Source: Eledone cirrhosa
Lineage: Eukaryota
Direction of reading: 5' to 3'
NCBI GenBank assembly: GCA_964016885.1
Contig: OZ024741.1
Location: 116,994,001-117,058,000, forward strand
Length of the DNA: 64,000 bases
Shown: positions 1 to 64,000 of the stretch, in pieces
How the letters are laid out: every line of letters begins with the position of its first letter
Numbering within the stretch: the stretch's first letter is position 1
Position numbers and translations under genes: made by a program
The notes under the pieces: model-generated
Databases searched by the model: none
Told to the model about the DNA's origin: nothing
What the model saw: only the letters and a program-made list of their open reading frames with translations

Positions 1-72
<72 letters not shown>
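1..72. repeat. (TA)n microsatellite (one of dozens of TA/CA/GA tracts in the window)
   Basis: Pure dinucleotide run; such tracts produce most of the IY/TH/VC/ER ORFs in the track. Confidence 0.99.
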
Positions 73-74
<2 letters not shown>

Positions 75-121
75 GAAGGAATGAAGAATAACACGGATAA
101 GCTATACAGTAGGGTTTATTC

Positions 122-246
122 CAGTTATTAACATATGTTTCATTGGCTAGTATGTGGTTGAATGTGTCTAAAAATCGCTATCTGCAATGATGCTGTGACA
201 CTCGATTTTAGATACTGCTTATACCAGTCAAATTATCAAAATACTG
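122..246 (-). ncRNA. Type I hammerhead-like fold, U3-A8 core variant, long stem II
   Basis: Minus strand: cagtatt-TTGATAA-t-ttgactggtat...atactagccaa-t-GAAA-CATATG-TT-aataactg. Stems I and II pair imperfectly; stem III is palindromic. Confidence 0.55.
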
Positions 247-542
247 ATTTTGTATCTGGCGATACAACGTATTTATACTGAGGTGTACAGACATTAAGAT
301 TAGAAAAACAACAAGATGAAAAACAAAATGAAATAAGAAATAATAAAATGAAATAAAATAAAATAAAAATATAAATATAAATATATAAATATAGCTATAC
401 AGACGTTAAGATGAAAACTAACAGGATGAGAAATAATATAATAAAATACAGTAAAATAAAACAAAAGATATAAATGTAGGGATTTGTCCGATGGGTAATA
501 AAAATGAAGGGGCAAAATAGTAGAAGTGTAGAATGAAAATAA

Positions 543-711
543 TAATAATTGTTTCTACTTTAGGCACAAGGCCAGCAATTACCCAGTGCATTACTAATAA
601 TAATTGTTTCTACTTTAGGCACAAGGCCAGCAATTACCCAGTGCATTACTGGTACTTTATTTTATCGACCCCGTAAGGATAAAAGGCAAAGTCAACCTCG
701 GCGGGATATTG
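543..711 (-). mobile_element. tRNA-like SINE family A, 5'-truncated, with ~55-bp tandem duplication of its 3' end
   Basis: aataattgtttctactttaggcacaaggccagcaattacccagtgcattact occurs twice, then the body shared with 12454-12634. Confidence 0.8.
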
Positions 712-1160
712 ACCATAATGATAAATGATTGATACCATATGTGAGGGTAAGAGAATTGAAGAGGTGTTTGTATTGATAAAGAATTCGTATCTACTATAGG
801 TGCGTCCTTAGATTGCCAGCTTCTCTTGCATCTGATTGGCTTATAGTATGTCCTTTGATGTCTTGGGGGGTGGGGTGGGGTGCTGTTAGTGATAGATAAA
901 TGGGTATGTTTGCAAGATAAGGTATGGTAGATTTGTAATGTGGTGTCCTTTTATGGTGATAAGAGAGATGTTTAAATTGCCTACTGGCGCCAAGTTTTCG
1001 GATGCTATAAGACTGGGGAGTTAGCTTATTCGATCGAATCCTGCTTATTTTCGTTTGTAGTTTATGAAAGTATTGGCGAATTTGAACTCACAGTAAATTG
1101 TTCGTTGAATTTTGTTATTTAGTAATTTGTTATTGTATTGTAAGATATGGAGTAGTTCAA

Positions 1161-1263
<103 letters not shown>

Positions 1264-1336
1264 ACATATATATATAAGGATCATCCTTCCATGTTGAAGG
1301 GTCTTTGTCGAGGAAATCGGTACTGATAGAAAATCT

Positions 1337-1795
1337 CTACCGTGATCCCCGCCAGAAATGAATTCAAAAATGGCTAAGCATTATCACGTGGTTAGTAGTC
1401 AAGGTAGAAGGTTGTGATTGGTTGCCAGGCAGCGAGTAGGCTGGTTGCCAGAAAGCGCAGCCAGATACTATATATTTTATCTAATCATTCTTCAAACTTG
1501 CAATTTTATATATAGCTCTGATTAATAATTATTTGATTAATTAATTCTTTCATTGAACCACACCGTGAAAGGTAGCCACACTCATATATGTATCTGTTAC
1601 TATGTCTAAATATATACATATATCCCTATGAATTTAATATATACTCCCGTAAGGTAGAGTAACACTTTAGGCAGTATCTGGCTGCGCTTTCTAGCAACCA
1701 GCCTACTCGCCGCCTGGCAAACTTCTACCTTGACCACTAGCCACGTGATAATTTTAGCCATTTTTGAATTCATTTCTGGCGGGGATCACGGTAGA
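1337..1795. repeat. Inverted repeat, ~130-bp arms, ~200-bp spacer
   Basis: ~1337-1469 (ctaccgtgatccccgccagaaatgaattc...gccagatact) is the reverse complement of ~1673-1795. Confidence 0.9.
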
Positions 1796-1818
1796 AATTT
1801 TAGTCCAAACTCGGGGTG

Positions 1819-1902
1819 TCACTTGATAAGCTCCAAGCCCCGTGGATAAATCCAGGATCGGATATATCCGCAAAAAAGGAGCGAAACTGCCGGCAGTCGG
1901 GA
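1819..1902 (+). ncRNA. Type I hammerhead ribozyme, U3-A8 core variant
   Basis: tcac-TTGATAA-gctcc...ggagc-GAAA-CTGC-cg-GCAG-TC-ggga: 5-bp stem II base, stem III ACTGC/GCAGT, GUC cleavage triplet; stem I weak. Confidence 0.7.
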
Positions 1903-2186
1903 GTAGAGGAATTTTGGCAAAGTTTATATGCATTTTTTCTTCTAACTTATATTTTAGACCTAACTCCGTTTAGTTGATTATTTGTGTAGTCAATTTCTAC
2001 CGGCTAAAAGGGATGACAAGATACATTTTATCTGGCTGTCCCTCGCGGAAAATAGTCTGTATCATTTGTCTATTATTTCTTCAGTTACATTTTAAACTTA
2101 TAGCCTCGTTTAAATGATTATTTATGTGCTTGATTTCTACGGACTAGGGAGAGGAAAGACTGTATATATTTTATCTTCAAACATGC

Positions 2187-2236
<50 letters not shown>

Positions 2237-2295
2237 ATATCACTGTAGAAGCTCGTCATATATATATATATGTATATATATGACGAGCTTCTGCA

Positions 2296-2365
<70 letters not shown>

Positions 2366-2379
2366 GACGAGCTTCTGCA

Positions 2380-2431
<52 letters not shown>

Positions 2432-2989
2432 CGAGCTTCTGCAGTGTCCGTCTACCAAATTCCACTCGCAATCATTGGTTTAACGATCGATTCTGATAAA
2501 TCGACCACCTTACACATGCATGCCGCACAGACACCCATAGTGAGGGAGAAAGAGATACAACGATTGATAGATAAAGAAATTATTAAATGTGTATGTATGT
2601 ATGTAAAGAGAGAGAGAGAGAGAGGGGGCGGGAGGGAGAGAGAAAGTGAGAGAAGTTGGGAGATAAATAGATAGCAAGATAGATGGACGAACGGATTGAC
2701 ATATATCAAACCATAAGAGAAATGGCCTTTAGGTTCGTAAATAAATTGTTTGGTGGGGTTTATTATAAGAACACAAGAAAAACATTTTTTCTTCGATCAA
2801 TCTATTTACTTAGTTATTCAACGAAATTTTTCCGTGCAAGTTTATAAATGTGTCGTCCAAGAATTCAGCAGCGAGCCTGATTCACTAGTTTATGGTGAAT
2901 ATTGAAAATACTTTAAGAAGTCACTTGGTCTGTCACGCCATCTTTCTTCAATGGCAATCAGCAACACGGCTATGCAAGCAAGCTTTCAA

Positions 2990-3330
2990 GGCCACTCCAC
3001 CTGTCCAAGAGACGGGCTTTTCTACTAAGGCGGATTACCGTCAACTTCATTCCATGTACTTGGGCGATTTTGTCAGACTAATTCGAAGTGTATGAAAAAC
3101 GGAGAAAGGAATTAAGGGACAACCATTTGAAAAACATTTAATAAACCTCACTAAGCCGATTGTAAGAAGACACTGATGACAATGGGTCAGTGATAGAAAC
3201 AAAATCACTGGATCATCAGATCGATTGATGTCAATAACGTTGAATAGACGACGGACAGTGAAGAGAACGAAAGCTTGCTTCGAAGAAGCAGAACATTGAA
3301 ACACTTTTCCAATGGCGATCAGCCTTTATC
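2990..3330 (+). pseudogene. Possible highly decayed mariner/Tc1 transposase C-terminal fragment
   Basis: Translation HSMYLGDF...GIKGQPFE loosely resembles the HPPYSPDL...L.G..F region. Weak. Confidence 0.25.
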
Positions 3331-3610
3331 ACTGCTAAAATGATTTTGATCTTTGAAAAGGAAAAAGGCTTCTGAAAGTACTTATGAAATGTGAAGGAGG
3401 TGGAAGATGTTGAAAAACTGTCAATCTTCTTTAGTTCTTACTCAACTTGACACAGGCCAACCCTACATCTCCTTTTCGATTACTTATATAAATTTTTACA
3501 TCGATTTTTATTTTCTTTCTTTCTCTTAAACAGACTGATAATTATATTTAGCTAATAATGTTTCGCATTCTCATATCCTTATATCTCACACACACACGCG
3601 CACACACACG

Positions 3611-3721
<111 letters not shown>

Positions 3722-3738
3722 GTGTATAAGTGTATATG

Positions 3739-3787
<49 letters not shown>

Positions 3788-4042
3788 ATACTTGGAGAGG
3801 GTCATATTGTTGTAATAATATTGCCAGAATTAATAACAGAACACACTCACTGTTTGGTTGGTTTTCGCTTCTGTATCTTTTATATCAATTAATTTATTCG
3901 GTCCTCAATGTTTACCATTGACTGACCAACGGTCAAAAATGCAGATATAATATAGACACAAACACATATATATAGTCTAATAAAGTTCTTTCGTTGCACA
4001 TCTGCAACATCGTCAGTGGTGGTATTATGTTTCCTCCTGTTG

Positions 4043-4125
<83 letters not shown>

Positions 4126-4270
4126 ATAAAAACACTTGAGTGCATTAGAGTCAAACACACTCGTCGCATTAGAGAAATGACAGTACAAGAGATAGCTCAA
4201 TGTAATCAAACAGAGCCGAAAAAATTATATAAATCAACAAAGAAGCCTTTAATACATTAAAAATCTTTAA

Positions 4271-4315
4271 TCGCTGACAATGTTTCGTCCCAGTAATTAG
4301 GACTCTTCACAGCAA
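4271..4315 (-). ncRNA. Type I hammerhead fold with C3G mutation (probably inactive)
   Basis: Minus: ttgct-GTGAAGA-gtcc-taattactg-ggac-GAAAC-att-GTC-agcga. Confidence 0.65.
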
Positions 4316-4983
4316 GGAAAAGACAAAAATTATCAACGGCTAGAACAAGCCAAAATTCAGAAGAATAGAGAAATAGAAAAATAGAAATTAAAAGTTACAT
4401 TATAAGATATAATATGCAGGTAATATAAAAACAGGATAAGGAGGCAAGGTCTAGGATGTTGCGACATATTTAGATTTCAGGTAACTAGGAGAGGGCACTT
4501 AATTACTAATGGGTAAAAATTTATAAAATTTATAACACACCCGATAAAATGTAAAGAAGGATATTTCGGAAAAATTATCCAGGAAACACATGTCAAACCT
4601 AATAGGGTACATTGGTACATACAAACTATAGGGCAAGAGAGCAAGCAAACATTAAAATAGCCACGTTAAAAGTACAATATATGTCCAATACTCGAAATAC
4701 AACATAATAATATAATCAGAGAAATAAGATATAAAAAATATAATATAATATACAATACAATGCAATATATAATACAGAAATAAAATTTAATATATATATA
4801 TACACACACACTCACACACATATATATACACACACATATACACATTTACACATACACATATTAACACAAATATATATATATATGCACTACTACCAACGTA
4901 CCATGCAAAGTCAACATAACATGTATAAAAACATAACGTATACCACAGGGTAAAAAATAATACCATAAAATAAAATAAAGTAT

Positions 4984-5055
<72 letters not shown>

Positions 5056-5075
5056 GACCCTCCATCTCAACTCTA

Positions 5076-5111
5076 CTTTTGAAAAGGAGAAGAACTGCGA
5101 AACCGGTAAAG
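5076..5111 (+). ncRNA. Minimal type I hammerhead, U3-A8 core
   Basis: ctt-TTGAAAA-ggag-aagaa-ctgc-GAAA-CCGG-TA-aag; palindromic ACCGGT stem III; AATAAA just downstream. Confidence 0.55.
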
Positions 5112-5586
5112 GAACCAAATAAATATATATATTTTTTTAAAAATAAGACTCCAGTTGCATATTCGATTTCATCTTTTTTTCTTTTTATTTTCACTCGTGT
5201 AGGACACCTCGGTTATTATTCATTTTGTAAAAAAACCTCACTTTCTAATATATATATATACAAGCAAATTATAAATGTAAACATGTAAGTATGTTTTTGA
5301 AACGGTGCGCGAGTTTGAAAATTAGAAATTAGAAATTATAAGCTTTCACCGTATTTTAGACTACAGACATTTCTAGCCTGATAGTGGGGTTTATAACCCT
5401 CGGAGAAATGGAAAAAGATGAGTGTTGCCGTACATGGCATGGTTCTTACCACACTTCCTTCGTATATATATATATAAAACGAAGGAAGTGTGGTAAGAAA
5501 CCAGGTGGACCATAACGTATGAGAGTACTCGATACTTAGGGTAGGAGAGTGGGTAATAGGAAAAGAGTCAGGACCCCGACGGCTGC

Positions 5587-5682
<96 letters not shown>

Positions 5683-5889
5683 ATACTTTGGGAGGGTCAT
5701 GTTGCCAATATATATATATATACATACATTTATGCTCTCACACACACACACACACGCACACATATGTATATATATGTTTATACACATATACATGTTTATA
5801 CATATATACATGTTTATACATATATTATATATGTTAATATGTTTATACATATACTATATATGTTGATATATATAGTTGAACATCGTTCA

Positions 5890-6050
5890 TTTCCAACGAA
5901 TGCTCCAATTGATTCAATAAACAGAACTGTTTGCTCGTGGAATTAAAATGTAAGTGACTGAGCATTCAACAGACACAGGCACTCTTTATGTAGTTTTCAG
6001 GGAAATTCGGTGTGGCACTGTGTGACAAGACTGGGACCTGGAATTATAGA
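5890..6050 (-). mobile_element. Old SINE-like repeat family B fragment
   Basis: Reverse complement resembles ~37450-37610 and ~53245-53390. Confidence 0.5.
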
Positions 6051-6137
6051 TACAACTCATTTTTACCAGAATGAAGCAACGATACTTGCTGGAGGACAAA
6101 TCTCGTTCCCCGGTCCAGTTATCGAATTATATATATA

Positions 6138-9100
6138 TCATCATCATCCTCATCGCCATTTTACGTCCGCTCTTCCCTGCTTGCAAGGGTGGGACGGGTC
6201 TTATTCAGCACAGCATCTCTCCACTTGTCACAGTCCTTCGTCATCTCCACCGTGAGCTTCAGCGATCTGAGGTCTGTTCTCACCACCTCCGCCCATGTTT
6301 TTCGTGGTCTACCTCTACCACGTCTTCCTTCAACTGGCATTTCCTGGCATTTCTTCACCCATCGGTCATCATCCATGCGGATCACATGTCCATACCACCT
6401 CAGTCTCCTCTCTCGCACACTACATTCTATCCCTTTCAGACACAGTTTCTCTCTCAGCACATTCATGCTGGGTCGTTCACGCACATTTACACTGCACATC
6501 CAACGGAGCATGCTTGCCTCATTTCTCTCCAGCCGTCACATATCCTCTGCAGTTGTTGCCCATGTCTCACTACCATGCAGCATCGCGCTCCTCACACAGG
6601 CATCATATAACCGGCTTTTCGTACCCTTCTTCGTTAGCAGAGGAAGCAGCTCCCTAAACTTCTTCCAACCCGTCCTTATTCTAGATACTATGGCCTCGGA
6701 ACACCCCCCTCCCATGCTAATCTGATCTCCTAGGTACCGGAAGCTATCCACCACTTCTATAGTACCCGCCTGCATTTGAAAAATATGTCTATCAATGCGT
6801 CTTCTACTGTCTAATTTCCCTGTACATCTACTGCATACGTATTTCTCCCTACATGTTAGTTTGCCTGCTATCCCGCTACATCTCTTGCGTACCCAGGATC
6901 TGCATTGTGTGCATTTTATAGAATTTATGCCCGTTCCTTTTCTGCATATCGAACATGGCCATTTCCCTGATGGAATCAGAGTTTTGTCCTCTTTTCTACT
7001 CATCAACACTTTTGTCTTAGCTAGGTTCACTCTCAGTCCTCTTGCTTCCAACTGCCGTTTCTATAGCCATAATTTATTTTCTAGCTCCTCTACTGATTCT
7101 GCTATAAGAACCAAATCGTCAGCATAGAGAAGTTCCCATGGACAGCCAGTCTTAAACTCCTCTGTTATGGCTTGGAGGATTATATTGAACAAGAGCGGGC
7201 TGAGGACCGAACCTTGATGTACTCCTAATTGTATCTGGAATTCCTCACTAAACTCCATTCCTACCCTGACTTTACTGACAGTACCTCTGTACAAAGTTTG
7301 CACTGTCCCCACAAGCCATTCCTCAACACCTAGTTTCCTTAGGGACCACCAGATGACAGATCGGGGTACCCTATCAAAGGCCTTCTCTAGGTCAACAAAG
7401 GCTAAGTATAGTGGCTTATTTTTCTCTAAGAACCTCTCTTGTAATTGTCTCACCAAGAAGAGGGCATCTGTTGTACTCTTCCCAGGCACACAACCAAACT
7501 GCATCTCATCTAGTTTGACCCTTTCTCTAATTAGTTGTGCTAATATCCTTTCTGCCACTTTCATAACCTGATCCATCAGTTTTATACCCCTATAATTGCT
7601 CCTCTCCAGAGCATCCCCTTTACCTTTGTAGCAATTTATGAGAATACTGCTGCACCAGTCTTTGGGTATGACACCAATATATAGCCTGATTGATGATGCG
7701 TGCAACCAGTTTAGTGCTTACGTCCCCTGATGCCTTCAGCATCTCAGCAACTATTCCCGATGGTCCAGCAGCCTTACCATTTTTCATTTCCTTAATCGCC
7801 TCTTGGACCCTATATTCGTCAATCTCAATAGCTGGTCCCTCTGTCGGATCTACTAAGGGTAATTTCTCTCCCTCCCATTCGTTCTCCACATTCATCAGTC
7901 TCTCATAATGACATTTCCAGGCCTCCTTTTTCTGATCATTCGTGTTACTAAGTACACCGGCATCATTCCGGACACATTTATCTCCAACAACATCCTGATT
8001 TGCATTGACACACTGCCTTGCAATGTGGAACACCACACGCCTCTGATCTTCCCGTCGCAGAACATTGGCAAACCTCCTACTCTCAGCCTACCTGCGTGCT
8101 AAGTACACCTGACGTCTAGCTTCTCTCTTAGCGGCTGTATATCCTTCCCTACTCCCACCCTTTTCCCAAGCCTTCCATGCTAATCTGTTGTCTATAATGG
8201 CCTTATCTACTGTGCTGTTCCACCACCAGGTCACTCTCTCTCTGGTTGGAGCTCTGCTCCAGCCACAAGTTTCATCAGTAGCCTGCAGTAAGTTATCACG
8301 TAAGAAATTACAGTTATTATCTGTCATACGTCTCTAAATCGTCTTCTTTTTCGTCATATACATCTTGAAGGGCTTTCCTAAATTTGTATTTTAGTGAAAG
8401 GTCTTTTAGCTTCCAGACCTTTCTTCTCCACACCTTGTATGTCTCATTCCATCTCTTGCTTACTGAGATATCACTAACGACTAACCTATGCTGAGGGGTA
8501 CATTCTTCCCCAGGGTATGTCTTGGGATTAGACACTATCTGGCTGTCCCGCTGCCTAAATAGTAAGAAGTGAATCTGGCTTATGTGCTCACCAGATTTGT
8601 AGGTTATTAGGTGATTGGCAGGTTTCTGGAAGTTTGTGTTGCAAATAGTCAGTGTACTTGCATCGCAAAATTCAAGAAGTCTCACTCCTTCTTCATTTCT
8701 TGAGCCGTAACCGTGCCCACCATGTACCCCAGTGCAACCATCCCGGAGCTGTCCAACATGACTATTGAAGTCCCCTGCTAGCATAACGATGTCTCCGTCC
8801 TCTATCATTGCGGTTGTTTGTAAAAGTTGCTCGTAAAAGCAGTCTTTCTCATCTTTGCCTAGGCATGCTTGGGGAGCATAGGCAGAGATGATTGTCAGTA
8901 GTCTCCTGCCTACAGCTAATCTAAGCTTAATTATTCGATTACTAACTCGAACTACCTCTATTGTCTTACTGATCCATCTCTCAGCCAGGAAAATGCCTAC
9001 TCCCTCTAACCCAGCATCCTTACCTACCCAGAAAAGCTTATAGCTTAGATGTTTGCCTACGACTAGTCTCGCAGAGGCACCTCTCCATCTCACCTCTTGC

Positions 9101-9430
9101 ACGCAGCACACATCCACATGCCTTCTCTCCAGCATCTCCGCTATTTCAGCAGATCTACCTCTGAGAGTGCCAGCATTAAATGTTGCAACTCTGAGATGCG
9201 ACATCTTCATATTTTGTTGTTGTTCCTATCTATTTATTGCTGAGCTGATAAGCGTTTTGGCATTGATACACTGGTTGGATGCCCTTCCTAACACCAGTGC
9301 CACTTTACAGCATGGACTGGGTGCTTTTATTTGTGTCACCAGCACTAGAGAGGATGTCTTACTAGACTCCAGGGCCCTCTCTACCCCTCCATTTTACAGC
9401 ATGGTCATAAAACAAAATCCACTTATTGAC
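6138..9430 (-). mobile_element. Near full-length RTE-clade LINE, decayed
   Basis: APE endonuclease (ATFNAGTL, QEVRW, SAYAPQ, GDFN, QHRLV) at 8317-9210; RT (FVDLEKAFD, HQGSVLSP, LLYADD) at 7061-7705; PHD-like CSIC..CTQC..CSRC insert; RRLRWYGHV tail; (GAT)n 3' tail at ~6138. Confidence 0.95.
6161..9210 (-). pseudogene. RTE APE-RT polyprotein broken into six ORF pieces by stops/frameshifts
   Basis: Collinear ORFs 8317-9210, 8088-8327, 7620-8036, 7061-7705, 6536-7051, 6161-6511. Confidence 0.9.
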
Positions 9431-9478
9431 ACGACACGCACACACACACTCACACACCAACACTCATGCATACAAAGA

Positions 9479-9598
<120 letters not shown>

Positions 9599-9672
9599 CC
9601 GTCAGTACTGATACAAAATAAAAATCATGTCAACTGTTGACTTTTCCCAGTCCAGTTCAGTTTTTATATAAT

Positions 9673-9851
9673 TGTGTCTACGTTAGGCACAAGGCCAGCA
9701 ATTATCCAGTGCATTACTGGTACTTTATTTTATCGACCCCGTAAGGATGAAAGGCAAAGTCAACTTCGGCGGTATTTGAACTCAGATCGTAAAGGGGCGT
9801 AACTATGCTGGAAAGCATGGCGTCCGACCCTCTACCGATACTGCCAATCCA
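9673..9851 (-). mobile_element. SINE family A, full length, 22-bp target-site duplication
   Basis: tccagttcagtttttatataat at 9651-9672 and 9852-9873; A-box-like TGGCAGTATCGG and B-box-like GTTCAAATACC on the minus strand. Confidence 0.9.
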
Positions 9852-9899
9852 TCCAGTTCAGTTTTTATATAATAATGATAATAATTGTTTGCTTTACGC

Positions 9900-10320
9900 T
9901 GGTGATGGTGGTGGTGGTGGATGATGTCAGTGATGGTGATGGTGGTAGTGGTGGATGGTGTCAGTGATGGTGGTGGTCAATGCTGGTGGTTATGGTGGTG
10001 GATAGTATCAGTGATGGTGGTGGTGATGGTGAATGGTGGTGGTGATGGTGGTGGATGATGTCAGTGATGGCGGTCGTGGTGGTGGATGGTGCCAGTGATG
10101 GTGGTGGTGGTGTCAGTGATGGTGATGGTGGTGGATAGTGTCAGTGATGGTGGTGGTGGTGGTAGTAGTGGTGGTGGTGAAGGTGGTGGATGGTGTCAGT
10201 GATGGTGATGGTGGTGGTGGTGGATGGTGCCGGTGATGGTGGTGGTGGTGGTGAAGGGGGTGGATGGTGTCAGTATGGTGATGGTGGTGGTGGATGATGT
10301 CAGTGATGGTGGTGGCAGTT
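9900..10320. repeat. (GGT/GAT)-rich minisatellite with recurring gtcagtgatgg
   Basis: Degenerate tandem units, followed by (TTG/CTG)n. Confidence 0.85.
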
Positions 10321-10602
10321 GTTGTTGCTGCCCTTGTTATTGTTGTTGTTGTTGCTGTTGCTGTTGTTGCTGCTGCTGCTGCCGTTGTTGTTGTTCATTT
10401 CACTGATGCTGCTGCTGCAGACAATGGTGCTAGTGCTGTTGCTGTTATTGTAGTCGCATACATATATATAAATACATACACACACATTCAACACAGACAA
10501 TGGTGTTGTTGCTGTTGTTGTTGTAGTTGTTGCTGTGTTGAAATCTGGTCTCATCCACTGAGATATATATATACATACATATATACACACATATACATCA
10601 AA

Positions 10603-11051
10603 GTGTATACTGATTAATGTGTATACTGATTAATGTTCAGAGCCATCCTCAGCATTCTCGTGTAGCACCCATCCACCATCTGAGTGAGTTTCTTGGTCAG
10701 TGTCCAAGTCTCAGACCCATACAGCAGCACAGACTCCACTACAGCAATGAAGAGGCGGATTTTCAGGTCTTTACGAAGGTCCGACTTCCACACCAATCTC
10801 AAGCTGTGGCACGCCGCCCAGGCTTTGCTCTTCCTCTCAACCACATCATCCTCCATATTCCCAATCTCAGAGCTGTATGGGAGCATCCCAAAAGTCAGCT
10901 CAAAAGTGACACAGAGGAGACTGAGGTTAGCTGGACATGCTCACCGACATCCAGAGTTGACATTGCACTCAGTGCTCCTGTGGGAGCCCCTACATGGACA
11001 CACTAGAAGATGAAGACCAAGGTTAACGTATGTTGATGCCCTAAGGACAGA
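10603..11051. mobile_element. RTE-clade fragment with 5' inversion
   Basis: ~10614-10860 minus encodes ...ESVLLYGSETW...NINQYT; ~10867-11051 plus continues SELYGSIPKVSSKVTQRRLRLAGH. The same family is collinear at 41510-41930. Confidence 0.85.
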
Positions 11052-11162
11052 TGAAGGACTAATGTCCAAAACCGTAATACCCTTTTCGTGTTTTTCAGGC
11101 GTTAAACTATTATACTTCTTCATTGTTATTTGTATTTACTTTTTTACACACACACAAACTCA

Positions 11163-11242
<80 letters not shown>

Positions 11243-11592
11243 AATACATATATAAACATTGTATATATATATATATACACATATATATTGCCAAGTTACA
11301 CACGAAAAAAATACGAAGTACGTGGGATGAATGAGCAAAAACATTTATTTTCCTCTTCAGCGACATGCTGATCAATGCAATTCTGTGCATAAGGGTGGTA
11401 TCGCATAATATTGAGCCCATGCTGTACGACAACTTAGAAGATGCTGCCAGAATTATGTATATCAGAAAAGACAACAGCATTGAGACAGGGGACAAGTAGG
11501 TGTCTCTCGATTGGAAACAGAACAGTATTCGGTACAGACAAGTTGCGCAAATGGGAAGGGGGAAAATAAAGAAGTGGGGGAGAGAGAAAGAA

Positions 11593-11678
<86 letters not shown>

Positions 11679-11732
11679 GTCGCGTTGGAAAGTAAACAGT
11701 TAGTCAAAGAAGGATTGTATAGCGTTATAGTA

Positions 11733-11990
11733 ATAATTGTTTCTACTTTTGGCACAAGGCCAGCAATTACCCCAGTACATTACTGGTACTTTATTTTATC
11801 GACCCCGTAAGGATGAAAGACAAAGTTAATCTCGGCTGTATTTGAACTCAGACCGTAATAACGTTATAGTAATAATTGTTTCTACTTTTGGCACAAGGCC
11901 AGCAATTACTCAGTACATTACTGGTACTTTATTTTATCGACCCCATAAGGATGAAAGACAAAGTTAACCTCGGCTGTATTTGAACTCAGA
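11733..11990 (-). mobile_element. Two tandem 5'-truncated SINE family A copies
   Basis: ~138-bp unit repeated head to tail. Confidence 0.85.
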
Positions 11991-12453
11991 CCGTAATAAC
12001 GTTATAGTAATAATAATAATTAGCAATGTTGCACACGAAAAAGAAAAGACAACGAAATGCGTTGGACGAATGAACAAAAGCATCTACTTTCCTCATTGCT
12101 AGACAATGCAATTTCGTACATAAGGGTGGTATAGCATAATATTGAACCCAGGCAGCACATATAATCAAGATGGTGCCGCAACAGGAACACAATCTAATGA
12201 CTGAAACTAGGAAAGAATAAAAAATTATACATTTCCCTCCCTTTCCCCGTGAAATCTGTTATTTTGTGCGTTTCTTATAGTAATGTTCGTTACTCGCTTC
12301 ATTCTCTTTTCACATTCTTTAAATCCTTATTAAACAACGAAAGTGATTAGCTTATTAGCTAAACACTTTCGTTGTTTATAAACTCTGAAGATCATAAACA
12401 TGTTATTTACAGCCATTGCATTCAGCACAATACCATAGCATTATTCTAAAGAG

Positions 12454-12634
12454 ATTGGATTGGCAGTATCGGTAGAGCGTCAGATATGCTTTGCAGCATA
12501 GAGTTATGGCCCTTTAAGTTCTGAATTCAAATCCCACCGAGGTTAACTTTGCCTTTCATCCTTACGGGATCGATAAAATTAAGCACCAATAATGCACTGG
12601 GGTAATTGCTGGCCTCGTGCCAAAAATAGAAACA
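12454..12634 (+). mobile_element. SINE family A (tRNA-like head), full length, 14-bp TSD
   Basis: A box TGGCAGTATCGG at 12461; B-box-like gaattcaaatccc; TSD attattctaaagag at 12440-12453 and 12635-12648. Confidence 0.9.
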
Positions 12635-13184
12635 ATTATTCTAAAGAGTTTCTGTAAGTATATTCAGTCGAATTAACTGATAATGTTGCTAAGCATATCG
12701 TAAAAAATTTCTCATAGAAAATCGCGAACCATAGTTTACAGAAAAACCAATTCTGATAGATACATCTAGCAGTTTTAAACATTTAAAGTGGTTCAAATGT
12801 CCGCTTTGTAACTCGTGACGTGCTGGGATTCGATTCATACGTATATGGTATGTCGTTACCAAATTCTTAGTGCCTTTTTAATTGTAAGCAAATATACTTC
12901 ATGAAACTTTATGAAATCTTTCTTTGCCAGAATATGTATTAGCTTTCTTAATCGTAACGTATTCATGACACACATATGCATTTTCAGCAGTTAGCATCAT
13001 ATTGTAGTTCGTGTATTTATCTTAGTGCCATATTATGATATGTGTACGGCTTCCATAATTAAACATCTACTCTTTTTAGAAATTCTGTATATTATGGATA
13101 TATCCTGTGTTAATGTTTTCTTACCCGGTTTTGTTCTGTAGTGTGTAGCGTAGTGTGATAGAAAGCTGTCCCCCATATATACGG

Positions 13185-13227
<43 letters not shown>

Positions 13228-13428
13228 GATAGAGTAAGACACGCTTCACATCGGCTCCGCTATTCCATCGGGATTTACCCTTACTATTGTAAGTACCGGA
13301 TAAATTTTTCAGTGCAACACATTTGGAACACTAACCCCTGTTTTTTAGGGAAACATTTTTGCATTTACCCCCTTTTTAGGGGTTAAAATAAATATCTATT
13401 TTTGCCGAAAAATTTCTTTCTTGGCAGC

Positions 13429-15274
13429 ATGGCGGAAAAGATTGCAGAAATGTCTGCCATTAGCTCTGCCACGCCCCCCAAGTCTGAAGAACAAAAAATA
13501 ATTACAACAAAAGTAGACAATGAAACAAACAAAGAAAATGAAAAAACAAATGTTAAGGAAAATGAGCAAACAGAAAACAAACAAACAGAAAATAATACAA
13601 ATAACAACAGGGCAACTTTCGCCCAGAAAACAAAACAATCCATTACATACACACCAATTGACCTAACTGCCGCCAGAGAAAAACTGGCCGAAGCAAAGAA
13701 ACACATTGTTTTGGGGGAGAACGGAATGTTTTCCATTAACTCCCCCCCCCCCAGAATTCAAGAAAGCCAGAACAGAAAGCACAGTTCTCTACAGAACTAT
13801 ACTGAACCAGACAAGAAAGCCAGCACAGCCGAGCCAAATGGAAATAGAATTAGTCCTAAAAGACTATATGAAGAATATTCTCTTCATACGAAAGGACCGA
13901 CTCTATGGCAGCATTTCGGTCCTAACAAGAGACAAGGAAACGGCGGAGAAGCTTTCCCTAAGCCCACTCTCATCGACAACATATAGCTTCTATCCCTCCT
14001 ACATGGGTAGAAGAACACAGAGAGTAAAAGTAAAAACAATGCTGCCCACAATGGACTTCTGGTGGGCTATTGCTGGCTTCATAGATATGGGCGAAGACAC
14101 GATGCTGTCACTGGGGAAGGCAACTGGAGATGCGTTCCTGGGAATGGGCCTCGACATACTAGTCCAAATGAGGCCCGAAAGAATAGCACAAATCCCGGAT
14201 CGCATCTGGCTGGATGACCTTACCCCAATAGACATAATTGTAGAGGGGAGAAGACCAGCATGCTATTTATGCATGGAAAGGGGACACGTTAAGGCTAACT
14301 GCCCGAAACGTATCCCCCAAAAAGGACTATTGCCCACACCCACCACAAACAGTACACCAACACCACCCACCTCCAAAAATACACTAATACCACACACAGC
14401 AAACAAAATACAGACACCACCAACCACAAACACAACACAAACATCACCACCACCAGCACCAAACACAAGCACGACACAAAAATCACCACCACCAACCACA
14501 ACACAAACATCACCACCACCATCACCAACCACAAGCACGACACAAACATTACCACCACCACCACAAAACCCATTCCAAACAAATAATAAAAAAAACAGTA
14601 ACAAATCTACCCCTCCCGCAAAAAAAAAACAACCACACAACACGTCCCTCCCACCTAGCGCTGAAGAGTTTCCCCCAACTTCTGAAGAAGAAGGAGGAGA
14701 AGCCTTCAGACAAGTTAAAAGAAAAAAAAGAAAACACACACCCAGCACACCACAAATAACCCACACACAAACACCAACTCCAATCAAAAACACCCCACCC
14801 TCAACAAACAAAAATAAATCTGCGCCTCCCCTCTCCGAAACATTGACAGCATCACAAAAAAAGACGTTGCAATACACATATATAAATAAAGAAAACAAAA
14901 AACTGGTTAAATTAATAAACAATAACCCTATGGTGCAGACCGAAGGGCCAAACTTTATCTCAACAGAGAACTTCACCCATTTAAAAATGATAAAGGTCCC
15001 TCTGGACCTTTATCGTTCCTTAAAAGAACAATTTAGACGGGACGTGAGCCCCCCCTGTTTAAAACCGTTGAATCGCGTCCTCTTGAAAGATTTCCCCATA
15101 ACCGCCCCTCTCCCTGACACAACTCCAAATACCCCAACCCCACCACACACGTGTACCCCCACACCACCACAAAACATCCCTCCACCCAACACACCTGATG
15201 CCATGGAAATTACGCAACCCGGAGAGGTAAGTGCTTTTCTTTCTTCACTTTCAACACCAAAACAGATCAATTGA
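13429..15274 (+). CDS. Tx1 ORF1 (nucleic-acid-binding, CCHC knuckle); one frameshift in a C11 run at 13742-13752
   Basis: ATG at 13429; CYLCMERGHVKANC knuckle; Pro/Thr-rich linker; homologous to ORF1 remnants of copy 2. Confidence 0.85.
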
Positions 15275-18200
15275 GAGTTGGCTGTTTGAACGCGCGTGGC
15301 CTGGGCTCAGCTTGGAAGCAAGCAAAGCTTCTAAGTGACCTCAGGTCACAAAGTATAGATGTGATGGTTGTTTGCGAGAGTCGGATCAGCAGCGTGAGAC
15401 AGCTGGCGCCCGCCTTCGATGACTTTGAGATGCACGCATCTCTCTGTCAACCCGGAGGCGGGGGGGGGGGTAGTTGCCGTACTGCTGGATAAACGTCTGA
15501 CTCTCGACGTACAGATTGTTCACTCGGACCCGGGGGGTCGATTACTGGTGCTGGACGTCGGAGGCGGTGAAGGCGGGGCTTTCAGACTGGTCGGTCTTTA
15601 TGCTCCCTTCGGGGCGGAAAGAGCCGACTTCTTCCAGCGTCTGGAGACTTTTCTAGGAACGTCGCGTTCCCTGCTTTTAGTGGGGGACTGGAATGGAATC
15701 CTAGATGCGCGTTGGGACTATGCAGGGGCATGTCCCGATAGAGGGGGGTGTAGCAGCCTCAAGGGGTTACTCGATCGATTCGACCTGGTCGATAGATTTC
15801 GACTAGATTGTCCAACTGCGCCAACCTGGACCTGGGCAAACCGCAGTGGACAATCTAGATCGTACCTAGATAGGTTTTTGGTTAGGAGTAAGGATAGGGA
15901 CGTATTTAGTTGTCCAGAACTGATCATGGTTGGCTATTCAGATCACAAATTAGTGACCTGCGTGGTCAACCTTGATAGAACGCATAGACAGGGTTCCGGC
16001 TACTGGAAGATGAACTTGTCCTTACCGACAAAGAAAGATTACAGAAACCGGATTAGTAGCTTAGTTAAGATGCGGTTGACGGGAGCGATCGTCAACAGTA
16101 GGTGGTGGGTATCTCTAAAGAGAGAGATTAGAGTAAGTTCGATAGGTTACAGTAAGGAACTAGCGGCGAATAGAAATAGGAAGGAAAGGGAGTTAACAGA
16201 TAAACTAGAAGAGGCGATTAGGAGCGGAGACGTAGCCAGAGTGTTAGCGACGAGAACGGCATTGAGCCAGTTCTTTGACGCGAAGCACGAAGGCTGCGTT
16301 GTCCGAAGTAAAATACGTGCTTTAGGAAACGAGGGGACCAAAGCTGTTAGCTGGGCCCGCGTGACAGAAGCCAAGAGTGGGATTAAATCCACCATTCGGT
16401 CTTTGCGAGACCAGGATGGACGGGTGATCCTTGAACCTGAGCGAATGTGCGAGACCTTTCAAAGGCACTTTGCTCGACTGTTCGGAGGTGGCGGGGGGCC
16501 TGACGGGGATGTGGACTTCGGTCCATACCTCGACGGTCTACCGCGTCTTTCGAGCGGCGAAGCGGAGTGCTGCGAAAGGCCAATCACAGCCACTGAAATC
16601 GGGGAAGCGCTCAGCCAATGCAGCAGACGCAAATCCCCGGGTCTCGATGGTCTACCATACGAACTTTATTTAGCTATGCCGGTCTTGTTCTCCGAACTCC
16701 TAGAGGCTGTCTATTGCAACTGGCAACAGAACGGGAGAATTCCCTGTTCCGTGACCAAGGGCGTGGTCACGCTAGTGAGGAAGGAGGAGAGCAAGGGGGA
16801 CGACTTAAGTAACTTTAGGCCCATAACTCTGCTGAATGCAGAGTTACAGATTTTGGCCAAGGTGTTGGCGAAGAGGTTGGCGCTTGTGGTGGGTGGTTTG
16901 GTGGGAGACGCGCAGACATGCGCTATCCCGTCCAGGTCCATTCACGACAACCTCCACCTCATGCGATACATCATAGAGAGGGTTGGCTACGAACCCGGCT
17001 TTGGTGGGGCCCTGATCAACTTGGATCAATCTAAGGCGTTCGATAGGGTCGACCATGGTTACCTGGATGCGGTGCTAGCGGCGGCGGGCTTCGGACCCGT
17101 TTTCAGGGGCTGGATTTCTGCCATGCACAGTGGCAACATCTACTCTAGGATTAAAGTAAACGGCTACCTCTCGGAGCCGTTTCAAATCACCCGGTCCATC
17201 AGGCAGGGGTGCCCCCTCTCCTCCCTTCTGTACGTATTGACTCTCGAGCCACTGCTGCGGAAGTTGGAGTTGCTGCGGGGCATACCCCTGGAACCGGGAT
17301 TGCACAAAGCGGTCTCGGCCTATGCCGACGACGTAACAGTAATGGTGGCGGACGCCTCGGAAATCGGGGCGATCGCCACCCTACTGGAGGAATACGAAAG
17401 GCTGACGGGGGCTAAGCTGAACCAGGACAAGTCAGTCGGTTTGCAACTCGGAACGTGGAGGGGCAAACCGATGCCGTTAGACGGTGTCGTCGGGCGGTGG
17501 ACGGAGGGCCCGGTGAAGCTGCTCGGGGTCTGGTTCGGACCGGACCTCCAGGTGGAGAAGAATTGGTGCGAGGTGACGAGCAGGGTGTTTGCGCTGACCC
17601 AGAAGTGGGCCAAGTGCAAACTATCACTGAAAGGTCGGGCGGGGGTGACGAACGCTTACATAGCGTCCGTCATCTACTACCGCCTGACCGTCGTGCCTTG
17701 CCCCAAGGAAAAGCTCACCATCATGGAACGCATGCTCTTCCAGTTCCTCTGGAAGAAGCGGCCTCCCATGGTGAGGAGATCCATCTGCTGCCAGCACCCT
17801 TCGAAAGGAGGGCTGGGTATGCCGTGGCTGTTGATGCGTAGGCACGCATTGAGGCTACGGCATCTACAGGTATTCCTCAACGGTCAGCCGGTGTGGGCCC
17901 CGTTTGTGAGGCGAGCCTTCCCACAGCTCGTCTCGCTCACCGAACTGCAATCCTGGGTGAAGCAAAGACCGAGAAAACTGGGCAACTGGCACACCGAGTG
18001 TGCCCAGGCGCTCACGGCTATCTGGCAAGCGGACCCGACTGTCAGTGGAGAATCCACCTCGACATTCTATAGAGGGTTGGTGGCTAGCAGGGGCGACGAC
18101 ACCCTTGGAGAGTCGCTAGGCATGGAGGAGGACGAACTGGCCAGCCTGTTCGGTAGAACTTTCGGCCCGGGACCCATGGACAACTTCCAGAGGTCCCTAG

Positions 18201-18703
18201 CCTGGCAGTGTTACCGGGGGGCTCTGCCCGTTCGAGAAAAGCTCTACAGACACGGGCGCCCGGGCAGGGATCCCGTGAAAAAGATCTGTCCCAGATGCGT
18301 GCGCGACGAGGAAACCGTTGCGCATGCACTGGTACACTGCCCGGGCGTTGCCGATCTGTGGGGCTACGTCGAACGACTGCTGTCGCGTGTGGCGCCGATT
18401 CGATTAACCGCCGAGTCTGTGGTGAACATCAAGCCGCCTCCTCCCTTCAGAAATGAAGCAGAGGCGGTCTTTCTGTGCGTAATAGCCATGATGAAAGAGG
18501 TTGTGTGGTGGACGCGCCTGAAAGGTCTGAGGTCGGGTGACTTTCTCTCCGGCCATCACCTGGTTTACTTCTTCCGATACCACTTCGGAAGAAGAATCAG
18601 GATGGAGAGAGAAGTGCTTGGTCCCAGACAGTTTTATGAAAGGTGGGTGAAAGAAGCGAGAATGGCCCGTGTAAATGGGCCTTCTCTCTACATTGTTCTG
18701 TAG
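15271..18703 (+). CDS. Tx1 ORF2: APE endonuclease + reverse transcriptase + CCHC; one frameshift in a G11 run at 15460-15470
   Basis: CLNARGL, GDWN, YLDRF, SDH (APE); SPGLDGLP, FRPITLLN, LDQSKAFD, RQGCPLS, AYADD (RT); CPRC..ETVAHALVHC. Confidence 0.93.
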
Positions 18704-18954
18704 GTGAAGAAGTGAAGAGGAAAGGGGGAGCGCCTCCTCTCTGGGCTTCCCCCGCGAAAAGAGTTGCACACTTTTCGGGGGTATGTGCAATCCGAACACA
18801 ATCCTCCCTTTTGAGGACTTTTTATTGTTATATTATTATTGTTATTCCTTTTTTCTTTACTCGATTTATGTAAACTCCCCCACTGTGTAAATGTCCCCTC
18901 CTTTTGTGCCCTCGTGGCAAATAAATAGAAATTTATCTATCTATCTATCTATCT

Positions 18955-21900
18955 GAGATAGTAGGATGTACACAAATTAGCTGGTAAGTTTCTGCCAATT
19001 TATTTATAAAAAAACAGAAATTCTTGTAAAAAAAAAAAACACATTGTTTTGTAGATTAACCCCCCAGGCTGAATTGTCAGCTGGGTGGCAATCTCATTTT
19101 TCGCCCCCACAGGGGTGAAAATTTAAATTTAAATTAATTTGAAAAACTGTTAAGAAAATTTTTAATATTTTGCCAACAGCAATGGCTAGCTTACAAGGAA
19201 CGCTAGCGAACGTTGAGGAAGGAAAAAGAAAAGAAGAAATAGATTTTAACGTTGCTACGAGCTCTGCCTGTATCAATGTAGCTAAAAACAAAGTCTTATT
19301 TCACGAAAGTGAAGTAGACAACACAAACAAAATTGAACCACACAGTGTACAACCAAAAACAACAGAAAAAACAATTGACACAACTAAAAACGAAAATACC
19401 GACAACCACAACAACAACAACACAAAAAAAAAACTTTTACAGAAACAGTCACAAATAGTAATAATATGGATTTCAACGTTACCTCAAACTCCGCATGTAT
19501 TGGTGTCACTATGGAAGACAATATCAACAACAAGGTATTGTTTCACGAAAGTGAAATATATAATAAAAACAAGATTGAACCACACAGTGTACAACAGATA
19601 CCAAAAACAACAGAAAAAACAACAGAAAATAAAACGATTGACACAACTACAAACGGAAAAACCGACAACCACAACAACACCAATAACAACAACACAACAA
19701 AAAAAAACTTTTGCGCAAACAATCATGAACAAACAAGAGTTCAAGGTTCTCGATATCTCCAATACGAGACAGATGCTCTCTGAAGCAAAGGAGTTTATCA
19801 TATTCGGTGAAAACGGTGGGTTTAAAATAAACTCACCCCCAGAAATTCGTCTTGAAACACTTCGAAGGACAGTTACCTTCAGAACTGATTCAAATGAAAC
19901 AAAACGATCAGCATTCCCCAATCAAGGGGAAATTGAGGCAACCTTGAAGGAGATATTGCTAAACATTGACTTTATGCAGAGGGCCAAACAGTATGGGTGT
20001 ATTTCGGTGCTCCTCAAAAGCGAGGCCCTCGTACAAAAATATTCAGTGACACTAATACTGTCAAAAAAATACACCTTTTTCCCTACATACCTGGGAAAAA
20101 GGACTCAGAAAATCAGAATTGCGAACATACTAATATTAATATTAATATTTGGTGGATATGGGCAGGTTTTTTAGAAGAGAGACAAGACACCATTCTCTCC
20201 ATCAAGAAGTCAACCAGCCACACGTGGTCTGGTACAAATTTGGAGATTCTGGTGCAAATGAAGCCGGAGAGAATCTCCAAAATACCTGAAAAAGTGCTGG
20301 TGGACAACAACAGCCACATAAACATTTCGGTTGAAGGGGGATGTAACAGCACAGCATATCTAAAGGCCTCCTGCCCTTTACAGACACATTTAAAAAAAAT
20401 ACTGTTACCAACACCAACACCAAAACAACCACCACCACCACCACAACAATAACAACAACACACAAAACAAGCAAACGCACCAAAACAAACAGCCACTCAA
20501 CCAACAACAGCAGGAAAAATACAAACAACTCCCCCGAAGAACACAGTCTTACTCCATCCCACTCCATCCAACACTGCCACACACACACACACACACAAAC
20601 ACACCATCACCACACAACATACCCCTACCGCAAGCTCCTGATCATGAATCATAGTCAGACGAGGCTACTTCTTCATCTCCAAGTGAAGATGAAGGATAGC
20701 CTCGAAAATCAAAAAAACAAAAAAAAAGGCACCACAAAGCCACAAAAACAACAATCACCAACCCCAACACACAACCACCGACACAAACAACAACACAAAC
20801 AACACCACATTCAACCCCCCCCCCCCCAGCAAAACAAATACCAACACCACCCAAACACAAGCACCCAGACGAACAACAAACTAAAACAACACAACAAAAA
20901 CACAAACAACAATACGCATACATCAACACAAACAACAAGAGTTTGATGGAGGTCATCTCCCAAATCCTCAAGGTGGGGACGGAGGGCAAAACTTTCGTTA
21001 AAGCAGAATCGTCTGCACACCTCAAACTGATAAGGGTTTCTATGGAAACATATAGCGAACTAAAAACAAAATTTTCGCAGGACGTGGGCAACCCCTGTCA
21101 AAAACCCATAAACAGCGTCCTGTTAAAATGTTTCCCCACTCCACCCAACACCCCCACCAGCACCAAAATGGAGATTGAACAACCCGATCTCCAGGAAATG
21201 AAAAGGTAAGTGCACCTTTTCGTCCCTTTTCGCCAACTCTTCTCCACCAACATGGCCAATTTACGAGTTGGAAGCGTGAATGTGCGTGGCCTAGGGATGC
21301 CCTGGAAACAGGGCCAACTTTTAAACGACCTTAGGTCATACGGTATGGATGTGATAGCCATCACCAAGTCCAGGATCCACAACAGGCAGCAACTAACCCC
21401 CATCTTCAATGACTTTGCGATCTACGCATCTCTCTGTCAGACAGGAGGTGGAGGGGGAGTGGCTGTCATGTTTCGGAAAAACCTGGACGTCGAAGTACAG
21501 CAAGTACACTTGGACCCGGAGGGTAGACTGGTAGTCCTAGACGTGAACAGTGTTGGAGGTGGAGCCTTCATACTGGTGGCCGTTTATGCCCCGACTGGGC
21601 AATCGCAGCCAGACTTCTTTAAGCGTCTAGAGTCTTTTCTGGGAACGTCTCGCTCCTTGCTTTTAGTGGGGGACTGGAAAGGCATCCTAGACACACAATG
21701 GGACTATGTAGGATCATGTCCCAGTAGAGGGGTGTGCAACAGCCACAAAAATTTAATCGGCAATTCCAACTGGCTGATAGGTATCGACTAGATTTCCCGA
21801 CTGCACCACAGTGGACGTGGACAAACCTTAGCGGGACATCTAGATCGTATTTAGACATGTTCTTTATTAGAGAGAGAGAGAGAGAGACAAGGAGATGTTA

Positions 21901-24848
21901 AGCTGTTCACAAATGCACATGGTTGCCTATTCAGACCACAAACTAGTCATCTGCATAGTCAACCGTGATAGAATACATAGACGTAAAGTCTACAGTGAAC
22001 GGATAAGTAGATTTGTTAAGCAACAATTGACGGGAGCCATCGTCAACAACAGATGGTGGTGCTCCCTCAAGAAAGCAATTAGAGTAGAGTCGATAGACTT
22101 TAGTAGAGAGTTAGCCTTAGAGAGAAACAAAACAGAAACGGAACTAGTAGCCAAGGTAGAGGAGGCGCTTAGGAGTGGAAACGTAGCTAGAGTGCTAGCA
22201 ACGAGAACGGCACTGGACCAGTTCTTCGGCGCGAAACACGAAGGCTGCGTGGTCAGAAGTAAATCACGTGCTCTAGGAAATGAGGGAGCGAAAGCTGTTA
22301 GCTGGGCCCGAGTGGCAGAGGCGAAAAGTGGCAACAAGTCCACGATTCGGTCTTTGAAAGACCAAAACGGACGCGTGCTATTTGACCCCAAGCGGAGGTA
22401 CGCGGCCTTTCAGCGGCATATTGCGCAACTGTTCGGGCAGAGTGGCGGTACGCAATGGACTTCGGTTTATACCTCGACGGCCAGCCGCGTCTCTCGAACA
22501 TGGACGCCGAGTTCTGCGAAAGACCGATCATAGCCACTGAGATACGGCACGCTCTGGGCCGCTGCGGGAAATGCAAATCACCCGGTCTAGATGGTTTACC
22601 CTATGAGTTTTACATAGGCATGCCGGACTTGTTCTCTGGCGTCCTCGAGGCCGTCTACTGCAACTGGCAGCAGAACGGGAGAATTCCGAGTTCTGCAGGC
22701 AGGGGTGTAGTAACGCTGATCAGGAAAGACGAGAACAAGGGGGACGAACTAAGCAACTTTAGGCCCATAACTCTGCTCAACACAGAGTTAAAGATTTTGG
22801 CCAAGGAGTTGGGAACGAGGTTGGCGCTTGTCATCGAGAACCTGGTAGGGAAATTGCAAACGTGTGCAATCCCGACCACGTCCATACACGACAACCTCCA
22901 CCTCATGCGATACTTTATAGAGAGGGTGCGGTGTAAACCCCGCTTCGGTGGGGCTCTGATCAATTTAGATCAGTCATCGATACTTAGAAGCGGTTCTCAA
23001 GGCGGCCGGTTTCGGACCCGTCTTCAGAGGCTCGATCGCCGCAATGTACACCAACATCTGCTCGATGGTGAAGGTGAACGGCTATCTATCGGAGCCGTTC
23101 GCAATCACGCGTTCCATCCGACAGGGATGCCCTCTCTCCTCCATTCTGTACTTACTGACTCTAGAGCCACTGCTGCGGAAGTTGGAGCTGCTGCAGAGCA
23201 CTCCGTTAGAACCGGAACTGCGGAAAGCGGCGTTGGCTTATGCCGACGACGTGACGGTAATAGTGTCGGAAGCCTCCGAAATTGGTGCGATCGGCAACTT
23301 ACTGCAGGAATACGAAAGACTCCCAGGAGCAAAACAAAACCCGTACAAGTCTATTGGTTTGCAACTCGGAACGTAGAGAGGCAAACCGATGCCGTCCGAC
23401 AGCGTCGTCAGACGCTGGACGGACGGACCAGTGAAATTGCTCGGGGTCTGGTTCGGTCCGGACCTCCATGTGGAGAAAAACTGGAACGAGATCACGGCCA
23501 AGGTATTTGCGCTCACCCAGAAGTGGGCAGAGTGCAAACTATCCTTGAAAGGTCGAGCGGAGGTGTCGAACACTTTCATAGCGTCCGTCATCTACTACCG
23601 CTTGACCGTCGTGCCTTGTCCCCGTGAACACCTCACCAAGATGGAACGCATGCTCTTCCAGTTCCTTTAGAAGAAGCAGGCTCCACTGGTAAGGTGATCC
23701 GTCTGCTGTCAGCACCCTTCCAACGGAGGGCTGGGAATGCCGTGGCTGATGATGCGCAAGCATGTGCTGAGGCTACGGCATCTCCAGGTATTCCCCACCG
23801 ACCCCCAACCGGTGTGGGCACCGTTTGTGAGACAGGCCTTCCCGCAACTTGTCTCGCTGACGGAGCTGCAGTCCTGGGTCAAGCGGAGACCAAAGAAGAT
23901 GGGCGCCTGGCGTTCAGGCGCTCACAGTCCTCTGTCAAGCGGGCACGGCAATCAGTGAAGACTCCATTTCGACATTCTTTAGAGGGTTAGTACGTCACAA
24001 GGCCGAGGACGTGCTCGGAGATACTCTAGGCTCCGAAGATGACGAACTCACCAGTCTGTTGGGTAGGACTTGCCGCCCGGGACCTATGGACAACTTCCAG
24101 AGGATCCTGGCCTGGCAGTCCTACCGAGGAGCTCTACCAGTTCGTGACAAGATCTACAGGCATGGACGCCCCGTCAGGGATCCTTCCAAGAGGACGTGTC
24201 CAAGATGCGGGCAGGACATTGAAAGCGTCCTGCACGCAATTGTACACTGCCCGGGTGTAACCGACCTGTGGAACTATGCGGAACAACTGCTGTCGCGTAT
24301 GGGACAAATCCAGTTGACTGCCGAGTCCATAGTAAGAGTCAAACCGCCAACTTCTTTCAAAAACGAAAGAGAGGCGGTTTTCCTCTGTATAGTGGCTATG
24401 GTGAAAGAGGTTATATGGGGTACGAGATTGAGAGGACTGAGGACAGATGCCTCTCTCTCCGGACAACAACACATTCCATTCTTTAGGTACCACTTTAGAA
24501 GAAGAATCAGAGTGGAGAGAGAGGCACTGCACCCCAGTAAATTTACTGAAAGGTGGGTGAATGTGGCAAAAATGGCCCGAGTGATTGGGCCTTCTCTGTA
24601 TATAAACCTGTAGGTTGAAGATGAGAGCAAAAGGAAGAAAGGAGCACTTGCACAACACACTCCTGAAGTTGAGGTTTGTTTTATCGACGGGGTATTAAAC
24701 AACCCATTTGTGGCGCCTCCCCCTTATTGGGGATTTCGATTGTTATATTTGTTTGTTTCATATTTTTACACGATTGTATGTAAAATCCCCGACATGTCTT
24801 TGTTTTTATCCCCTTTTCATGTGCGCCCTTGTGACTAATAAAGAAAGA
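18955..24848 (+). mobile_element. Tx1 copy 2, full-length but decayed, divergent subfamily
   Basis: ORF1 remnants 19170-21209; ORF2 remnants from MANLRVGSVNVRGL (21252) to 24613 with YADD and CPRC..HC; many stops; ends in (TATC)n. Confidence 0.92.
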
Positions 24849-24872
24849 TATCTATCTATCTATCCATCTAGT

Positions 24873-24982
<110 letters not shown>

Positions 24983-25114
24983 TACTAAATAGTGAGTTTT
25001 GTTACTCTGAAGTAAGTTACATTTAGCTTTCCTGACTATTTAGTTTTAACATTAAAGCTCTACTTCGATATCGTATACTCTTTTATCTCATCCGTCATAT
25101 ATATATATATACAT

Positions 25115-25840
25115 ATCAAAAGAGATCGATATATAATATATAATGATCATGTAACTCTATGATGGCTCTATGAGAGATTTAGAGCTAAAATTCCAAGACC
25201 CGAAGCTTTGCACTCTGCTAATATCATAGGAAACCACATATCCAATATTTTCCAGAGAATAATCTAATTAGGTAAAAAAAAGTAGAAAGAGAATAAATAT
25301 GACACTTACATTGCCCCCAAGTTTTTACAAGGCCTATATAGTACCAATTCATACAGCAAATATCACCAATATTTACCGTTGATCAACACCAGTTAATGGT
25401 GATGCCAAGAGCTGTAATCATCAGTAAGTATCTTGAAATGCTAGAAAAATGTTAGTTCTCAAAGAACGAGAGACCAGCCATTGCTCAGGTCTCGTCTACA
25501 ATGAAATGATAAAATTATAACGTTCGATAGGATGAATGTGATATTTGGTAACGCTAGAAATAGCTCACACACTAATACACATAATACTGCTCGAACAATT
25601 TTGTAGTATCTATATCAAAATAGATCGATATATAATATATAACGATCATGTAGCTCTGTGATGGCTCTATGAGAGATTTAGAGTTAACGATCCAAAACCT
25701 CATAGCTTTGCACACTGCCAATATCATAGGAAACCACATGACTGATATTTTGCATAGAATAATCTAATTAGGTTAAAAAACGCAGATACAGAATAAGAAT
25801 TACACTTTCACTGCCAACAAGTTTTTACCAGGCCTATATT
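25115..25840. repeat. Diverged ~225-bp direct repeat, ~500-bp spacing
   Basis: ~25115-25340 vs ~25613-25840 (gatcgatatataatatataa...ggctctatgagagatttagag...ggcctata). Confidence 0.85.
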
Positions 25841-25862
25841 TTCAGCAAACAAGGGGAGATAA

Positions 25863-25907
25863 AGCTGACAGAGCTCTGTTTCGTACTTTTTGGTATTTAT
25901 CAAAGCT
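25863..25907 (-). ncRNA. Type I hammerhead, U3-A8 core
   Basis: Minus: agct-TTGATAA-atac-caaaaa-gtac-GAAA-CAGAGCTCTG-TC-agct; palindromic stem III, GUC triplet; first stem II pair mismatched. Confidence 0.65.
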
Positions 25908-26111
25908 AAGTACTCCATCTGTTTTCTGAAAATCATGAATGTTTGATTCTTATAGAATTCTAGTAATAATCAGGAACTTATTATACAGAAGCGTAAGGTC
26001 TTCGAAAGGTCTTCGAAATGATTTTGTTTAAGCATACAGTGTATTGCAAAATACGCTATATTTACATTCATATATATATCGCTATTTCAGAACACCAATT
26101 CTAATATATAC

Positions 26112-26209
<98 letters not shown>

Positions 26210-26347
26210 TATAAATATATAAATATATATATATAATATAGATACATACATACACACACATGCACACACACACACACACACAAACGCATACACACTCATA
26301 TATATATATATATAGAGAGAGAGATACATAGATTTACATATATCTAT

Positions 26348-26442
26348 AACTTTGCCTTTCATCCTTATGGGGTCGATAAAATAAAGTACCAGTAATCTAC
26401 TGGGTATTTGCTGGCCTTGTGCCAAAAGTAGAAACAATTATT
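26348..26442 (+). mobile_element. SINE family A 3' half
   Basis: Matches ~12545-12640. Confidence 0.85.
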
Positions 26443-26577
26443 TTATTATATACATTTCTCATTTACTTGTGCGCACAAAACCGATATACGAATGTGCGTG
26501 TGTGTGTATAAATGTTCTTGCATTTATATTTGAGTTTAAGTTCGTGTGTGTATTGGAGTATGCTTATATGCTTGTAT

Positions 26578-26690
<113 letters not shown>

Positions 26691-27137
26691 TGTGTGATAG
26701 AGTATGTTTGTATAGTGTGATGCAGTATGTTTATATACTTCTGCATGCGGGCGAATGTATGTTGGTTAAATATGTATTAAATGTCCCTAGCTCAGGAGCA
26801 ACCAATCCGAAAATACGAAGCCATTAAAGTAGATTCGTAAAATGAAATTTGCATTTACAGATTCAGACAGATCAAATGACCATTTCTAATTTGTTGCAGA
26901 AATTCTAATATGTAATCCAAGCAAATCTTCACAATCATAAACATTAATATAAATCTCATAAATGGCAGAAGTATCCTAGAGTTGACACGGAAAAGTGTCG
27001 CCATATTTCTCAGTTGACACTCATTAAATATATACAAATGTACAAATATATATATATATATATACACAATATATACTTACATGCACACACAGTCATACGC
27101 TGATAACAGGCACACAGACACACATACATACACCCAT

Positions 27138-27225
<88 letters not shown>

Positions 27226-27442
27226 TGAGTATATGTTGGTTGTTTACCGACACCTCAGTATGCAGATTGGAGCACTCGACGAAGTACGCAGGCTGGTTTG
27301 CTTACTCCGGAGTAATGTAATCATATGATTCTAGTTTCTAAGAGAAATAACGACGCAACCAGGAGCTGGACATATCGGAGTATTGACGGAGTAAAACACA
27401 CTTAAACTACATGTGTACCCGTCTCTACCACATCAATTAGGA

Positions 27443-27495
27443 CTGCCTGAAGGCGTCACAGCCAATGATGGCTGTCACCGAAATATATATAGCGG
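27443..27495 (+). ncRNA. Degenerate type I hammerhead
   Basis: ctgc-CTGAAGG-cgtc-acagcca-atga-tggctgt-cacc-GAAA-TATATATA-gcgg; A9G change and unpaired stem II base. Confidence 0.45.
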
Positions 27496-27547
27496 CATAT
27501 CTATAATTTATAATAAACGAAGCCAAATTTTACCTATTTGACTTAAT

Positions 27548-27595
<48 letters not shown>

Positions 27596-27635
27596 GATAT
27601 TAAATAAATGGAAACTATATTTATAAAACCATATT

Positions 27636-27701
27636 TATTTCATTATATATATTTCAGGGATATCATATTAAAAATATGTTATGCCTTCTTCAGACAAAAT
27701 A
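27636..27701 (-). ncRNA. Type I hammerhead (inverted copy of 27760-27825)
   Basis: Left arm of the 27595-27868 hairpin. Confidence 0.7.
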
Positions 27702-27759
27702 CAATATAAACAGTCTTAAGGTATGTCGAATCTATCTATTTATAAGACTGTTTATATTG

Positions 27760-27825
27760 TATTTTGTCTGAAGAAGGCATAACATATTTTTAATATGATA
27801 TCCCTGAAATATATATAATGAAATA
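27760..27825 (+). ncRNA. Type I hammerhead ribozyme, canonical core
   Basis: tattttgt-CTGAAGA-agg...catatt..aatatg...cct-GAAA-TATATATA-atgaaata; 8-bp stem I including two G-U pairs. Confidence 0.72.
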
Positions 27826-27974
27826 AATATGGTTTTATAAATATAGTTTCCATTTATTTAATATCGTAAATATACTCCAAATACTTGTTGAGTGCTTTTA
27901 TATCAGTTATAAATATTTACTCGTTGTTAACCCAACAATTTAAATAAAACTTTGCATATATATATATATATATA

Positions 27975-28015
<41 letters not shown>

Positions 28016-28040
28016 ATATATATGTATTTAATATAGAAAA

Positions 28041-28089
28041 GGCTTCTACAGGACTAGAACTGTTTCATTTGGGAGAAATCATCAGGAAG

Positions 28090-28091
<2 letters not shown>
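28041..28091 (-). ncRNA. Type I hammerhead ribozyme, canonical core
   Basis: Minus: ggcttc-CTGATGA-tttctcccaaat-GAAA-CAG-ttctagtc-CTG-TA-gaagcc; 6-bp stem I, stem III ACAG/CTGT, GUA triplet; stem II weak. Confidence 0.75.
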
Positions 28092-28150
<59 letters not shown>

Positions 28151-28438
28151 ATTATGTCCTTAGAATCATTTGATAAGATATATACTGAATTTCCTCTCCT
28201 AATTAACATAATCAACCACAAAAAAACCCAATTAAACCAGGCTATAAGATTAAAAGCCACCTGTGAAGAAATAATAGATAAATAAACGATAGCCATTTAT
28301 TCGCGGTCAGCAGCCATAGAATATCTACCCATCAATTCAATAGCACGTGGAAATCGATTAAATATATCGTCAACCATACACAATTAGGTATAAAATTAAA
28401 GTTAGAAGAAAAAATGGATATACACATACCAGGATTAC

Positions 28439-28520
28439 GTTTCTACCCTTAGGGTTTCGTTCGCTCCTCGGAAAAATCCTATCAAGGATAAATTCTCGAG
28501 CTTCGAACTCATCAGGAAAC
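28439..28520 (-). ncRNA. Type I hammerhead ribozyme, canonical core, extended stem II
   Basis: Minus: gtttc-CTGATGA-gttcg...cgaac-GAAA-CCC-taa-GGG-TA-gaaac; all three core-proximal stems Watson-Crick; GUA triplet. Confidence 0.9.
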
Positions 28521-28588
28521 AAACTCCCTTGGACAAAGATTTTTCTTAAATGATCCCCGCCAGAAACGAATTCAAAATGGCTAAGAAC

Positions 28589-28619
<31 letters not shown>

Positions 28620-28939
28620 AGTTAATGTAAAGAATTATGTGCTCATGCGCAATGATGCTATAGAATAGCTTATAACATACAGGGAAGACCCTTAAAAGAC
28701 GGAAAAAGATGCCGTCGGTCGCTACAAATTGAACATCATATTTCCTTATCATCCTTTACATTAATTCAGATTTCCTTTCCTAGCGCTTTAAAGTCCGCTC
28801 TCTCGACTACTTACATTGTTTGTATATATATATATATATAGTAATAATAATAAATTTGAAGACTAAAATCCAAAGAGGGCTCGATAAGGATAAATATATA
28901 TCAAATATATAAGAACCGTAGAGCAAATATATGAAAAAG

Positions 28940-28990
28940 AGTTTCAGAAGATCCCGTTAAGGGTGAAAGCAGCGATTCTTTGCTTAAACT
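28940..28990 (+). ncRNA. Type I hammerhead fold, U4A variant (CAGAAGA)
   Basis: agttt-CAGAAGA-t-ccc-gttaa-ggg-t-GAAA-GCA...TGC-TT-aaact; identical copy on minus at 63812-63862. Confidence 0.6.
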
Positions 28991-29154
28991 TTAATCTGTT
29001 ATTTTAATAAATATATATATATATATATATATATATTTATTAAAATAATTTGCTCTACGGTTCTTATATATTTGATATATATTTATCCTTATCGAGCCCT
29101 CTTTGGGTTTTAGTCTTCAAATTTATTATTATTACTATATATATATATATATAT

Positions 29155-30242
<1,088 letters not shown>

Positions 30243-30554
30243 TTATGACATAGTAGCTTTACAAATGTTTTGATACATCATATTCAATTAATGCTTATGC
30301 TATTTTAATTTAGTTAAAGAGGAAAAATATTGAGTATAACAAAGTTGTACCTTCGGATTAACTCCATATATATTTGTTATATATATATATATATATATTA
30401 ATATGTGTAGAAGTAAACACAGTAAATTCTGCGTCTAAAATTACGAGGGTAGATTTCACCACAAATGTTATATATATTTAAACTGAAGCATAAAGTATGG
30501 TACAAGATTTCCTATACATACCGTATCAATAACGATATTGATATTGAGCCCTAT

Positions 30555-30775
30555 CTCGGCTGACGTGGTCTTGTCATGTATTTGGTCGTAACTGTATGAC
30601 AAGAGTGCCAGGTCATCAGCAAAAGCGAGGTCATCCAGTTGTGTCCAGGGTATTCACTGTATACCATTGTTACGGTCTGTTGTAGCGGTCTTCATTATCC
30701 AGTCAATTACCAGGAGGAAGAGGAACGGTGACGGCAAGCACCCCTGTCGAACTACGTCTTCACCTTGAAACTCTC
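30555..30775 (-). pseudogene. Non-LTR RT fragment (RTE-like)
   Basis: Minus translation RQGCLPSPFLFLLVIDWIMK...LDDLAFADDLALLS; not in the ORF track. Confidence 0.8.
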
Positions 30776-30786
30776 TGTATAAATAC

Positions 30787-30830
<44 letters not shown>

Positions 30831-31483
30831 GAGAAGAAAGAAAGAATACTGCGTGGTTGCACATGGGTTACATATGATAAAAATAGTCCTTCGTCAGTGA
30901 TTTTCCAACCTTCATTGGTATTTCATCGCATTAAAAATCATATACCTCCGGTTGGTGCGACCAATAGCTAAATAAAGCTATTGGGACAAGTAAATCGCGT
31001 AAAGCGAGTGAGACAAGTAAACAACATAGAAGGATGAAAGCAACGCAAAGATAGGAAAAAACAAGCAACATGGTTATCCGGTCAGCATAAGCTGGGTGGA
31101 TTTCATGAGCGAGAGAGATATACAGACCATCCGACGTGGGTGAGATGTGAGCAGGAAGAGAACCCACTACAAGCCAAACGGGAGGAAGTGAGAAGGGGAG
31201 AAACAAAGATGAGTGAGTGGAAGTGCGAGGAAGAGGTTAGTCGAGAGAAAGTATAACTGACAGAGGGGGCGAAAGAAGGTGAGAGAAACAGAGAGAGCGG
31301 GGAAGCAGTAAGAGAGAAACAGACAAACGCAGCCGAGGTAAATATATATAAAAAACACGAGAAGAAAGAATACTGCGTGGTTGCACATGGGTTACATATG
31401 ATAAAAATAGTCCTTCGTCAGTGATTTTCCAACCTTCATTGGTATTTCATCGCATTAAAAATCATATACCTCCGGTTGGTGCG
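30831..31483. repeat. ~130-bp direct repeats around a ~400-bp purine-rich core, between (TA)n tracts
   Basis: ~30831-30960 nearly identical to ~31359-31483. Confidence 0.85.
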
Positions 31484-31708
31484 AGCAATATATATATATA
31501 TATAACTAAAAACACACGTGTTTTCTCTTCAAAAATATTTTCCTCTTTTCACTCTCAGTTATCTTTCTATTTCTTCTGATATTTCTCATTCCATTTTCTG
31601 ATAAAGTACAAATGTCCGAAACGTGAAGACTCTTTCCCATTTATATCAAGATTTAAACAAATATATCTTCATTGTAGTGTATAGTGTTGTGTATCGTTTA
31701 TCTTTTTA

Positions 31709-31750
<42 letters not shown>

Positions 31751-31877
31751 AAAGTTCTATTTAAATTGTTGGGATACAACAAGTAAATATTTTTATAACT
31801 GATATAAAGCACTCGACAAGTATTTGGAGTAGATATACGATATTAATAAATGGAAACTATATTTATAAAACCATATT

Positions 31878-31942
31878 TATTTCATTATACATATTTCAGG
31901 GATACCAAATTAAATTATGGTATGCCTTCATCAGACAAAATA
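31878..31942 (-). ncRNA. Type I hammerhead ribozyme (27760/57571 family)
   Basis: Minus: tattttgt-CTGATGA-aggcatacca...tggtatccct-GAAA-TATGTATA-atgaaata. Confidence 0.72.
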
Positions 31943-33336
31943 CAATATATAACAGTTTTACAAATAAGCTTTGACGTACTCTTTTAAAATGCGACCATTA
32001 TTTTTGGAGGCCATCTGGATAGTGAATTGTTTATATTATTTTAATAAGTCTTAGTGTTAAGGACAATTAGAAAAAGACGGAGAGAAAGAAAAAAGACGGA
32101 GAGAGAAAAAAAAAGAAAAAGAAAAAAACGTGGAGAAATATCAGAGAGAGAGAAATGCGTGGAGAAAAAAGGAAGAGATAAATAAAGACAGGAGGAAAGA
32201 AAGAAAAAAGAAAAAAGGAAGAAATAAGAAAAACAGAGGAAAGCAACAGAGAGATATCAAATCATCAGACAGATAGAGAGCCTCAAGAGAGAGAAATAAT
32301 ATATAGAGAGAGGGGGAGATAATGAAAACTTTACGTCATGTCATATTAAGTTGAGTTAACAATTTATATGAAATGAATAATAAAAATATAAATATTAATA
32401 TTCATGAATGGGACATAAATATATAATATGAGAAATTAAACATTGTTTAATAATGATTATATGTTTAGTTTAAAAATTGAGATCAATATACTAAAATTTG
32501 AATTTAAGCATCCAAAATGTACACAATGCTAGAGAAACCACTATCTTACGGAAAAGATACACAAATGTATATATATATATATATACGCACATCCTGAAAA
32601 TAGAAATTATATCTACTCAAGCCTACAATATAGACATACAAAACACAAATGATTTCTCTTAATCACTGCTATACATTCCTTGTGTTATAAAAAGTTCACA
32701 GTATATATACATAAATATATACGATTAACATTCATGCCTTCATATATACGATTACCATTCATGCATTTAACATTCTGTTAAAATTATGCATATCTGCAAT
32801 CAAAACTGCGTGGGTAGGCATGCACACACATAACTCTCACCCACACACACATACATATACATATATATATATATACATACACATATGTATAAATAAATAT
32901 TTGCGTGCGTCTTCACCAATTGTTAGACCCGCATCACTCATGTACACATACAGACAGATATACAATCATAAAAAAAACATATAACACTTTTATATGCATG
33001 TTAATACACACACATACATATTTGTATAGAGATAATCAAATATCAATATATTACTAAAGGATTATACTTTGGAAATATAATTATAACAATATAAATTTAA
33101 AATACCAAAGGATTATATTTTGGAAATACAATTATATCAGTATAGTCTAAAGGACAAACGAATTCTAGAAATATCAAAACATTAAATATCTTTAAAACAC
33201 TATAGAGTATCTTAAGTTAAAATAATATGTTTCATATATTTAGTATAGAAATTTATCCTACGTATATTTCAATCAAGATATTAAAAGGGTAGACTTATGA
33301 AAATTATGAGAAGCTTTCAGAATCAAAACAAACCTA

Positions 33337-33447
33337 ATAAAAATAAATAAAAATAAAAATAAAAATAAAAATAAAAATAAAAATAAAAATAAAAATAAAA
33401 ATAAAAATAAAAATAAAAATAAAAATAAAAAAAATAATTAAAAAATA

Positions 33448-33478
<31 letters not shown>

Positions 33479-33534
33479 TAAAAATAAAAATAAAAATAAA
33501 AATAAAAATAAAAATAAAAATAAAAATAAAAATA

Positions 33535-33535
<1 letters not shown>
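33337..33535. repeat. (TAAAAA)n simple repeat
   Basis: Direct reading. Confidence 0.95.
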
Positions 33536-33575
<40 letters not shown>

Positions 33576-33586
33576 TGTGTGTGTGA

Positions 33587-33618
<32 letters not shown>

Positions 33619-34713
33619 ACGTTTTGACTATGTTTTGATCTACGTTTTTGTTTGTGTGGAGTATGATAACATAACAGTACGTCTATTTATAATTCCGTTG
33701 TGCCAATGGGATTATGAGAAAACACTTGTTAAGTGCCTTGAAAAAAAAGCTGGGCAATGTTGGTTTTACGTCCAGTTGAATGTTGTGGGTTTTATCATAC
33801 GATAAAATGTCAGCGGGTTTTGCTACGTCATTGTGTTGTCATTATGTGTTATGTAGCTAGTGGCGGCGAGAGGGGTCTTTATGGTGTGGATATATCCTGA
33901 AGACATCGGAGGGTCCGTTTGATTTTGCATGGCGACTAGTGATGGTGGGGTTAGTGTAGCTACAATTTGCTTTGTTAGTGCTACTCGCACTGCGTCTAGG
34001 AGCGCATTTCTTACTGATTGCCTTATGATTTACCCTACAATAATATGTTGGTGTTTAGATGTGTCGTTGAGGCGTTCTATGCTTTGGGCCCAGGCCCCTT
34101 GTGTTATATGTTGTCTATAGCCGGATCCGATCCCATAGTTTTCTTGCTTTCTAGGGTATTGTCATGTTCTTATTGTTAGTTCTCCTATTGTTAGAGGGGC
34201 AGCTTACATCATGGTCATTATACCCTAACCTATCCAGCCCCTGCTTGTCAAGAGGTTCATATTGTCGTTGCGTGGATTGTTTCTACCCACACACACACAC
34301 ACACGCACACACACACATATATATATGTGTGTGAGTGTGTGTGTAAATGTGTGTGCATATGTAAGTGTGTTTGTGTGTCTATCTATGTATGCATATTTAC
34401 TAATTTATCTATGTTCAGGCAGGAACAACAACAACAAAACAGGAATCCCGGTGATTGTCTGAAGAAATATAAGTAAAGTCATCGTAATTTAGTGAATATA
34501 TGTTTGATAATCATTAAAGAAAACTAGGAAGAAAATTATTGTAGTTGCTTTGAATGTATGTAAAAAGAAATACGGCAATTGCTGGAGTGATAAGAGGGAA
34601 AATGTCAAGGCTAATGAAGGATTCAATCCTTTTTACACAGAATATTGTAATCAAGGAATTATTAAATTGATATTTTTTTTACTATAAACCCGATCATTTT
34701 GATGCGTACTATG

Positions 34714-34798
<85 letters not shown>

Positions 34799-34938
34799 TA
34801 TATAGTGGTGGTAGAACACTGGAAGGTAATATCCGTAGTGGTAGAGCACTCAGTCCATTGGGACTGGGTGAAGTGACCGTTTCTGCGCATGCGCGTTCGT
34901 ACGGTTATCCTTCCCGTTCCGTATAACCATGTCCATTA

Positions 34939-34976
34939 CGAGCTGAGGATCCGCTAAGGTGAAACAATTGTTCTCG
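34939..34976 (+). ncRNA. Minimal type I hammerhead
   Basis: cgag-CTGAGGA-t-cc-gctaa-gg-t-GAAA-CAATTG-TT-ctcg; palindromic stem III; in a ~200-bp module between (TA)n tracts. Confidence 0.65.
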
Positions 34977-35005
34977 GTATAGTGAACTAACTGTTGTGTA
35001 ACCAC

Positions 35006-35075
<70 letters not shown>

Positions 35076-35349
35076 TATTGATTAGGCGAAACCTGTTGAT
35101 GAAGCCACATGTGCCGATTGTGGATTGTTGCATAATAAATGGAGACAGTAGATTGCAGCATTAAGTGTGGCTGAAACTGGAGTATGGGTATTTATTGATG
35201 GTACCCATTTACGAGTGTTGTGTCTAATCTGGGTGTCAAATCTGGGAGTTTACTTAATATTACCTATTGAGTACGCTGAGATGCAACCGGTACTAGCAGT
35301 GAAACCCATGCTAGTCCCGACAACTTATTATATATATATGTATATATAG

Positions 35350-35417
<68 letters not shown>

Positions 35418-35464
35418 ATATATATATGTATCTATATATATGTATATATATATGTATCTATCTA

Positions 35465-35532
<68 letters not shown>

Positions 35533-35720
35533 AAAATATGTTTATATAATACACAGCATAGATAAGCACATTTATGCATATACATTTGAGCCTGCGTATG
35601 TTTGTTTTTGTTTAAATGCCTAATACACCTTAAGAATTATTCACACCCCCACCCACGTTAGTGCACACATATAAATAGATAGATAAACAGACAGATAGAT
35701 AGATACGTAGATAGATGGAT

Positions 35721-35839
<119 letters not shown>

Positions 35840-35862
35840 TTTCTTTATTTGCGATAGATAGA

Positions 35863-36331
35863 TTTCTTTATTAGCCACAAGGGCGCAACAAGAAAGGGGA
35901 CAATACAAAGACATGCCGGGGATTTTACATACAGTCGTGTAAAAAATATAAAAACAAACAATTTCAACAATCGAAATCCCCAATAGGGGGGAGGCGCCAC
36001 AAATGGGTTGTTTAATACCCCGTCGATAGAACAACCCTCAACTCAAGGAGCGTGTTGTGCAAGTGCTCCTTTCTTCCTTTTGCTCTCTTCCTCAACCTAC
36101 AGGCTTATAAACAGAGAAGGCCCAATCACTCGGGCCATTTTCGCTTCATTCACCAACCTTTCAGTAAATTTACTGGGGTGCAGTGCCTCTCTCTCCACCC
36201 TGATTCTCCTTCTAAAGTGATACTTAAAGAATGGAATCAATTGTTGTCCGGAGAGAAAGGCATCTGTCCTCAGTCCTCTCAACCTCGTCCACCATATAAC
36301 TTCTTTCACCATAGCCACCGTACAGAGGAAA
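35863..36331 (-). mobile_element. 5'-truncated Tx1 (copy-2 subfamily): ORF2 C-terminus + 3' UTR
   Basis: Highly similar to ~24378-24848; (GATA/GACA)n on both sides. Confidence 0.92.
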
Positions 36332-37269
36332 GACAGACAGATAGATAGCTAGAGGGCTAAATAAATAGATAGATAGATAAATAGATAGATAGACACGCAT
36401 ATGTTTATGCATGAATATGTGGGTATAGGTGTGTAGAGAGATACGATTCTGATTAATAATAACTATGATAATAGCAGTAAAATCCAACACCGACATTATA
36501 TTTCCATTATAAATATGCATGTGACAGCGTCTCGCTTTGACACTAAAAATCACAAATCCTTAAAACTGAAACCTTAAAGCCACCGAGTGCTCGGCGTAGC
36601 CCCAGGGTGTCAGGGTGTCTTGTTGCATTAATATGCATATTATAGCAGATGCAAATTCTTGTTACTGTAGTAAAAAAAAAAAAAAATAGAAAATCAAAAA
36701 TAAGAATATCATTTGCTTGAATATCATTTATATATATGTGTGTGAGTGTGTGTGTTAATGTGTGTGTATGTGTGAGTGTGTTTGTGTGTCTATCTATGTA
36801 TGCATATTCAATAAGAATATCATTTGCTTGAATGACGAAAGTCTAGTACGCCCCTATCACCCGCTCGCCATCCACCCATGATAATACACACAATATGATA
36901 TATGCTGGTAGTTTTTGAAGCCTTTTATATAAGTTGTGGTAACAGGAATGCAAGAAATATTTTTGTATTCATCAAGTGGTGGATTGTGGTACCCTAACCT
37001 TACTCGAACAGTTTATATCTTCTTCTTTGCTCACTTATCCTGGGAGAGTCGTGGGGAACAGACCTCAGGTGTTCCTTTCAGCGGGTCTTGTCGGAAGCAA
37101 CCGTCTCCAATTCATCCGGTTGGATCCCCAAGCGAGACCACGTGAGCAAGAGAGTTGAATAACAATTGATATATTTATCTAATTTTATTTACTTATTTAA
37201 TTATATATCGAAAACCATACTGCTAGTGTAGACTCACAATAACGTTACCCAATGATTGAAAATTATTAT

Positions 37270-37625
37270 ATAATCCTTGACAGGGACACAGCAAGGCTAA
37301 ATGATTTATAAGTTCGCAACACAATCATTAGGTTTCGGGTTCAATCCCACTGAATGGTATCTTGGGCAAGTATTTTTTAACCGCAGCTTCAGATTGACTC
37401 CTGCATTGTAAGTGAAACTGGGTAGAACGAAGTTGTAAGCCCATCGAATATACTGTGCCTGTAATTCAAAGGGCCAACCTTGCTACACACTCTATTACTC
37501 TGAATCCTCTAGAGAATACATTAAGAGTACACGTGTTTGTTTAATACTTGGCCACTTACACGCTAATTTCAAGAGCAAGCTGTTCCATTGATCGAAAAAC
37601 TGGAACACTGATTGTCGAAATCGGC
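37270..37625 (+). mobile_element. Old tRNA-headed SINE family B
   Basis: B-box-like ggttcaatccc followed by cttgggcaagt; 3' part similar to 5890-6050 and 53245-53390. Confidence 0.55.
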
Positions 37626-37892
37626 GAAGGTTCATTCCATTCCATCTTCCTAGCCTTTTACTCAGGTATCAATTTTACTCTATTATTTTGATTTGTGACA
37701 ATCAACACACCACATAAGGGCCATCTGGCATTCTTTATTGTTTCCTGCTATATTATATCTAGTTCACGAATATTCAGTAGATATCTGTATAATTTTAGGA
37801 AGGTAGGGTGAAGTTTGAGGAGAAATTTAGTCATAATTTCTCGCAGGTGAAATAAAAATGTAATAATTCCTATTATTAGCTCGTATATGAAG

Positions 37893-38033
37893 AGGTAGGC
37901 TGGTGGCTCACAAAGTTAGTGCTGGGGGCTTACAAAGTGTTGGCGGTTCACAAAAGTAGTGCTGGGTGTTCACAAAGGTGGTGCTAGCGGTTCACAAAGG
38001 TAGAGCTGGGGGCCCACAAAGGTAGAGCTGGGG
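37893..38033. repeat. ~22-bp minisatellite (ggtagtgctgggggctcacaaa-like), about 7 units
   Basis: Direct reading. Confidence 0.85.
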
Positions 38034-39675
38034 ACCTGTGAGCTAAATTCAAATTGTCGGAGGCTGCAGTGTAAAGTAAGCTTCTTTCTTAATAGTATCA
38101 TTTATTTCATTATATATTCAATTACAAATATCTTTCTATTGAGATAAAGTAGTGAAAACAGTTTGTTGACAGTTAATAAAATTGGCTTGTTGACTAGACA
38201 GACCCTTCAAAATCCTATGGTCTATGGGAAAATTCATTTAAATAAACGAAATCTAAATTTTAGATAGTGCAAAGGTCTGAAACCACTGAAATACATGGAT
38301 ATGTGGTTGTTTTTGTTATTGCTCTTGCTGTTGTGTAACCTCAGGTTATTCTGACCGAGTAGACCATTGATATTCATGACCTGCAGATCAGTTGTTCCAA
38401 TGATGCCATGTGTCCACCTAGCTGTGGGTCTTAGTACACACTGTTATTGATATGAAAGCCAGGCAAACAGGAATTGTTAGACTCTCAGCTGTCTCTATGC
38501 CTGCTGTCTTCTATCCCTAGATCAACCCTGATTCAGCAGAGCTACGATTAAAAGCATCATAGCAATGATTTTCCATGTTAATTTTAGACAGGGGTAGGGA
38601 GGGGGCAATGCAATCAAGGCCGACACAACGGGCAAAGGTGGAAAAGTGGAGCAATATGGGGAAAAGGTAGGAAAGGTGGGGAAAAGCGGGACAAGGCGGG
38701 AAAGACGAGCATGGCAGGGAAGGTGGTGATGGTAGGAAATGCGGGAAAGTATGAGAAGGCGAGAAAGGATGGCAAGGCAAGCTTGGCCAAATCGCAACAG
38801 GCTGCTGTCTGTCTGTACTTATTGTATAAAGTATAAATCACATGACAATAAGACAATATTTGAAGCTAATAAGGCTGTTGCTGCTGCAGCTATCTATGTG
38901 ATTTATATTTGTTTGAGCTGACTTGAAGACAGGGAAATTTATTTGTCTTGTAATATCACGGATTGATTGTCTTGAATCTTATTTTGGCAAGAAACTGCGC
39001 TCGGTACATATCTAAGTAGTCCTTTTAAATATTTTTGTTTCATTTAAAAAAAAAAGAATATAGGTATAGTTTGTGTGCAAGCCATGCTGACGTGTAGTGT
39101 TCTGTGTGGTTTACTGTGTCTTGTTGAGGAGTAACTGGCATATTTCCATGTGAATCTAATATGTTATTTGTACGGCTTTATAGCCGTATATCTGATTGAT
39201 CTGGGTATATTTATATACAATTGCTTTTTTTTCTTTCCCGTGGCCAAAGATAGTTCCTGTGATTGCTTTAAGCATATTTTTACCTCATTGTTGTTGGTTC
39301 CCTCTGTATGTATTCTAAGTGTGTTGTGTTTAGTTTTGCTTCCTTTATTATGCTTTCTGTTTGTGCCGTATATGTTATGCAGGTGTTGGATATAGTGCCC
39401 AGGTGTTGGATATAGTGCCCAGTCAAACAGTTTGACAAGCGCACCTCAGCGTGAAAGGTCTTTCTAAAAACGAAACAATACCTCCTACGTTAACCAAGAA
39501 CTCCTAAGACCTAACCAACAACCAACAACTTAATTTATAAAATAATTTTTTCTAAGAAAAATTCTTTTTTGATTTTGTGAAGAAAATAAATTTGTTGAAA
39601 GCACAAGTGAAGCCATTTTTTCTTCCCCCCTGTCTTAATATACCTAACTGTACCAAGGATTACACACATTTTCCA

Positions 39676-39816
<141 letters not shown>

Positions 39817-39911
39817 CATATATATATATATGTACACACACACACAAACACACACATATATATATTAAAAATAAAATTAGAATTTTATTTCTCGCCCTCA
39901 GTGCTCATGAT

Positions 39912-39980
<69 letters not shown>

Positions 39981-40760
39981 GACGTAAAATAAGAAAATTA
40001 TAAAAATTAACTTACTTACTAAAATTTCACTCCAACTAATTAGTTTCTGAAAGGGAATAAACATGGTTTCCGAATGGAAGCATGGAGAAACCTTTCGTCA
40101 TCAGGAAGTTCGAAGTTCGTTCTCAGCTAAGTTACCAGGCGATGCGTGGACACAGGGAACTTATATAAAAATAATTCAATGGATGGAAAAAAGCAAGCGT
40201 GGACTAAATTCCAAGACATTGAAAAAATCACTGCCTACTTGGTCGGTGGCAAATTCAAAAGAATCAATCACGTGACATCGAGGTTAATCAGTGAGGAGTG
40301 GGGTGTTAAAAAGACAGTCGCCGAGCCATTACTATGAACTATAGTAGCAGTTTTGGCAAATTTTTGCTCAACAAAATAATTTGGAGATAATTATAAAGAA
40401 TTAGTATATCCACCAACATATATATACAGATGCATACCTATGCTAGCAAATATATAGGTTTGTCTTAGTAACTTTGTGGTTCAATGCAAGGGGATGCAGA
40501 ACAATTATATGAAAGACGTAAAATAAGAAAATTATAAAAATGAACTTACTTACTAAAATTTCACTCCAACTAATTAGTTTCTGAAAGAAGTGGAGGCTTA
40601 GTAAAATCGAATCTTTGGCTGTGGGCAAATATATATATATATAATTACAACAGTGACATAAACAGGTACTCAAATTTCGTTGGGTTCTGGAGCCCAACTC
40701 ATTCAGCTTGACATGAGAAAAATAAAAACAAAGATGGCTTTTTATTTTTATTTTTTTCAT

Positions 40761-40812
40761 GACAGGCTGAATGAGTTGGGGCCCAGACCCCAACGAAAAT
40801 AGAGTACCTGTT
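40761..40812 (+). ncRNA. Type I hammerhead with CUGA-AU-GA core; inverted partner at 40661-40712
   Basis: gacagg-CTGAATGA-gttgggg-cccaga-ccccaac-GAAA-atagag-TA-cctgtt; 6-bp stem I, 7-bp stem II, stem III degraded. Confidence 0.65.
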
Positions 40813-40987
40813 TATGTCACTGTTGTAATTATTTATACTAAACTCGTCCTATGGATTGAGTACTATTACTCTTGGATATTTCCACCTAACATTTACTAAA
40901 GTATATATATATATTTATAGAAGATAGTTTTGTAGCTTGAATCATTGTTTAATAGGAGACTCAAATTTAAATTTGAAGACCAACACA

Positions 40988-41279
40988 ATGCGTTATGAAG
41001 ATTGTTAAATTACCAAGATAACAATAAAATCATATCTTAGCAAATTTAACGATCCCAAATATTTTCGGGTATTTATGGAAACCCATTATGAGAGACTTAA
41101 AAATCAATCGGATAGACTTGTTTGTATGAAAGCAGATTTAAGTAAAATATTAAATATGCTTCCATACAAGCAAGTCTATTCTAATGGGTTATTTAACCCG
41201 AAAATATTTGGGATCGTTAAATTTGGTAAGGTAAGATTCTTTTGTTATCTTGGTAATTTAACAATCTTCATAACGCATT
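40988..41279. repeat. Inverted repeat, ~85-bp arms
   Basis: aatgcgttatgaagattgttaaattaccaagataaca...ttttcggg vs cccgaaaa...tcttcataacgcatt. Confidence 0.85.
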
Positions 41280-41327
41280 CAAAATAAAAATGTGTGTCTC
41301 ATATATATATATATATATGTGTGTGTC

Positions 41328-41930
<603 letters not shown>

Positions 41931-42281
41931 AAGTACCGTGTTTTGAATTACATGGGTTGGAAAAACCACTTTGGTGCAATGCATATAATCTTCATAACAC
42001 GGAAAATATAGTAACCGGAAAAAATGAAATAAAATGTACTAACCATTCCAATAACTATTAAACTCCTGCACAAACTACAGATAGAGTTTGTTTTGCCATA
42101 CATTTGTGGCTGTGTCAGATAACCCTAGGGCTTCTCAACAGGAGTAAGGGTTATATGACACCTAGAGATAATTTAGGTTACTAAATATTGCACGTGGTGT
42201 ATATAGTAAGAGAACAAGTAACACCTCGTGCGACAGACAGCACTTAGTGGCATTAGTGGATCGTAAAACGGCTATATATAT

Positions 42282-42975
42282 ATCATCATCATCATCATCA
42301 TCATCATCGTTTAACGTCCATCTTCCACGGTTGCATGGGTTTGGACGGGAATTTTCCCACTAGAGGCAAGATTGGTTGTCTTGCTCGTATAGGACTATCT
42401 GGCGGGTTTTCTACGGCTGGATGCCTTTCCTAACACCAACCACGTTTACAGTGTGGACTGGGAGGTTTTTACCGTGTTACCTACTCGGGCACATTACAGT
42501 GTGAACTGTGTGTTTTTTTGTCGTGACACCTACACGACCTCATTTATTTCGGACTGGATGTTGTGGTACCAACATAACTTTACATCGAAAGGGGTGGTGT
42601 GGATGGGGTGGGGGTAGTGGGACGGGGGTGTATTTTTGTTAAGAGGTGCCTACTGGCTGTAGGTTTCGTTTTGTACTTAGGCAAGGCGGGTCTTCTGTAT
42701 TACTGTGTAGCGCCAAAGATCTCGGTCCAGTGACATTGTCTTGGAGAGGTGTAAGTGTGTGAGGTCGGAATTTATCAAGTCATCCCAGATTTTTCTGGAT
42801 CTGCCTACTCCGTGGCTACCGTCTATTTTTATCGCCCTGCACTTTTTTATACAGCTCTCGTCTTTCATGCGCATCACGTGACCATACGAACGTAGTCTTC
42901 TGTCGAGTAAACAACATCTGATCCCTCTTATTCCTAATTTCTCCCTTAGTTCATTTATGCTTTGCCGTTCACGTA
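42282..42975 (-). mobile_element. 5'-truncated RTE LINE (second family): ORF end + 3' UTR + (GAT)n tail
   Basis: RRLRSYGHV...QKTRLA*; UTR homologous to ~29160-29490. Confidence 0.9.
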
Positions 42976-43114
42976 TATATATATATACACACACGCATAT
43001 ATACACAAAACGTAAACAGAAATAACAAAGCTCATGTGTATTCCATTTTGGAGAAGGAAAATCCGTTCCTTCCTCTTCTCACGTTCTATCTTTCTATCTT
43101 ATTTTTTCATTCTA

Positions 43115-43150
43115 TCTTCTGATGAAGTGCCAATGTCCGAAACGTTAAGA
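43115..43150 (+). ncRNA. Minimal type I hammerhead with decayed stem II (relative at ~31595-31630)
   Basis: tctt-CTGATGA-agtgccaatgtcc-GAAA-CG-TT-aaga; palindromic AACGTT. Confidence 0.5.
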
Positions 43151-43443
43151 ATCTTTTCCTACTATATCAAACGTTATACTAAGATATTTTTGTGTCGTTT
43201 GCTTTTTGCACATATATATAGAGAGAGAAGGGGGAGAGAGAGCCGAGTAAAATCTGGGGTAACCACAGTTACTAAATTCATTAGTAGAGTGTAAGCATCA
43301 CTTTTTAATATAGAAATGGCTTCTACAAGACTAGAACTGTTTCGATGATTTCTTCTGAATGAAACAGTTCTAAACCCGTAGAAGCCATTTCTATAGTAAA
43401 TAAATGTTTCTATTTCTATAGTAAATAATGATATATATATATG

Positions 43444-43576
<133 letters not shown>

Positions 43577-43607
43577 AAAGAATAGAGGTGTAACACACGA
43601 GTTATGA

Positions 43608-44029
<422 letters not shown>

Positions 44030-44039
44030 AAAAGAACTG

Positions 44040-44495
44040 AACCTCTACTTCTTGGAACGAAGACGGGAGAGATATGCAGTGATCTACATGTGGAAAATCC
44101 TGGAGGGACTAGCACCAAACTTTGGCATTGGGAGCTGGACCAGCCGTCGAACAGGACGTCACTGTGTGGTGCCAAAGGTCCCGTCTTCCACATCTAGAAT
44201 AAGGAGCAGGTATTGCAATAGCCTGGGATTCAAGGGCCCCCCAACTCTTCAACAAGCTGCCGAGGGATCTGTGAGATCTGCATGGTGTGGAGGTGGATGT
44301 CTTCAAGAAACATCTCGACACCTTGCTATCCAGGATCCCGGATGAGCCCACAGCAAGGCACGAGGGAAACCTAAGGGCAGCAGCAACAAACTCCCTCTTA
44401 CACCAGTGGCCAATCAATACAGGCTGGAGATAAAATGTGTAGCAACAATGGCGGTGCCCCAGTATGGCCTCAGCAGGATGGCTGGAACAGGTAAA
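44040..44495 (+). mobile_element. CR1/L2-group LINE 3' end
   Basis: [22 protein letters not shown], then after a frameshift LFNKLPRDL and [19 protein letters not shown], typical of CR1-group ORF2 C-termini. Confidence 0.75.
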
Positions 44496-44496
44496 A

Positions 44497-44579
<83 letters not shown>

Positions 44580-44588
44580 CACATATAT

Positions 44589-44630
<42 letters not shown>

Positions 44631-44916
44631 GGGTGGATTTACATGAATAAAGGGTATTCTTTTGCGGGATAACAATTTGTTTTAAATTTTATTAATTTCT
44701 AGATTGATCACGAACAGAATATTTTTTTCTTGTATTATTGAAATTGCTCTGCAGTCTGATATTGTGAAGGCGAGGAGGACAAGCATCGGCTGTTTTATTT
44801 TAAGTACGAAAATCCAGTATTTCATGGCATTATAATATTACAGAGTATTAAGAAGGAACATAAACAAATTTAAATAATAATAATGACATTTTATTTATTC
44901 ATTTATTTATCTATGC

Positions 44917-44968
<52 letters not shown>

Positions 44969-44972
<4 letters not shown>

Positions 44973-47110
44973 GCTGATCGTATAAGGCGCTTTGAAAAAC
45001 GATCTAGATTCTATAAGGACAATAATATGTTCAAAAACAACCAAAGAAACTTCTACAGAAAAATTGGTAAGTCAACAATAACTGCTAAATCAATACCACC
45101 CAAGGAGGAAGTGCAAGAATTCTGGGAAAAGATCTGGGCCGAAGAAAAAGTTCATAACATACATGCCCCATGGATAGACAGACAAATGAAAGATACAGCT
45201 CACCTTGAGGAACAAACATGGGAAAATATAACAGTTGAACAGTTGCGCTTGGCTCTAAGAAAAAACAGCAAATGGAAATCCCCAGGAAAAGACAAAATAC
45301 AAAACTTTTGGATAAATGCCTTCACAGAGTCTCATGAGCTGTTAGCCCAACTTTACAATGAAATAGTTAAGGAGCCAGAAAAGATACCTTCATGGGTAGT
45401 TAACGGCATTACATTCCTGCTTCCGAAGAATGATGAGACAAACAATCCCAAAAATTACAGACCGATAACTTGCTTGACCACAATGTATAAAATTTTAACA
45501 TCAGTCCTAACTGAATACACATATGACCACCTGATAACAAATGACCTATTTCCCATTGAGCAGAAAGGGTGTAAACGAGGCTCATATGGCTGTAAGGATC
45601 AGCTTCTGGTTAACAAAATGATACTGAAAGATTGTCATAATAGACACAAAAATCTATCGATTGCTTGGATAGATTATAAAAAAGCATTTGATAGTTTGCC
45701 ACACAGTTGGATTGAAAAATGTTTAGAGATTTTCAAAGTATCCCCCGTTGTCAGGAGGTTTTTGTCATTCAGTATGAAGACATGGAAAACGACACTCCTT
45801 TTGAATAGTGAAACAAAATCACTGGAAGCTGGAGAAGTTAATATTAATTGTGGAATTTTTCAGGGTGACTCTTTATTACCGCTTTTATTCTGCATCGCAC
45901 TTATACCATTAAGTAAAATGCTCAATGAAACAAAACATGGATATAAAGTCTATGACAAAACCATTAATCACCTGTTTTACATGGATGACCTGAAACTATT
46001 TGCAAAAAATGATGAACAATTGCAAGGGCTATTATCCACTATGAAGCAGTTCAGTGATGACATTAAAATGGAGTTTGGACTAGATAAATGCGCCAAAGCA
46101 ACGTTCACCAGAGGAAAGCTGCTGAAGAGTTCAGACATTAATCTTGATCGGGGGAACGTGATAAGAGAACTTGATCAAGAAAAAACTTACAAATATCTAG
46201 GTGTTTGTGAAGGAGACGGAATCAAGCACTCGACAATGAGGGAAAGGATAAGGAAGGAATGTTACCGCAGAGTAAGAGCAATCTTAAGAACGGAATTGAA
46301 TGCAAGGAATAGGATCGATGCCATAAACACGCTTGCCATACCAGTAGTAACCTACAGTTACAATGTCATCAACTGGTCAAGCACAGAGATCCGTAGGCTC
46401 GATACAAAAATTCGAAAATTCTTAACCATGCACAGAATACATCACCCTAAGGCAGATATAGATAGAATATATCTCCCTAGGAAAGAAGGAGGACGTGGGT
46501 TAATCCAGTTAGACATTGCGTTGAAAACTGCAACAATTGGATTATCTACATATCTAAGGGAATGACATGATTGGATGATCAAACTCGTTTTGAAACACGA
46601 AAGCATCAAAAGATCATATTCCATTACAAAAGATGCACAAAGATACAGTAATGGACTACAAATTTCAGAAGTCCCATTTACTGCTGAAATGGAAAACACA
46701 GAAAAAGCAAAGCAGGTAAAAGTAACTGCAAAGAAAGAACTGCTACAGAAACTGGCTAAAAAATGGCAAGAAAAGCCTCTGTATGGAAAATACCCAGAGC
46801 GAGCTAACAATCCTGATGTTGACAAAACTTTAACCCATCAGTGGTTGGCATCCTCTGGACTGAAATCGGAGACTGAAGGACTGATTATATCAGCACAAGA
46901 TCAGTGTCTGCCAACAAAAAATTACTAAGCCAACATAATAAAAAATGGATGCAACCCATTATGCCGTGTATGCAAAAAACAACCAGAGACCATTGACCAT
47001 ATAATTTCAATGTGCAGTCCTATAGCTCCAACCGAATACCTAAACAGGCATGACAGAGCTGCACAATACATACATTGGATAATGTGTAAGCATTTTGACC
47101 TGCCCCAACG
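44969..47110 (+). mobile_element. R4/Dong-clade LINE copy A, truncated at both ends, starting at (TAA)n
   Basis: [65 protein letters not shown]; stops near 46565 and 46928. Confidence 0.92.
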
Positions 47111-47116
47111 AAATAA

Positions 47117-50100
47117 TTGAATAGAACTGTTATGCAATGTTACCTGAAGAGTAACCGCAAGGAGAAAGGCTATAGGAAACGGATGCATAACATCTGGAAC
47201 GAGATTGGTCTATTTAAATTAGATGAACAAAAATTGGCCGGGCAGGCTCGGGTAATAAGAACTAATGGGTGGATAAGCGAGCTGGAACTGGAGAAACTGA
47301 GCAGAGAGATTAGCTTGGAGATGGAGAGTGGAGTATGCCAGGCAAACGAGCCAGTGGGAAATGAAGGTGAAGAGGTCGAGAGAACGGAGGAACCACCCGA
47401 AGCAGACAATGATCCGAATGCTGAGATAAATAGTACCTGGAACAGAGATACGGCCACTGAGGAGATGAATGCTGACGGGCTAGGACAAGATTTGGTTGAT
47501 ATCCTAAACTTAGTGGTAGATGAATTGAACAATGATAGTGGGAGACCTATGAACCTAAGATTTGTAGACAGGAAAAAGTTAAAAGAAACAACAGCTAAGG
47601 TAAACAAAGTCATCCCATACCTTGAGGCGAGGAGCCTTCACCAGTGCAACAATATCCTCAAAGCAACAGCAAATACGGTGAGGAAACTACTTGGTATAAA
47701 AGCGAGAGGAAGCAACAGACAAGAAAGAGCAGAGCCTTGGTGGAAGAAACGACTGAGTGGTCAAATCAGGAAAATGAGAAATGACATTGGAAAGTTTGAG
47801 TCCCTACTGAATGGGACACTAAAAAAACATCGACACTAAAAATAGACTGGAAATAAAGTACAAAACTAGGAGGAAAAATCTAAATATTATCATAGAGGAA
47901 CTGAAGCAACGCATTGTAGCAAAGAGTGCAAAAATCAGGCGATACGAGAACAGAGTCAGTCAGTATAGACAGAACCGCATGTTCGACAACAACCAGAAGA
48001 TGTTGTTTGGACAGCTTGAAGGGAAAGAAAGAGGCAACGACTTGATCCCTGAGGCGGAACAAACTAAAACATTCTGGAGAGGAATATGGGAGCAGGATGT
48101 TAAACATAATGACCAGGCAGTGTGGATTGAGACAGTACAGAAGGAGATCAGTGAACAGGCACACCAACAAACTGATTTGAGTATCACAGTTGAAACTCTT
48201 AAGGGGCAGGCCAAAAAACTAACCAACTGGAAATAACCAGGTCCAGATGGTGTGCAGGGGTATTGGATTAAAAATATAACATCCCTCCACCCGAAACTGA
48301 CAACCATGTTCAATGACTGCTTGATGTCAGGTGAGGTACCAGAGTGGTTGACAAAAGGTACCACAGTTCTGATAATGAAAGACCGAATCAAGGGTAATGA
48401 TGTTACCAACTATAGACCTATCACATGTCTGTCCGTAATGTGGAAACTGTTGACAAGCATTATGTCTGAGGAAATCTACCATCACCTTCACACAAAAAAC
48501 TTATTACCGGACGAACAGAAAGGATGCTGAAAGAAGTCACGTGGTACAAAGGACCAGTTATTTATTGATAAGATGGTAATGAGGAATTGCAAGAGGAGAC
48601 ACACTGGTCTTGCCATGGGATGGATAGACTACAAAAAGGCATTTGACATGGTGCCTCATTCTTGGATCACCAAAAGCCTGGAGATCTTCAAGGTGGCAGA
48701 TAACATCAGGCAGTTGTTGGGCAAAAGTATGAAGTCCTGGGAAACAGAGATAACATCAACTGGAGAATCCTTGGGAAGCGTGAAGATCAAGAGAGGTATC
48801 TTCCAGGGAGATAGTCTGTCCCCTCTGTTGTTTGTCCTTGCCCTGATGCCCCTGACCAGTGTACTGCGAAAAGTGAGAGCAGGATACAGGTTGGGAAAGG
48901 GAGGGCTTACCATCAATCACCTCCTCTTCATGGACGATCTTAAGCTCTTCGGGAAGAGTGAGAAGGAGTTGGATGTGTTTGTTGACACTGTCCGTATTTT
49001 CAGCAATGATATATGTATGCAATTTGGTATTAGTAAGTGTGGAGTCATTGTGATGAGGAGGGGTAAGTTGAGCAGAAATAACGGAATCCAGATACCAACA
49101 GGTGAGATGATAAAGGAAATTGACTCTGAGGAAGGATACAAGTATTTGGGCGTTCTGGAGGCTGATGACATCAAGAACAAAAAAATGAAGGAATTGATAA
49201 GAACTGAATACCTTCGGAGAGTAAGGAGCGTATTAAAGTCACATCTGAACAGTAGGAATGCCATAAGTGCAGTAAATTGCCGAGCTGTGTCTATTATTAG
49301 GTACAGTGCGGGAATTCTGAGATGGAATGTTGCTGAACAAAAAGAAATGGATAGGAAGACTAGGAAGCTATTGACTATCTACAACATGTTCCACAAGAGG
49401 AGTGATGTCGATAGACTCTACTTAAGGAGATCTGAGGGTGGAAGAGGTCTTATCAGCATAGAGGACTGTGTTCAGATGGAGAAAAACAACCTACACAAAT
49501 ACGTGACTGATAGTAAGGAGCCAATGCTCAGAACTGTACTGAAGGAGGGGACAATAGGCCAGGGGATGTCCAAGGAGGAAATAACATCAAGGAGAAAGAG
49601 CAGCCTTCAGGAAAAATCCCTTCATAGTACCTTCTTTGAAAGAACTGAATTTAGAGATCCACAGGCATGGAACTGGTTGAAAAGAGGAGACCTTAAAAAG
49701 GCTACAGAAGGAATGTTAATGGCTGCGCAGGAGCAGGCCCTCAAAACGAAGTGTTTGAAACACCACATTTACAAGGAGGAGGCTAGCCCACTGTGCAGGA
49801 TATGTGGAGAGAGAGAGGAGACTGTGGCTCACATTGTATCCGAGTGTAAACACCTAGCCCAGACTCACTATAAGGGCTGGAGACATGATGTGATGGGCAG
49901 GGTGATCCACTGGCACCTATGCAAAGTAAACAATTTACCACATTCTGAGAAGTGGTATGACCATAAGCCAGAGGCGGTGATAGAAAACGATCAGGTGAAG
50001 GTGCTGTGGGATTTTAGGATACAGACGGACAAGAAACTGGAACACAATAGACCTGACCAGGTGGTTTTGGACAAAGAAAAAAGATCGTGCCTGATTGTGG

Positions 50101-50437
50101 ATGTGGCCTGCCCATTCGACACGAGAGTGCAAGAGAAGGAGAGGGAGAAAATTAACCGATACCAGGACTTAAAGTGGGAGGTAAAAAGGATTTGGAACTG
50201 CCATGAAGTCAAAGTGACCCCGATTGTCATAGGCGCACTAGGGACTATCTCAAAAAGTTTCCAGGGATGGTTAAAGAAAATTGGCCCCTTCACGCTTTTT
50301 GGAACGCTTCAAAAGGCATGCTTGCTGGGAACAGCAAGAACCCTCCGATACGTCCTGAATATCTGAGGCTGCAGGTAGTGGCTTGATATTCATTCCAACA
50401 AACTTTCCAGTTAACTAACATCAATGACTGAGACTCA
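47117..50437 (+). mobile_element. R4/Dong-clade LINE copy B (RT + CCHC + restriction-like endonuclease), ending in (GAA)n
   Basis: N-terminal GYRKRMHNIW..QKLAGQAR; HLLFMDD; [14 protein letters not shown]; [22 protein letters not shown]; several stops upstream of 48573. Confidence 0.94.
48573..50366 (+). pseudogene. Open C-terminal 597 aa of the R4 RT-REL polyprotein
   Basis: Continuous RT, thumb, CCHC and PD-(D/E)xK endonuclease motifs; upstream part disrupted. Confidence 0.88.
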
Positions 50438-50512
50438 AAGAAGAAGAAGAAGAAGAAGAAGAAGAAGAAGAAGAAGAAGAAGAAGAAGAAGAAGAAGAAG
50501 AAGAAGAAGAAG

Positions 50513-50541
<29 letters not shown>
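50438..50541. repeat. (GAA)n tract at the 3' end of R4 copy B
   Basis: Direct reading. Confidence 0.97.
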
Positions 50542-50543
<2 letters not shown>

Positions 50544-50947
50544 GTTTTTAGATTCAATTTTGCTTTGAAATTCTTCACCTAACTGGTATGGAATAGAGAG
50601 AAGAAAAATAAATTAATGCTGGAAGTTCTAAAGTGATTGGGGTTTTTGATAGGATTAACTTCTGCAAATGCCAACCACTAAGTCTATGGGAATATACAAA
50701 ATGGCGTCAAATAGCGACCAGGTGAAAACATCCATAGTCTTACACAGCGGCTACACTAATCCGGGGTTTGACTGGATATATCCTCATTAATGTCTCATTT
50801 TGACAGTTTCTAATCCTTCAATTCACCTGGATTATCTGCTGTGTTCCCTTTTGATACTCGCCCTCCCAAACCCTCACTGGCTCATATGTATTTATCACTC
50901 ACACACACACACTTATACATATATACATACACACATACACACACACA

Positions 50948-51217
<270 letters not shown>

Positions 51218-52519
51218 AATATACATATACATAATTCCAATTATTATATATCCACAATGGATGACTATAACATGTAAAAAGGTTAAAATTTGGTTATTCC
51301 TGCCTTATGATTGGCGTATGGTGCTGTGACCGTAACCAATGGCAAGATGAGTTATCGATTCAGTTTCAATTCCTACTTGGATATGTTTTCACTGACAACA
51401 CTAAAAAAAGCTTTATTTAAACGGAAGACCAGCAATTTGGTGGAAAGAGAGAGTGGAATAAATCGATTCTAGTACATATCTGGTGTTATGTTTTATCGAT
51501 GCTGAAAGTATGAGTTGACCTCAGTGGGATTTGAACCGAGAGCACAGAGAACCAGAAGGAATACCGCAAAACATTCTCCTTACCTACTAACGACCCTGTC
51601 AATTCCACTTTCCTTTATCTACGGTTACAATCATATCGAACAGGCAATGAACTTATTATGTCATTCAAAATGGTTGTCAATTGAAAAGTGAGAAATCGTC
51701 AAAAATTGTGAAAAAGTGAAAGATCGTTTCAAAATAAATCAACAGTTTTTAAGAATAGTTATCTATCATTTCCTTGTTAGATCAGTTGAAAAAGGCATGA
51801 ACGCCACAACATGAGTACAAATGCTTTCTTTTTATTCCTAGTTAACACAAGGAGCTATCGCCATTTTACTTCCTTTCACTTTATACTGTGTATCGGACCA
51901 ACGATAGTGTCCGCGCCAACAAGACAGCCTCTACGTGGTCACTCGACCTGCTTAGGATAGCAGCTAAATCTCTTTCATTTGAAAGTGGGGGATTGAGGAG
52001 TATAAGTTGTGACATATACTGTTTAAATTATCGCTCTCCTAATATATCAGTGATTCTTTATATTTTTTACTAGGGACATAGTATAAATATCATAGTATTA
52101 AACCCTAATAATAATACCTTACTATATTAACATAGTATAAATACCATAGTACAATATGATAAAACCATAGAATAATATAATTTTATAAACCATAGTATAA
52201 TACCATATCATTATATAATAGTATAGTATTATAGTGTAAAACCATAGAATAATATCATAGTATAGAAAATAAGTTCTTGTTTAAAAAGGTAAAGACTTAT
52301 TGGGCTCTATATTCCCTATATTCTATAAAAATATAGAATGACCACTGTGGAAAGACCTATGGTCATAGTTTTCTCGATGACCTGAGATTAAACAATAACA
52401 ACAACAGTAACGACAACTTTACTGTGAATAATATACTCTGTAAAAGATTGTATTTCCTCTCCTTGTTTCTCTCCGTCCTTCCTGTGTGAGAAAAATCATT
52501 TTGACATTATTTGAAATTA

Positions 52520-52750
52520 TCAAATTGGGTTCTATTCAGAGATCACAGCTCCGATACTATGGACCTGTGGTTAGAATGTCTCAAGAAAGAATCGCTGAAC
52601 AGATTTTACAGCCAAAACCAACCGACAAGAGACCTAGGGGTAGGCCCCGAGCAAGAAGAAGAAGAAGAAGAAGAAGAAGAAGAAGAAGAAGAAGAAGAAG
52701 AAGAAGAAGAAGAAGAAGAAGAAGAAGAAGAAGAAGAAGAAGAAGAAGAA
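52520..52750 (+). mobile_element. Short RTE-type ORF remnant followed by (GAA)n
   Basis: IQRSQLRYYGPVVRM...KRPRGRPR, then a GAA tract at ~52653-52750. Confidence 0.6.
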
Positions 52751-53891
52751 GGCTTCATTCTGTAACGTGAGGAATTTTCCTAATTAATCCCATGTTTATA
52801 AACTATTATGGAGTTTAACAGGTTTCTGTTGGGAAATGTGGTCCCAGATATATAAAAAAGTACAGGCTGGAACATATTTTGAATAATACAAGGAAAGCAA
52901 AGGAACTGAACGTCAGTTCGAACGAAGGACACAATGTTTCTATGATCTTTCCAATTCTGGTATTATCCTCTACTCACAACTCCTAGCAAAAGGATGTGGA
53001 ATTATAATTTAGAACGCACAAATCAGGTGTAGTGAGCAATCTGTCCCGACGTTTTAGCAATTTTGCAAATCCCCAATCCCTGTACTGGTACTTTATTTAT
53101 CGACCCCGAATGAATGAAAGCAAACCACACAAGCACCACCACGAACATCACCAAAACAACAACTATCACCACCACTACTCACACACCCAACACCATCACC
53201 ACCGCACTACACATGACCACCACTACCACTACTGCCACCTAACCTAGCCTCGTCACATATTGTGTCACGTTGCATTTCCCTGAGAATTAAATTAGGGGTA
53301 TACTTTATTGTGGAATGCTCAGTCACACGTTCATTTCATGAGCAATCAGTTCCGTTGATCAAATAACTGGAACACTCATCGTTGAAACCGACTGCAGTCC
53401 ATTACACTTATGATAATTTGGGCCAACTGGAAGTTAAAGGTAGCAGCGATGAGTCAGTCGATGGACCATCCACTCTTTGGCTAGTCGTCTGTCTTGCAGG
53501 GTAACTTTTGCTGTTCTATCTTCTGCTCTCTATAGCATCTATGCCGATTATAATTTCTAGAACTAAGATCCTTAACGTTTGCAGAGAATCGTAAATATTC
53601 GGATTGGTTCGTAAATATCCTTTGATTTCGTAAATTCCATTTTTAGCTCAGCTCTAGCCATTCAACATCACTAGTTATACATTCTTAACTCAAATACATA
53701 AATCTGCAGAAAATACGTTAGGGATTGCTGTCTGAAGTCAAGACACCTGATTTCTCCTGTATTTAACAACAACAACAACACACACATGTATATATATATA
53801 TATATATATATGCGCATATACAGACACATACACACGTGAAACTGATATGACTTTCTGTAATTATATCTCTATCTCTGTGTATGTCTTTTCT

Positions 53892-53958
<67 letters not shown>

Positions 53959-54792
53959 TCTCTTTCTATCTCTCTCCCTCTCTCTCTGAGTGTGTGTTTG
54001 TGTATGTTATACACGCAATCAGGCGCATAATCATATCTGCCACCACTGCTCTGTAAACAAATAACAAATACACCATCACACTAATACCCCTGTCTATTTT
54101 CTACCCTGATAATCCCAGATAAAGGTAGCTCTGTATTACACATAGAGACAGGCCAATAAAGTACAGTACATGCTATTCTCACAGAACAAGAAGATGGGAT
54201 TCACATGTGAAAGCGGTTTGCTTGTCAACCATATCAGTAGTGCTAGGGACTTAGAAAACATCAGGATTTAAAAGACCTTAAGCATTTTTCAGATCATCTT
54301 CTGTCTGTTAATACTACAATTTCAATCCCTATTGACAGACAAAAGGCGAAGATAAAGTTATAGGAATATCTTCCGATGTACATGGCGGCCATTTTGACAA
54401 TCCGAGTTAAGTTACATGAAACTATATTATTTAAGAGTTGAACTGAATCTTTAACTGGTTTGCGTGTTTTCTGATGGTTCGTTTGTTCACATTCTCTACG
54501 ATTTTTCTGTTTATCCTTGTGTATCACATTCACTGAGCCCTTTCTCTTTATCTGTGTATATCGCATTTTCTGAGTCTTTTCTGTTTATCTGTTTATATCA
54601 TAGGCCTCTGTAAGAGTTTAGGTGTGGATGTACGTTTGAGTGTTTACGTATATTTCAGTGATCTCCGTGCATGTGTCCTTTGGTGTTTAAGTTCATCTTA
54701 TGTGTATGAGTGAATGTGAGTGCGTATATGTAAGTAGGTGTGCGTGTAGATGCTACCTGTGAGTGTGTGTCTGTATCCACATGACAGTCATA

Positions 54793-54904
54793 AATAATTG
54801 TTTCTACTTTTGGCACAAGGCCAGCAATTAATCCAGTGTATTACTGGTACTTTATTCTATCGACCCTGTAAGGATGACAGGCAAAGTTAACCTCGGCAGG
54901 ATTT
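54793..54904 (-). mobile_element. SINE family A 3' half
   Basis: Same body as 543-711; a more diverged copy lies at ~51420-51605. Confidence 0.85.
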
Positions 54905-55125
54905 AAATAATGAAATACACACACACACGGACCCCCCCCCCCACACACACACATACACACACAACAATATATATATAAATAGATAGATAGGTAGATAGGT
55001 AGATAGGTAGATAGATAGATAGACTTATATATTGTTTATTATTTACAGGTTTTCTAAAAAATTCACCTACAATATTATAAAAGGGATTGATATAATTCAT
55101 CGAAATTTCTCGTGCCGTTTAGTGC

Positions 55126-55229
<104 letters not shown>

Positions 55230-55371
55230 ACGGTCTCACCTCAAAACAGACAACATATCCAATACAGTCGTATTCTCTTCTACGGGTCTCTCTTATCATC
55301 GAAGCTGGGTACTTCAGCTAGTATAATATAATATATAAATATAATATAATATATAATTATAAGTATATGTA

Positions 55372-55563
55372 TACATGGTGGGCCATGTATACATATACTT
55401 ACCTATTTTTTTTTTTATTAATAAAAGATTACAAATTAACTCAAAACTAATTTTTCTTGGAAGGTATATTTTTCTATAATTGGATCTTGTTTAAATTCAA
55501 CTTTAATTTGAAAGAAAAAAGAAATTATGATTTTTTAAAAATAGGAAGTGACTTTTGACCAAC

Positions 55564-55568
<5 letters not shown>
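55372..55568. mobile_element. Possible Tc1/mariner-type MITE
   Basis: Imperfect TIRs tacatggtgggcca..cttacctatttt / aaaataggaagtgacttttgaccaacctgta, TA-flanked. Confidence 0.45.
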
Positions 55569-55634
<66 letters not shown>

Positions 55635-56043
55635 AATATAAAAATATATATCTACACACACACATATATATATATAAATAAAGTATAAGTCAGAAGGTTA
55701 GAATTTATCACATTTATTTGTTACACAATCGATTCTGTAACAAATAAATGAGGTGAATTCTAACCTACTGACTGCTACTTCATCGTTGTTATACTAATAC
55801 TCCGGAGTTCGCCGAGTACTCTATCCTACGTAGACTAGTGTCGGTTGAATATCTAACACATAATATACCAAACTATACATATATACATGATGGCTGCCCC
55901 CTCGTTATCGAGTATGGCCATTGCACGATAAAAAAAAAAAAAAAAAAATAATAAAAATATATATATATATATATACACACACATACATACATATATACAT
56001 ATACAAACACATACCATATACATACACATATATTGATAACAAT

Positions 56044-56088
<45 letters not shown>

Positions 56089-56171
56089 ATACATATACAT
56101 ATATATATACACACACACGCACACACATAAACATATCTATACACACACACACACACGATAGCAACTAACAG

Positions 56172-56916
56172 CGCTCCGATCGAATGTGGCTTTTTAGGCC
56201 AGCCAATGATCTAAAATGTCTTGCACAGAGTCGGCAACCAAAACATTCACTGGGAATAGCCGGCTGTGGTTGGAGTTCATGTACTTTTGCATGTCGCTTG
56301 AGCCCTCCTGCTGATTTACATTCTCTACCACATGTTTAGCAAGCATGATGAGTAGCATCTCCAACAGCAGCCTGGTAGTCAACCACTGGTCTTACTTTAT
56401 GACTGCGAAGATGACTTTCGAGTCCAGCTTTTCTTAGGCAGAGTCTCGCACAGACGCTGCATGTCAGCACCATAGGAGGACCCTCGCCGTCTGGAAGTGC
56501 AACAGCAATGCCCTTCCTCACATCCCACTTTACTTCCTCGTATGCGATTCGAGATGCCTAAAAGGCAACTTTTCCCTCATATACAGTCTTTCTCCATTTA
56601 TTACGATCAGCAGCAATATTTTCCCATGTATCAGCAGAGATGTTAGCGTCTTTCAAAGATGCTTTCAAGGAATCCTTATACCTCTTTTTTGGTTTATGTG
56701 GCGGTCGTTTTCCTTTAACTAACTCTCCATAAAAGAGTTGTTTTGGTATTCTAGAATCCTTCATCCTGGCAAGGTGACCATTCCAACGGAGTCGTTGCTT
56801 AAGCACAAGAGTTTCTATACTGTCACACATAGAGCTTTCTAAAATCTCGACATCACTGATGTGGTCCCTCCAGTGAACGCCATGGATCCGCCTGAGACAC
56901 ATCTGATGGAAACGCT
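56172..56916 (-). pseudogene. RTE (BovB-like) ORF C-terminus with three C2H2 fingers
   Basis: RFHQMCLRRI..RLRWNGHLARM..PKQLFYGEL, then CSVCARLC..HLRSH, C*TCGREC..HAKVH, CRLCARHF..SHIRS. Confidence 0.85.
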
Positions 56917-57048
56917 AAATACTGACTGCTACTTCATCGTTGTTATACTAATACTCCGGAGTTCGCCGAGTACTCTATCCTACGTAGACTAGTGTCGGTT
57001 GAATATCTAACACATAATATACCAAACTATATATATATACATAAACAT

Positions 57049-57147
<99 letters not shown>

Positions 57148-57570
57148 AATATTCATAAGCAATGAGTTATTTAATGTGTTGATTATTCAACAAATTTAGT
57201 TTATAACAGATTAAAAGCACTCAACATATTTCTTCTGGAATATAATATCAATAATATTAATAAATGGAAACTATCTTTATAAAACCATATTAATAGTCTA
57301 TTTTTAACTTTAATATCTTTTTTTTCTTAAAATCTTTCCTTAAATTTTCTTCCACCCTAATAATAATCTCTATTTCCTTTTCCTTTAAAAAATAATCCTA
57401 ATAATTATTTAAATTTACCTAGCGTCGAAACCTAACGATCTTTTTCAATTTTAACGTTATTCCCATTAGCATATTCATCTTGTGATTTGAAGTTCTTCTT
57501 CACTATTCAAACAGAACCCAAAACGTTAAGTTCTAGTTTGAATATGTCACTATCTGTAAAACAACTTTTG

Positions 57571-57631
57571 TATTTTATCTGATGAGAGCGTACCAACATT
57601 TTGGTACCCTTGAAATATATATAATAAAATA
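57571..57631 (+). ncRNA. Type I hammerhead ribozyme, canonical core
   Basis: tattttat-CTGATGA-gagcgtacca-acattt-tggtaccctt-GAAA-TATATATA-ataaaata; perfect 8-bp stem I; AATAAA overlaps the 3' end. Confidence 0.82.
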
Positions 57632-57683
57632 AATATGGTTTTATAATGATAGTTCCCATTTATTAATATTATTGATATAAATA

Positions 57684-57735
<52 letters not shown>

Positions 57736-57949
57736 TAAACGGAATAGAAAATGCTGACAAATTGTTCACAGTTGAAAAATGGTTTAATTAGGAATAAAAG
57801 AGTATTAGTGATTGTATTGGTTGGTATTCAGTTTTGGTTTTAAGTTTTTAAGTTTTTACCGGTTGCGCATTTCTAAATGCTTTTCAAAAATTATTTTGAG
57901 ATAGAGTGTCCGTGCTGTTTGCTCTGATCTGATTAGTTTTGGGAATTCT

Positions 57950-58180
57950 ACCTGTTTTTATGTTAAAAAAGTGGCTCCAGCGTTATTTTTGTGTTGCAAA
58001 AATGCTTGTGGTCAAAACAATTTTGATTGGTCGGTAGAGGTCATGTGAATGTAAAAAGTTGATTTTGCGCCAAGACTGTTTTTATGTTAAAAAAGTGGCT
58101 CCAGCAAAAATTCTTGGTCAAAACAATTTTGATTGGTCGGTAGAGGTCATGTGGATAAAAAATTGGTTTTGCGCCAAGAT
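57950..58180. repeat. Tandem dimer of a ~105-125-bp unit (mirrored at ~61520-61745)
   Basis: gtttttatgttaaaaaagtggctccagc...gattggtcggtagaggtcatgtg...ttttgcgccaaga twice. Confidence 0.85.
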
Positions 58181-58225
58181 TGAGAAATGACTCTTTCACA
58201 ACAAATATGTGTGTGTGTGTGTGTA

Positions 58226-58288
<63 letters not shown>

Positions 58289-58360
58289 TAGTAGTAGTAG
58301 TAAGGTGTTCGATGCTGCGACAATGGCCAGCAGCGATGTGTGTCAAATGGCTATTAAGAT

Positions 58361-58455
<95 letters not shown>

Positions 58456-58510
58456 GCAGAGTCATTCGAAGGTCAAAAGATATTTTTCAGCTTTTGTCTT
58501 ATACGGAGAA

Positions 58511-58559
<49 letters not shown>

Positions 58560-58601
58560 AGTCTCTTTGTATGTTGATGTACGCGTGTGTATGTGTTTGT
58601 G

Positions 58602-58633
<32 letters not shown>

Positions 58634-58969
58634 GGTGGACCAGTATTTTTTTCCCCCTGGTAAAATGGTGTACATTATCCGATTTTTTCAGTAAAATCGG
58701 TTCTCTTAATAGAACATCAAAAATCTTAACAATAAAAGGTGTGAAATGATATTCACTATATATACATACGCACATACATATATTCACTACATATATATAT
58801 ATATATACATATATACATACATATATATGCACATATATTTCTTTGTATTGCACCATAGAGCATGTGTGTTTACGTGTGTCATTGTGTTTATATGTGGGTA
58901 GAGATGTGTGCTGATGTAGGTATGTATGTTGACGTGTGTATGTTGTGGGTTCGTCTTAGGGAGAAGTGT

Positions 58970-61194
58970 TTAGACGGGGTCCGTATTTGTTAATGAAGTA
59001 AGATTCCTTGCTGATGCGCTGGGTGTGTCTTTAAATTTGTAGAGGGGAAAGATTCTGAAGTTGGGATGATTTTGGGCGGCACAGGTATCAATATGTTCAC
59101 TCAGTGGTATTTTCCTGTATTCCCGTATTTTAATTTGGGATCTATGGACAGTCATGCGTTGGCGGAGGCTGTTTTTGGTCTGGCCTATGTATTGTTCTCG
59201 ACAACCTGAACAAGTTAATACATATATTAGATTTTCCGATGCACATGTGAAATTGTGTTTTACTATAAAACGTTGTCCATCTTTGAAATAGAATTCCGAA
59301 CCCTCTATTAGGTTGATGCAAATGCCACAGTTGGGTCTATCGCATTTTTTTACTGTGGGTTTCGTTGTTGTGGTTGGCAGTACTTTGGCATGTGTTAAGA
59401 TGTTTTTCATTGACTTGGATTGTCTTTTGCTCTTTATGATATCGTGTGTTCGTAGAATTTGGTTCATTCTATGGTCCTTTTTCAATACAGGGATGTTCTG
59501 GAGGATGGTGTCAAAGGCCTCGTTGTTGAGGGGGTTGTGTGTGGAGATGTATGGAAGAGCTTTTAGTTTTGGTTGATTTACTTTAGGGTGTCTAAGGTCC
59601 TGGGTACTGAGTTTTAGGGCACGTTGGATTCCATTGTCAATTAGTGATGCAGGGTAGTCCCTGCCTATGAGTGTGTCCTTTAGTTCTTGTAGCCGTAAGT
59701 AGCAGATGTTTTTATTGGAGACTATAGTACAGATTCTCTTGGCTAAGTTGTAGGGAATATTAATTTTAACGTGTCTAGGGTGGCAAGAGTTGAAGGGGAG
59801 ATATTGCTTGGAGTCTGTGGGCTTGTAGTATATGTCTGTTTCTATTTTTTTGTTATGGATCTTAATGAGGATGTCGAGGAAGGGGAGTTGTTGATGGCTG
59901 TATTCCATCGTGAAGTTAATATTTGTGTTGAGCCCATTTATAAGGGTGTGAAATTCTTTAAGTTTTTCGATGTTTTCGTGCCAAAGGATGAAGCAGTCAT
60001 CTAGATATCGCTTCCAGTTCCTTTCAATGTGTAAGTGGAGGGTGTTTCCAAATTTGTTTAGGACTTTAGTGTAGAGGGTGATTTCCAGGTATCCCATGAC
60101 TAGGTTGGAATAAGTAGGGGCTGTTTTCGTTCCCATAGCGGTCCCAGATTTCTGCCTGTAGGGTTTGTTATTGAAAACGAAGTAATTGTTCTCCAAGATA
60201 AATTTGAGTCCCTCTATCACGAATTCTTTTTTGATGCGTTGTGGGAGTTCATTGTGGAAATTATCCAGCCAGAATTGGATAGCTTCTATTCCTAGGTTGT
60301 GGGGGATGTTGGAGTATAGGTTGACTACATCGAACGTCACTAGTAGGGTTTGTTCAGAAAGTGGCATATTAGGGAGGTGATTGAGCATATCTAGGTCGTC
60401 CCTTATATAGCTTTTGATGTGCTTGAGGAAGGGTTTGAGAAGGGTATCAATGAAGTTGCTAAGACGGTGCGTTTCGCAAGCGGGGCCTGCTATTATAGGT
60501 CTTAATTTGAGATCATTGGGTGAGGGGACATTGATGACTATGTCTGTGGCTTCCTTGCATGCCTTACTGATTGATTTGCTTTTATGTACTTTAGGGATAC
60601 CGTAGAAAAGGCTGGATTTACTTGTGAAGTCTGTGATGAAGCTGAATTCCTTGTTAGTGAGTCCTTCTTTGTATTGGTTGATTAGAGTTTTTAGGTTTCT
60701 CATAATTTTCTGTTGATTGTAGTGTTCAGCATTTTCGTAGTATGTTTCGTTTTCCAAAGTGGAGAGCGCTAAGTTAATATAGAATTCTGTCTCCATTAGG
60801 ACTACTGTACTCCCTTTATCAGCCTCTTTAATTGTAATGGTTCTGTCGGTTTTTAATCTATTTAATTCTTCCCATTCTTTCTTGTTGAGGTTTGGCTTGT
60901 GTTTTTGTCTGTGCAAGTGTTGGTAAGGGAAGTTTGTGATGTGTTCACAGAATTCGTCCAGGATTTTATTTCTACCTTTTGAAGGGGTGTAATTGCTTCT
61001 ATTTCTGGCAAATGATTCATCCTCATTGTACTGGTCGAATAGTTGTTCACTAAGTCGTAACTTTCTACAGAAGTCTGTGATGTCTTCCTTCATTTCATAG
61101 TAGTTAGGACGTAGTGGGGTCGGTGTGAATTTAAGACCTTTGGAGAGTAAGTTGATAAGGTTGGGTGTTGGTTCTGCACTAGTAAGATTGATAA
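58970..61194 (-). CDS. Penelope-like element (Neptune-type) RT + GIY-YIG endonuclease
   Basis: VINLT..LLSKGLKF; ADKG; FYGIPKVHK; LRPII; FDVVNLY; GTAMGT; RYLDD; LPFLDI; CDRPNCGIC linker; LIYVLTC..QYIGQT. A late frameshift moves the true end (KESYFINKYGPRLN) to another frame. Confidence 0.95.
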
Positions 61195-61206
61195 CGAATG
61201 ACTCTG

Positions 61207-61286
<80 letters not shown>

Positions 61287-61358
61287 ATCTTAATAGCCAT
61301 TTGACAAACATCGCTGCTGGCCATTGTCGCAGCATCGAACACCTTACTACTACTACTA

Positions 61359-61491
<133 letters not shown>

Positions 61492-61962
61492 TATTTGTTG
61501 TGAAAGAGTCATTTCTCAATCTTGGCGCAAAACCAATTTTTTATCCACATGACCTCTACCGACCAATCAAAATTGTTTTGACCAAGAATTTTGCTGGAGC
61601 CACTTTTTTAACATAAAAACAGTCTTGGCGCAAAATCAACTTTTTACATTCACATGACCTCTACCGACCAATCAAAATTGTTTTGACCACAAGCATTTTT
61701 GCAACACAAAAATAACGCTGGAGCCACTTTTTTAACATAAAAACAGGTAGAATTCCCAAAACTAATCAGATCAGAGCAAACAGCACGGACACTCTATCTC
61801 AAAATAATTTTTGAAAAGCATTTAGAAATGCGCAACCGGTAAAAACTTAAAAACTTAAAACCAAAACTGAATACCAACCAATACAATCACTAATACTCTT
61901 TTATTCCTAATTAAACCATTTTTCAACTGTGAACAATTTGTCAGCATTTTCTATTCCGTTTA

Positions 61963-62014
<52 letters not shown>

Positions 62015-62066
62015 TATTTATATCAATAATATTAATAAATGGGAACTATCATTATAAAACCATATT

Positions 62067-62127
62067 TATTTTATTATATATATTTCAAGGGTACCAAAAT
62101 GTTGGTACGCTCTCATCAGATAAAATA
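62067..62127 (-). ncRNA. Type I hammerhead (mirror of 57571-57631), sense with the Penelope ORF
   Basis: Reverse complement within the right arm. Confidence 0.82.
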
Positions 62128-62550
62128 CAAAAGTTGTTTTACAGATAGTGACATATTCAAACTAGAACTTAACGTTTTGGGTTCTGTTTGAATAGTGAAG
62201 AAGAACTTCAAATCACAAGATGAATATGCTAATGGGAATAACGTTAAAATTGAAAAAGATCGTTAGGTTTCGACGCTAGGTAAATTTAAATAATTATTAG
62301 GATTATTTTTTAAAGGAAAAGGAAATAGAGATTATTATTAGGGTGGAAGGAAATTTAAGGAAAGATTTTAAGAAAAAAAAGATATTAAAGTTAAAAATAG
62401 ACTATTAATATGGTTTTATAAAGATAGTTTCCATTTATTAATATTATTGATATTATATTCCAGAAGAAATATGTTGAGTGCTTTTAATCTGTTATAAACT
62501 AAATTTGTTGAATAATCAACACATTAAATAACTCATTGCTTATGAATATT

Positions 62551-62621
<71 letters not shown>

Positions 62622-62757
62622 ATATGTTTATGTATATATATATATAGTTTGGTATATTATGTATTAGATATTCAACCGACACTAGTCTACGTAGGATAGA
62701 GTACTCGGCGAACTCCGGAGTATTAGTATAACAACGATGAAGTAGCAGTCAGTATTT

Positions 62758-63342
62758 AGCGTTTCCATCAGATGTGTCTCAGGCGGATCCATGGCGTTCA
62801 CTGGAGGGACCACATCAGTGATGTCGAGATTTTAGAAAGCTCTATGTGTGACAGTATAGAAACTCTTGTGCTTAAGCAACGACTCCGTTGGAATGGTCAC
62901 CTTGCCAGGATGAAGGATTCTAGAATACCAAAACAACTCTTTTATGGAGAGTTAGTTAAAGGAAAACGACCGCCACATAAACCAAAAAAGAGGTATAAGG
63001 ATTCCTTGAAAGCATCTTTGAAAGACGCTAACATCTCTGCTGATACATGGGAAAATATTGCTGCTGATCGTAATAAATAGAGAAAGACTGTATATGAGGG
63101 AAAAGTTGCCTTTTAGGCATCTCGAATCGCATACGAGGAAGTAAAGTGGGATGTGAGGAAGGGCATTGCTGTTGCACTTCCAGACGGCGAGGGTCCTCCT
63201 ATGGTGCTGACATGCAGCGTCTGTGCGAGACTCTGCCTAAGAAAAGCTGGACTCGAAAGTCATCTTCGCAGTCATAAAGTAAGACCAGTGGTTGACTACC
63301 AGGCTGCTGTTGGAGATGCTACTCATCATGCTTGCTAAACAT
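62758..63342 (+). pseudogene. Inverted duplicate of the RTE C-terminal fragment
   Basis: Same peptide as 56336-56902 except W->stop at 63078-63080. Confidence 0.88.
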
Positions 63343-63811
63343 AAAAACATAAAAACAGGTAGAATTCCCAAAACTAATCAGATCAGAGCAAACAGCACGG
63401 ACACTCTATCTCAAAATAATTTTTGAAAAGCATTTAGAAATGCGCAACCGGTAAAAACTTAAAAACTTAAAACCACAACTGAATACTAACTCATACAATC
63501 ACTAATACTCTTTTATTCCTAATTAAACTATTTTTCAACTGTGAACAATTTGTCAGCATTTTCTATTCCGTTTACCAATATATAATAACTTGTGTGTTAC
63601 ACCTCTATTCTTTTAACTATATATATATATATATATATATATACAGTATATATATATAATATACAAATATTCATATATATACATACATATATATATATAT
63701 AGTAATAATAATAAATTTGAAGACTAAAATCCAAAGAGGGCTCGATAAGGATAAATATATATCAGATATATAAGAACCGTAGAGCAAATATTTATTAAAA
63801 TAACAGATTAA

Positions 63812-63862
63812 AGTTTAAGCAAAGAATCGCTGCTTTCACCCTTAACGGGATCTTCTGAAACT
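63812..63862 (-). ncRNA. Hammerhead fold, U4A variant (identical to 28940-28990)
   Basis: Reverse complement of 28940-28990; preceded by the ~90-bp segment also at ~28840-28928. Confidence 0.6.
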
Positions 63863-64000
63863 AAAAAAGTCAATCTGTGAACGCAGAAGTAAATATTTCA
63901 AAAAACGTTGCAACCGAAAGAAGAGAGGAAGACGATACTTTGGTTCGTGGAAACGTTCCCTGGCAAAGAACGGAAAAAAACTAAGATAATACGTCATTAT

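Follow-up and report, generated by a model that had tools for sequence, protein, structure and literature searches.

The two related hammerhead modules of the window (the whole 64,000-nt stretch of DNA that was analysed) are copies of one ~690-nt, ORF-less Penelope-type repeat that carries a type I hammerhead. The overall reading, which is probably the right one, is that of a protein-less repeat whose hammerhead likely cuts tandem transcripts and whose copies record the passage of the core pair 3-8 through the states U-A, U·G and C-G. The repeat is of a known kind, i.e., Penelope-derived, of the non-LTR retrozyme type and carrying a known core variant. U3-A8 in Penelope hammerheads has already been published (parts of PMC4209133 and PMC3088659), with ~1,300 U3-A8 hits in Schistosoma PLEs (PMC4209133, in part), and natural C3-G8/U3-A8 covariation is described as well (PMC3088659, in part). 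New are the wobble path documented by the copies, a pseudoknot predicted between internal loops, and evidence for selection at the level of the lineage. In a literature search that covered few subscription papers and no supplements, no U3·G8 subfamily, stepwise 3-8 path or description of this repeat family was found; supplements of PMC4209133, PMC3088659 and PMC7229834 may show such variants.

A relaxed motif scan of the window gave hammerheads with the cores TTGATAA at 1823(+) and CTGATGA at 28515(-). The former has a 53-nt stem II region, GAAA, a palindromic stem III and a GUC site; in the latter the stem II region is 50 nt long and the site is GUA. The modules are identical in 95 of 153 alignment columns, and their homology spans 1754-2175 against 28584-28172 (~430 nt, 69%, E 7e-32). 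The leader pattern was matched 0 times in 100 shuffles of the sequence, and the backward-pattern controls also gave 0 matches genome-wide. The scan and the alignment thus bear out the sequence-only reading, made before this analysis, in that both modules are real and share a leader and long-stem-II hammerheads with these two cores. The ~30-35-nt spacer that was placed between leader and ribozyme is present too, but it is no plain spacer, as it contains a predicted distal stem I strand and a predicted pseudoknot strand; the 1819-1902 RNA proposed there for cleavage excludes this pseudoknot strand. The statement that the stems keep their pairing fails for stem I of the 1754 copy, where A1821·G1900 and G1818·G1903 are private mismatches (relatives read GTCTC/G[GA]GAC), so that 3/5 stem I pairs are kept. 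Other DNA runs show A1821>T at full depth and G1903>C at ~98%. The active fold of this copy lies 9.7 kcal/mol above the MFE (rank 7 of 47), and the MFE fold of the family B hammerhead is the active fold. From the established hammerhead consensus, the cut is predicted after 1898; in family B it is predicted after A28444. Positions 1805-1809 and 1913-1917 may form a distal stem I helix, for which 85% of cells are paired and double changes equal 0. The coordinates are collected in Table 1.

Table 1. Features of the two modules and of other elements, in window positions
Feature	Position	Strand	Remarks
Family A element	1469..2199	+	One ~690-nt unit and a partial head-to-tail piece (partial tandem); (TA)n end
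Inverted 5'-truncated leader copy	1330..1469	-	Directly adjoins the family A element; Penelope hallmark
Conserved leader, common to families A and B	1754..1788	+	
Distal stem I 5' strand CCAAA	1805..1809	+	Predicted partner 1913-1917
Pseudoknot 5' strand CGGGGT	1812..1817	+	Stem I internal loop; predicted partner 1837-1842
Stem I 5' strand GTCAC (family: GTCTC)	1818..1822	+	Private mismatch at 1821
Core U3-U4-G5-A6-U7-A8-A9	1823..1829	+	U3 = 1823, A8 = 1828
Long stem II	1830..1882	+	Base helix of 5 bp; internal loop with the predicted pseudoknot 3' strand (1837-1842); upper helix of 6-7 bp
G12-A13-A14, palindromic stem III (1886-1897), C17	1883..1898	+	C17 = 1898
Stem I 3' strand GGGAG (family: G[GA]GAC) and distal 3' strand (1913-1917)	1899..1917	+	Private mismatch at 1903
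Family B element	28140..28589	-	5'-truncated at the leader; (TA)n flanks
Family B hammerhead	28439..28527	-	Pseudoknot strand 28527-28521, stem I, C3 = 28515, G8 = 28510
Short U3-A8 family	5079(+), 43721(+), ~61811(+), 63425(+), 57890(-)		Also at loci L311-L328
Penelope-like ORF (RVT_1 and GIY-YIG, ~745 aa)	58970-61540	-	Inverted arms 56332-58109 and 61589-63342

Searches of the 3.0-Gb, microsatellite-rich genome gave 847 first-look candidates for family A, to which the forward module belongs, and 2,355 for family B, with 40 scored in each. Same-strand cores stand in tandem at spacings of 646-693 nt in five loci (L024, L160, L166, L181 and L293), with a unit length of 693 nt from L024. At least two head-to-tail units, each with a complete HHR, are thereby present in these loci, which is the retrozyme definition given in the part considered of bioRxiv 10.64898/2026.07.22.740005. 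The longest ATG ORF is 37-59 aa, so that the unit codes for no protein. The window element at 1469..2199 matches the natural tandem unit at 88% over 755 columns and that at 28140..28589(-) the natural B unit at 88% over 450 columns, while 1330..1469(-) is an 87% inverted repeat of 1673-1801 with a second leader match at 1352-1377. Of the long loci, 183 had enough flank to be judged: an inverted 5' piece is present in 56, 66 are longer than a single unit and the 3' side carries (TA)n in 150; their 3' ends cluster 360-390 nt past the core and their 5' ends are variable. The 5' truncation, partial tandems, inverted 5' copies and microsatellite targets seen here are the same features that are listed as PLE hallmarks in the relevant part of PMC8557442. 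A second 3' end near +510 to +520 occurs in 16/183 family A/B copies and might mark another site of initiation, comparable to the Penelope 'tail'. As to the ribozyme, the type I layout is found at the family level: the core reads N3-UGA-N7-N8-A...GAAA...UH with pairable positions 3 and 8, and three helices surround it, with stem I open. Neither module has a hammerhead match in Rfam at gathering score or up to E 10; such a match is not a defining feature, and the long stem II may fall outside the models. A mir-1246 match in Rfam was rejected (26 bits vs the cut-off of 70). The earlier expectation that strict CUGANGA searches miss these hammerheads was correct, and it extends to Rfam.

The Penelope-like element of the window carries a separate, AT-rich hammerhead of the C3-G8 type, at 62119(-) and 57579(+), which differs from that of families A and B, and the element shares no DNA similarity with them. 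Near the copies, an autonomous partner was sought with the protein of this element, and 2/310 loci match it, neither as an in-line ORF. Relatives of the element stand head-to-head at 27693(-)/27768(+), with the core CTGAAGA, and also at 31934(-). Just upstream of the leader (1670-1750) and of the 61811 motif (61540-61700) lies CACGTG/CACATG, and most family A/B copies have CCAATCA upstream of the leader, deleted in the window forward copy; these motifs are possibly an internal promoter. Seven near-identical B copies on C12 (17.03-17.49 Mb; L032-L035 and L037-L039), with ~60-kb spacing and shared flanks, are a tandem segmental repeat.

Further U3-A8 cores had been named at 122, 5076, 25863 and in the 43718 family. 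The motif at 5076 is confirmed and belongs to the same family as 43718, although the latter has GCAA for GAAA. This is a separate, short U3-A8 family (TTGAAAA, 4-bp stem II, palindromic ACCGGT stem III) with 24,417 exact-pattern matches genome-wide, and many of its copies form close inverted pairs. GCAA for GAAA (A13C) is found in 41 of the first 100 of these matches, i.e., a very large subfamily has spread with a changed core base. Only 111 of the 24,417 matches are non-A8, and the first 100 of these 111 all retain U3, for which reason covariation of 3-8 inside this family was rejected. The other U3-A8 sites do not, then, lend support to covariation: they belong to separate families, and in the 5076/43718 family the pair is fixed. 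A core does exist for the 25863 site, at 25903(-), but its first stem II pair is mismatched, and the motif at 122 fits only as a 239(-) core with a 91-nt stem II. Both candidates (129-239(-) and 25860-25903(-)) have a palindromic stem III, with the 91-nt stem II in one and the 10.1 mismatch in the other, and are plausible but imperfect single motifs. The region 4200-4985 looks like another Penelope remnant; its minimal hammerhead, in which the core at 4310(-) reads GTGAAGA (G as base 3) and stem III is tiny, is probably a damaged copy. The window also holds a SINE-like repeat of ~170 nt in at least seven copies (540-724, 9668-9792, 11719-12014, 12527-12640, 26349-26456, 54793-54919) and non-LTR retrotransposon ORFs at 6050-9225(-), 13667-24613(+), 44874-46565(+) and 47117-50366(-), among which 15398-18703 is an intact-looking endonuclease-RT ORF of 1101 aa preceded by one of 535 aa.

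With positions 3 and 8 left free in the search patterns, the family A pattern (n=47) gave C3-G8 in 11, U3·G8 in 13, U3-A8 in 22, U3·C8 in 1 and C3·A8 in 0 matches. The first 100 of 173 family A matches comprised 9 C3-G8, 14 U3·G8, 75 U3-A8, 2 others and 0 C3·A8, and the first 100 of 242 family B matches 93 C3-G8, 3 U3·G8, 1 C3·A8 and 3 others. From 100 fetched regions and the search loci, 204 A and 62 B copies were retained, a sample biased by exact patterns and best hits. Dropped were one false core, six near-identical C12 segmental copies, 16 and 5 profile hits with no recognisable core and 10/278 copies with <250 aligned columns, and two B-like rows were excluded from both sets. The 204 A copies are UA in 113, CG in 61, UG in 24, CA in 1 and other in 5 cases. 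Single changes as common as the double change had been named beforehand as counting against compensation; U3·G8 reaches such a frequency (24/204), but C3·A8 does not (1/204). With columns 3 and 8 excluded, the copies form a ladder-shaped tree with a length of ~0.9 substitutions per site, and along its spine the states follow in the order UA, UG, CG: U3-A8 up to 0.65, a U3·G8 block at 0.66-0.70 and then C3-G8, with SH-aLRT of 91 on entry to the block and 99 on the step to C3-G8. Within the block 16/19 copies carry U3·G8, far more than the private A>G rate of 1.3% would give (p 7e-28). In a side group 6/22 copies carry it (p 3e-7), which likely reflects a second origin that led no further. As a subfamily state, U3·G8 is real and inherited, and the key core pair likely changed in two steps, from U-A through the U·G wobble to C-G. 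Since both modules sit on one lineage, the double change between them is most likely about one historical two-step event. The U3-A8/C3-G8 covariation that was read from the two modules is consequently real as a double change, but it is not repeated. CpG decay was discarded as the cause of changes at position 3 or 8, neither of which is in a CpG in family A. It may be inferred that U3·G8 retains enough cleavage and that C3·A8 is not tolerated.

Selection on the fold is well supported. When master changes are taken from the commonest letter of each ladder bin, the nine invariant core bases show 0 changes, as opposed to 0.72 for each column of the unpaired flanks and 0.50 for each tail column (p ~0.01), and the 29 proposed pairs show 11 Watson-Crick switches against 4.1 expected (p 0.0006), p-values that are optimistic because the ladder bins are related and not independent. 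N7 changes twice and H17 once. Of all bin-pairs 334/346 are paired, and the 3-8 pair is pairable in all 12 bins. In 37 representative copies 90.9% of cells are paired, compared with 31-48% when the pairing is slid; pairs changed on both sides are not above shuffles in these copies (197/500), RNAalifold recovered only the three core helices and an unbiased scan for covarying columns gave G-U noise. The unchanged core suggests that self-cutting may have been selected while the element copied itself. The claim that these are selected ribozymes can therefore be kept for the fold, but selection most likely acted on propagating masters, and the 1754 copy is damaged.

The fold also includes a predicted pseudoknot, in which (C/T)G(A/G)GG(T/C), immediately 5' of stem I, would pair with GCCTC(A/G) of the internal loop of stem II. 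It reaches at least 4 bp in 236/266 copies, its median score is reached by 0/91 control windows, its outer pair went from UA to CG and back to UA, i.e., through two Watson-Crick switches, and family B has a 7-bp form. Such a pseudoknot of 5-7 bp would dock stem I on stem II. Most A bins have a palindromic stem III of 12 nt whose loop covaries from TCGA to CCGG, a feature that relaxes in late A and in B. A palindromic stem III with a covarying loop is as expected for a double-hammerhead fold, which self-complementary stems III would allow between tandem units. The neighbouring stem I pair is U-A in 18/19 copies of the U3·G8 block, compared with mostly U·G before and just after the block. One may speculate, from this one event, on permissive epistasis, the crossing having taken place while the stem I pair was Watson-Crick and the pseudoknot strongest. 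Active folds of family A lie at a median of 4-7 kcal/mol above the pseudoknot-free MFE, and a strict intact-junction filter was passed by 42/113 U3-A8 copies. The hexamer TAGTCC (1801-1806), similar to the 5' strand of stem I, is paired with the stem I 3' strand (1899-1905) in several family A MFE folds; this competing helix, in which no clear covariation was seen, is a possible cleavage-blocking off-state.

Whether the U·G state lay on a path from U3-A8 to C3-G8, on the reverse path or on no path at all can be weighed on copy decay and on the make-up of the block. The direction U3-A8 to U3·G8 to C3-G8 is the likely one, with good confidence, because copy decay falls along the ladder (5% to 2%). 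Counted as private changes over the 111 columns that do not vary in any group, decay is 0.051-0.057 at the far U3-A8 end, 0.038 in mid U3-A8, 0.035 in U3·G8, 0.029 in C3-G8 and 0.023 in B. Its correlation with the ladder is rho -0.41 overall, though only -0.23 over later bins, and the last A bin stands at 0.036. Best genome-wide matches rise likewise, through 87%, 93-94% and 94-95% to 98% (B). The opposite path, from C3-G8 through U3·G8 to U3-A8 with family B as outgroup, was implicit in the sequence-only reading; it is unlikely. In its favour, a root on B places C3-G8 first, the canonical state is C3-G8, and the later bins differ little in age (0.038 vs 0.029). However, decay is lowest in B and the C3-G8 subfamilies and highest at the far U3-A8 end, the opposite of what such a root would lead one to expect. 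An initial tree with its root on B (support 60) was set aside as showing a long-branch placement. Family B is nearest to late A subfamilies and joins inside the C3-G8 end in one 45-row tree; it sits on a 0.42 branch, the attachment of which moved between trees, and an AU p of 0.40 is a mere non-rejection of one C3-G8 clade. When intermediates linking late A to B were sought, further late-A and B subfamilies turned up and the 0.42 branch stayed unbroken. The change between the two modules most likely ran towards the canonical pair. It is highly improbable that the U3·G8 copies only mutated after insertion, or that they are mosaics joining the 5' half of a U3-A8 copy to the 3' half of a C3-G8 copy, with no replicating intermediate. 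Private U3·G8 does arise in 3/62 B and 2/64 late A copies, three U3-A8 copies lie inside the block, and 5' of the core the block mostly resembles the preceding subfamily; however, the 16/19 frequency far exceeds the private rate, and a simple mosaic is disfavoured because the block has its own diagnostic columns and a stepwise-type mix of earlier and later states 3' of the core.

As to how the preferred reading would work, a tandem or read-through transcript would be cut at the GUC/GUA site (here after 1898) into unit-length RNA, which would possibly be circularised, as in other animal retrozymes (PMC7229834, in part), and a Penelope RT/GIY-YIG protein would copy it into (TA)n. On this view it is the RNA of the propagating masters that would be under selection, and a copy such as 1754 would decay once inserted. 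Against it speak the folding gap of the family A active folds, the lower private deviation at core bases (given below with its confounding) and two further results: HHR mutants did not lower insertion by the Anolis Penelope protein in vitro (PMC11167929, in part), and A13C is common in an abundant family of related type, so that an intact core is not always needed for spread. The last two also favour the possibility that the hammerhead fold is kept for binding or priming by a Penelope protein, with cleavage dispensable and U3·G8 masters being catalytically poor passengers, to which the weak cleavage of PLE-HHRs (PMC4209133, in part) and the thriving of Naiad PLEs with no canonical HHRs (PMC8557442, in part) may be added. 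Nevertheless, not only the helices but also the unpaired catalytic bases are invariant while N7 and H17 vary within the allowed set, and the 3-8 tertiary pair is pairable in 12/12 bins, which leaves this possibility a rather small share of the probability. Least probable of all is that each genomic copy, 1754-1902 included, is a host-selected active ribozyme. Private core deviation is indeed 2.7% vs 5.4% at other stable columns, a difference confounded by the core filter and the A/U-rich core, but the 1754 copy has two stem I mismatches and its large folding gap, and most U3-A8 copies fail the intact-junction filter.

According to PMC8557442 (in part), it is unclear what hammerheads do in Penelope-like elements, and a much rewritten lineage that keeps its catalytic bases and helices argues that the ribozyme matters in vivo. 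Its subfamilies offer natural U3-A8, U3·G8 and C3-G8 RNAs in near-identical backgrounds, in which the fitness path of a tertiary pair is testable. CUGANGA descriptors and Rfam miss such motifs, and one U3-A8 family alone has >24,000 pattern matches here. Only tentatively, the repeat may be taken as a time-stamped record of an active site crossing via a viable U·G wobble with permissive epistasis, and as direct evidence from evolution that Penelope-type elements need self-cleavage to propagate in vivo, contrary to what was found in vitro; if true, it would be a ready-made series of natural intermediates.

Several known systems resemble this repeat. With animal non-LTR retrozymes, as described in parts of PMC7229834 and bioRxiv 10.64898/2026.07.22.740005, it shares protein-less, low-GC head-to-tail units with a type I hammerhead, the occurrence of monomers and dimers and a proposed Penelope derivation. 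However, its unit is ~690 nt, in comparison with 170-400 nt (PMC7229834) and 51-972 bp (the preprint), mostly truncated monomers with inverted 5' pieces take the place of long arrays, and its stem II is long. Chlamys non-autonomous PLEs, e.g., MRC1 (PMC8557442, in part), are likewise ORF-less, with pLTR-like partial tandems, head-to-tail insertions and microsatellite targets, but mostly lack hammerheads and have known autonomous partners, whereas none was found near the copies here. Hammerheads of Penelope pLTRs, among them the U3-A8 variant of Schistosoma (PMC4209133), have in common with the present ones the U3-A8 core, the enlarged helix II, the palindromic helix III and opposite-strand pairs 100-700 bp apart. 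Relative to the passages of that paper considered here, the repeat differs in its full 4-bp helix III with a palindromic loop, in a ~50-nt helix II with an internal loop, in the predicted pseudoknot and in a U3·G8 subfamily that links two Watson-Crick states. Pseudoknots between stems I and II are reported for ~40% of hammerheads and for all three types (PMC3088659, in part), and here the pseudoknot would join two internal loops; in the 'PK hammerhead' (PMC11300833, in part) it replaces helix II, which is a different architecture from that of the repeat.
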